This document shows, one piece after another, positions 1-32,000 of a stretch of DNA of 32,000 bases. The notes under the pieces are model-generated. The model had not been told where the DNA came from. It worked only from the letters and a program-made list of their open reading frames with translations, and searched no databases. The stretch is from positions 55,994 through 87,993 of the forward strand of contig NJBF01000013.1 of the NCBI GenBank assembly GCA_003144275.1, read 5' to 3'. Position numbers and translations under genes: made by a program. This stretch comes from Candidatus Heimdallarchaeota archaeon B3_Heim. Its GTDB lineage: Archaea > Asgardarchaeota > Heimdallarchaeia > Hodarchaeales > Hodarchaeaceae. How positions within the stretch are numbered: the stretch's first letter is position 1; each line of letters opens with the position of its first letter.

Positions 1-75
1 GTACTCCGCTGATTTGTCAGAATATACCAAATCTTGGATCAGGTATATCGAGTTAAACAAGAATCTCTTATTCGA

Positions 76-106
76 TGTAGGCCCACGGCCTACAACTCTT
101 TTTTTT
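76..106 (+). terminator. Possible terminator hairpin of an upstream gene outside the window
   Basis: Perfect 8-bp stem TGTAGGCC (76-83)/GGCCTACA (87-94) with a 3-nt loop, followed by a T8 run (99-106). Confidence 0.35.
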
Positions 107-284
107 AACGACTCTACCTAAAGAAAGTTTATCCACAGAAATAATTGATCCGGTGTATAATTGGAATTCGATTTTATGCAAAAGCTTTTTTAGGTAGAGA
201 GTCTTCAGTAATTAGAATCTATCGCTCATTCTAGACTATACTATGCGAGAGATTGAACAATTGCGTTTATAGGTGATTTTCTAA

Positions 285-881
285 ATGACCAATGACCAAG
301 AAGAAGTATTAGTGGGAGCGTTAATAAAAGGCCCAATTATTTCCATGTCAAGTAATCTCCCCATCACAGAAGCCGCAAAACTAATGAAAAATCATCAAGT
401 CGGTTCTGTCATAATAAAAGATGAAGATATTGTCGGAATTTTGACGAAAGGCGATATTATTCAAAGAGTCGTTGGTCGTGCATTAGATCCAGGCATTGTT
501 CTTGCGGGAGATGCCATGAGCAAACCAGTTTGTTTTGTTTCCTCTGATGAGACTTTAGATGCCACGATACGTCATATGTCAAACCTAAAAATCGAACGTA
601 TATTAGTAGTAGATGCTCAAGACTCGTCCAATGCATTAGGTATTGTTTCAACTAATGATCTTCTGACTTTTGCTCCAGAGTTGTTGGCTATTCATCGCGA
701 GCAACAAATGATAATGGCTCAACCCAATTCTGAACTAACACCTCCCCATCTTCAAGGATTTTGTGATGATTGTGGTAACTATTCAGTTAATCTATCTACT
801 GCCAATGGATATACTTTATGTAAGCAATGCATTGGTGATCAAACACGAGAAGATCATATCGATGATGATGAAATAATGTAA
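285..881 (+). CDS. CBS-pair domain protein with C-terminal zinc-ribbon
   Basis: Two CBS repeats (AAKLMKNHQVGSVII..VGILTKGDI; MSKPV..IERILVV..LGIVSTNDL), then CDDC-x18-CKQC. GGTGA Shine-Dalgarno-like motif upstream. Confidence 0.85.
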   Translation: MTNDQEEVLVGALIKGPIISMSSNLPITEAAKLMKNHQVGSVIIKDEDIVGILTKGDIIQRVVGRALDPGIVLAGDAMSKPVCFVSSDETLDATIRHMSNLKIERILVVDAQDSSNALGIVSTNDLLTFAPELLAIHREQQMIMAQPNSELTPPHLQGFCDDCGNYSVNLSTANGYTLCKQCIGDQTREDHIDDDEIM

Positions 882-896
882 TATTTGGTTTCGTCC

Positions 897-2927
897 TTAT
901 TTTATTGTATTCTCAACATTGAATATTGTGGAATTATGAGGAACAGCCTGTACAATTTCATTAAGGTCAAGAGCTTTTAATTTCGCCTTTTGCTCTGCGG
1001 TTGTAACTTTCTTCAGAAATATCTTTTGAATTTGTTTCGCAATTTTACCTTTCGTTTCATTTCCAGGTTTTATCATGACTACAATAGGACTATGTTTAGA
1101 CACCTGCTCTGGAGATCCATAGATAACTTTAATATTAAATTCGCTTTCTTGGTATCCAATAGCAAGCTCTAGAACTGTTCCACGAACATAACTTCTTTTT
1201 CCCCTTACCATTATTCCTCCTTTTGGAATATATTCTCCGCTGGGAGCTGAAAAACCTACATTTTCTCCAAGAACATAATAAACATCAATTGCGGCATAAC
1301 CTGCTTTCCAAGCACTTGAAAAACTGGCTGCCATTCTAGCTGCGAGATGTAATTCTTCCTCAGATATTTCTTTATCACTACTCTCACGAATAATTACGGT
1401 GTATGGTGCACCCTGCACTTCTGCATGAAAAAAGAAGTCATCTTTCTTCATTCGTCTTTTAGCAATTTCATCATTTGTAGAGATATCTTTCCCACCGATA
1501 ATCAAGAATCCATTTGATGAAAATGTCCAATGATACTTCTCATACCAGTTTCTTTTCCGTCTTTTCAGAGTTATTGTATCAGCAACGGTTTGTTCATCTA
1601 TATTTTCATTTAGAGAATCAATTTTAGATTTAGTTTCTAATATCGCATTTTCTGCAGGGATCACTTTACGTCCTGCTTTTTTGGATCGTTTATAATAATT
1701 ACTAGCAATTTCTGTAGCATTCTGACGAAAATCTACCTCGATGATATCAAAACTAAGGTTAATCCTTATAGTTCCACGTTTAGGAGTGATTCCCTCAAAT
1801 ATTCGCGCGGATGATATGTTATTTTCCTTTGCTTGCTCTAATTTTCCTATTATTTCCTCCCACGTTACATTCTTTTTCCGGGCATTCATTATTGTCGAGA
1901 GTAATTCATCTATATCACTGAGGTGAAGATATATTGCATCTCCAATCTTTTTGTACAATATTTGTTTTTGTTTATGGTGATTTAAAATCTCCTGTTGAGA
2001 ATGAAGGACCTTTTCATGCTGTTCTCTCTTTCGTTGATAATTATTCAATCCTGGAGAGATTACAGGTGATTCATGTGAATAGAAAAAATCCAATGCACTC
2101 GAAAAAGATTCAAATTCCTTTATCTGGTAGGGATTTGATTTGAATGAAATGGGCTGAAAAGCTATCGGTCGCTCTTGAGAATCAATAGACACAGATGGTT
2201 CTAGTTCATCTAATTCTTGTGTGATCTCTTGAATAACTGAGATAATCTTCTCAATATCTTCTTCAGTTATTGTGCTACACATTTTAGTTTTAGGTATAAT
2301 AGCTCTGGCTAGTATTTCCTCCATTAATATACCTCCTCCACCAGTATTTCGTGCTAATACTCTGACAATCTCTTCTTCTGTATTGTTGGATGAACTGAGT
2401 ATTTTTTTGATTTCATCAGCTGGCATAGAAAGAATGGGTTGTCCTCTACTAGGAGGTAATGTAAATTCCTTTCCAGGTAATACATCTCTATGTCGCATCT
2501 TCCTATACCAAGAAGCAAAGATGACTTTGTTTTCATCTCCCACAACAACAAAGTTGGGTTTAGTTCCAAACAGTTCAACAATTACCTTATAGGTCTGCTT
2601 TCCCAAAAATTCAAATTCCACTAATCGGTCAAAATCGATTTGTTTAATGTTTTTAACTATTGCACCCTTAAGATGGGCTCTTAATGCTAATATCTTATCT
2701 TCAGGTCGTTCTGGTACATCATACTTGAATTCAGATATGTGAATTCGTGTACCTGGTTCAATTAATAAAAAAGGGGTTTTGTAAGGTCCCATTCCTTTAA
2801 GTTTGAGGAGAAAAAATCGGTCCGAACTATCACGATAGACATTATCCACTCTATATCCGATAATCCCCTGTAATTCATTTATGATGGCAAAGATATCCAA
2901 GCTGGACATTTGTTTCATGAGAGACAT
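897..2927 (-). CDS. rqcH: Ribosome quality-control factor RqcH/Rqc2 (NFACT family)
   Basis: N-terminal MSSLDI, LLIEPG.RIH, QIDFDRLVEF, VELFG..NFV, coiled coil with NA.EIASNYYKRSKK, and C-terminal NFACT-R (WYEKYHWTFSSNGFLIIGGKD..N, FFHAEVQGAP, AASFSSAWK, APSGEYIPKGGIMVRG). Confidence 0.93.
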   Translation of the reverse strand: MSLMKQMSSLDIFAIINELQGIIGYRVDNVYRDSSDRFFLLKLKGMGPYKTPFLLIEPGTRIHISEFKYDVPERPEDKILALRAHLKGAIVKNIKQIDFDRLVEFEFLGKQTYKVIVELFGTKPNFVVVGDENKVIFASWYRKMRHRDVLPGKEFTLPPSRGQPILSMPADEIKKILSSSNNTEEEIVRVLARNTGGGGILMEEILARAIIPKTKMCSTITEEDIEKIISVIQEITQELDELEPSVSIDSQERPIAFQPISFKSNPYQIKEFESFSSALDFFYSHESPVISPGLNNYQRKREQHEKVLHSQQEILNHHKQKQILYKKIGDAIYLHLSDIDELLSTIMNARKKNVTWEEIIGKLEQAKENNISSARIFEGITPKRGTIRINLSFDIIEVDFRQNATEIASNYYKRSKKAGRKVIPAENAILETKSKIDSLNENIDEQTVADTITLKRRKRNWYEKYHWTFSSNGFLIIGGKDISTNDEIAKRRMKKDDFFFHAEVQGAPYTVIIRESSDKEISEEELHLAARMAASFSSAWKAGYAAIDVYYVLGENVGFSAPSGEYIPKGGIMVRGKRSYVRGTVLELAIGYQESEFNIKVIYGSPEQVSKHSPIVVMIKPGNETKGKIAKQIQKIFLKKVTTAEQKAKLKALDLNEIVQAVPHNSTIFNVENTIK

Positions 2928-3226
2928 TAACTCCTGAGATAATTTACAGAGAATAGGTCTGAGTTACAGTTACCTTACGAGATAACTCCCAATTTCCTAA
3001 TATCTCTATTTTCAAGCAAAATCGTATAATTGAGATTTATGTTTTGTTAGATTAATGATTGAAAGAAATCGATTGGAGTTAATCTTATTGTCTTTCTCTG
3101 AATTGAATAAGTAATTTACATTGGATTTGTGAAGATTTATTAAGTGTGGTATGAAATTTGCATTATAATTGATAAGAGGGGAGAAATAGTCATATACATA
3201 GCATTTAGAAAAATGGACGGTCATAA

Positions 3227-3820
3227 ATGGCATCAACAGAGTCACGAACAAAAACCACGAATCCCCTAATTAATACCATATTAGTTATTTCTGTCGGTTT
3301 ATCAGCCTTAGAAATATCTCAGTTAATATTTGATCCTTCTAAAGCTGCAGCAATTACTTCTTTGAGATTTGATCATGTTTTTGCGAATATGTATCAAGGA
3401 ATGTTCTTGAGAGCAGAAACATTAACTTCATTCTGGTCGATATTAGTAGCATGGGCAATTTCAGGGATGGTAGCGGGTGTTAGAGCAAAACATGGCCTTT
3501 TAGGCGCAATAGCTGGATTCTTCGGAACTCTCTTAGGTTCAAGCCTTCTGCTGGTTGTTCATTTTGGAAGCGAGACAAATGTGACAATCGCAAATGAGTT
3601 CATTTTTGGTGTGGTTGCTTCCACCCTTGTCGCCTGTATCGCAGCATATGCAACAGGAACAGCTACAAAACCCAAGAAGGCATCTGTTAAATATAAAAAG
3701 ACAAGAAAAGCGTGGGATGCATCAAAAACAAAAGATGTATGGATGTGTAGCAGGTGTGGTCAGAAAATACCCCCAGGAGCATTTACCTGTCCCAATTGTG
3801 GGGAACCTGTTATCGAATAA
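3227..3820 (+). CDS. Membrane protein with 4-5 hydrophobic segments and C-terminal zinc ribbon
   Basis: Several Gly/Ala-rich TM-like stretches, a Lys-rich linker, then WMCSRCG-x9-CPNCG. Confidence 0.7.
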   Translation: MASTESRTKTTNPLINTILVISVGLSALEISQLIFDPSKAAAITSLRFDHVFANMYQGMFLRAETLTSFWSILVAWAISGMVAGVRAKHGLLGAIAGFFGTLLGSSLLLVVHFGSETNVTIANEFIFGVVASTLVACIAAYATGTATKPKKASVKYKKTRKAWDASKTKDVWMCSRCGQKIPPGAFTCPNCGEPVIE

Positions 3821-3854
3821 AAAGAAGGAAATTGATAAAAAAGAAGAATGTTAT

Positions 3855-4382
3855 TCACATTATTCTCTTTTGTCTTAGATCTTCTAATTTCTCACTTATT
3901 GAGTCGATTTCTTCTGATAATTGAATCAGAACCGAATCCAATTCACGAAACTTTCTATTCTCAACCACAGTAAGAAGATCTTTTACAACAGTCCCTAATT
4001 CATTAGATCGAAGGGATTTATGAGCATTCCGAACTGTGGGTTCCATATGCTTTAGTATATCAATAATTTCTCCTGATAATTGTGTAGCTTGGCTTGGTAG
4101 TGAACTTTCCATAATTTCGATTCCAGAGATTTCTGCGAGGAGATCTGTTAGATCCCAATACCTCTCTCTTAGTTCATCGATAATGACACCGATTCGTTTA
4201 AATCTTTGTTTTTTATCTAAACCATCATCCGAACTTCCATTAGCATCAGCTAATTTGGAAGCGTGGGTGCGTAACTCTTCATAAAAATCTGAAGAGAGAG
4301 CACGTCTGTCCTCAATTTCACGCACCATTCGATTCATTTCAGAATAAATAGAAGTAGAGGTGCGATATTCGGTGTTGTTCAA
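3855..4382 (-). CDS. Hypothetical helical/coiled-coil protein
   Basis: 175-aa ORF of charged amphipathic composition; GGAG upstream of a TTG start. No family recognised. Confidence 0.6.
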   Translation of the reverse strand: MNNTEYRTSTSIYSEMNRMVREIEDRRALSSDFYEELRTHASKLADANGSSDDGLDKKQRFKRIGVIIDELRERYWDLTDLLAEISGIEIMESSLPSQATQLSGEIIDILKHMEPTVRNAHKSLRSNELGTVVKDLLTVVENRKFRELDSVLIQLSEEIDSISEKLEDLRQKRIM

Positions 4383-4801
4383 ACTTTTTCAGTCTCCTAT
4401 AAAGTGATTACAATTCCTTGTGTAAGAAATAACGGCCGTATCAAATCCGTTGAGTATTCGTTGTTAGTACTAGAAACACCGTAATAATACATGAAATGTA
4501 ATTCACTAGTGAGTAATAAGCTTTTCGAAAACTGAAATCGAATTCTTCAGAATTAATCGCCCCTTTTTTCATTAGGGGGCTATTTCGAGTTATAATCTTA
4601 TAAATTACCCTTCTCTACGTTTTATTACGGTTCTATTTGTTAAAATATCAACTATTTTAAGAAATAAGTAGTTTTAACTTAAGATTCCTTTCAATTTCCA
4701 TAGTGGAATAAAAATATTTATGAGGATTACAAGAAAAGATTTTTCATGACTTGCTGATATGTGACTAACCATGACTATATTTGTCAGACAACGCAGTATA
4801 A

Positions 4802-5066
4802 CTGAGTTCTGGACAGGATGAGTCACGCATCCGCTATCCGGAAAAAACCAATTCAGCTTATGAATTCGTTTTCGAGGGACTACTTGTTACTAGGGGGTTA
4901 GCATTCTCTCTTGATTCCTCGAATTTCTGCAACCACTGGTCACACCTCCCTCGCCTTTGACGGGTAACTCGTCTAACGTAGTTACAAGGGAGGCCTTCCA
5001 GAAACATTGAGCTATCTTTTGTTCATCACCTCTGTTTCTTCAGGTTTTGAGGGGAGGAGCCTTTTT
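4802..5066 (+). ncRNA. Candidate structured non-coding RNA or cis-regulatory leader of unknown class
   Basis: About 47% GC against about 20-25% in the upstream flank. Nested stems: 4802-4808/4850-4856, 4809-4813/4837-4841, 4816-4820/4828-4832, 4871-4879/4915-4923, 4945-4951/4987-4993, 4964-4969/4980-4985, 5000-5006/5033-5039, 5008-5012/5021-5025. Most wobble pairs are G-U on the + strand. Ends in a T5 run and has no long ORF. Confidence 0.55.
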
Positions 5067-5242
5067 AAGATTTTCAGAGAGAGAGTAAGGTGATAATGAG
5101 AAAATATATTTATCGGAAAAAATTGGTCATATTAAAGGAAAACCATTTGTAGGAGTGATTAGTTATGTTCACTCATTACGTCTAAATATCATTGGGGATT
5201 TAGAATAGAATTCTTAAACTACTTCAATTATAGGTTGTTATT

Positions 5243-6517
5243 ATGGATGCAATAGTTTTAACCGCTGGGAAGGGTACACGTCTTTTACCACTGACAAAAC
5301 ATTTACCTAAACCATTGTTTCCAATCGCAGGGAAACCATTACTTTGCAATATTCTGGACTCATTTAGTGAAAAGATTTCCCGTGTGATAATTGTTGTTGG
5401 GCATGAAAAAAAACAAATCATAGCGAGAATAAATAAGGAATCCTATCCATTTGAAATAGTCTGGGTAACCCAAAAGGAGCAAAAAGGAACTGGTCATGCT
5501 ATCCAACTGTGTAAACATCTTGTTACCTCAAATCCGTTTTTTATGATGTATGGTGATATATTTACAAGTCGAACTACTATCCAAAACATCATTAATTATC
5601 CTCTGTCTACAAAAAATGTAAATGGTGTTATAGCCACTTTTGAAGTAGATGCACCAGAGAAGTATGGGTGTTTAGAAACCATTAATGAGAAACTGGTTCA
5701 TATTTGGGAAAAACAACCTGATCCACCAAGTCGTTTCATCAATGCAGGATTGATGATCATACCTGAAGAGATTTTCACAATTTTAGAGAAATTAGAGGAA
5801 TCAGATCGAGGGGAAATTGAACTGACAGATGGAATTAATAAATTAGTACAAGCTGGTAAGCCCTTTGGTTTTTATGAAATTGATGATTATTGGATAGATA
5901 CTGGGTACCCCTGGGATTTACTTTCAGCAAATGCACTTGGACTAAAACAAATACGCCGTGACTCTAAAATTTTGCCAGTAGCAGGTGTGACAATAGAAGG
6001 TCCTGTGGAAATTTCTGACTCGGCAGTCTTACGTCCAGGAACGTTTATTCAAGGGCCTGTAGTTATTGATGAGGATGCAGTGGTTGGTCCAAACAGCTTT
6101 ATTCGATCTGGAACTTATATTGGGAAAAATGTTCGGATTGGTAATGCTGTGGAAATTAAAAATAGTATTATTCTTGATGGTACAACTATTGGTCATCTAT
6201 CCTATGTAGGTGATTCGATCATTGGGAGTATGTGTAATTTTGGTGCAGGGACTAAGGTTGCTAATTTAAAACTGGATAATGGACTGATTTCGATGCAAAT
6301 TCAAGGAAATCGGGTTGATAGTGGAAAAAGGAAATTAGGCACAATAATGGGAGATAATGTTAAAACAGGAATAAATGTTTCAATTATGCCTGGGATATGC
6401 ATTGGTGAGAACTCTCTTATTGGTGCACATACTCTTATATCTACTAATATTCCTCCAAACAGTCTTTCTTATTATGAACCCGAGACTGGTCGTGTAATCC
6501 TTAAAGAAAACAAGTAG
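5243..6517 (+). CDS. glmU: Archaeal bifunctional sugar-1-phosphate nucleotidylyltransferase/acetyltransferase (GlmU-like)
   Basis: LTAGKGTRLLPLT..PKPL, GTGHA, YGD, EK, SDRGEIELTD, W.D.GYPWDLL, then hexapeptide left-handed beta-helix (HLSYVGDSIIG, NFGAGT, GDNVKTGIN). Confidence 0.9.
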   Translation: MDAIVLTAGKGTRLLPLTKHLPKPLFPIAGKPLLCNILDSFSEKISRVIIVVGHEKKQIIARINKESYPFEIVWVTQKEQKGTGHAIQLCKHLVTSNPFFMMYGDIFTSRTTIQNIINYPLSTKNVNGVIATFEVDAPEKYGCLETINEKLVHIWEKQPDPPSRFINAGLMIIPEEIFTILEKLEESDRGEIELTDGINKLVQAGKPFGFYEIDDYWIDTGYPWDLLSANALGLKQIRRDSKILPVAGVTIEGPVEISDSAVLRPGTFIQGPVVIDEDAVVGPNSFIRSGTYIGKNVRIGNAVEIKNSIILDGTTIGHLSYVGDSIIGSMCNFGAGTKVANLKLDNGLISMQIQGNRVDSGKRKLGTIMGDNVKTGINVSIMPGICIGENSLIGAHTLISTNIPPNSLSYYEPETGRVILKENK

Positions 6518-6530
6518 GGTTAGAGTACGT

Positions 6531-8003
6531 ATGAGAACCTCTTGGGTAAGAGAAATCAATGTTTTTCAAAAACCAACTCGTTCGATAAATTGGCGAATTG
6601 GTCTTGTTTATCCAAACTCATATTCGGTTGGGATGTCAGGTTTATCAGTGAAATTACTATACCACCTCTTAAATCAGCATCAAAACATTTTTACGGAACG
6701 AATATTTAAACCCAATGAAAAAAATGTGATACCTCGTTCTTTAGAAACAGATTCCGCTCTACCTCAGTTCAATGTGTTAGCTTTTTCCTTCCAATTTGAA
6801 TTAGACTATATTAATGCCATAAAAATGCTTCAGATATCGAAAATCCCGCTTTTTACGAAGGATAGAAATAACTCTCATCCTCTTCTTATTGCAGGCGGCC
6901 CTGCAGTTACTGCAAATCCATTCCCGATCCTAGATATATTTGATTTTGTTTTTATGGGAGAATTCGAGTCCATTGCAGACGATTTTCTTGAAACCTTAAT
7001 AGACAGTAAGTTTACCAATATTCACGATTCAATAGCGATCCTTCCTGGGTTCTATAGTTCAGATAATTATGTAGAATCTGTAAAACCAATTGTTACAGAA
7101 AACTTAGATGCTGTTAATTATCCAATAGCACAGGTGAGACCTATATATGGCCAGCCTCAGAAAAAAATTGGTCTAGATGGGTACTTTCTACAAGTCTCTC
7201 GTGGCTGTCCCCATGGATGTCATTATTGCCTTATTGGAAATATCTTTCGGCCACATAGAGAGCGAAGTATTATCAATTTACAACAGTTAATTACCTCAGG
7301 CAATATTGAAACTCAAACAAACCACTTTTCCTTAATTGGTTCGAGTACGGCAGATTACAGCAAAATTGAGGAACTAATTACCTTTTTTTTAGAGAAAGGA
7401 TTACGTTTTACTCTACCCAGTATCAGAGTAGATTCAGGTGAAGAGATTCTTAATTTATTAAAGCAAGCTGGACAAAATTCTCTCACAATAGCACCTGAAA
7501 CTGGATTAACTGAAACACGAAGAGATGTTGGGAAGAAAATCTCAAATGAGCAGATATATTCTTTTACATCAGAAGCTACTAAATCTGGAATATCACAATT
7601 AAAGACTTATTTCATTCTTGGTTTAACCTCTGATCCAAATATGGAAGCTAAAGCTATTGCAGATTTAATGACTGATCTTAAACATAAAAATGCAAATATG
7701 AAATTTAAATTATCAATCACTCCCCTGGTGCCGAAAAAAGGAACAAAATTTGGAACCAAGTGTGTCGATTATACTTCCATTACTAAAGGAGTGAAATTTT
7801 TGAAGAAAAACTTAGGAAAGAATCTAACTTACAAAGTTTTCCCAACACGTTGGGCTGTTATACAGGCGATCTTATCCATAGGTGGAAGAGAATTAGCACC
7901 TATAATGGAGGAGCTAGCTTTACGTGATGGCTCATATCAAGCGTGGAGGAAAACCTTAAAGGTTGATCCTCAAGATTTTTATCAACAGAATTACTGTAGT
8001 TGA
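6531..8003 (+). CDS. B12-binding-domain radical SAM protein
   Basis: LVYPNSYSVGMS.L N-terminus, AGGPAVTANP, radical SAM motif SRGCPHGCHYC, PSIRVD, TIAPETG, YFILGL. Confidence 0.88.
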   Translation: MRTSWVREINVFQKPTRSINWRIGLVYPNSYSVGMSGLSVKLLYHLLNQHQNIFTERIFKPNEKNVIPRSLETDSALPQFNVLAFSFQFELDYINAIKMLQISKIPLFTKDRNNSHPLLIAGGPAVTANPFPILDIFDFVFMGEFESIADDFLETLIDSKFTNIHDSIAILPGFYSSDNYVESVKPIVTENLDAVNYPIAQVRPIYGQPQKKIGLDGYFLQVSRGCPHGCHYCLIGNIFRPHRERSIINLQQLITSGNIETQTNHFSLIGSSTADYSKIEELITFFLEKGLRFTLPSIRVDSGEEILNLLKQAGQNSLTIAPETGLTETRRDVGKKISNEQIYSFTSEATKSGISQLKTYFILGLTSDPNMEAKAIADLMTDLKHKNANMKFKLSITPLVPKKGTKFGTKCVDYTSITKGVKFLKKNLGKNLTYKVFPTRWAVIQAILSIGGRELAPIMEELALRDGSYQAWRKTLKVDPQDFYQQNYCS

Positions 8004-8028
8004 TTCACAGTAAATGATTGTAAAATTT

Positions 8029-9759
8029 CTATCTGGAGTCTAGTTCAATAAAAGATTTTGCATCTCTTAGATATCGAACTACATCTTTTATATTCGAAAT
8101 AGGCGATACGTCAACACTTTCAATACGACGTTGTCTAATCCTATCAAGAAGTTCCTCTGCGAGTTTTAAAATCCTTGGTACTTTTGCTTTTTTCTCAGAT
8201 GTAAGTTCGATGAGAAGATCTTCTGCCTCATACATTTTACCTTGAGCCATAAGAAGAATTGATGTAAGCCACTTTCCCTTTGCTACTCTCGGAGCGTCTG
8301 TAATAGTGTGAATACCATCCTCAATAGTCTTTTGGGCAGTCGATAGGATACCTAGATCTTCTGAAATCCGATACTCATATAAATATCCTTCTGTAAGAGC
8401 AAACAAAACCGATGATCGGATTTCTTTACATACATCTGAGTTTAACAAAACACTTTCCAAAATATTCTTTGCTAATCCAATATTGTGGCGATTTAATTCT
8501 AACTTTCCCTTGATATATTGATAATACAAGACTGCACAATCACTGAATTTTCTTTCAGCAAGTTGAGAAATAAATATCTCAGCTTCATCTTGTTTATTCA
8601 AATCAAGTAAGATTTCTGCATATTTCAACTCATAATGACATTTGAGTTTATAATTTAGCGATTTGTTTGTAATTGCTAATCCTCTATTAGCGTAGGTTAA
8701 CGCTGAATCATTATCCATAAGTAAAAAGGCAATATAAGCAAGTCCAAATTCCGCTCTTGCTTGATACAAATTATTATTGAAAACTTTAGCTACAGCGAGC
8801 AGTTTTGAAAAAGTTTGACCTGCATTATCAAGTTCTCCACATTCGATCTGCATTTGGGCCTGTTGTGACAACGGATATACAGCAAGTGGTCCTGGTTGCT
8901 CTTGATCAAGAGTTAAGTTATTTGCTAAGTTAATTGCTTTGGTAAAATATTCCTGAGCTCCCCCTATACCAGCTTTCGATCCTAAATAGTTCGCATAATT
9001 TGTATATGAAATAATTAACCTGTTTTTTGCACTAATCGCACTTAAATGCTTGAAAGATGACATGGCTTTGTGAAGGTGGGAGGCTTCATCTTCATCTGAG
9101 GATAAGAGCGTGTAGGTGAGGGCGCAATCTAAATTGTTTCCTGTCTTAATGATTGATGAAAGAAGTTCGTTTTGTTTTTTGTAATCGAATTTCTTCTTCT
9201 TTTTATTCACAAATAAATATACGGGGATTAAGTACGGATATTGGGTTATTGGGTCTGCAGATCCAATTTTCAATAAGTCTTGAATTTCATTGTACTCGGA
9301 TGTTAATTTCTCATGATTGTCAGAATTGTTCATTATCAATGAATACGGAGTAATGATATCGATAATCGCATCTTTATCCATAGCGATCTTTATCTCTTCA
9401 AATCCTTTTTCTAAAAGGGTTAGTCCTCGTTCAAAATCGAAAAATTCCGCTAATCCTAGACCAATGTAACAAGTGAGCAAAGGTGCATTTTTAAACTTTT
9501 TTAAGAGTGAGTGATGAGATGCAAAGAATTCTAAATCGGTTAAAATCCATGCCAACTTAGCTGTCAATGCCCACAGACTAGGTGAGTCTACCTTATGTTG
9601 AACTTGGAGTTCTCTTACTAATTCATACCAATCTTCAAGTTTGAGTTCAGATTTATCCTTTAGGAAATTTGCTATTGATTTAGTGAGTAATTTTAGAGTT
9701 TTAGATGATAATTTTGTTTCGAATGCCTGAATCTCGGGTGGAAATATAATTTGTCTCAT
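8029..9759 (-). CDS. TPR/helical-repeat protein
   Basis: 576-aa helical ORF with TPR-like patterns (YTNYANYLG...AQEYFTKAI, ARAEFGLAYIA..AL.YANRGL). Confidence 0.65.
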   Translation of the reverse strand: MRQIIFPPEIQAFETKLSSKTLKLLTKSIANFLKDKSELKLEDWYELVRELQVQHKVDSPSLWALTAKLAWILTDLEFFASHHSLLKKFKNAPLLTCYIGLGLAEFFDFERGLTLLEKGFEEIKIAMDKDAIIDIITPYSLIMNNSDNHEKLTSEYNEIQDLLKIGSADPITQYPYLIPVYLFVNKKKKKFDYKKQNELLSSIIKTGNNLDCALTYTLLSSDEDEASHLHKAMSSFKHLSAISAKNRLIISYTNYANYLGSKAGIGGAQEYFTKAINLANNLTLDQEQPGPLAVYPLSQQAQMQIECGELDNAGQTFSKLLAVAKVFNNNLYQARAEFGLAYIAFLLMDNDSALTYANRGLAITNKSLNYKLKCHYELKYAEILLDLNKQDEAEIFISQLAERKFSDCAVLYYQYIKGKLELNRHNIGLAKNILESVLLNSDVCKEIRSSVLFALTEGYLYEYRISEDLGILSTAQKTIEDGIHTITDAPRVAKGKWLTSILLMAQGKMYEAEDLLIELTSEKKAKVPRILKLAEELLDRIRQRRIESVDVSPISNIKDVVRYLRDAKSFIELDSR

Positions 9760-9848
9760 CGATTAGTACAATTTTATAGTAGTGATTAAAAGTTTCAGGT
9801 ATAAGAATAGTAAATATTCTAACTAAAACTACAGGAGTTTGAATCGAC

Positions 9849-11048
9849 TTGGGTGTACTCATAGGCATAGTAGGCAAACCTTCTTCAGGAAAAACCACGT
9901 TTCTTAATGCATTGTGTAACACATCAGCCAAAACTGCTGATTATCCATTTACTACAATTCAGCCTAATCAAGGGGTAGGATTTGTTACCACTCCATGTGT
10001 GTGTCAAGAATATGACATTACATGTGAACCTCGAAACTCAGAATGTGTTGACAATGTTAGGAAGATACCAATTAAAATTATCGATGTTGCAGGTCTTGTT
10101 CCAGGGGCGTATGAAGGAAAAGGAATGGGAAATCAATTTTTATCCGATCTTGCTCAGGCAGATATTTTAATTCATGTGCTAGATGTGTCTGGCTCTTTGA
10201 ATGAGGAAGGAGAGCAAGTTAAAACTGGAAGTTATGATCCAGAGCAAGATATCGCTTTTCTTGAGAATGAAATTGCCCATTGGATGAATGGTATTCTGAA
10301 GAAAGACTGGACGAAAGCAGTTCGAAAAGCAAAGACTGAGAGTACAAATATTATCGATTTTATTGCAAATAAACTAACTGGAATTAAGATTAGTAAGCCA
10401 ATCATTCAAAAGTCAATCTCAAACTTGAAATTAGATGCGTCTAAGGTAGATGAATGGAGTGACGAGCAAATATTAAATTTATGCAAAGAAGTCAGGCTAT
10501 TGGGGAAGCCTATAATCATTGCGGCAAATAAAATTGATCGCCCCACCTCTACAATGAACTTCAACAAATTAAAAGAAAAATATGGAGAGATGATCATCCC
10601 AACATCAGCACTTACAGACAATGTTCTGAGAAAGTTTAGTGAACAAAATAAAATTGAGTATATATCTGCGAGTGGGTCCCTTTCAATAATAGGTGAGGTT
10701 TCTTCCAAAGAGGAAGAGATAATCAAAAAAATAAAAACTGAAATCCTTGAAAAATATGAGACTACAGGCGTTTTTCAGACTTTAAACCAGGCCGTATTCA
10801 ACATTTTGGAACTAATTCCAGTTTATCCAGTTGCAGATGCCTCAAAACTAAGTGATCAAGATGGAAAGGTATTACCTGATACTTATTTGGTCAACAAGGG
10901 AACTACTGTGAAAGAACTTGCTGGAATAATTCATCAGGATCTTTATAAAAACTTTATTTACGGTATTGATGTAAGGACCAACCGTAAACTTTCTGATAAA
11001 CACGAACTAAGCTCAGGGGATATAATTAAGATTGTTGCTGCAGTATAG
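9849..11048 (+). CDS. ychF: Obg-family YchF/YyaF-like GTPase with TGS domain (archaeal type)
   Basis: GKPSSGKTT, ADYPFTTIQPN, DVAGLVPGA..G.G.GNQFL, NKID (G4), C-terminal TGS (A..IH.D). TTG start with GGAG upstream. Confidence 0.9.
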   Translation: MGVLIGIVGKPSSGKTTFLNALCNTSAKTADYPFTTIQPNQGVGFVTTPCVCQEYDITCEPRNSECVDNVRKIPIKIIDVAGLVPGAYEGKGMGNQFLSDLAQADILIHVLDVSGSLNEEGEQVKTGSYDPEQDIAFLENEIAHWMNGILKKDWTKAVRKAKTESTNIIDFIANKLTGIKISKPIIQKSISNLKLDASKVDEWSDEQILNLCKEVRLLGKPIIIAANKIDRPTSTMNFNKLKEKYGEMIIPTSALTDNVLRKFSEQNKIEYISASGSLSIIGEVSSKEEEIIKKIKTEILEKYETTGVFQTLNQAVFNILELIPVYPVADASKLSDQDGKVLPDTYLVNKGTTVKELAGIIHQDLYKNFIYGIDVRTNRKLSDKHELSSGDIIKIVAAV

Positions 11049-11061
11049 AGACTAATATCAG

Positions 11062-11574
11062 CTATTTGTTATCAGGAGTAGAATAACGTTTTTTAATTAC
11101 CTGACGATTTCTGATCTTGCTTGCTTTTCGAAAATAGTGACCGTTTGTTCTTATAGGCCCGAAAGCTCTTACTCCTTCCTTTTCAAGTTGTTCTAATAGC
11201 TCATCTGCTTCTTGCCCAGTAAGACGACCTTGCTTTAATGAAAAATCGATTATTTCTTTTGCTTCTTTCTCGGTTCGAGCACGGCATAAGTAATCTGATA
11301 CAGAGGGCATAAAATCTCTAAAAGGATCAATTAAATTCTCATGACTTTCTCCTTGTTTAGATGGACTGAACTTACCTTCCACTACATCAATATTGATATT
11401 CATCGATTTTTCTGTAATTTCAGCATGTAAATGTGGGAATTTTTCCTCCATATCATCAGTACTAACTTTCTGTGATACACTTAATATTTCTGGAGCAAGG
11501 AGCTCTTTTACATCCTCTTCAGCATTTATTTTTACGCTTTTCCTCCGCATGTCCGATTCTTCAGCATCTTTCAT
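11062..11574 (-). CDS. DUF2095-like archaeal protein
   Basis: PSVSDYLCRARTEKEAKEIIDF..G..T..EA..L...L...GVRAFG resembles the DUF2095 consensus. Confidence 0.65.
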   Translation of the reverse strand: MKDAEESDMRRKSVKINAEEDVKELLAPEILSVSQKVSTDDMEEKFPHLHAEITEKSMNINIDVVEGKFSPSKQGESHENLIDPFRDFMPSVSDYLCRARTEKEAKEIIDFSLKQGRLTGQEADELLEQLEKEGVRAFGPIRTNGHYFRKASKIRNRQVIKKRYSTPDNK

Positions 11575-11591
11575 ATAAAAGCTTCCAACTA

Positions 11592-12560
11592 TTAACTCTG
11601 TTTGAGGTCACGAGCATTCACACAAAATTCAGGAGCTTCTCCATTTAACACTAGTCGAACCTGTTCTGCAGTTATCCTTCCAGCGCGTTCTTGGGCCTCC
11701 TTAGTGGATGCAGCTACATGAGGAGAGACATAGAGATTGTCTAATTCAAATAATTTGTGTGTTTTGGCTGGTTCGACAGTAAAGACATCTAATGCTGCTC
11801 CAGCGATTTTTCCTTCTTTCAGGGCAACATATAGGGCCTCTTCATCCACAATACCCCCTCGAGCACAATTAACGAGATAAGCAGTAGGCTTCATGAGCTC
11901 AAACTCACGATCACTAACCATTCCACGAGTTTCATCATTGAGTAATGCATGGATTGTAATAAAATCAGATTTTTCAAATAATTCACCAAGATCGGTGATT
12001 TTATCTGCTCCGAATTTTAAGAAAAGTTCTGGAGGAAGATAAGGATCATAGATTAACGGTTTCATTCCAAAAGCGATCGCTCGTACGGCGACTTCAGAGC
12101 CAATCCTACCACAGCCTACAAAACCTAATTTTTTATTAAATAATTCCAACCCCATAAATTCTTTTTTAGGCCATTCACCTTTTTTGGTTTTAATGCTAGC
12201 TTGAACCACTTTACGCCCGAGCGCCAAAATAAGGGCAATTGTCATTTCTGCAACAGAGATTGTAGAAGCACGAGGGGAATTGACAACAAATATTCCTTTT
12301 TTTGTTGCTGTCGCTACATCAATATTGTCCACTCCAACACCTGCTCTTCCAATGACTTTCAATTGAGTACCCGCTTCAAAGACTTCACGGGAAATTTTAG
12401 TGGCACTTCGGACAATTACTGCATCATATTTGCCAATTTCCGATAGTAATTCTGCAGGAGAATAGTGTTGTTCTACAACATCAAATTCTTTTTTTAATTC
12501 CGCTACTGCAGAAGGTGCAATTGAATCTGCGATTAGGATCTTCATCATTACTGGTCTCAT
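11592..12560 (-). CDS. serA: D-3-phosphoglycerate dehydrogenase, short type lacking ACT/ASB domains (D-2-hydroxyacid dehydrogenase family), copy 1
   Basis: VRSATK, GRAGVGVDNID, GCGRIG Rossmann motif, NCARGG (Arg), DVFTVEP (Glu), SPHVAAST.EAQ (His). Confidence 0.85.
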   Translation of the reverse strand: MRPVMMKILIADSIAPSAVAELKKEFDVVEQHYSPAELLSEIGKYDAVIVRSATKISREVFEAGTQLKVIGRAGVGVDNIDVATATKKGIFVVNSPRASTISVAEMTIALILALGRKVVQASIKTKKGEWPKKEFMGLELFNKKLGFVGCGRIGSEVAVRAIAFGMKPLIYDPYLPPELFLKFGADKITDLGELFEKSDFITIHALLNDETRGMVSDREFELMKPTAYLVNCARGGIVDEEALYVALKEGKIAGAALDVFTVEPAKTHKLFELDNLYVSPHVAASTKEAQERAGRITAEQVRLVLNGEAPEFCVNARDLKQS

Positions 12561-12780
12561 CTCATTATCTGAAGATTTTTACATCTAGATAAATTTCGAT
12601 AATTCTCATATTATTATAGGAGATAATAAACAAATAAATAACAAATTATATGTCTATTGGGGACAAATTAAAAGATTAGTATTAAGGTTACTATTTAAGA
12701 AGAATCTCACGTCTAGATAAATCGGTTAATAGAAAAGGAAATAAGAAAAGGTTTCCTAAAATGATACTATTCTTGTCTCA

Positions 12781-13752
12781 TCATCCAATAAAGAAAGATT
12801 TTTCTACAATAAAGTCCGGATTAAGCCCCAATAAGGCTTTCCTCACTTGATCGATAATTATTTTTCCAACTCTTTCCTGTGCTTCTGATGTTGAGGCTCC
12901 GATATGGGGAGAAGCATAGAGATTGTCGAGTTCAAGCAACTTGTCATTTGTAGCTGGTTCTTTTGAATAAACATCCAAGGCTGCACCAGCGATTTTTCCT
13001 TCTTTTAGAGCGTCATACAACGCATCCTCATCAATGATACCGCCTCGTGCGCAGTTGATAAGATAAGCTGTTGGTTTCATTAGTTCAAGTTCTCGCTTGC
13101 TAATTAGACCATGAGTTTCTGGTTTCAGATTTGTATGGATAGTTATAAAATCGGAAACACGAAGAAGGTGATCCAGCTCATCAATCCTTTCTACTTCCAT
13201 ACCTTCAGTTGCTTTAGGAGGCAAATTCGGGGAATAAACTAAACATTTCATTCCGAAAACATTTGCTCTGGAGGTCACTTCAACTCCTACTTTTCCACAC
13301 CCAATGCAACCAAGAGTTTTACCATAAAGCTCGGAACGCATTAGTTTTTTCTTCAGTTTTCTTTTCGATTTGGTAGTATTTGCCACATCAACCAACTGAT
13401 TGCAAAGTGCCAACATGAAAGCCATTGTTAGTTCCGCTACAGATACGGAGGATGATCCTGGGGCATTAACAACAAGAATGTCCCTTTCTAATGCGGCTTT
13501 CACATCGATATTATCTACTCCAATACCTGCTCTTCCTATGACCTCCAATTTTCTCCCCTTTTCAATGACTTCACGAGGAACTTTTGTTGCGCTTCGAATT
13601 ATTAAAGCGTTGAATTCACTGATCTCTTCAAGTAATTCCTCAGGTGAGTAGTGCACTTCAACAACTTCAAATTCTTTCCGCAATTCTGCTACCGCAGAGG
13701 GAGCTAATGGGTCTGTTATTAATATTCTCTTTGTAAATTGGGTTGATTGCAC
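12781..13752 (-). CDS. serA: D-3-phosphoglycerate dehydrogenase-like paralogue, copy 2
   Basis: Same motifs: IRSATK, GRAGIGVDNID, GCGKVG, NCARGG, DVYSKEP, SPHIGAST.EAQ. GTG start. Confidence 0.8.
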   Translation of the reverse strand: MQSTQFTKRILITDPLAPSAVAELRKEFEVVEVHYSPEELLEEISEFNALIIRSATKVPREVIEKGRKLEVIGRAGIGVDNIDVKAALERDILVVNAPGSSSVSVAELTMAFMLALCNQLVDVANTTKSKRKLKKKLMRSELYGKTLGCIGCGKVGVEVTSRANVFGMKCLVYSPNLPPKATEGMEVERIDELDHLLRVSDFITIHTNLKPETHGLISKRELELMKPTAYLINCARGGIIDEDALYDALKEGKIAGAALDVYSKEPATNDKLLELDNLYASPHIGASTSEAQERVGKIIIDQVRKALLGLNPDFIVEKSFFIG

Positions 13753-14077
13753 GATTTCATCTTACTCCAATCTTAAATTTCAAAACGGTCTAATTTTTAA
13801 GCCCAAGATGACAAATATCTAAATATTTTAGCTTAATTGATTGTTAGATAAACCTCTATAAAACCGAGGAGGATATTTCGGAATCTCGAATCATTTTTTA
13901 CCAAGTCTAATTGAATATAATATTAACAAAGAATAACACAAATCCACATTTAGGACATAAGTAAGAGCAAGAATTTAAAACTTGCTTCAATAGAGCCCCC
14001 ATTAAGTATCTCCATTCTGGAATGTTGCGTGGATAAGAAGATTCGTACAAACGCAGAACCTAACGGAGGTAAATTAT

Positions 14078-14641
14078 ATGAGTTCATACAAGTATGTATC
14101 TAAATTCTGGAAAGAACGAACCGTTGAGTTCAAAAAGCTTAGGATTTCTAGGCTAGTTAAATGGCGGCGAGAGCCCAGTATCGTTCGCTTAGATCATTCT
14201 ACAAGAATTGATCGTGCCCGTGCTCTTGGATATCGCCGTAAAAAAGGATTTATTTTAGCCCGTGTCCGTGTCCCAAGAGGAGGACGCAGAAAATCTCGGC
14301 CTGTTCAAGGACGTCGATCTAAACGTATGGGTGTTAATCGAATTACCCCAAAAAAGTCACGTCAATGGATTGCGGAAGAAAGATGTGCAAGAAAATTCCC
14401 CAATCTTGAAGTTTTGAATAGTTATCCTGTATTATCAGATGGTCTTCATCGCTGGTTTGAAGTCATTTTAATTGATCCTAAAGCCCCTGAAATTCAATCA
14501 GACCATAAAATAAACTGGATCTGTAATCAGGGACATAAAGGTCGTGTCTTCAGAGGTAAAACATCTGCAGGGCAGAGAAGCCGTGGACTACATCGAAAGG
14601 GTAAAGGAAGCGAGCACACTCGTCCATCCTATGATAGATGA
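14078..14641 (+). CDS. rpl15e: 50S ribosomal protein L15e
   Basis: WRREPSIVR....TRIDRARALGY..KKG...ARVRV..GGR, AEERCARKFPNLEVLNSY, WFEVILIDP, GRVFRGKTSAG. GGAGGT SD at 14065-14070. Confidence 0.97.
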   Translation: MSSYKYVSKFWKERTVEFKKLRISRLVKWRREPSIVRLDHSTRIDRARALGYRRKKGFILARVRVPRGGRRKSRPVQGRRSKRMGVNRITPKKSRQWIAEERCARKFPNLEVLNSYPVLSDGLHRWFEVILIDPKAPEIQSDHKINWICNQGHKGRVFRGKTSAGQRSRGLHRKGKGSEHTRPSYDR

Positions 14642-14866
14642 TCCTTCATAACGCCTCTATGGAACTAGAAAACGTTCAATCCAAAATCGCTTTTCTTTTT
14701 TTTATTTTAAGAGATGGGATAAATGAAAGATATTAGCCCTGGTTCATTGAAACGTGAAACATCGCTCCAAATAATGAATAAGATCTTTATTCAGTTCATC
14801 CAAAATCTTCTCATTCAGAGTAACCTTTAATAAGAACGTATCTCGAAAGAGAATAAACTCGAATGC

Positions 14867-15622
14867 ATGAAAATATATAGGAATTTGATTTGCGTGCCTC
14901 GTAAATTTGTTGATTATATTACTCCTGATACTAATTCCAATTTACATGCTATTCTTGAAGTTAGTAATCTTCTAGGGTTCTCTCAAATCTGGTTGGGCAG
15001 AGAGTGGAACACCAAACCAGTCGATTTAAACACACTTTCAAGTACTCATTCATTAGATCTCATTAATAGATTAGATATTGACTCCAGTAAGATACCAAAG
15101 GAAAAAATCGTTCAGATTCTCCGAAGAGAAAGAAGAAATTTTCCTATTATATCAGTGAAATGTTTTGATGCCGAAATCGCTGGTTGGGCTGCACAAGACA
15201 ATAGGATAGACATTTTATCATTTCCACCACATCAGATTGGAAAATTATTCACACGATCGATTGCAAAATTAATGATTAAGTTTGTAAAGTACCTTGAAAT
15301 TTCTCTAAGTGAGCTCTATCTATCCCCTGAACGTGTTCAAATTCCTACTTTTCGACATATTCAACAGGCTTTAGAAATTGCCCAGTTGAAATCAGTTCCA
15401 GTAATAATAAATTCTGGTGCTTCTATTCAAAGCAGTCTACGACCCCCTTGGGAATTAGCTTCGCTATCACAAATTCTCTTATCTACAAAAGAGACCCCCT
15501 TAGAATCAATCAGCACTATCCCAACTCAGCTACTCTCTCGTAATCAAGTAAAAATAAGTAACGACTACATAGCTCCTGGAATTTTTAAAGAACCAGAAAT
15601 CTATACTCAGGAGGAAGAATAG
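14867..15622 (+). CDS. rnp3: Ribonuclease P protein component 3 (Rpp30)
   Basis: PHP-like TIM-barrel pattern (AAQDNRIDIL, LEISL, VIINSGA....LRPPWELASL) and conserved position between rpl15e and rnp2. Confidence 0.8.
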   Translation: MKIYRNLICVPRKFVDYITPDTNSNLHAILEVSNLLGFSQIWLGREWNTKPVDLNTLSSTHSLDLINRLDIDSSKIPKEKIVQILRRERRNFPIISVKCFDAEIAGWAAQDNRIDILSFPPHQIGKLFTRSIAKLMIKFVKYLEISLSELYLSPERVQIPTFRHIQQALEIAQLKSVPVIINSGASIQSSLRPPWELASLSQILLSTKETPLESISTIPTQLLSRNQVKISNDYIAPGIFKEPEIYTQEEE

Positions 15623-15623
15623 A

Positions 15624-15992
15624 ATGAAAAAAGAGCGTGTACGTTATTTAACGGTTCGATTCATAGGTCAAAAAGATATTTCCGAGAAAGATGCATGGTT
15701 TATACTGGCTACTGAAATCAAAAGGCTTTTTGGAGTTACTGGAGCCGCAAAAGTAGGGCTATATCTATCGTATTTTGACCCTCAAAATCAAGGAGGAGTT
15801 TTTCGTATGTCACATCAATCTGTTCATTTGATACGAGCGAGCATTTGTTTTGTTCATTCTCATCACTCTCAACCGCTCTATGTTTACTCGGAATATTTAA
15901 CAGGTTCATTAAAAAAGGCTAAAGAATATTTATACAATAAAAACTACCACGATCGATATTATGTTCTTAAAAAGAATCTTGTAGGAAGTTAA
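15624..15992 (+). CDS. rnp2: Ribonuclease P protein component 2 (Pop5/Rpp14)
   Basis: ERVRYL..R, LFG..GAA, GGVFR.SH...IRASI, LTGSLKKAK. Confidence 0.85.
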   Translation: MKKERVRYLTVRFIGQKDISEKDAWFILATEIKRLFGVTGAAKVGLYLSYFDPQNQGGVFRMSHQSVHLIRASICFVHSHHSQPLYVYSEYLTGSLKKAKEYLYNKNYHDRYYVLKKNLVGS

Positions 15993-15997
15993 ATCTA

Positions 15998-16059
15998 GTC
16001 TCAATGATGAGAACTTACCATACGGTATTTGATGACGACACCGTCCCAGTCTGAGAGAC
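15998..16059 (+). ncRNA. Box C/D methylation-guide sRNA, predicted to target the 23S rRNA P-loop (Gm2251) and the helix 71 loop
   Basis: Terminal stem GTCTC (15998-16002)/GAGAC (16055-16059); C box ATGATGA (16004-16010); C' box TTGATGA (16029-16035); D box CTGA (16051-16054). D guide ACCGTCCCAGT (16040-16050) pairs with conserved ACUGGGGCGGU with one G-U, and the D+5 rule points to G2251 (E. coli numbering). D' guide GAACTTACC (16011-16019) is complementary to GGUAAGUUC (E. coli 1949-1957). The D' box is degenerate, possibly CGGT. Confidence 0.85.
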
Positions 16060-16140
16060 CAGAATTGATAGGATTCTTACATTCTAATCCTCTAATCCAG
16101 TTTCGAGCCCTATTACTGTCATTCAACTGGAGAACGGCAA

Positions 16141-17025
16141 TTAGTTGCTTTGTGTGCGTGTTTTTCTTTGAGCACTGAAGCGTTCAAAGTCCTGCACTAT
16201 TAAGTTGGCAATTACTATGAGATGATTGTGTAGTGTCGTATGTCCATGATTCATGGATTCATTCAATAGCTTCAATTCCTTACTTTCATATATATATCTA
16301 TAGAGATTCCAGATATTTGTGTTAGTCACCTCCTGTATGTTCTTGGCTAATTTGATGAAGTTTATTTTTTGTAATGTCCGTTTGGCTTGCCAATTATATC
16401 GACTGATTACGGGAGAGCGAATCTTACGGGTGATACTTGCGGCTAATCGATCATAATATTGAAATTTTCTAATCAATGGGTCATTAGTTTTTTCGTGATG
16501 TTGTTGTAATCGTTTCACTAATGATTGATCTGTTAGTGGGGGTTCTTGATAGATTTTTGATTGATGTTTAGAGGTATGAAAAAAATCATGCAGCAGAGCG
16601 TATTTCAGTAGTTCCTGTTGTTCTATTGAGAGTTTTAATGGTAAACCTTTTCTGATCCTTAATTTTGGGGTTTTTATTTTCACTCGTGAATCTGTTGGTT
16701 TATTTTGGAATGAAATTCTTGTCCATTGAATCTCTCCTAGCCCCTCACCCTGTAATTTTCCTAGATGTGTGAGCTGAAGGAGAGTAATTAATTTGTGTTT
16801 TAGATTTTGCAGCGATTCATGGCGATATTCTAATGTCAGTTTTCCTAAATAACAGATGAATGAATACGGATACATTGGTTTGGCTGTTTGGATTTTTGTG
16901 TAATACCGTCGCCGTGGATTCTGGATCATAGCTTTACATCCGTGAATTTTAAAATGTGTTTTCTTTGTTATTATCGGTGTAATTAGTCGTCCTTCGAGAA
17001 GAAAACCGTTATTTCCAGAATTCAT
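16141..17025 (-). CDS. Cas5-like RAMP fused to a Cas10-type (circularly permuted) HD nuclease
   Basis: N-terminal ~100 aa: strand ITPI and G-rich loop LTHLGKLQGEGLGEIQW. C-terminal: ALLHDFF (H146-D147), QQHHE, YDRLAAS and displaced His motif TTLHNHL (H268). Confidence 0.7.
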   Translation of the reverse strand: MNSGNNGFLLEGRLITPIITKKTHFKIHGCKAMIQNPRRRYYTKIQTAKPMYPYSFICYLGKLTLEYRHESLQNLKHKLITLLQLTHLGKLQGEGLGEIQWTRISFQNKPTDSRVKIKTPKLRIRKGLPLKLSIEQQELLKYALLHDFFHTSKHQSKIYQEPPLTDQSLVKRLQQHHEKTNDPLIRKFQYYDRLAASITRKIRSPVISRYNWQAKRTLQKINFIKLAKNIQEVTNTNIWNLYRYIYESKELKLLNESMNHGHTTLHNHLIVIANLIVQDFERFSAQRKTRTQSN

Positions 17026-17037
17026 CCTTTAATACAC

Positions 17038-17937
17038 CTATTTTGGAGACTCTTGTGATTTTTTTACATATTTTGTCCATTCTGCTATAGAATTCAGAAA
17101 TTCTTGTGATAATGGGGTTTCTGATATTTGCTCTTCTATTTTAAATTCCTGATTATCGCCTAATATCGGTTTGCGGGTCATGATTCTATCAACCAATGTC
17201 AGTGATTGAACTTCGAGTTGGGCATAACCCGCATTGTATCCTCGTCCTAATTTCTGCATATACATTGCTGATTCAATTAGTAATCCAAGTTCCGCAAGTG
17301 AACATTTAGAAACATCAATTTCAAACTCGAATTCTCCTGCAAAGTACCGTTCTCCAAAGTCTTGAATTGCTCCTCCATCATATGATAATGCTACTCGTTT
17401 TTCTGTCGCAATATGGACATTCTGTAACTTATACTTACTTTGAAAGGTTTTTTGACTAATATTAGCTATGGGGTTTGCAGATACTCGTATTTTACTTGTA
17501 TGTCTCTTAGAACCGAACACTGCATGAACAATACACTCGTTCGATTCAGTACAACTTCCTATCAAATGAAAACCATTTGGAAGTAATGATTTACCCTTTC
17601 GATCAGTTTCCTTATCAGATGTATGACATACTTCTAGTCCTCGTTCTTTACAATGATACATTACTTGATGACGTAATGCTCCTCTTAACCCTTTAATGAA
17701 ATACGCAGTTGCTGAGCTTTCCTTATATTCCTTTCCATATTTATATTTATAGGGAAATGTCCATAATTTTAAAAAGTGTGCTTGATTAGATCCTGGAATA
17801 GCACCATTCAAAGGTTTGCAGATTGATGTAAACACTTTAACTTTCAAAATCTTGCTATCAATAGCGATTTGGACATCATCAAGAATCCCAAGCAAAGATT
17901 CAGATTTAAGACTTGATCTAGAAACGCTTTTTGCCAT
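17038..17937 (-). CDS. cas7: Cas7-family RAMP (Csm3/Csf2-like backbone subunit)
   Basis: IKGLRGALRH, Cys cluster ending ECIVHAVFGS, KIRVS, YFAGEFEFEI, ELGLL and C-terminal G-rich loop LGRGYNAGYAQLEV. Confidence 0.8.
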   Translation of the reverse strand: MAKSVSRSSLKSESLLGILDDVQIAIDSKILKVKVFTSICKPLNGAIPGSNQAHFLKLWTFPYKYKYGKEYKESSATAYFIKGLRGALRHQVMYHCKERGLEVCHTSDKETDRKGKSLLPNGFHLIGSCTESNECIVHAVFGSKRHTSKIRVSANPIANISQKTFQSKYKLQNVHIATEKRVALSYDGGAIQDFGERYFAGEFEFEIDVSKCSLAELGLLIESAMYMQKLGRGYNAGYAQLEVQSLTLVDRIMTRKPILGDNQEFKIEEQISETPLSQEFLNSIAEWTKYVKKSQESPK

Positions 17938-18665
17938 TATTTACATGCCTCCTCTTTCTTAGGCTTGTTTGCTGACGAATGCTTTTTCGACTGGACACGA
18001 TAGCAACGCTTTTGGAAAGCTTTCTGTTGAATCGTGGGAGCCAGGTACTTATGATTAGTTTTCAAGTCTTGAGGGACAATGAATAATCGTGTCCTATGAG
18101 GCATAAGGTAAGTAAGCCATTCCTCTGCAGGCATCAATAACCGCTCGTTTGTTGATACTAAGAGGTCTATAAATTGAGCACGGCAAAGATCGATGATCTC
18201 ATAGTGGAGTAAATCAGCGACATAATCCCAAAGCCTAACGCCTTCTAATCCTAAGTGCTCTAAGTGCCTAATAAGAGAGGGAGAATCACAGCCAATATCT
18301 AGTAACACTCTCCGAGGTCTTGGATTTGCTTTCTTACCTTTATATATAGATGAATCAGGAATCTTGTTTTTAATTGTGGAAACTAGAATCCCCCCACGAA
18401 TACTTTTGATCGCTAGAACAGCATTAATGATTGAATGATCAACCCAAAATACAAAAGTATGACGTAAACTACGGGTGGGTTTCGAGAAAAGAAGGCCTTG
18501 ATTTTTCCACGAATGTATTTGCTGAAGAATAGATAGATTTTGAGTAACAATTGAAATCATTTCATTTAAAGAATAATAACCAAGAATCCAATCATTTAAC
18601 TGAAATTGGCATTCATAGAAAGAGGAATTGGGAGAATTAAGCATTTTTCCATCACCAAAGGTCAA
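17937..18665 (-). CDS. Two-domain protein with C-terminal PIN-like (DUF5615/Mut7-C-like) domain
   Basis: VLLDIGC..LIRHLEHLG and EII..C....DLLVSTNERL resemble the DUF5615/Mut7-C pattern, but some acidic residues are substituted. Stop overlaps the cas7 start (TAATG). True start may be ATG at 18644 (GGTGAT upstream). Confidence 0.45.
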   Translation of the reverse strand: MTFGDGKMLNSPNSSFYECQFQLNDWILGYYSLNEMISIVTQNLSILQQIHSWKNQGLLFSKPTRSLRHTFVFWVDHSIINAVLAIKSIRGGILVSTIKNKIPDSSIYKGKKANPRPRRVLLDIGCDSPSLIRHLEHLGLEGVRLWDYVADLLHYEIIDLCRAQFIDLLVSTNERLLMPAEEWLTYLMPHRTRLFIVPQDLKTNHKYLAPTIQQKAFQKRCYRVQSKKHSSANKPKKEEACK

Positions 18666-19123
18666 CGAATCACCTCCTCGGTTTTAGCTGCTAAGGAAAA
18701 ATATCGTTGAAGATGCTCACAAAGTGCCTGTTGAGAAAAAAAGATATGATCCACCGAAGGCATGAGACGAATTAGAGTATAGGTTAGGGGTTCCAGAATA
18801 GGAGAATGAGTTTCGAAAAGGACCCACATTGTGAGAGAAGAATAATGCTTTTTCAATTGAAGACTTTTAGCTTCGAGAGAAACAGCTTTATTGCGAAACG
18901 CAACATAATATTTTTCCATGCTAGAAAAAGAGCACTCTAAGATCGTCTGTTGAGGGAGAAAAAAGTCAACAATATAGTGACGATCAGGTAAAGAAAAAAT
19001 CTTTTGAAATTCAAAGGGGATATTCTCAGAGTGCATTAGTTGTTTTAGTTGTAACTCTTGCCAGGTAGTACAAGAGGAACGAGGAGAAAAATTTTTATTT
19101 ATTTGGGATTCCATACAATACAA
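18662..19123 (-). CDS. PD-(D/E)xK nuclease, DUF559/Vsr-like
   Basis: TWQE.QL..LM....IPFEFQK......YIVDFF.....ILE matches the DUF559/very-short-patch pattern. Stop overlaps or abuts the next ORF. Confidence 0.65.
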   Translation of the reverse strand: MYCMESQINKNFSPRSSCTTWQELQLKQLMHSENIPFEFQKIFSLPDRHYIVDFFLPQQTILECSFSSMEKYYVAFRNKAVSLEAKSLQLKKHYSSLTMWVLFETHSPILEPLTYTLIRLMPSVDHIFFSQQALCEHLQRYFSLAAKTEEVIR

Positions 19124-19130
19124 CTCCGTA

Positions 19131-19171
19131 TTAAATGAATACTAAATAATGCTAGATATATATTCATTTAA
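19131..19171. promoter_or_regulatory. 11-bp perfect inverted repeat in the divergent Cas-module promoter
   Basis: TTAAATGAATA (19131-19141)/TATTCATTTAA (19161-19171), 19-nt spacer, 8 nt upstream of the operon's first ORF. Confidence 0.5.
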
Positions 19172-19350
19172 AAATCTTTAAACCGTCAAGAAGCGCTGGA
19201 TTTCAGTTCATTTGGCTATTGGAAGGTTTTAAAGTGGTTTTATTCGTCTTTAGTGAAAAACGTCAGACCAGTGATAATCTGGTGTAAATCGAATTAATTC
19301 CATCTTAATTCCTAAAAGAACCAGTCAGATAAAACTTCCAAGCAATCTAC

Positions 19351-22341
19351 GTGATCAACATGGCTGTTCAGTTGGAAACAAATAATAATGGATCATTTCT
19401 TTCTTCGTTACTACAAATGGGTCCTCATTTTGAATCGTTTCTTCGTCTGGTATTGAAAACTAGTTCTTTCGTTAGAACTCAGGATGAATTTTCTCTCCAT
19501 GTCCAGTCATTATGGCAGAAGTATTTAGGAAAACTAGTGGATCCAGTTTTTTCAACGAAAATAATTAGATTACTCCGCTTAACTGGCCTTCTCAAGCGTA
19601 AATATTACCAACGATCCGTTCTTGGTACCTTTCTGCTTGCGTACAACCTGAATATTTTTGTTTATCTTCAGGTATTCCATACTGATCTTTCATTCATGCT
19701 TGATAGACATCAAACCCCAAAAGTTTCCTTAAAAAAATTCCAACCTTTATTGTTGTCCTATAGCAAGTGGTACATTAATATATTACAGCATGAGTATTCA
19801 GGATGGAAACTCCAAGTCTTTCAAGATGTTTTCTGTTTAGCATTTGACTGGTATTCCGACAAAGATTGCTTGAAAGCCGCTGTTCGGCCTCTTCTCAAGG
19901 ATCATCTAAAAATACTCTATCAACAGTTTGAGTCAACTCGTAAAGCAAGGAGGAAAACGAGGAGTATCCCTATCCATCAATCAACGAAAGAACCATTTAT
20001 ATTCCCCAAAATTCAACATGGGGAGAGGGGGTTAGTCCTTGTAAAAGTGTTAACTGAAATCTATGATTGGATAACAGCATACACCTCCAAGAAAGATGAG
20101 AATTTTACGAAAAACTATGATCCCCCCTTTTTTGACATTCTCATTCATGCTAAAAAAGCAAGGGTCACATATAGGGATGAGGAGGGAGATATTGACATTG
20201 TTAAAGCAGTTCCTATTCCTCAATATACACGAGCTGTTACGTGGATTCTTAAAAGGGAAATCACCAGGCGAGAGAAAATATTTCTCACTAAAACTGTCTC
20301 TCTACAACAAATCGATAAGCTCGGGATAAAGGCATTAGAACTGATTACCCTCATCCGTAAGCATTTGGTGATGAAGTATATCAAAATCTGTCCTAATAAA
20401 AAACGACGCGTATTGGCATTTAATTTCACAAGTAAACTCATAGATCGACCTCTGGGTCAGCAAAGAAAAATGCTAGATTTTACTTGTGGGTGTTGTAAAT
20501 ACCTTGGAACCTACACGAAAATTGATTGTTTATTCTTTAAGAAACTCGAATACTTGGTTTCACTCGGCTACATCACCATTCCTGACTATTTAAAATCACT
20601 CTACGTAGATCGAATTAAACCGATTTTCTCTACGAAAGTCGCTTGTCCTTTTTTAAAGTTGAAAAAAGACTTTCCACTCCAATTATCAGTCATTAGAGGA
20701 GAGAAATTATCCTGTGCTTTCTGTCAAACTCCTCTGGAGACCGTTCCAGTTTCCAAATCTCCAGTTCTTTGCCAGTGTACCGCTCTGTACTCGTTTATTT
20801 CTTCCAAAATGACAGGAAATAATGTCTATCACTGTCAGTTTACAGATCAACAATTGAATCTTTCAGAACACGGAAAACATGAAATATATATCAATACATT
20901 GGTAGAACAAGACTATAAGCGGATAGAAAAACCTAAACTGAAGAAAGAACAAGTTTTTCAAACTCAAAGTAGCAAAATCAAGCGTTTTTCCAAAAAGCGA
21001 ACTGGTTACATTTACATCCATGAAAGTGATACTATTTATTACGCCCAAGGACAAAAACAACTACTCGTTAATCAAATCGCTTATCACACAGCTTCATTAA
21101 ATCTTGTTGATACCGAGAAATGGAATCTCACTCTACAAAATACTGCAAATAATAATCCCCACTTGGAATTTAATTATCGTCCAGATAACACTAATCTGGC
21201 TAGGGAGGACAAAGTGACTTTAGTCACTGATAGGATACCAATCCTTCAAATTAAACGACCGCGAAAAAAAGAAGTAGAGACCTATCCCCTTCAACAGCTC
21301 CGAACAGTCTATAATGTGGGGAAACCACGCTTAAACAAGGTTTTCAAAAAATGGGGGGTAGAAGTCATTCATTCCTCTGTAAAGGGCGTTTTAAAAGAAC
21401 CCACGGAGGAGATCAAAGAAGCTATGCAGCTTCCAGGAGTGCGACGAACACTCCAACAGCTCCATGTCCAAGGGTTGATGGTCTCGTTAATGAATGCGAC
21501 CTATTATCTGATGAAACTCGCACTCTTATATGAGAAAAAGTGGTTAGCTGATCGTTATCATTACTGGATGAATAACTTACTCTTGCAATGTCCCACAAAG
21601 CTCGAGAATTATTATCAGGATGCATCCGTAAAATCATTCCGACAAGTGTCAGTATTAGAGGCGTGGTTTTCACGGCCATTTGCAGAGGGAGTCCGTAAAT
21701 TTGTGCAGATAATTCAAGATCAGAACCATCCGTTAGTCCAACGTCCTTATGGTCGGGCTGTTGCCCGACGTGTTAATAAAGAGGAAAAACAAGGAGTGGA
21801 TTATATGGGAGGGTATACAGCGTATGATGCCGCATTAAATTGTGTGAATCGGCGGTTAAGACACCAATTACGCATCTGGAATGCGAAAAGAGGGTTAGGG
21901 TTTCACACGATTCCATTGTTTGTGCATACTGCGAAAGACAACCCTGGACGAGCGGGTCATCTGGATCTTGAAGAAGTAGGAAGAATCCTTTCCCGTCTGA
22001 CATTATGTGAAGCAATTGCCGAAGAACAAATCAGTCCCTTCTCTTTTCAACGGCGATATGATGATGATACCCTTCCCTATTATGTACCTAAAGAACAGTT
22101 AATTAGATGGTTACGCGGAGTGCTTGTAAAAAAAGGGATATTTCCAAAAAAGCTATTCTACAACGATCAATGGATGACTTTTGAAAGAGCTCACAAATGG
22201 CATGTTCAGCATCTCTGTTCGTGTCTAGAAAGAGCATTAGACTATACTGATTATACTTCGCGGCGGATGTTTTTGCAAAGCAGCTATCAACCCCTAATCT
22301 TCATACCAGATTTTGCTGAGTTTGAATCACGTGTGGGTTAG
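19351..22341 (+). CDS. cas1: Giant divergent Cas1-family integrase: ~620-aa N-terminal region with Cys clusters plus C-terminal Cas1 domain
   Basis: Cas1 N-lobe YPLQQLRTVYNVG....KWGVEVI...KG (from aa 645). Catalytic-lobe motifs VLEAWFSRPF (E770), YDAALN (N830), GL...LFVH (H859), HLDLEEVGR (D872/E875). Upstream Cys clusters C379-C381-C382-C393 and C455-C458-C474-C476. Start may be ATG at 19360. Confidence 0.78.
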   Translation: MINMAVQLETNNNGSFLSSLLQMGPHFESFLRLVLKTSSFVRTQDEFSLHVQSLWQKYLGKLVDPVFSTKIIRLLRLTGLLKRKYYQRSVLGTFLLAYNLNIFVYLQVFHTDLSFMLDRHQTPKVSLKKFQPLLLSYSKWYINILQHEYSGWKLQVFQDVFCLAFDWYSDKDCLKAAVRPLLKDHLKILYQQFESTRKARRKTRSIPIHQSTKEPFIFPKIQHGERGLVLVKVLTEIYDWITAYTSKKDENFTKNYDPPFFDILIHAKKARVTYRDEEGDIDIVKAVPIPQYTRAVTWILKREITRREKIFLTKTVSLQQIDKLGIKALELITLIRKHLVMKYIKICPNKKRRVLAFNFTSKLIDRPLGQQRKMLDFTCGCCKYLGTYTKIDCLFFKKLEYLVSLGYITIPDYLKSLYVDRIKPIFSTKVACPFLKLKKDFPLQLSVIRGEKLSCAFCQTPLETVPVSKSPVLCQCTALYSFISSKMTGNNVYHCQFTDQQLNLSEHGKHEIYINTLVEQDYKRIEKPKLKKEQVFQTQSSKIKRFSKKRTGYIYIHESDTIYYAQGQKQLLVNQIAYHTASLNLVDTEKWNLTLQNTANNNPHLEFNYRPDNTNLAREDKVTLVTDRIPILQIKRPRKKEVETYPLQQLRTVYNVGKPRLNKVFKKWGVEVIHSSVKGVLKEPTEEIKEAMQLPGVRRTLQQLHVQGLMVSLMNATYYLMKLALLYEKKWLADRYHYWMNNLLLQCPTKLENYYQDASVKSFRQVSVLEAWFSRPFAEGVRKFVQIIQDQNHPLVQRPYGRAVARRVNKEEKQGVDYMGGYTAYDAALNCVNRRLRHQLRIWNAKRGLGFHTIPLFVHTAKDNPGRAGHLDLEEVGRILSRLTLCEAIAEEQISPFSFQRRYDDDTLPYYVPKEQLIRWLRGVLVKKGIFPKKLFYNDQWMTFERAHKWHVQHLCSCLERALDYTDYTSRRMFLQSSYQPLIFIPDFAEFESRVG

Positions 22342-22375
22342 ATATTTTTACAACGAATTCAAAAATAGGGGGAAA

Positions 22376-22405
22376 AAGACCCTTCCTTTTAGGAGGAAGA
22401 GTTTT
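22376..22405. terminator. Hairpin between convergent cas1 and subtilase genes
   Basis: AAGAC-C-CTTCCT/AGGAAG-A-GTTTT stem (about 11 bp, one mismatch, one G-U) with A-run and T-run flanks. Confidence 0.4.
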
Positions 22406-22423
22406 AGGGCTTTATGGAATATT

Positions 22424-24553
22424 TTACCATTCCTTTTTATCCAAAAGAATTCCATTACCAACAAAGACATTGAGGGGGGTAGTAACGATATCATACACCT
22501 CAAATATCCCTGACATGGTGTAAAGATGCCAGATATGGACCCAAGAATGAGTAGGAACATGAAAGATTTCATCGCCAACTTTTAAATCCTGGGGATTAAT
22601 CAGCCATCCACAATAGGTCTCATTACGCATATATATCGGTTGATTAACAGGGGTGACCCTTAATAAACCGTAATCGTGGACGATTATCAGGAGGGAGGAA
22701 ACCGTTGATGATTCTATTTCAGTCACTTGAACAGGTACATCTGTTCCTGACGTCAGGTTATAGCCGAGAACCCAATCACCGAGTTGAAGATTCTGAACGA
22801 ATTTCCACTGATAGCCTTCAGCAAGAGAAATCCGAGTCCACTTGGCAACACATCCACCACCACCGCCGCCACCACCACCACCTGGAATCTCATGATAAGT
22901 AAGTGTATCTTCTTGGTTAATGACGTTATCAGTGGAATCACTGATAATTGTCCACCGAATTTGGATACTATCTCCAGCATTTAGATTGGCAATGGTCAGA
23001 TTAATATCTTCTTCACCAACACTGTAAGGGTCAGTTTGTGTCACATCATATTGCCATGCCCCAGCATTAATTTTATAGTCTACACGAAGAGTGTAATAAT
23101 CCTCCAAAAATATTTTAACTTTTGTTGAAGATGACACAGTATTATTGGTGTAATGTGCTACCGACGTATACTGATGATCTATTTCTCCGCCGAGAAGAAA
23201 TTTAACCCCATCATAGGCATCAATAGTTCCGTAGCCAATTTCTTCGTATTTTGGTGGATTACTGGGGAAAGGTGAATTGGGTGAACATTCAGGGACTGTG
23301 GTTTCATTAATTTCCTCTGCTGCCCTCCATAAGTTATGAAGAATGTCGTTGTAGTCGTTCGATTTCGTCTTATCACGGGCATAATCACAAGTGGCCACTG
23401 CATATGCTACTATCGCGGCAACATGAGGACATGCATAACTTGTGCCGTCTACAACGATGGGATTATAGTTATGATCACGGGTTTCATAGTCATACCCAGG
23501 TGCAACGAATTCTACGGATGAAAAACAGTTTTTTGGAGCTGGACTCGAATTATACATCGACCCCCATTCATTCATTAGACTAAATGAGACTCTCTGTCCA
23601 CTATAATTCATAGCATTACTATTTTCCAATATCTTATCCGCATCATCAAAATGGGCCCCTATCCCCCAGACATTGGTATAGCTTCTTGGGTAGACCATCA
23701 TGTCTTCATGATCATCTTCATTGCTATCATCATAATTCCCTGATGCAGCTAAGCAAATTACACCTTCACTCTTAAGAAAATTGATATATGTTTCAATATC
23801 ATCCCTATTAGATTCGAAATACAACTCGTCATTATCAATTCGAAAACTCATTGATACTATATCTAACTCTGAATGATCTTGATAATGGTCAACTAGCCAC
23901 GCCAATGCCCCTTCCATAACGGTACTTTTCTTCGCATTATAAGCATTAAAAGGATAGGTGTCTAGAATCCAGAATTTAACTCCTGGGGCCGCCTGTGCTA
24001 AGGCCCAGGCAACGGATGAGCCATGTTTTGTTATATCCAGTTCAATGTTTAAATTATCCAGATTATCATTCAATGTCTCATTATCGTAAATGACTGTACT
24101 ATTTTCACACGTATTGCCTCCAGCTTCTACTGGGGTGAATTTAATGTATAGTTCAATCTCACATCCAGTTTCATCTTCAATCTTCCCCCACATTTTCGGC
24201 GAAATACCCGTGTCAATTATGGCGATGACGATATTATTAAGCTCAGAATTGGATTTCCCTAAAAAAGTCTCGTGTTCTGGTCCACTGGTTTGACCCCACC
24301 GTGATTGAACTGAATAATATAGATCTTGGAAAGCAATATTGTTCCACGCTAATGCTTCTTCATCAAGACCATCACCACCAGAATATGACTGCAACCCCGA
24401 AGAGTCCCCAATATAATATCCAGAATACTGACCGACGCAAGCTCTAAATGATAAAATATTAGGTAAAAACATGCCACCTGAAAGGAGGAAGAGGAAAATT
24501 GCAGTAAAGCTATTTTTATTGTTAAAATTAAGGTTCTTTTTTCTTATGTCCAA
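22424..24553 (-). CDS. Secreted S8 (subtilisin-like) peptidase with beta-sandwich domain, poly-Gly linker and C-terminal Hint domain
   Basis: Hydrophobic N-terminal signal; triad IAIIDTG (D114), KHGSSVA (H177), GTSYACPHVAA (S372); oxyanion AASGN. Nine Gly precede C568, which starts CVAKWTRISLAEG...LQLGDWVL...LKVGDEI...VYDI...GNGIL. Confidence 0.85.
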   Translation of the reverse strand: MDIRKKNLNFNNKNSFTAIFLFLLSGGMFLPNILSFRACVGQYSGYYIGDSSGLQSYSGGDGLDEEALAWNNIAFQDLYYSVQSRWGQTSGPEHETFLGKSNSELNNIVIAIIDTGISPKMWGKIEDETGCEIELYIKFTPVEAGGNTCENSTVIYDNETLNDNLDNLNIELDITKHGSSVAWALAQAAPGVKFWILDTYPFNAYNAKKSTVMEGALAWLVDHYQDHSELDIVSMSFRIDNDELYFESNRDDIETYINFLKSEGVICLAASGNYDDSNEDDHEDMMVYPRSYTNVWGIGAHFDDADKILENSNAMNYSGQRVSFSLMNEWGSMYNSSPAPKNCFSSVEFVAPGYDYETRDHNYNPIVVDGTSYACPHVAAIVAYAVATCDYARDKTKSNDYNDILHNLWRAAEEINETTVPECSPNSPFPSNPPKYEEIGYGTIDAYDGVKFLLGGEIDHQYTSVAHYTNNTVSSSTKVKIFLEDYYTLRVDYKINAGAWQYDVTQTDPYSVGEEDINLTIANLNAGDSIQIRWTIISDSTDNVINQEDTLTYHEIPGGGGGGGGGGCVAKWTRISLAEGYQWKFVQNLQLGDWVLGYNLTSGTDVPVQVTEIESSTVSSLLIIVHDYGLLRVTPVNQPIYMRNETYCGWLINPQDLKVGDEIFHVPTHSWVHIWHLYTMSGIFEVYDIVTTPLNVFVGNGILLDKKEW

Positions 24554-26082
24554 ACCCTCAAGAAAATATAATTGGTTTCAGAAAATATTTTAATTAGAGG
24601 GTGGGAACTCTTATAAGTTTTCCTTGTGAGTACAAACGTGAGGATTTGAAGAAAACAACGTGATTTTGGTGATGACGACACGTGTGGAAAAGATTTCCGT
24701 GTATCCCTATAATCAACAAATTTCTCCTAGTTTTACTCATATTGAGTGGAATTTACTCTCCAGTATTGTCAGCTCAGAGTATCCATGACCCAACTCATGG
24801 ATTCTCTAAGTCTGTTTCTCGGGGAGGGACGTCTTCAAGCTCTAATATGAATCTTACTGAGGGGGATATGCTATGGAATCAAACATACGATTATGCAAGA
24901 ACTAAAGATTTAGCCTTTTCCGTCATCGAAACAGCTGACAAAGGGTTGGCTATTGCTGCAAGAGTTTTTTATATAGATGGGGAGATTTGGGATCAGGATG
25001 GCCTCTTAATCAAAACTGATGCTGTTGGAGAAGTGCAATGGACTCAATCGTATGGTGGGAATCGAACGGAATATGCGCGTGATGTCATCCAAACAGCTGA
25101 TGGGGGGTTTGCGATGGCAGGCTCAACCAGTACGAATAGTACAGGGCGGACGGACGGGTGGTTAGTCAAAACCTCATCTGGGGGGGAAGAAGAATGGAGT
25201 CAGCAGTATGCAGGCATTGACTTTGATGACTTTAATGCTTTGATTCAAACCCGAGAGGGCGGGTATGCTCTAGCTGGGCAGCGGAATTTTAACGCGTGGA
25301 TTGTCAAGACTGATCCGAGAGGCAAGAAGGAATGGGCACATACACTTGGAAGAGGCGGATTTGGGAGAGCCCAAGACATTATCCAAACAATGGATAGAGG
25401 ATATTGTGTGGTAGGGTCTTGTGGGAACTTACTTAATTATGATTTATGGGTAATCAAACTAGCTAAGAATGGAACGGTAGAATGGAACCGTACCTATAAT
25501 TCGATACGAGGGAAAACGCCTGATGATCATGGATACTCGGTTATTCAAACCGCGGATAGGGATTTTGTCCTCTTTGGGGATACGGTGAATCTTCATAATG
25601 AGACAGGAACTGATTTTTGGCTTGTCAAAACAGATGCGGCTGGTGTGCCCCTATGGAATCGTACCTATGGAGAGGAGGGAACTGAAAGCTTATATGCAGG
25701 AATTAAAACGATAGATGGAGGATTCGCTTTAACGGGCTATACGAATTCCTTTGGTGTAGAACGCAGTGATTTTTATTTGGTGAAAACGGATGCCCAAGGC
25801 GTGTTGGAATGGAACCGTACATATGGGACATCTTATTGGGAGGAGGCCCGATCTCTTGTCCAGACTTCAGATAGCGGATTCGTCCTAGTTGGTATGTTAC
25901 GTCCCCCAATTGCTGGCTCAACACCGAACACGAACATTTGGTTTGTCAAAGTGAAAGGTCGGGGAGTCCCTCCTTCGTCTACTCCCTCCTTTTGGATCTT
26001 GTTTTTCTTCCCAACAACACTAGTCCTCGGTTGCTTAGTCCTTTTTTTCTCTTCTAAACGCAAACGAAGAATCAATGAATAA
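24467..26082. repeat. Copy 1 of a ~1.6-kb diverged direct duplication
   Basis: Aligns with 29247-30868 (offset about 4780) across the subtilase 5' end, the intergenic region and the whole propeller gene, including a 63-nt exact match (25611-25673 = 30406-30468). Confidence 0.9.
24682..26082 (+). CDS. Membrane-anchored 7-bladed beta-propeller surface protein, copy 1
   Basis: Signal peptide; seven ~50-aa repeats W-x2-TYG...QT.DGG..L.G....WLVKTD..G; many N-x-S/T sequons; Pro/Ser/Thr linker, TPSF, TM helix and KRKRR tail. GTG start with GGTGA SD. Confidence 0.8.
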   Translation: MWKRFPCIPIINKFLLVLLILSGIYSPVLSAQSIHDPTHGFSKSVSRGGTSSSSNMNLTEGDMLWNQTYDYARTKDLAFSVIETADKGLAIAARVFYIDGEIWDQDGLLIKTDAVGEVQWTQSYGGNRTEYARDVIQTADGGFAMAGSTSTNSTGRTDGWLVKTSSGGEEEWSQQYAGIDFDDFNALIQTREGGYALAGQRNFNAWIVKTDPRGKKEWAHTLGRGGFGRAQDIIQTMDRGYCVVGSCGNLLNYDLWVIKLAKNGTVEWNRTYNSIRGKTPDDHGYSVIQTADRDFVLFGDTVNLHNETGTDFWLVKTDAAGVPLWNRTYGEEGTESLYAGIKTIDGGFALTGYTNSFGVERSDFYLVKTDAQGVLEWNRTYGTSYWEEARSLVQTSDSGFVLVGMLRPPIAGSTPNTNIWFVKVKGRGVPPSSTPSFWILFFFPTTLVLGCLVLFFSSKRKRRINE

Positions 26083-26151
26083 AGATCCCCAGAGGTCTTC
26101 ACAAAATTGGTTAATTCACCAAGTTCATAAATTATTCCGCTTTCTTCGAGT

Positions 26152-29133
26152 TTATAATTTGTACGGATCCTCAATGGCGATCAACGATTCCCAGGGATCA
26201 TCAAAGGTGCTAAAGCCAAACAAACCGATCCAACCCTCGTTTTGGGGAGATAACCAATAATTCCTTGCAGAAGGGACACCGAGAGAATATTGTTCCCGGT
26301 TACAAAATCCCTTATGAAGGTGGCCAGACACTATTATGTCATTTATTCGTACTCTTTTCCCTTTCACAGGTTTTGTCAAGTTCTCTCGCCAGTTCTGAAT
26401 CTCCTTTCTAGTGATTCCAGGTTTATCCAGATATAGTTCCATTTTAGAATTATGCCCATGAATAAAGATCAGATCCCGATAAGGTTTGAGAGACCAGCGG
26501 ATGTCTATCGAGGTATTAATGGGTTTTCGCCAACGAAAATACCGGATATCATAATCATGGTTCCCCAAAATAAAAATCGTCTTGTGGAGCAGGCCTAATT
26601 CATCTAATATTTCATAAAGAATGAATAGTTGAGCTCGTGCAACAGTATAATCATAAGCAGCTAATCGATCAATAGTGTCTCCGAGAAAGATGATTACCGA
26701 GGCATTTTTCAGGGGTTTTACTTGAGTATAACAAAACTTTCGAAAATCAACCTCCTGACCGTTGATTGTGATTGGATGGCCAGTTAAATGCAGATCAGCA
26801 ATGCACCCCACAGTGAAATGGTAATCGTTTAGATACTTGTGAAAGCGGTTTTTAGTTTCCTGATAAAGCATTTGTATCGTACCACTTGGTTTTTTCTTCT
26901 TTGTTATCTTTTTTCGAGTCTTTTTTGGCTGTATCCATTGGTGGTACAACATGGATGCTAGATCAAGTCTGCTGGTGTCAATTAGCAGTGTTCCTACCCC
27001 CAGTTCTTCATGATAACAGGTAGTTGATCGAAATACTGACCGATCAATATTAAGTTTGTCACAGTATTGTCGGATTTTCCTTTCCACTGGTACGGTAATC
27101 TTCTTCTTCTTAATAAATATCCCCGTATAATCGCTACTCTGAGCTAGCGGGACATTGGGTAAGTCAAATGATCCAGTTCGGATATCTTTCTTTGTCACTT
27201 GTTCTGTTTCAATGACTTCAACAAGGGCAGCATTAATTTTTAGGTCGTGTGCTAAGATTTCGGTGGCAGTTATCGTTTTTTTAACTTTGTTTTGTATGGC
27301 GTGTAAATCAAGATATCCCTCTATTACATACACGATTTTTTTTGTAGGATCGATTTCAACGATTTGATAAGTATCATCAATAAAAGCGATAGTTTGACTT
27401 GGTAGTCCTCTACGAAATAGTTCCGAGAGACTGATCGTACCGAGTTTCTTCTCTTTCGAAGATTTAGTTCGTAATATGACCGTATAGAGTTCTGTCCCAA
27501 ACCGTCTGGGAAACGCATGAATCCACTCCTTTGTTGTGGCTGTAGGACATATCTGCTCATCCGAACCCACTGTAACGACATGTTCGTTGAGTAGTCTAAG
27601 ATAGGCCTGTTTTACTTCCTGATGAAAGCTTGGGTCATCATTCCCATAAAAACCCTTCTTCAACCGATCTAGAATATCCCAGAACCCGAACACCACTCCC
27701 ATAACAATGGCATACTGCAATATTAACAGAGTATAAAGGGGTGTTTGGAATGGAGGAGGTTCCTCTTGAAAAATAAAGTGTGCTAGAGTGTTAATATCAG
27801 CTGATTTATCGTTTTCAAAACTATTCACTGCCCGTAAGATAATATCAACCTTCCCTTCCTGTGTGGGATCACGATTGGCACGGCCTCGTTGTTGAAGATA
27901 TTCACGGTCACTTCGGGGAATGCCATAGAAAATCACCCAAGAAGCATCAGGGATATCTAGCCCTGACTGAATGATACTGGTAGCGACCAGACAGATTTTA
28001 AGTCGATTACAACGAAAATTATGAATTCTTTTCGCCACGGTGGGAGTAGGCATATCACCATGCACTGTAGTAAAATAGTTAGAAAAAGTACCTAGAAGTG
28101 TTTCAATATCGATATAACGCTTATTATTCAAAAATAAAATGATCTTTCGGGGGACATACTTGTTTCCTGGCGTAATTTTCGCACGTTCCGCTTGAATATA
28201 GGTTTTTACTTCCTGAATAAAATATTCTAAAAGCCTTTGAGGATCATCCTCACGATAGACGTTAATATGAGTGGTTCCTCGTCGTCCCAAGCCCGTTAGA
28301 TCTAGATACTCACTTTCTGGCCCAAAAAACAAGGTGGCAAACCGATCAGGATTACTCACGGTCGCAGAGGAGAGAATCACTTTTATTTCAGGATTTTTCC
28401 AAATTAAGTAACGCACGAAGATCGACAAACAGAGTAACGCTGGAAGCGGATACGAATCGACTTCATCAATCAAGATAATGGCAGGAGAAGAAAGTTTTTT
28501 GGCCCATTGAACATTATGTGTCGAAAACACTTTCCCCCACATATCTCGATCACCCAGCTGATCTAGGACTTCTTGATGTTCGAGCTGGCCCATGAGGGAA
28601 AACTGCGTAAATGACCCTAACAGCATAAAGGGTGTCATAATAAACACAGCTGCGCGGTCCTTGCCCTCACGCACCTGATCTCGAATCAATGCATTCTCTT
28701 CTTCAGTATCCTTATAATAAGCTACAATTTGACGGGTATCACTAAGTCGTCTCATGTACGTAGCGAATTTATCTTTGAGTTCTTCCGCTAAGCCGCGCGT
28801 ATGCGCCAGGACAAAGGCATAAGAATCCTCCTTTAATGTCTCATGAAGAGTATAAACGCACATCGCCTCACTTTTACCACGCGCGGTTTTTCCACGAAGA
28901 ACGTAAAACTGATGACCAGATTTAGCAAGTATTTCATGCTCGATCAAAGGACGACGTTTTTGAAAAAAATCCAGTTCAAGATCGGAAGTGTAACACTCCA
29001 GAAACTCTGAATACGGCGTAGTGGAATAATCCTCCTCGAGAGGTTCAGTACTCTCCAGGATACCTCCCAAAATAGACACAGGAGGAGAACGAACAGCGTG
29101 TTTTCCACGATGTCGGGTAGATCTACTAGCCAT
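26152..29133 (-). CDS. SF2 DEAD/DEAH helicase (MrfA/YprA/Hrq1- or Lhr-like) fused to a C-terminal calcineurin-like metallophosphoesterase
   Basis: Q motif DFFQ, Walker A GKTARGKS, IDEVD, SSAT, ATSIIQSGLDIP, QQRGRANR. C-terminal ADLH (about aa 780), GDTID, GNHD, HGH and SGHLH. Confidence 0.85.
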   Translation of the reverse strand: MASRSTRHRGKHAVRSPPVSILGGILESTEPLEEDYSTTPYSEFLECYTSDLELDFFQKRRPLIEHEILAKSGHQFYVLRGKTARGKSEAMCVYTLHETLKEDSYAFVLAHTRGLAEELKDKFATYMRRLSDTRQIVAYYKDTEEENALIRDQVREGKDRAAVFIMTPFMLLGSFTQFSLMGQLEHQEVLDQLGDRDMWGKVFSTHNVQWAKKLSSPAIILIDEVDSYPLPALLCLSIFVRYLIWKNPEIKVILSSATVSNPDRFATLFFGPESEYLDLTGLGRRGTTHINVYREDDPQRLLEYFIQEVKTYIQAERAKITPGNKYVPRKIILFLNNKRYIDIETLLGTFSNYFTTVHGDMPTPTVAKRIHNFRCNRLKICLVATSIIQSGLDIPDASWVIFYGIPRSDREYLQQRGRANRDPTQEGKVDIILRAVNSFENDKSADINTLAHFIFQEEPPPFQTPLYTLLILQYAIVMGVVFGFWDILDRLKKGFYGNDDPSFHQEVKQAYLRLLNEHVVTVGSDEQICPTATTKEWIHAFPRRFGTELYTVILRTKSSKEKKLGTISLSELFRRGLPSQTIAFIDDTYQIVEIDPTKKIVYVIEGYLDLHAIQNKVKKTITATEILAHDLKINAALVEVIETEQVTKKDIRTGSFDLPNVPLAQSSDYTGIFIKKKKITVPVERKIRQYCDKLNIDRSVFRSTTCYHEELGVGTLLIDTSRLDLASMLYHQWIQPKKTRKKITKKKKPSGTIQMLYQETKNRFHKYLNDYHFTVGCIADLHLTGHPITINGQEVDFRKFCYTQVKPLKNASVIIFLGDTIDRLAAYDYTVARAQLFILYEILDELGLLHKTIFILGNHDYDIRYFRWRKPINTSIDIRWSLKPYRDLIFIHGHNSKMELYLDKPGITRKEIQNWRENLTKPVKGKRVRINDIIVSGHLHKGFCNREQYSLGVPSARNYWLSPQNEGWIGLFGFSTFDDPWESLIAIEDPYKL

Positions 29134-29246
29134 TGTCCTTCACTTCCTATGGTTCATCCACCTTTTATATTCAGAATCGCACAACAGTGATCACATCCAA
29201 TGTAAGGAGAAAAAGAAAAATCATAAAAAATGTGAAAAGACTAATT

Positions 29247-29332
29247 AAACATACAACCCGAATGGAAGAAGAGGATTAGAACAGTAAAGCTATCTTTATT
29301 GATGTACATTAGTTTCTTATTCTCATGTCCAG
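29247..29332 (-). pseudogene. Frameshifted relic of the 5' (signal-peptide) end of the subtilase gene
   Basis: Homologous to 24467-24553. Start TTG is now CTG, and a 1-nt deletion gives TAA at 29309-29311. The shifted frame reads INKDSFTVLILFFHSGCMF versus NNKNSFTAIFLFLLSGGMF. Confidence 0.75.
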
Positions 29333-29461
29333 ACCCTCAAAAGAATATACTAGATTTCAGAAAATATCTTGATTTGAGGGTAGTAATTCTTTTAAGTTTT
29401 ACTTGTAAATCAACTATGTGAAGATTTGTAGAAGTCAAAATGATTAAGGTGATAGCACCAC

Positions 29462-30868
29462 GTGTGGAGAAGATTTCTATTTATTCCCCGAAATAATATA
29501 TTTCTCCTAATTTTACTCATACTGAGTGGAATTTACTCTCCATTATTGCACGCCCAGAGGATCTATGGAACAATTTATGGATTTACAATATTTTCTTCTA
29601 GTGGAGGAACGTTTTCACGCTCTACAATTAATATCACAGAGGGAGAGATACTATGGGAGCAAATATTTGATTTTGAAATTAATGATTGGGCCTTTTCGAT
29701 TATTGAAACTTCTGATAATGGGCTGGCAATTGCTGCAAAAATATATTATGAGGAGGAGGGTATGTGGGATCAGGACGGTCTTCTGATCAAAACCGATAAT
29801 TTAGGAGAAGTGCAATGGACGCAAACGTATGGAGGTGAGGGAGTTGAATATGCGTATGATGTCATCCAAACGGTTGACGGGGGGTTTGCGATGACGGGTT
29901 CAACCACTACTAATAGTACAGGTCGGACAGACGGGTGGTTAGTCAAGACTTCACCCCAGGGGAAAGAAGAATGGAGCCAGCAGTATGCAGGAACGAGTTA
30001 CGATAAATTAAAAGGCTTGATTCAAACTCGAGAGGGGGGGTATGCCCTTGCTGGAGAAAAAAGTGATTCTGCCTGGATAATTAAGACAGATACTCTAGGA
30101 AACGAAGAATGGGTGCTTAGATTGGGATCAGGGAGTAAGGAAGCCCAAGAGATTATTCAAACAATGGATGGAGGATATGGTGTGGTAGGGTCTTGTGTTA
30201 TCATAAGTCATAATTTTCAAGTACATCAAGATTTATGTTTAATCAAACTAGCCAAGAATGGGAGCATTGAATGGAATCGAACTTATAACTCGATGATTTG
30301 GCAGAGTAGATTTCCAGCTGATTACGGATATTCAGTAACTCAAACTGCAGATGGTGGTTTTTTCCTCTTTGGGGATACTCATAATCTTCAAAACAGCACA
30401 GGGTATGATTTTTGGCTTGTCAAAACAGATGCGGCTGGTGTGCCCCTATGGAATCGTACCTATGGAGAAAAGGGAACTGAAAGCTTAAATGCAGGAATCC
30501 AAACCATGGATGGGGGGTTTGCTTTAACTGGGTATACGGATTCCTTTGGTGTAGAACACAGTGATATTTATTTGGTTAAAACAGATGCCCAAGGTGTGCT
30601 GGAATGGAACCGTACATATGGGGCATTTGATTGGGAAGAGGCCTTCTCTCTTGTTCAGACTTCTGATAGTGGATTAGTTATATTGGGGAGGTCAAGTCCA
30701 CCATCTGCACCTGGCCCAGAAGGCAATACGAATATTTGGCTTCTCAAAGTGAAAGGTAGGGGAGTTCCTCCTTCAGCTCCTCCCTCTCTTTGGAACCACC
30801 CTTTTTTCCCAGTTACTCTATTAATCGGGTGTTTGACCCTTTTTCTCTTGATTAAACGTAAACATTAA
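29462..30868 (+). CDS. Membrane-anchored 7-bladed beta-propeller surface protein, copy 2
   Basis: Paralogue of 24682-26082 with the same repeats, signal peptide, TM helix and KRKH tail. GTG start with GGTGA SD. Confidence 0.8.
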   Translation: MWRRFLFIPRNNIFLLILLILSGIYSPLLHAQRIYGTIYGFTIFSSSGGTFSRSTINITEGEILWEQIFDFEINDWAFSIIETSDNGLAIAAKIYYEEEGMWDQDGLLIKTDNLGEVQWTQTYGGEGVEYAYDVIQTVDGGFAMTGSTTTNSTGRTDGWLVKTSPQGKEEWSQQYAGTSYDKLKGLIQTREGGYALAGEKSDSAWIIKTDTLGNEEWVLRLGSGSKEAQEIIQTMDGGYGVVGSCVIISHNFQVHQDLCLIKLAKNGSIEWNRTYNSMIWQSRFPADYGYSVTQTADGGFFLFGDTHNLQNSTGYDFWLVKTDAAGVPLWNRTYGEKGTESLNAGIQTMDGGFALTGYTDSFGVEHSDIYLVKTDAQGVLEWNRTYGAFDWEEAFSLVQTSDSGLVILGRSSPPSAPGPEGNTNIWLLKVKGRGVPPSAPPSLWNHPFFPVTLLIGCLTLFLLIKRKH

Positions 30869-31194
30869 ACCAACGAATGAAAAATCCTATATAACTCGTA
30901 TCCACTAATTTAAACTTAATCTCTGTATAATGGATTCCATTGCTGGTCTTAACAACCTCTTCTAGTTCATTTAAGGTTGATAGAATTGTCACGAGCTATA
31001 TCTGATCCATTTAAATCCTACCGTAGTATCCCAACTAGCGAGCAGTGTCTACATACTTAGAATTATAAAAACCAATATTGATCTGACTGATTTGTACTAG
31101 GGTTCCCCAGATACCATCACATACAGTGACTCTTTATCGGGGAAGGATGAGTAGAATTGGATAAGTTATACATAAATTATATTTCTTCTTCAGA

Positions 31195-31752
31195 TTACTC
31201 CAGTTTTTTTTCTAGCTCCAGAAACCTCCGATGAAGTGTTTTAATCAATTCATCTTGTTCGGTAGCTACAATTTCCATCCAATTGATTAAAAAATCTAAT
31301 ATTTGTAATGTGCGTTTTCCTCCAGGTGATTCTCTGGATTCTTGACTCATAGTCTCTCCCCACCGTTCACGTATACGTTTTAAACCCCCTTCTCGCTCTC
31401 GAAGTGTAATCACATTTTCTTCAAATTCATTCACCAAGAGTTCGAGGTAAGCAGTTGACTCAACTTGATATTTCCATTCACGAGAGCCTGGTTCTCGCCG
31501 TCGATCAATTAATTTCCAGTTCTCTAATTCCTTCAGATTACGACTAATCGTGGAAGGATTTACCTCAAATTTATCTACCAATTCTTTTTGTAATAATGGT
31601 TTTTGGGAAGATGTCAATACACATAAGGCAAAAATCCTGCCTAACAACGGAGAGCCTCCCCGATCGTACATTAAATCCTCAAAAAAGTTTGATATTTCTT
31701 CTTCTAGCTTAATAATGTCTTTAAATTCCTTATTAGATGATTTATTACTCAT
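31195..31752 (-). CDS. GbsR/MarR-family winged-helix transcriptional regulator
   Basis: G.SPLLGRIFAL....L.QKEL...EVNPSTISRNLKELENWKLIDR...G.R...Y pattern followed by a helical dimerisation region. Confidence 0.8.
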   Translation of the reverse strand: MSNKSSNKEFKDIIKLEEEISNFFEDLMYDRGGSPLLGRIFALCVLTSSQKPLLQKELVDKFEVNPSTISRNLKELENWKLIDRRREPGSREWKYQVESTAYLELLVNEFEENVITLREREGGLKRIRERWGETMSQESRESPGGKRTLQILDFLINWMEIVATEQDELIKTLHRRFLELEKKLE

Positions 31753-32000
31753 TTGATTTCGTATCCCTTGTTTAGCAATTTTCTTGCGGTTGAGTAAATA
31801 TTTGGTGGTACTTCTACATATTAATATAAAGAGATTCTGACTTTTTTGATTTAATGAATGTCTTCAAACGATACAGTACTTCGTATCACCTCCTCGAAAC
31901 CACATCTTGTTCCCTAAACATCGCCCGGTGCCACGATGTGAGAAGGAATTCACAGAAATCGTTTGCAGTATAAACAAAATCTACCCGACACCTCCGACTA

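Follow-up and report, generated by a model that had tools for sequence, protein, structure and literature searches.

Immediately behind rnp2, the 32,000-nucleotide stretch of DNA analysed in this study (the window) contains a compact element of 62 nucleotides, which raises the question of whether it encodes a functional RNA and, if so, on which target this RNA would act. A first-pass annotation, made from the letters of the window, had described the element as a box C/D sRNA with a 5-bp terminal stem, boxes C, C' and D and two guides, and each of these features was located in the sequence as described. The element occupies positions 15998–16059 of the forward strand, beginning 5 nucleotides past the rnp2 stop codon TAA (15990–15992), within the following arrangement:

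14078–14641, forward strand: rpl15e, a conserved upstream neighbour
14867–15622, forward strand: rnp3, coding for the p30 subunit of RNase P and ending 1 nucleotide before rnp2
15624–15992, forward strand: rnp2, coding for an RNase P protein of the Rpp14/Pop5 family, whose transcript probably carries the sRNA
15998–16059, forward strand: box C/D sRNA gene of 62 nucleotides, with ends inferred from the terminal stem
15998–16002, forward strand: 5' arm of the terminal stem, GTCTC, pairing with 16055–16059 as judged by covariation and fold
16004–16010, forward strand: box C, ATGATGA, unchanged throughout the 19 homologues
16011–16022, forward strand: D' guide of 12 nucleotides, variable and probably an orphan, with a 9-nucleotide match to 23S helix 71 that is at chance level
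16023–16026, forward strand: degenerate box D', CGGT (15 of 19 homologues have CTGA or CCGA in this column)
16029–16035, forward strand: box C', TTGATGA, degenerate in many homologues
16036–16050, forward strand: the whole D guide
16040–16050, forward strand: segment of the D guide that pairs with positions 2247–2257 of the 23S P-loop, C16046 (+5) being paired with G2251
16051–16054, forward strand: box D, CTGA, invariant
16055–16059, forward strand: 3' arm of the terminal stem, GAGAC, with covariation

The organization of this element corresponds to that of archaeal box C/D sRNAs, with a box C of the form RUGAUGA near the 5' end, a box D (CUGA) near the 3' end and a terminal stem that closes the C/D kink-turn. 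It also shows, though in degenerate form, the internal boxes D' and C', guides of about 12 nucleotides and a size within the range of 50–70 nucleotides. A chance resemblance without any functional RNA would nevertheless be compatible with several properties of the locus: a loose C...D pattern alone occurs five times in the window compared to 2.85 expected occurrences and is thus not above chance, the z-score of the fold is only –1.4, and a search of Rfam retrieves no family at its gathering score, the weak matches at the locus being nearly all to box C/D families with sR22 as the best archaeal one. Since the box pattern is not rare and the fold unremarkable, we have used the comparison with relatives as main evidence.

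The nearest relatives of the Rnp2 protein, with sequence identities of 75–96%, are found in Heimdallarchaeota and Hodarchaeota MAGs, which defines the host as a Hodarchaeales-type Asgard archaeon, in line with the Asgard origin suspected from the window. Rnp2 is present in 19 of 21 genomes of the same genus, and in 18 of these 19 the sRNA follows directly behind its gene, while in the remaining one the contig stops after rnp2 and the guide is located on a different contig. The synteny behind rnp2 that had been suggested as a check thus holds across the genus, in 19 genomes containing both Rnp2 and the guide. In the alignment of these 19 sequences, no change affects box C, box D or the guide core CCGUCCCAG; the core CCGTCCCAG is invariant and flanked by variable positions, and the D' guide is variable too. 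The 5-bp terminal stem is paired in 98.9% of all cells of the alignment, with compensatory exchanges in four of its five pairs, amounting to 23 compensatory cells. None of 500 shuffles reaches this degree of pairing, a test that is inflated by the relatedness of the sequences, and controls with a slid register are paired to 37–70%. Despite this inflation, selection on the stem is evident from the slid controls together with the 23 compensatory cells. By its synteny, the constancy of its guide core and of boxes C and D and its covarying stem, the whole element is thus far above chance, and the stem covariation in practice refutes a fortuitous resemblance, whose probability we consider negligible. 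The window almost certainly encodes at positions 15998–16059 a genuine small guide RNA of an Asgard archaeon which, with boxes, synteny, guide core and stem all in agreement, belongs to the archaeal box C/D sRNAs and works like them.

For the identification of its target, we had to take into account that the 23S rRNA gene of the source genome is only partly assembled, with its first ~1190 nucleotides on contig C88 and several fragments of ~300 nucleotides from its 3' end, neither of which contains the P-loop. The sequences of the P-loop and helix 71 were therefore taken from relatives. As reference served a 23S gene of the same genus (L047), which is 94% identical to the fragment of the source genome across 124 nucleotides of overlap and carries the exact target of the D guide. 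The E. coli numbers of G2251 and G1950 were verified on the E. coli 23S gene, with a strain offset of 2 nucleotides calibrated on C1962. [quoted passage not shown] In a composite of 16S and 23S rRNA of the genus, the P-loop is the best site of this guide, with a score of 10.5 that is followed by 7.0 for the next site and matched by 1.2% of shuffled guides. Thirteen genus-like metagenomic 23S genes reach the P-loop, eight with the exact target and five with the A–U pair at the end of the duplex exchanged to G–C; the ones nearest to the 5' fragment of the source genome (90–91%) carry the exact target. Guide and target may also covary at the ends of the duplex, where two genomes have a G at +11 of the guide and some 23S genes have C2257; the two genomes themselves lack the P-loop, and their nearest 23S gene is only 87% identical over 366 nucleotides. 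A full 23S gene assigned to a same-genus bin (L036, on contig C57 of genome G001) was excluded, as it is only 64–65% identical to the 23S of the genus and appears as probable contaminant of the bin.

The source genome (G000) also contains at least four diverged copies of ~300 nucleotides of the 23S 3' end, from the sarcin–ricin loop onward, which are flanked by non-rRNA DNA (contig C9, ~20–330; contig C65, near 12430–12730, 3500–3825 and 1–120). The same fragment is present in several genomes of the genus, and one possible origin of these copies is the duplication of attachment sites by mobile elements with a 23S gene as integration target.

Owing to the G–U pair at +7, the duplex with the P-loop misses the strict criterion of nine continuous Watson–Crick pairs applied in a study of Pyrobaculum sRNAs (PMC6009581), and the non-canonical D' box may lower the activity of the sRNA. 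It would thus be conceivable that the RNA chaperones the folding of the P-loop and methylates little or nothing, with G2251 being either unmodified or modified by another enzyme. Conserved guide–target pairs that do not methylate are known from Pyrobaculum (PMC6009581), and both the conserved G–U pair within the duplex and the degenerate C'/D' motif would be in accord with such a role. Against it stands the C–G pair at +5, which is invariant in 19 of 19 homologues and kept in exact register with the invariant box D, as well as the failure to find RlmB in the genome, and we thus regard a chaperone with little or no methylation as improbable. The preferred assignment, as an archaeal box C/D guide that would direct the methylation of G2251 with one working guide, has in our view a high probability on the basis of boxes, register and conservation.

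The proteins required for such a function are encoded in the host. Fibrillarin and Nop5 genes are adjacent on contig C57 of the source genome, and two genes belong to the L7Ae family (PF01248), one as L7Ae and the other as L30e, which completes the set of proteins expected for archaeal box C/D sRNAs. The first-pass annotation had also asked whether an RlmB/SpoU enzyme is encoded, and no stand-alone RlmB was found: the sole SpoU-family gene is of the TrmJ type (206 bits at a cut-off of 167, compared to 39 bits at a cut-off of 160 for the RlmB model), and no RlmB scores above cut-off in the source genome, which is 94% complete. Among 400 Asgard genomes, not one passes the RlmB cut-off. Full-length RlmB-like SpoU genes with scores of 130–153 bits, compared to the cut-off of 160, are found in 19 of 135 genomes of one large Asgard family (f20, L121–L125), where two exact guide patterns, which miss variants, gave only two matches each. 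Since patterns of such strictness do not establish that a guide is absent, we have not taken these data to mean that guide and RlmB exclude one another in Asgard archaea.

The same genome offers further observations on rRNA methylation. An RlmE/FtsJ-like gene is located on the contig of the window (C21, 3633–4169, E = 2e-40), and U2552 in the A-loop is thus probably methylated by a stand-alone enzyme in the source organism. A strict scan for box C/D elements yields 16 candidates in the genome and 4 in its reversed sequence, and the repertoire of C/D sRNAs looks small by this measure. Two more candidates are found near position 80796 of contig C88 and near position 175777 of contig C57, both on the reverse strand, the former with a 9-bp match of its D guide to the helix 90 region of the 23S of the genus.

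We then turn to the second guide, which had been proposed to direct methylation of G1950 in helix 71. The D' guide indeed forms nine continuous Watson–Crick pairs with helix 71 of the genus 23S, its best rRNA site, with +5 on G1950; helix 71 is a known hotspot of methylation (PMC4644070), and three further homologues pair with this site over 6–7 continuous nucleotides. An sRNA with two guides, which would methylate both G2251 and G1950, could thus be envisaged. However, the pairing extends only from +4 to +12 and leaves +2 and +3 mismatched, next to a box D' that reads CGGU, and 11% of shuffled D' guides score equally well (p = 0.11), which is not above chance. The match is confined to the window and its nearest relative and is broken in the next two relatives (G003 and G020). 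At the level of the family, 17 distinct D' guides reveal no rRNA site above a column-shuffled control (top score 6.15, compared to control tops of 5.6–6.8), with helix 71 ranking seventh among the sites. The proposed G1950 target is thus not sustained, and with no credible conserved second target we consider it unlikely that the sRNA is a dual guide. Alternative targets of the D' guide with a shared GGUA core, namely G2239 just upstream of the P-loop, a site in domain II near E. coli G1187 and sites in 16S rRNA, were dropped as none exceeds the shuffled control, and a comparison with 22 assembled tRNAs gave scores of at most 7.5 and nothing better. A residual AC at positions +6/+5 of the D' guide is conserved and may be the relic of a former target.

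The position of the D' guide provides a context for its variability. Translation of rnp2 ends inside box C, the D' guide or box D' in 16 of the 19 genomes, and the D' guide in many of them therefore also encodes the last residues of Rnp2. An overlap with an upstream stop codon is found for 25% of archaeal sRNA genes (PMC7994747), and in Pyrobaculum 61% of guides overlapping the 3' end of an open reading frame are orphans without targets (PMC6009581). The drift of its sequence, the degenerate D' box in the window and the overlap with the coding tail of Rnp2 in most relatives all indicate that the D' guide is probably an orphan. The genus thus illustrates how a second guide drifts alongside an overlap with a coding 3' end.

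The gene order rpl15e–rnp3–rnp2–sRNA is conserved in the genus, and co-transcription of the sRNA with all three genes had been proposed. From the gap of 1 nucleotide between rnp3 and rnp2 and an sRNA that abuts or overlaps rnp2, including the stop-codon overlap in 16 of 19 genomes, the sRNA would very likely be transcribed together with rnp3 and rnp2. A shared transcript with rpl15e would be less certain, as about 225 nucleotides with a long T tract separate it from rnp3 in the window. A scan for sigma-70 promoters, which is not meaningful for an archaeon, remained at chance level. On the reverse strand, a cluster of four genes (window positions 16141–19123) converges on the sRNA; this cluster is not found beside the sRNA in relatives. 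One of them, an ORF of 299 residues (17038–17937), shows weak similarity to RAMP/Csm3 proteins (Pfam E = 1e-4, PADLOC E = 1e-5), and the other three yielded no matches. The cluster may represent a Cas7 module of minimal, type III-like form, or else a remnant.

The fixed location at or across the rnp2 stop codon throughout the genus could also reflect a function in cis, where the element would mainly serve as a kink-turn that binds L7Ae behind the coding part of the mRNA for the RNase P proteins, stabilizing or regulating this message without being released as a guide. In archaea, L7Ae is also a subunit of RNase P, in accord with such a role. A role in cis would, however, leave the invariant 11-nucleotide complement of the P-loop in its N+5 register unexplained, and other Asgard families carry the guide on the strand opposite to rnp2 (L023 and L116) or behind unrelated genes. 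As main function of the element we thus deem it highly improbable, while a side role in cis beside its function as a guide would be conceivable.

The assignment of the element as a G2251 guide can be compared to known systems. In E. coli, Gm2251 is made by RlmB (PMC11542601), which generates the same product but is a stand-alone SPOUT protein, whose orthologue was not found in the source genome. In yeast, the equivalent Gm2619 is guided by snR67 (PMC11121408), as stated in the first-pass annotation. In archaea, Gm at the equivalent position was seen by cryo-EM in Methanosarcina acetivorans (PMC12605026), and its sRNA-guided methylation was predicted in three archaea (Dennis et al., 2015, PMC4644070), at alignment position G2520, which corresponds to E. 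coli G2251, with Methanopyrus sR13 and Thermoproteus sR7 contained in the table of targets (PMC4644070). Both share the target nucleotide and the N+5 logic with the window sRNA, but each of them has two guides, the other one directed to a target nearby (G2490 and U2544), whereas the window sRNA has no credible second target. A Haloarcula Gm1950 equated with E. coli Gm2251 in a review (PMC11542601) was not used as precedent, since another paper places it at position 1909 of E. coli, in helix 69 (PMC2584109).

The closest resemblance is found in Pyrobaculum calidifontis sR36 and Thermoproteus tenax sR107, two C/D sRNAs detected by RNA-seq (PMC4644070, Additional file 1), which share with the window sRNA an identical run of 14 nucleotides comprising the D-guide core CCGTCCCAGT and CTGA, the same D position, the same G–U pair and a similar size, but contain an unrelated D' guide and reside in Thermoproteales. 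As the guide is dictated by its target, its sequence would be compatible with either shared ancestry or convergence. Ignicoccus sR410 and Sulfolobus sR110 carry a P-loop guide in the D' position (PMC4644070), the former with the same core and Sulfolobus acidocaldarius Sac-sR110 with a near-identical one. In Rfam, the best archaeal match, sR22 (RF01275), contains a D guide CCGUUCCAGU followed by CUGA in the same position and a different D' half, and with 21.4 bits compared to a gathering score of 40 the window sRNA falls outside this family. The initial description of the P-loop methylation as eukaryote-style is overstated, as the same guide core has been published in non-Asgard archaea (PMC4644070); the RNA-guided mechanism is archaeal as much as eukaryotic. 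Among eukaryotic guides, snR67 (Gm2619), SNORD31/U31 (Gm4196) and Giardia GlsR4 share the target of the window sRNA. Their similarity in Rfam is mediated by the guide, with little free sequence beyond it (GlsR4, 19.3 bits at a cut-off of 70; SNORD31, 15.8 at 40), and the GlsR4 model has the guide after box C, in the D' position, with a C where the window sRNA has a U. The letters in common with SNORD31, snR67 and GlsR4 are those that the target prescribes, and orthology to these RNAs would thus be conjectural. A direct descent of these eukaryotic guides from an Asgard P-loop guide by unbroken inheritance since before eukaryotes arose, with the guide moving between D' and D, is a tentative proposal that we rather doubt.

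Within Asgard archaea, the guide followed by CTGA was detected in 19 of 21 genomes of the genus, in both genomes of a sister family and in 22 of 31 genomes of another Heimdallarchaeia family, with an exact-pattern search that misses variants, families without matches being those where nothing was found with this query. A control with the reversed pattern gave zero matches in the best-sampled genomes of those families, and inspection revealed proper C/D architecture in them and in several more distant Asgard families. Outside the two families of the order of the host, the P-loop guide mostly occupies the D' position. Of five Heimdallarchaeia genomes in which a 23S gene of their own is available, the partner D guide has a shared site at U2460 in helix 89, its best site in three and its second-best in two. 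An initial assignment of this partner to the second site of snR67 (Um2724) was dropped, as it maps to U2460. Like Sac-sR110 and sR410, these widespread Asgard sRNAs with P-loop and helix-89 guides hold the P-loop guide in D', whereas the genus of the window has it in D and is missing the helix-89 guide, which sets the window sRNA apart from the Sac-sR110 type. In five sequences of another family (f25, L111–L115), the P-loop guide is combined with a different second guide, which by eye appears able to pair with the 3' strand of helix 74. Two further Asgard families (L023 and L116) have the P-loop sRNA just behind rnp2 on the opposite strand, with the guide in D', and in family f3 it is found 2–7 kb from rnp2; the P-loop sRNA may thus have been associated with the region of the RNase P gene for a long time.

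Our data suggest a mechanism in which the sRNA would be transcribed as 3' tail of the rnp3–rnp2 message and trimmed to about 62 nucleotides. By analogy to other members of the family, the 5-bp stem would close boxes C and D into a kink-turn that binds L7Ae and subsequently Nop5 and fibrillarin. The D guide would then pair with the P-loop (E. coli 2247–2257) in the pre-rRNA, in the manner found with the 23S of the same genus, and by the N+5 rule fibrillarin would methylate the ribose of G2251, opposite the fifth base before box D, with the D' half staying without target.

A search of the literature found no paper on Asgard C/D guide RNAs, and the family of P-loop guides thus seems undescribed in print for this lineage. 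Since mechanism, target and guide sequence are already known from other archaea, the sRNA is an ordinary new example that would not surprise a specialist. It fills a gap in annotation, as Hodarchaeales would most likely install the near-universal Gm2251 by a guide RNA and fibrillarin instead of RlmB. It has often been proposed that, among archaea, Hodarchaeales are the nearest to eukaryotes, and the finding fits RNA-guided methylation of the P-loop as an old archaeal trait that was inherited by eukaryotes.

Follow-up and report, generated by a model that had tools for sequence, protein, structure and literature searches.

We analysed 32,000 nucleotides of DNA from Candidatus Heimdallarchaeota archaeon B3_Heim, referred to below as the window, and focused on a cassette in which four genes on the minus strand are paired with a divergent gene for a 996-aa protein. 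The locus is an ARAMP locus, which is a catalogued class and not a new kind of system. The preliminary description of this DNA had suggested membership of the highly derived Cas1/Cas5/Cas7 loci reported from Asgard archaea by Makarova et al. in 2020. That assignment was right, and the class is named ARAMP in PMC8730458 and PMC12669027. The features are as follows, in coordinates of the window:

18662-19123, minus strand: PD-(D/E)xK-fold nuclease-like protein, 153 aa (fold match)
17937-18665, minus strand: ARAMP-specific protein, 242 aa (conserved; fold without a match)
17038-17937, minus strand: Csm3-like Cas7 (RAMP), 299 aa (Pfam, PADLOC and PDB profile matches)
16141-17025, minus strand: Cas5-like RAMP with a Cas10-type HD domain, 294 aa (alignment, model, Foldseek, VIA)
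19351-22341, plus strand: giant Cas1-like protein, 996 aa (structural model of the C-terminal ~390 aa)
26152-29133, minus strand: SF2 helicase-metallophosphoesterase (Pfam, synteny, motifs)
16059-16145, minus strand: structured RNA-like element (covariance model R1)
15998-16059, plus strand: C/D-box sRNA-like sequence, left flank (read from sequence)
19124-19350: divergent intergenic region, separating the Cas1-like gene from the operon of four genes (read from sequence)
16059-31151: 15.1-kb presence/absence segment (comparison with genomes G063, G060 and G061)

The four minus-strand genes are coupled by a TTGA stop/start overlap, a TAATG overlap and a 12-nt gap, with a GGAGG-like site before each of these three junctions, and both promoters presumably lie in the divergent region. 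This matches the four translationally coupled genes, divergent from a 996-aa gene, that had been described before. The cassette copy is apparently intact, and the housekeeping genes that flank it in the window are archaeal (L15e, RNase P p30 and Pop5, NFACT). Three items go beyond the preliminary description: the structured RNA, the helicase-phosphoesterase, and a second complete paralogous cassette on another contig (C38), with identical gene order and 31-50% identity. The location of the set within a 15.1-kb segment that close relatives lack was likewise not part of that description.

Proteins of the cassette

The 299-aa protein is a Csm3-like RAMP protein, as its earlier label Cas7-like had implied. 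It matched Pfam PF03787 (E = 1.3e-4) and PADLOC Csm3 (E = 1.2e-5), and a profile of its family found Cas7-11 (5e-7), type VII Cas7 (2e-4) and Csm3 (4e-3) in the PDB. The model of the 294-aa protein (pLDDT 89.8) contains two folds. Residues 2-116 form a RAMP fold with Z scores of 8.1-8.4 to type III/IV effector subunits in VIA, and residues 133-288 match the HD domain of Cas10/Csm1 (6ifk_A residues 2-221, Z 7.4, 142 residues aligned). In the family alignment, H146, H154, H176, H177 and H268 of the HD domain are invariant and D147 is nearly so. Both halves of the name Cas5-like-HD were recovered as folds, at a resolution that does not separate Cas5 from other RAMPs; the Cas5 label is probable given the RAMP fold (Z ~8), the gene position, the fusion to a Cas10-type HD domain and the literature. 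This HD nuclease domain fused to the Cas5-like RAMP is probably the sole remnant of Cas10. The Csm1-like HD was the only part of Cas10 found in the cassette, and no relative of the 242-aa protein was detected.

The 153-aa protein has a PD-(D/E)xK fold, in agreement with the nuclease call made before (Atlas model pTM 0.77; TM 0.59-0.68 to DpnII, Mrr, DUF559 and endonuclease-I clusters), and its relatives at other loci are 231-247 aa long. No HNH nuclease was seen in the cassette, where the associated nucleases are the PD-(D/E)xK fold and the HD domain. For the 242-aa protein we collected 66 homologues with a mean column identity of 63%, the named ones all from Asgard MAGs, and noted a basic patch, KGKK..PRPRR. 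Searches of Pfam, PDB profiles and the Atlas returned no relative of this protein, leaving the former designation PIN-like unsupported.

The Cas1 domain attributed to the 996-aa protein was borne out by fold and not by sequence. Neither hmmscan (PF01867) nor PADLOC gave a Cas1 match, PF01867 matched nothing in the whole genome at E up to 10, and hhalign against canonical Asgard Cas1 gave a probability of 1.8%. The C-terminal ~390 aa (about 21157-22341) form a complete two-domain Cas1 fold. A model of the last 394 residues (pLDDT 85.5) had more than 50 Foldseek matches (E = 3e-9) and aligned to 4n06_A with a VIA Z score of 21.4 over 319 of 346 residues (model residues 8-383). At Z of at least 8 it matched 134 chains, and the 50 listed are all Cas1-family integrases, including a casposase that the model fits as well as it does CRISPR Cas1 (Z 20.9, rmsd 2.8 Å). 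Residues E770, H859, D872, E874 and E875 (ORF numbering) are invariant; in 25 sequences of the family, E, H and D-L-E-E are invariant and, compared at the level of pattern, have the order and spacing expected of a Cas1 catalytic set. The N-terminal ~600 aa matched no known family and contain eight conserved cysteines. Structure searches returned both the RAMP and the Cas1 fold, and the model shows that the 996-aa protein includes a complete, though very diverged, Cas1, in which a set of acidic and histidine residues is invariant.

No CRISPR array, tRNA or Rfam match was found in the window, and its annotated ORFs of at least 100 aa included no polB or Tn7 gene (TnsA/B/C, TniQ) by Pfam. The preliminary description had already reported no array, cas2, cas4, cas6, polB or Tn7 in the window, and the array and cas searches were also empty across the genome. 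In the 3.95-Mb assembly, which is 94% complete, an array scan gave 1 candidate, a coding leucine-rich repeat, and Pfam searches gave no match to Cas1, Cas2 (PF09827), Cas4 or Cas6. The assembly is a MAG of 103 contigs, which limits the array search, and CRISPR arrays are often lost in assembly. These searches bear on an explanation in which the RAMP proteins use crRNAs supplied in trans by a canonical CRISPR locus elsewhere, or in which the genes are decaying leftovers. Many genomes of the phylum have a canonical Cas1 (53 of a sample of 151), and a congener, G070, has both canonical Cas1 and ARAMP. However, this 94%-complete genome has neither an array nor a match to the Cas1, Cas2, Cas4 or Cas6 families, its only other RAMP match is the paralogous ARAMP Cas7, and the genes are all intact and duplicated as a full set on C38. 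We consider this explanation highly improbable. The earlier idea of guides in trans is unsupported here, and no canonical locus was found in this assembly that would make these genes decayed fragments.

A structured RNA-like element and a helicase companion

Directly 3' of the Cas5-HD gene lies an RNA-like element of ~100-150 nt with helices P0, CC/GG, P1 and P2 and an AGAAGG loop; a conserved 5' extension, consisting of a hairpin and a GCAC box, overlaps the last part of the coding sequence as far as ~16190. The window copy is of a divergent subtype with a CTAAT/ATTAG P0, no P3 hairpin and a AATCCTAT tail. It is a weak match to covariance model R1 (21.9 bits, 16050-16145, minus strand), forming 17 of the 20 consensus pairs and missing the 3' hairpin. 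In an alignment of 33 copies, the paired fraction of cells was 93.0%, compared with 30-41% with slid partners; this alignment was fitted to its model, which favours structure, although the slid controls argue for a real effect. Compensatory changes occurred at 18 of the 20 pairs, double changes numbered 150 cells compared with 23-32 in controls, and none of 500 shuffles reached the observed values. Covariation in the family is strong and extends over four helices, and the AGAAGG loop and single-stranded joints are conserved.

Most other copies (25 of 32) sit 0-38 nt, in one case 179 nt, past a cas5-like gene or remnant on the same strand. Seven copies have no detectable cas5 remnant, and many more lie beside short gene stubs. 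In a distant family (G307, G304) the RNA is again found with the cassette, and it is not a fixed terminus, as further genes follow it at other loci. It is nearly all base-paired, with no obvious long single-stranded guide. This pairing, and a position at the 3' end of the operon that starts inside the end of a coding sequence, would also be expected of a cis element, such as a 3' UTR, terminator or stabiliser, or of a CreTA-type addiction module, with the proteins acting without an RNA guide; reviews likewise expect ARAMP and HRAMP to use mechanisms distinct from CRISPR. The terminator of a dead gene, however, would not persist in copies that lack a cas5 remnant or adjoin stubs, and the four covarying helices, the conserved loop and the conserved joints exceed what a terminator needs. 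We find a cis element or addiction module unlikely, and propose the cassette-encoded structured RNA as a candidate for the missing RNA component of ARAMP.

The gene convergent with the Cas1-like gene encodes an SF2 helicase fused C-terminally to a metallophosphoesterase, with all motifs intact. All 8 loci with enough flank have a homologue no more than 10 kb from the Cas1-like gene. At one locus (G059:C138) the two genes adjoin directly, and in G397 they are co-directional with overlapping stop and start; in the window, two inserted genes stand between them. A close second helicase copy (82% aa identity) is on C103, a contig too short to show any ARAMP gene beside it. The relatives in G397 have WH_Lhr and MrfA Zn-binding domains. 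The helicase is putatively linked to the Cas1 and RAMP genes, by synteny only, and the intact helicase-nuclease is a candidate effector.

The 15.1-kb segment and its distribution

The cassette lies in a 15.1-kb segment that is absent from G063, a genome of ~96% nucleotide identity, and in two more close relatives, G060 and G061, Pop5 is joined directly to a MarR gene, which is the empty arrangement. The segment starts at the 3' end of the C/D-box sRNA-like sequence, itself just past Pop5. This conserved sequence has a terminal stem (GTCTC/GAGAC), boxes AATGATGA, TGATGA and CTGA, and no Rfam match; it serves to identify the site and does not belong to the cassette. One end of the RNA element borders this flank not only in the window but also in G075 and G059:C476. 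In G063 the empty-site junction falls at the identical base; the site there carries 36 unrelated bases, and therefore the junction is not clean. No terminal inverted repeats join the two segment ends, and the two junctions have only a 7-nt imperfect direct repeat (AGAATTG), with no clear target duplication. As cargo, the segment holds a subtilase gene (22424-24553) and paralogous beta-propeller-like genes (24682-26082 and 29462-30868), and it contains an internal 1.6-kb duplication. The orthologous cassette of G062 is at a different site.

Cas1-like genes were found in 15 of 400 genomes and Cas5-like genes in 38 of 400. Single genomes carry as many as 9 cas5-like copies, plus many 3'-terminal remnants, and beyond the genus the nearest cas5-like gene and RNA occur in another family (G307). 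All named homologues come from Asgard MAGs (Hodarchaeales, Thor-, Heimdall-, Hermod- and Promethearchaeota). The patchy spread over the 400 genomes is typical of conflict systems.

The preliminary description had suggested a mobile element driven by Cas1. In its fuller form, the cassette would be self-mobile, the giant Cas1 being a Cas2-independent, casposase-like integrase that inserts it at specific sites, for example where a small RNA gene ends, at its 3' end, with the RAMP-RNA particle or the helicase-nuclease aiding targeting or processing; it would then be a Cas1-based counterpart of CRISPR-associated transposons. The presence/absence polymorphism, the shared flank at three loci, the second site in G062, the many copies and remnants, and the occurrence of the closest cas5-like gene and RNA beyond the genus in G307 all fit, as do the equally casposase-like Cas1 domain and the failure to find cas2. 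Comparison of occupied and empty sites yielded the polymorphism but neither inverted repeats nor a clear target duplication, and polB and Tn7 genes are lacking. Further points against self-mobility are the unclean junction in G063, the unrelated cargo and internal duplication, the genes beyond the RNA at other loci, and the chance that the three same-site occurrences represent one inheritance followed by decay. In addition, Cas5-like modules are far commoner than Cas1-like genes, and therefore most copies could not move by Cas1 in cis. We regard self-mobility as rather unlikely; the occupied and empty site pair offers a way to test mobility.

Interpretation and comparison with known systems

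Taken together, we favour the reading, at a probability of roughly 55%, that the ARAMP cassette is an array-less, RNA-scaffolded, type III-derived conflict system on a horizontally moving island. The four-gene operon would be transcribed together with the RNA, and Cas7 and Cas5-HD, perhaps joined by the 242-aa protein, would assemble on this one RNA of the cassette rather than on array crRNAs. The particle would recognise nucleic acid and bring in the HD, PD-(D/E)xK and helicase-phosphoesterase nucleases, the last in the role of the Cas3 of type I systems. The system would act in conflict with viruses or other mobile elements while the island that carries it moves horizontally. A possible role for Cas1 is to insert or capture DNA at a fixed site independently of Cas2, in the manner of a casposase. 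A defence role is suggested by composition and patchiness only. The complete duplicate on C38, the invariant catalytic-type residues and the intact helicase and phosphoesterase motifs point to a functional state. A non-programmable nuclease or defence system, also raised in the preliminary description, is compatible with our results. It is possible, as a more tentative extension, that each cassette encodes one fixed structured RNA, perhaps derived from a CRISPR repeat, that replaces the array and organises Cas7 and Cas5-HD, and that the Cas2-less Cas1 and the helicase-nuclease place the cassette or capture DNA at the 3' ends of small RNA genes. If true, ARAMP would be an offshoot of type III CRISPR that is linked to Cas1, uses a single RNA and acts in a way not described before.

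ARAMP was catalogued computationally by Makarova, Wolf, Shmakov, Liu, Li and Koonin (2020, CRISPR J 3:156), as cited in PMC8730458 and PMC12669027, whose accessible parts describe array-less, type III-derived loci with Cas5, Cas7, a distinct Cas1 and PD-(D/E)xK or HNH nucleases. Those parts make no mention of a structured RNA, a helicase-phosphoesterase or an insertion polymorphism in ARAMP. Reviews call its mechanism enigmatic, and we found no experimental test in the searchable literature. ARAMP is among the least understood CRISPR derivatives, keeping the crRNA-binding backbone and an integrase with no array. The RNA, the helicase-nuclease and the site pair reduce the open question of ARAMP to a few bench experiments, and may also reveal the ways in which the archaea nearest eukaryotes reuse parts of CRISPR. 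Our locus shares with the class its Asgard host, the lack of an array, diverged type III-like Cas7 and Cas5, a very diverged Cas1 and PD-(D/E)xK, and no tested feature conflicts with membership.

HRAMP (Makarova et al. 2019, FEMS Microbiol Lett), a predicted non-CRISPR-like defence system according to the accessible part of PMC8730458, likewise combines array-less Cas5 and Cas7 with extra nucleases and uncharacterised proteins, but there it is described without Cas1 and as haloarchaeal, and its sequence kinship to this locus is only distant. Like type III effectors (Csm/Cmr), the locus has a Csm3-like Cas7 with a RAMP partner, and an HD domain that resembles the one in Cas10 (Z 7.4, Csm1 residues 2-221), whereas here no Cas10 palm/cyclase, Cas11, Cas6 or array was found and the HD is fused to a RAMP. 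Casposons (casposase, e.g. PDB 6opm) also have a Cas1-fold integrase without Cas2 and possibly a similar placement beside a small RNA gene; they differ from this locus, which has no PolB, terminal inverted repeats or clear target duplication and whose Cas1 bears a 600-aa N-terminal region. Finally, the helicase has the DEAD/Helicase_C core of Lhr/MrfA-type SF2 helicases and is joined to a nuclease as in Cas3, its functional analogue, although the nuclease here is a C-terminal metallophosphoesterase and not an HD domain.

Proteins of the array-less cassette

The window is a piece of chromosome from a Heimdall-group (Hodarchaeales-like) Asgard archaeon, in which housekeeping genes for ribosomal L15e, RNase P p30, Pop5, NFACT and an Obg-like GTPase flank an array-less cassette of the ARAMP kind. 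Two tandem paralogues of a D-2-hydroxyacid dehydrogenase gene (11592-12560 and 12781-13752, minus strand) lie upstream of the L15e gene. Coupling of the cassette's four minus-strand genes runs through two overlaps (TTGA and TAATG) and one gap of 12 nt, each preceded by a GGAGG-like site. The preliminary description had read them as a Cas7, Cas5-HD, PIN-like and PD-(D/E)xK operon facing a giant Cas1. Its coordinates match our open reading frames and its observation was borne out overall, apart from one label: conservation of the 242-aa protein is strong (63% column identity across 66 homologues), but it has no detectable relative, so the name PIN-like is unsupported.

We observed the parts of the cassette and their conservation. 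The 299-aa protein scored above the Pfam RAMP threshold (E 1.3e-4) and matched PADLOC Csm3 (1.2e-5), and a profile of ten family members searched against PDB matched only type III-lineage Cas7 proteins, namely Cas7-11 (5e-7), type VII Cas7 (2e-4) and Csm3 (4e-3). The 153-aa protein has a PD-(D/E)xK fold. For the 294-aa protein, we built a model from 41 homologues (pLDDT 89.8), which has two domains. The RAMP domain of the model (residues 2-116) has Z 8.1-8.4 to effector subunits of types III-B, III-A and IV-A. Residues 133-288 match the HD domain at the N-terminus of Csm1/Cas10 (6ifk_A residues 2-221, Z 7.4, 142 residues, 17% identity), with 6mua_A as a second such match (Z 6.7). The HD dipeptide and four more histidines are invariant or nearly so in the family. 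In the simplest reading of the model, only the HD domain is left of a Cas10, and it has been joined to Cas5, with which Cas10 usually pairs.

For the 996-aa protein (19351-22341, plus strand), searches by sequence all missed Cas1 (Pfam, NCBIfam, PADLOC, PHROGs, phmmer, profile searches against PDB, and hhalign against Asgard canonical Cas1), and its Cas1 identity is visible from the predicted fold only. We modelled the last 394 residues from 25 homologues (pLDDT 85.5) and obtained what is predicted to be a complete two-domain Cas1 (Foldseek E 3e-9). The model aligned to A. fulgidus Cas1 over 319 of 346 residues (VIA Z 21.4) and to casposase with a Z of 20.9 at 2.8 A; 134 chains had a Z of at least 8, and all 50 entries listed were Cas1-family integrases. 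The Cas1-like family keeps a Glu, a His and a D-L-E-E motif without variation. The N-terminal ~600 residues contain eight conserved cysteines and matched no family. Long forms of the protein (1161-1438 aa) matched no Pfam domain, and thus a helicase-Cas1 fusion is unsupported by Pfam.

We found no array, tRNA or Rfam family in the window, and no array in the 3.95-Mb, 94%-complete assembly. The sole CRISPR-like candidate in the genome (contig C93:6725-7170) repeats with a 69-nt period, which a simple CRISPR finder takes for an array, but the sequence codes for a leucine-rich repeat. The assembly also had no Pfam match to Cas1, Cas2, Cas6 or Cas4, and its only other RAMP match is the Cas7 of a second, complete cassette on contig C38, which has the same gene order and 31-50% identity to the window cassette. 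These searches thus turned up no canonical locus elsewhere of which the window genes could be fragments, the outcome that the preliminary description had named as counting against its own reading. We consider it very improbable that the cassette uses guides supplied in trans or is the decayed form of a canonical locus.

A structured RNA-like element after the cas5-like gene

Downstream of the cas5-like stop codon, many loci of the genus have a conserved element. Single-sequence folds agree on the layout: P0 as the outer helix, two CC/GG pairs, P1 of 10 bp, P2 of 3 bp capped by an AGAAGG loop, P3 as a variable hairpin, and a ATCCTTAA tail. The conserved region also reaches 5' into the end of the coding sequence, where an extra hairpin, variable in sequence, occurs together with a TGCAC box. 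RNAalifold, run on a MAFFT alignment, recovered only P2, a small hairpin, since that alignment had put the variable stems out of register. We used a structure derived by hand instead, and a covariance model for which five copies served as the seed. The model found 30 copies in 14 of 22 congeneric genomes, and two copies in the window's own genome, on contigs C38 and C41.

RNA elements of the window's genome and the loci that carry them
Window 16050-16145, minus strand: window RNA copy; covariance model 21.9 bits, E 0.04-0.07 in the loci searched
Contig C38:453-7805 (locus L054): second ARAMP cassette; 1339-aa Cas1-like gene, genes of 237, 244, 277 and 279 aa, and RNA element (75.8 bits), in that order
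Contig C41:3943-4209 (locus L104): decayed remnant; cas5-like gene of which the final ~50 codons are left, containing an in-frame stop, then an intact-looking RNA element (58 bits)

The window copy is of a divergent subtype, which forms 17 of the 20 consensus pairs and lacks P3. Gene stubs followed by the RNA, like the remnant on C41, are common across the genus. In the C38 cassette, as in compared genome G068, the RNA is followed by a conserved gene of ~305 aa with no known family, and the cassette companions seen at other loci (genes of about 200, 480 and 305 aa) matched no Pfam family.

In an alignment of 33 copies, which was fitted to the covariance model and is biased towards the structure, 93.0% of cells were paired, compared with 30-41% when partners were slid by 1-3 columns. 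Both sides changed in 18 of 20 pairs, double changes occurred in 150 cells compared with 23-32 in the slid controls, and none of 500 shuffles reached the observed pairing and covariation values. The margin is nevertheless large, and stems are entirely different between copies. The RNA is also linked to the cas5-like gene. Excluding the window's own, 25 of 32 copies follow a same-strand cas5-like gene or a 3' gene stub at a distance of 0-38 nt (179 nt in one case), and 7 are solo. Across the phylum sample, the element occurs only in the window's genus and in one distant genus, which also has the closest cas5-like gene. Of the sequencing runs listed for window 15600-19400, five, all of DNA, contain small shares of it and none is an RNA run.

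We propose that the cassette itself supplies the RNA on which Cas7 and Cas5-HD assemble, that the resulting particle would recognise nucleic acid, and that the HD, PD-(D/E)xK and helicase-phosphoesterase (see below) activities would act on that same nucleic acid, with the whole system serving genetic conflict and spreading horizontally. We put the probability of this joint reading at roughly 0.55. The RNA could instead be a cis or addiction element rather than the partner of the effector, which we regard as quite unlikely.

More distant ARAMP copies (loci L064, L065, L066 and L072, in genomes G307 and G308) have a different conserved non-coding element, with GTTCTTGTGCATGAGACTGAACC and AGAGGTCCGACGCCTC, after their cas5-like genes, and each ARAMP subtype may have its own companion RNA. 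Canonical Asgard repeats share short motifs with the RNA element (GTTGCA with the TGCAC box, and AATTCCTTAAG with the AATCCTTAAG tail); these matches are very short, so a kinship between the two stays a mere idea.

The 15.1-kb segment and its helicase-phosphoesterase

In G063, a compared genome with about 96% nucleotide identity, the equivalent of window positions 14813-16058 is joined to that of 31152-31869 via 36 unrelated bases. This junction skips 15.1 kb, and thus the segment is present in the window and absent from G063. Pop5 lies next to the MarR gene in genomes G060 and G061 too, which makes gain in the window's lineage the simpler history.

Features of the segment and its flank
15998-16059, plus strand: C/D-box sRNA-like sequence, 6 nt after the Pop5 stop; terminal stem GTCTC/GAGAC, C box AATGATGA, C' box TGATGA, D box CTGA
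22424-24553, minus strand: subtilase open reading frame; start of the frame TTG at 24553
24467-26083 and 29247-30881: direct duplication, diverged (71-85% identity) and about 1.6 kb long, within the segment, bracketing the helicase gene
26152-29133: SF2 helicase fused to a metallophosphoesterase, 993 aa; all helicase and phosphoesterase motifs intact

The segment begins immediately after the C/D-box sRNA-like sequence, which had no match in Rfam and is conserved at the DNA level across species whose Rpp30 proteins are just 45-50% identical. A solo ARAMP RNA abuts the same flank in two other genomes (G075 and G059, contig C476), and the orthologous cassette of G062 is at another site. Each copy of the duplication consists of a promoter region and a gene of ~466 aa, one of which weakly matches the SBBP beta-propeller. 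Sequence upstream of 24473 belongs to the duplicated promoter segment, and the true subtilase start is probably an ATG near 24473.

A self-mobile, Cas1-driven element would be another explanation, though we think it unlikely. Several features speak against a simple transposon. The segment ends are not joined by inverted repeats and are flanked only by a 7-nt imperfect direct repeat, and the segment contains unrelated cargo and the diverged internal duplication. Further, cas5-like modules are much commoner than this Cas1-like gene (38 compared with 15 of 400 genomes).

The helicase has a homologue within 10 kb of the Cas1-like gene in all eight related loci with sufficient flank. The two genes directly adjoin and converge on contig C138 of G059, and in two loci of G397 they are co-directional with overlapping stop and start; the G397 homologues have Lhr winged-helix and MrfA Zn-binding domains in place of the phosphoesterase. 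In the window, the subtilase gene and a beta-propeller-like gene lie between the Cas1-like and helicase genes. A second helicase copy in the genome (82% amino acid identity) is on a contig of 7.8 kb where no ARAMP gene is seen, which loosens the link slightly without breaking it. PADLOC returned only generic SF2 matches for the helicase, such as DpdF, PsyrT and Cas3c.

Comparison with known array-less systems

HRAMP and ARAMP lack arrays and are type III-derived systems associated with HNH and PD-(D/E)xK nucleases (PMC12669027). The window cassette has every defining ARAMP feature that could be tested, and no experiments on ARAMP were found in the literature searched. The interpretation in the preliminary description, which proposed an RNA-guided Cas1 integrase or a non-canonical defence system, stands in part. 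We conclude that the window cassette is an ARAMP, a known yet untested kind of system and not a new one, and that the value of the locus lies in its concrete, testable additions to that kind: the RNA, the helicase-nuclease, and the sites with and without the segment.

Follow-up and report, generated by a model that had tools for sequence, protein, structure and literature searches.

The window, by which is meant the whole 32,000-nucleotide stretch of Candidatus Heimdallarchaeota archaeon B3_Heim DNA that was analysed, contains a gene for a giant Cas1-like protein, Cas1L. This protein is probably the Cas1, termed "distinct", of an array-less, CRISPR-derived cassette of the ARAMP (Asgard RAMP) type. 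ARAMP was catalogued computationally (Makarova et al. 2020, CRISPR J 3:156) and is apparently known from genes alone; the summaries in PMC8730458 and PMC12669027 portray it as array-less and type III-derived, with a distinct Cas1 and HNH or PD-(D/E)xK nucleases. The cassette of B3_Heim resembles this description in its Asgard host, its lack of an array, its putative, highly diverged Cas7-like and RAMP/HD-like genes, its very diverged Cas1, and its predicted PD-(D/E)xK-type nuclease. The architecture of Cas1L fits a member of this already published kind and is not unprecedented, and the match to the ARAMP Cas1 group is a fit to secondary descriptions of ARAMP rather than a sequence comparison.

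ARAMP is among the few CRISPR derivatives that keep a Cas1 without an array or Cas2. HRAMP (Makarova et al. 2019, as presented in PMC8730458) is similarly array-less and combines a highly diverged Cas5/Cas7 module with nucleases, but in that account it is described without Cas1 and from Haloarchaea.

Cas1 fold and active site

The Cas1L ORF is open and intact, and its GTG start gives a protein of 996 aa, the numbering of which is used throughout. The true start is probably the ATG at 19360 (residue M4), since the homologues and a 993-aa database record begin there, and the product would then be 993 aa. At the level of sequence the protein is hardly recognisable as Cas1. Neither Pfam, NCBIfam, PADLOC, nor the PDB sequences contained a match to all 996 aa, and three pieces of it searched against Pfam at E 10 gave nothing; the gathering score of the Pfam Cas1 family (PF01867) was not reached, nor was there a match to it even at E 10. 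The profile of alignment A3 found no match in the PDB, and the only PDB profile match of Cas1L, with E 0.31, is to the H/D/E motif of the casposase 6opm. An indirect link might be provided by giant ORFs of genomes G041 and G058, which match the Cas1L family profile (E 1e-12 to 1e-17) and also score above the Pfam Cas1 cut-off, with overlapping coordinates, and so may bridge the Cas1L family to Pfam Cas1.

Modelling with AlphaFold and comparison with Foldseek had been proposed in an earlier note made from the sequence alone. The model of residues 641-996 (pLDDT 88.7) came out as Cas1: the top 50 Foldseek matches in the PDB were Cas1 or casposase only, with no other fold among them, and the best were 4n06_B (E 1.3e-7, TM 0.60) and 6opm_B (E 2.4e-7). 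With VIA-align, 120 chains reached a Z of at least 8 to Cas1L; Z was 21.6 for A. fulgidus Cas1 4n06_B (272 aa, rmsd 3.6) and 20.9 for the casposase. The N-domains of the Cas1 structures 7mi4, 5vvk, 4n06, 7kft, and 6qxf match residues 610-681 at Z 6.0-6.3. In the models, residues ~553-996 show a complete two-lobe Cas1 fold, and the metal-binding residues are in register by alignment.

Residues E770, H859, D872, and E875 are invariant or nearly so among 21-23 homologues of 16-73% identity. In an hhalign comparison with 10 canonical Asgard Cas1 proteins (E 1.7e-4, at a probability of only 49%) they fall on the E, H, D, and E columns of Cas1. The earlier note had claimed a 996-aa ORF with an apparently intact Cas1 active site and with E770, H859, and D872/E875 in the correct order. 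This reading is borne out, as all of these residues are present, conserved, in register with the Cas1 columns, and invariant in 21 homologues. Cas1 superfamily proteins form homodimers via their N-lobes; a two-copy complex prediction for residues 550-996, run without controls, scored 0.00, which speaks neither for a dimer nor against one. The length and Cys clusters of Cas1L and its RAMP neighbours had also suggested a Cas10-like large subunit, an idea that was dropped because the C-terminus folds as Cas1.

Cas1L thus shares its two-lobe fold (Z ~20-21.6) and its E/H/D/E metal site with adaptation Cas1 proteins (A. fulgidus 4n06; Cas4-Cas1-Cas2 7mi4 and 8d3p). By contrast, it is three times larger, has an enlarged N-lobe and an extra DNA-binding-like region at the N-terminus, and is without Cas2, an array, or sequence similarity at the Pfam level. 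The casposase of M. mazei (6opm) is likewise a Cas1-fold integrase that has neither Cas2 nor an array, but its addition is a C-terminal HTH, whereas those of Cas1L are N-terminal winged-helix and Zn modules.

Table 1. Positions in the window of Cas1L, its domains, and the neighbouring features
Feature	Positions	Strand	Basis
Conserved hairpin directly 3' of N4	16072..16140	-	7-bp covarying stem, conserved ~22-nt loop
N4, 294 aa, RAMP-like N-terminus (G-rich loop GEGLGEI), HD-like C-terminus (LLHDFFHT...HGHTTLHNH)	16141..17025	-	motifs, weak
N3, 299-aa Cas7-like (Csm3-like) RAMP	17038..17937	-	Pfam PF03787, PADLOC Csm3
N2, 242-aa conserved protein, no known family	17937..18665	-	start overlaps N1 stop by 4 nt
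N1, 153 aa, predicted restriction-endonuclease (PD-(D/E)xK) fold	18662..19123	-	Atlas model
Divergent promoter region	19124..19350	.	A/T-rich core ATATATT..TTTATAAA..CTTTAAAG conserved in five loci
Cas1-like giant protein (Cas1L)	19351..22341	+	ORF, homologue starts, 993-aa database record
First winged-helix-like domain, residues ~20-112	19408..19686	+	PadR/MarR/RQC-type winged-helix chains, Z 6-7.9, 76-90 residues aligned
Helical domain, residues ~124-200	19720..19950	+	no specific match
Second winged-helix-like domain (weak), residues ~224-361	20020..20433	+	kleisin, RNA Pol III subunit, MarR-like winged-helix chains, Z 5.5-5.7
Cys cluster 1 (C379, C382, C393, C432), presumed Zn site	20485..20646	+	each at least 90% conserved
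Cys cluster 2 (C455, C458, C474, C476), Zn-ribbon-like	20713..20778	+	each at least 90% conserved
Cas1 N-terminal beta-strand lobe, enlarged, residues ~553-690	21007..21420	+	strands 553-676; Cas1 N-domain matches
Cas1 alpha-helical catalytic domain, residues ~695-990	21433..22320	+	fold match, alignment
Catalytic codons	E770 21658-21660, H859 21925-21927, D872 21964-21966, E875 21973-21975	+	
SF2 helicase fused to calcineurin-like phosphoesterase	26152..29133	-	Pfam; 3.8 kb from the Cas1L gene

The N-terminal extension

Because the beta-strand N-lobe of Cas1 lies at residues ~553-690, the non-Cas1 extension comes to ~550 aa and not to the ~620 aa estimated previously. The winged helices that had been suspected in this region do appear in the model as two winged-helix-like domains (VIA-align Z 5.5-7.9), an assignment at the level of fold only, as Z values below 8 can come from a common arrangement. 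These matches were obtained with VIA-align only. With Foldseek, the model of the N-terminal 700 aa found no match better than E 0.03 in the PDB and the AFDB clusters, and a shape search of the ESM Atlas with this multi-domain model, together with feature searches, gave nothing usable.

The two Cys clusters are present as first described, each with four conserved Cys. Across the family, the Cys that are kept as ligands follow the patterns C379-x2-C382-x10-C393-x38-C432 and C455-x2-C458-x15-C474-x-C476, while C381 of the "CGCC" motif varies; Zn is presumed to be bound at cluster 1. No RT, Cas4, Cas6, PolB, or helicase partner is recognisable in the N-terminus by sequence or structure searches, in agreement with the earlier statement that known fusion partners (RT, Cas4, Cas6) are missing.

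Neighbouring genes, hairpin, and distribution

The genes N1-N2-N3-N4 are divergent from the Cas1L gene, a synteny that is repeated in loci L007, L006, and L010, and on contig C38 of the same assembly. Outside its A/T-rich core, the promoter region is conserved between close relatives only. At all close and mid-range loci with flanking DNA, N1 adjoins the Cas1L gene, but it was not found at the distant loci L012-L016; in Thorarchaeota it is fused to a 1104-aa protein. Its Atlas model (pTM 0.77) shows TM 0.59-0.68 to the DpnII, DUF559, and Mrr_cat clusters, and D53, E63, and K71 are invariant among homologues. N1 may, as a lead, have a PD-(D/E)xK-type nuclease fold.

N3 barely reaches the cut-off of PF03787 (E 1.3e-4, 23.0 bits, cut-off 22.1) and matches PADLOC Csm3 at E 1.2e-5. 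N2 has no match in Pfam or the PDB, and its motifs give an impression of a PIN-like protein. In N4, residues H146, D147, H150, H154, H176, H177, H262, and H268 are invariant, and Pfam HD gave a weak match (E 0.0018) to one of three homologues; N4 might be RAMP/HD-like, the RAMP part being suggested by a motif. Pfam searches with homologues of N1, N2, and N4 found nothing beyond this HD match, and profiles of these three proteins gave chance-level matches only against PDB sequences. The hairpin is found in one copy per module in all four loci that carry N4. Its stem was recognised from single-sequence folds and by eye; RNAalifold found no consensus structure in the hairpin region, because MAFFT had set the stem out of register.

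Homologues of the helicase-phosphoesterase are located beside the Cas1L gene in L010, L011, and L009, and on contig C38. The RAMP genes are absent in the Thorarchaeota locus L004 and in L011. They are thus a facultative partner of Cas1L, and since some loci lack them, the term ARAMP may cover only part of the Cas1L family. Three features go unmentioned in the ARAMP summaries cited above: it is N1 and not the RAMP pair that is constant at close and mid-range, a helicase-phosphoesterase is a recurrent neighbour, and Cas1 carries ~550 aa arranged as winged-helix, helical, winged-helix, Zn, and Zn domains.

Relatives of Cas1L were found only in Asgard MAGs (Hod-, Thor-, and Hermodarchaeota) and in one MAG labelled Hadarchaeota. 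The closest homologues are from Hodarchaeota (65% identity), Thorarchaeota, and Hermodarchaeota MAGs, and the gene context of the window is archaeal. The family occurs in 5 of 61 sampled Asgard genomes, with 6 copies in G041, 3 in G033, and 2 in B3_Heim; canonical Cas1 (Pfam) occurs in 31 of the 61. The sequencing runs listed with a match are DNA runs from one marine-sediment study, with a small share each, and no RNA run is among them.

The B3_Heim assembly (3.95 Mb, 94% complete) provides a clean, intact example of the locus and, on contig C38, a second, diverged copy of the full cassette. The two copies are only 31-50% identical and must therefore be old paralogues or separate acquisitions. 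Across the assembly, no canonical Cas1 was found by profile search, and no Cas4 or standard RAMP genes were found. Cas2 is missing among the window ORFs, and the best assembly-wide match to PF09827 (E 0.09) is below the cut-off. There is no CRISPR array in the window, and a scan of the assembly for exact 18-mers, applied to a type of assembly (MAG) from which arrays are often missing, gave one repeat-like region, which is LRR-coding. None of the homologous loci inspected has an array beside the Cas1L gene. As no canonical CRISPR-Cas genes were found in the genome, a role of Cas1L in trans for an ordinary array is largely excluded.

Proposed role and alternative explanations

It is the gene context that points to a role of the cassette in defence. 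Cas1L would be an active metal-dependent enzyme that cleaves DNA and transfers strands, and its winged-helix and Zn domains would choose the DNA substrate, replacing Cas2, the leader, and repeat recognition. Together with the N1 nuclease and often the SF2 helicase-phosphoesterase it might process DNA as one arm of a defence-type island. A separable second arm would be the Cas7-like/RAMP-HD pair, which probably binds the hairpin RNA, and Cas1L would feed no spacers into any CRISPR array. The picture drawn in the earlier note, of extra domains that dock the RAMP complex and of a self-sufficient integrase, is conjectural.

Alternatively, Cas1L might mobilise an element that moves by means of its Cas1, as a transposase does in a casposon-like but polymerase-free element, with winged-helix and Zn domains that recognise the ends of a self-moving cassette. 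The casposase is indeed among the best structural matches as well as the sole profile match in the PDB, the family is spread sporadically with several copies in some genomes, and the flanking genes are different at every locus. Nevertheless, this is fairly unlikely, given that no inverted-repeat pair brackets 16.0-22.4 kb (by a gapless method that short or degenerate terminal inverted repeats could escape) and that Pfam detects no family B polymerase among window ORFs of at least 80 aa, in both of which the cassette differs from a casposon. Moreover, no tRNA adjoins the cassette, which is closely flanked by the genes for an RNase P subunit and a protease, and the divergence of the two genomic copies is not that of recent transposition. 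Another alternative is a factor for DNA repair or DNA-end processing that acts with the SF2 helicase-phosphoesterase and N1 and is unrelated to defence or mobility. The predicted restriction-endonuclease fold of N1 and the repeated presence of the helicase-phosphoesterase beside Cas1L, and near it in the window, would suit such a factor; a patchy distribution in Asgard genomes and variable neighbourhoods are unlike a core repair pathway, and the RAMP/HD link points to a CRISPR-derived system, so that this explanation appears improbable.

The intact catalytic site would equally be expected of a bona fide adaptation integrase serving a CRISPR array that is elsewhere or unassembled, and arrays do often escape assembly in MAGs of a phylum in which canonical Cas1 is common. 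This is very unlikely in view of a 94%-complete assembly without detected Cas2, Cas4, canonical Cas1, or standard RAMP genes, whose one repeat-like region is protein-coding, and of array-free surroundings at the homologous loci inspected. At the other extreme, the Cas1 fold might serve as a scaffold or DNA-binding module only, in a catalytically irrelevant pseudo-enzyme or regulator. The extreme sequence divergence and the large DNA-binding-like additions agree with this, but none of the four catalytic residues varies among 21 sequences with identity as low as 19%, and selection on catalysis is therefore to be expected; we give this explanation hardly any credence.

A bolder and highly improbable reading has Cas1L as a self-targeting, Cas2-independent integrase, whose winged-helix and Zn domains guide captured DNA to a site beside the single conserved hairpin 3' of the RAMP-HD gene and so create a one-unit, array-less "memory" that is read by the Cas7-like/HD complex. 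If true, adaptive immunity would here take a minimal form that differs from CRISPR arrays. More generally, if Cas1L integrated DNA without Cas2 and in a sequence-directed manner, it would be relevant to the recruitment of Cas1 from casposases and might be of interest as a tool for DNA insertion. Experimental handles are available in the domain boundaries, the four invariant catalytic residues, the two Cys4 sites, N1, the helicase-phosphoesterase, and the covarying hairpin, which may be the RNA component of the cassette.

The Cas1-like protein

The ORF predicted by the earlier note to encode a 996-aa protein with a Cas1 C-terminus is open from its GTG start; an ATG at 19360, three codons downstream, is the start used in homologues and in the database record (993 aa). 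Residue numbers below are counted from the GTG. The protein had no match in Pfam, even as three pieces at E 10, nor in NCBIfam, PADLOC or the PDB sequences, and scanning the entire 3.95-Mb genome in six frames with the Pfam Cas1 model turned up no match. Only 31 related clusters emerged when 1.84 billion representatives were searched exhaustively with HMMER. Within an alignment of 21 C-terminal regions (identity down to 19%), residues E770, H859, D872 and E875, which had been singled out from the sequence as the active site, are invariant. When profiles were compared with ten canonical Cas1 proteins from other Asgard genomes, the catalytic regions could be aligned (E 1.7e-4, probability 49%), with these four residues on the canonical E, H, D and E columns. 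The sole PDB profile match was a casposase, at the H/D/E motif (E 0.31).

Residues 641-996, modelled with AlphaFold2 from the alignment of 21 regions, gave a confident structure (pLDDT 88.7, pTM 0.84). The model's top 50 Foldseek matches in the PDB, the check that had been proposed for the fold, are all Cas1 or casposase chains, among them 4n06_B (E 1.3e-7) and the casposase 6opm_B (E 2.4e-7). With VIA-align, Archaeoglobus fulgidus Cas1 scored Z 21.6 (272 residues aligned) and the casposase Z 20.9; Z was at least 8 for 120 chains in total. Two other sampled Asgard genomes (G041, G058) have giant ORFs, 1325-1367 aa long, that score above the Pfam Cas1 cut-off and also match the profile of the Cas1-like family over overlapping coordinates (E 1e-12 to 1e-17). 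The register of the catalytic columns, the matches of the modelled fold and these bridging ORFs together argue that the C-terminus is a true, if very diverged, Cas1 whose active site appears intact.

In the G041/G058 set (loci L035 and L036), one Asgard genome carries six ORFs that match the family profile; five measure 1325-1367 aa and the sixth 782 aa, and two of the six pass the Pfam Cas1 cut-off too. This multi-copy giant subfamily might be mobile.

In a model of residues 1-700 (pLDDT 78), the beta-strand N-lobe of Cas1 starts near residue 553, and VIA-align pairs its core (610-681) with Cas1 N-domains from several structures (Z ~6). The N-terminal extension is therefore present as claimed, but comprises ~550 aa rather than ~620 aa. 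The winged helices suspected from the sequence appear as weak winged-helix-like domains (Z 5.5-7.9), assignments that hold only weakly and at fold level in the model, and the suspected Cys clusters correspond to two conserved four-Cys sets, most simply read as putative Zn sites. Searches of the N-terminal region against the PDB and AFDB with Foldseek, and against the ESM Atlas, gave nothing significant. No RT, Cas4, Cas6, helicase or polymerase domain is recognisable in the protein, its N-terminal region included, in agreement with the earlier note, which had seen no known fusion partner.

Features of the cassette, the neighbouring helicase gene and the Cas1-like protein (nucleotide positions in the window; residues for protein domains)
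Feature	Location	Strand	Size	Description
Cas1-like gene	19351-22341	+	996 aa	
N1		-	153 aa	Atlas model resembles restriction-endonuclease-fold clusters; D53, E63, K71 invariant
N2		-	242 aa	highly conserved; no family match found
N3		-	299 aa	Cas7/Csm3-like RAMP
N4		-	294 aa	RAMP-like N-terminus and HD-like C-terminus, weak support
Hairpin	16072-16140	-		directly 3' of N4 stop; once per cassette
Helicase-phosphoesterase	26152-29133	-	993 aa	SF2 helicase fused to calcineurin-like phosphoesterase
Winged-helix-like domain	residues ~20-112			PadR-, MarR-, RQC-type matches, Z 6-7.9
Helical domain	residues ~124-200			
Second, weaker winged-helix-like domain	residues ~224-361			Z 5.5-5.7
Cys-rich region of extension				four-Cys sets C379/C382/C393/C432 and C455/C458/C474/C476

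The cassette and its variation

The Cas1-like gene is divergent from a tight minus-strand operon of four genes (N1-N4), and only TATA-like A/T boxes are common to the divergent intergenic regions of five loci compared. The 7-bp stem of the hairpin shows compensatory substitutions across four loci (UCCAGUU/AACUGGA in the window; CCGCUU/AAGCGG, CUUUACU/AGUAAAG and CUUUAUU/AAUAAAG elsewhere), while the loop, which contains AAUGA...AGG(G)C..GGAA, is kept. The hairpin may be the RNA that partners the RAMP proteins.

Two Hodarchaeota MAGs, another MAG and one ENA contig share this arrangement of five genes. A second complete cassette in the same genome (L019, at C38:555-7665), only 31-50% identical to the window copy, has the order Cas1-like gene (1353-aa open frame), N1, N2, N3, N4, hairpin. 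N1 adjoins the Cas1-like gene at every close or mid-range locus with flanking sequence available, including that of Thorarchaeota, which lacks the RAMP genes and has N1 fused to a 1104-aa protein; searching the distant loci L012-L016 revealed no N1. In Hodarchaeota locus L011, an ORF of at least 391 aa (L011:1-1173, minus strand) occupies the RAMP-gene position beside N2 and looks TnpB/OrfB-like from its sequence. The Cas1-like family, often multi-copy, was found in 5 of the 61 sampled genomes of the phylum, and canonical Cas1 in 31.

The window helicase-phosphoesterase lies 3.8 kb from the Cas1-like gene, with a protease gene and one member of a duplicated gene pair in between. Homologues adjoin the Cas1-like gene in L009, L010 (as two ORFs, of 679 and 428 aa), L011 and C38, where a fragment lies at the contig edge. 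This protein may also belong to the system.

Relation to ARAMP and probable function

ARAMPs occur in many Asgard archaea; they derive from CRISPR systems and are distant relatives of the haloarchaeal HRAMP (discoverers' reviews). They are array-less, type III-derived and typically accompanied by HNH or PD-(D/E)xK nucleases (PMC12669027). Compared at the level of published descriptions, the locus agrees with each of these points, and by description the Cas1-like protein is a new member of this computationally known kind. No experimental work on ARAMP was found in the literature searched.

In this protein a Cas1 fold and active site, both intact, are joined to DNA-binding-like additions, and no array or Cas2 was found with it. 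The linkage of its gene to that of a nuclease-fold protein is conserved, and RAMP/HD genes and the helicase-phosphoesterase are often linked to it as well. We suggest that it would be an active DNA-cleaving and strand-transfer enzyme, with its substrate chosen by its own winged-helix and Zn domains. Within a defence-type island it would serve as the arm that processes DNA, and the Cas7-like/HD pair might, together with the hairpin RNA, form a second arm separable from it.

A polymerase-less casposon-like transposase is an unlikely alternative for a cassette with casposase-like fold matches and around which no terminal inverted repeats were found. A repair role together with the helicase-phosphoesterase, whose gene is a frequent neighbour, seems somewhat less probable still. 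We consider it improbable that the protein is the adaptation integrase of an unassembled array. No CRISPR array lies in the window, and searches across the genome, whose assembly is 94% complete, found no canonical Cas1, Cas2 (best E 0.09), Cas4 or standard RAMP genes; MAGs can, however, miss arrays. Least probable of all, given little credence by us, is a non-catalytic scaffold, which the invariant active-site residues speak against. An active DNA-processing enzyme is preferred.

The genome's single repeat-like region, at C93:6725-7163, was rejected as a CRISPR array, since the 69-nt periodic repeat picked up by the k-mer scan encodes leucine-rich repeats (LSALPESIGNLKRLERLDL).

The surrounding window

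Genes of the window are archaeal (ribosomal protein L15e, the RNase P subunits Rpp30 and Pop5, NFACT, DUF2095), no tRNA is present, and GC content is 35-43%. Between ~20000 and 31000 it rises from ~0.35-0.37 to 0.39-0.43, starting in the middle of the Cas1-like gene. Direct repeats at 24467-26083 and 29247-30881 (71-85% identity, 4.78 kb apart) consist of paralogous 466-aa and 468-aa genes, with weak SBBP beta-propeller matches, plus their upstream regions; the helicase gene lies between them. Just past the Pop5 gene, 16000-16056 (plus strand) weakly matches the archaeal C/D-box sRNA family sR22 in Rfam, below gathering (21.4 bits, E 0.87). A weak SNORD12 match that runs across the Cas1-like gene start (19315-19406, minus strand; 28.6 bits against a gathering threshold of 43, E 0.019) is probably due to chance.
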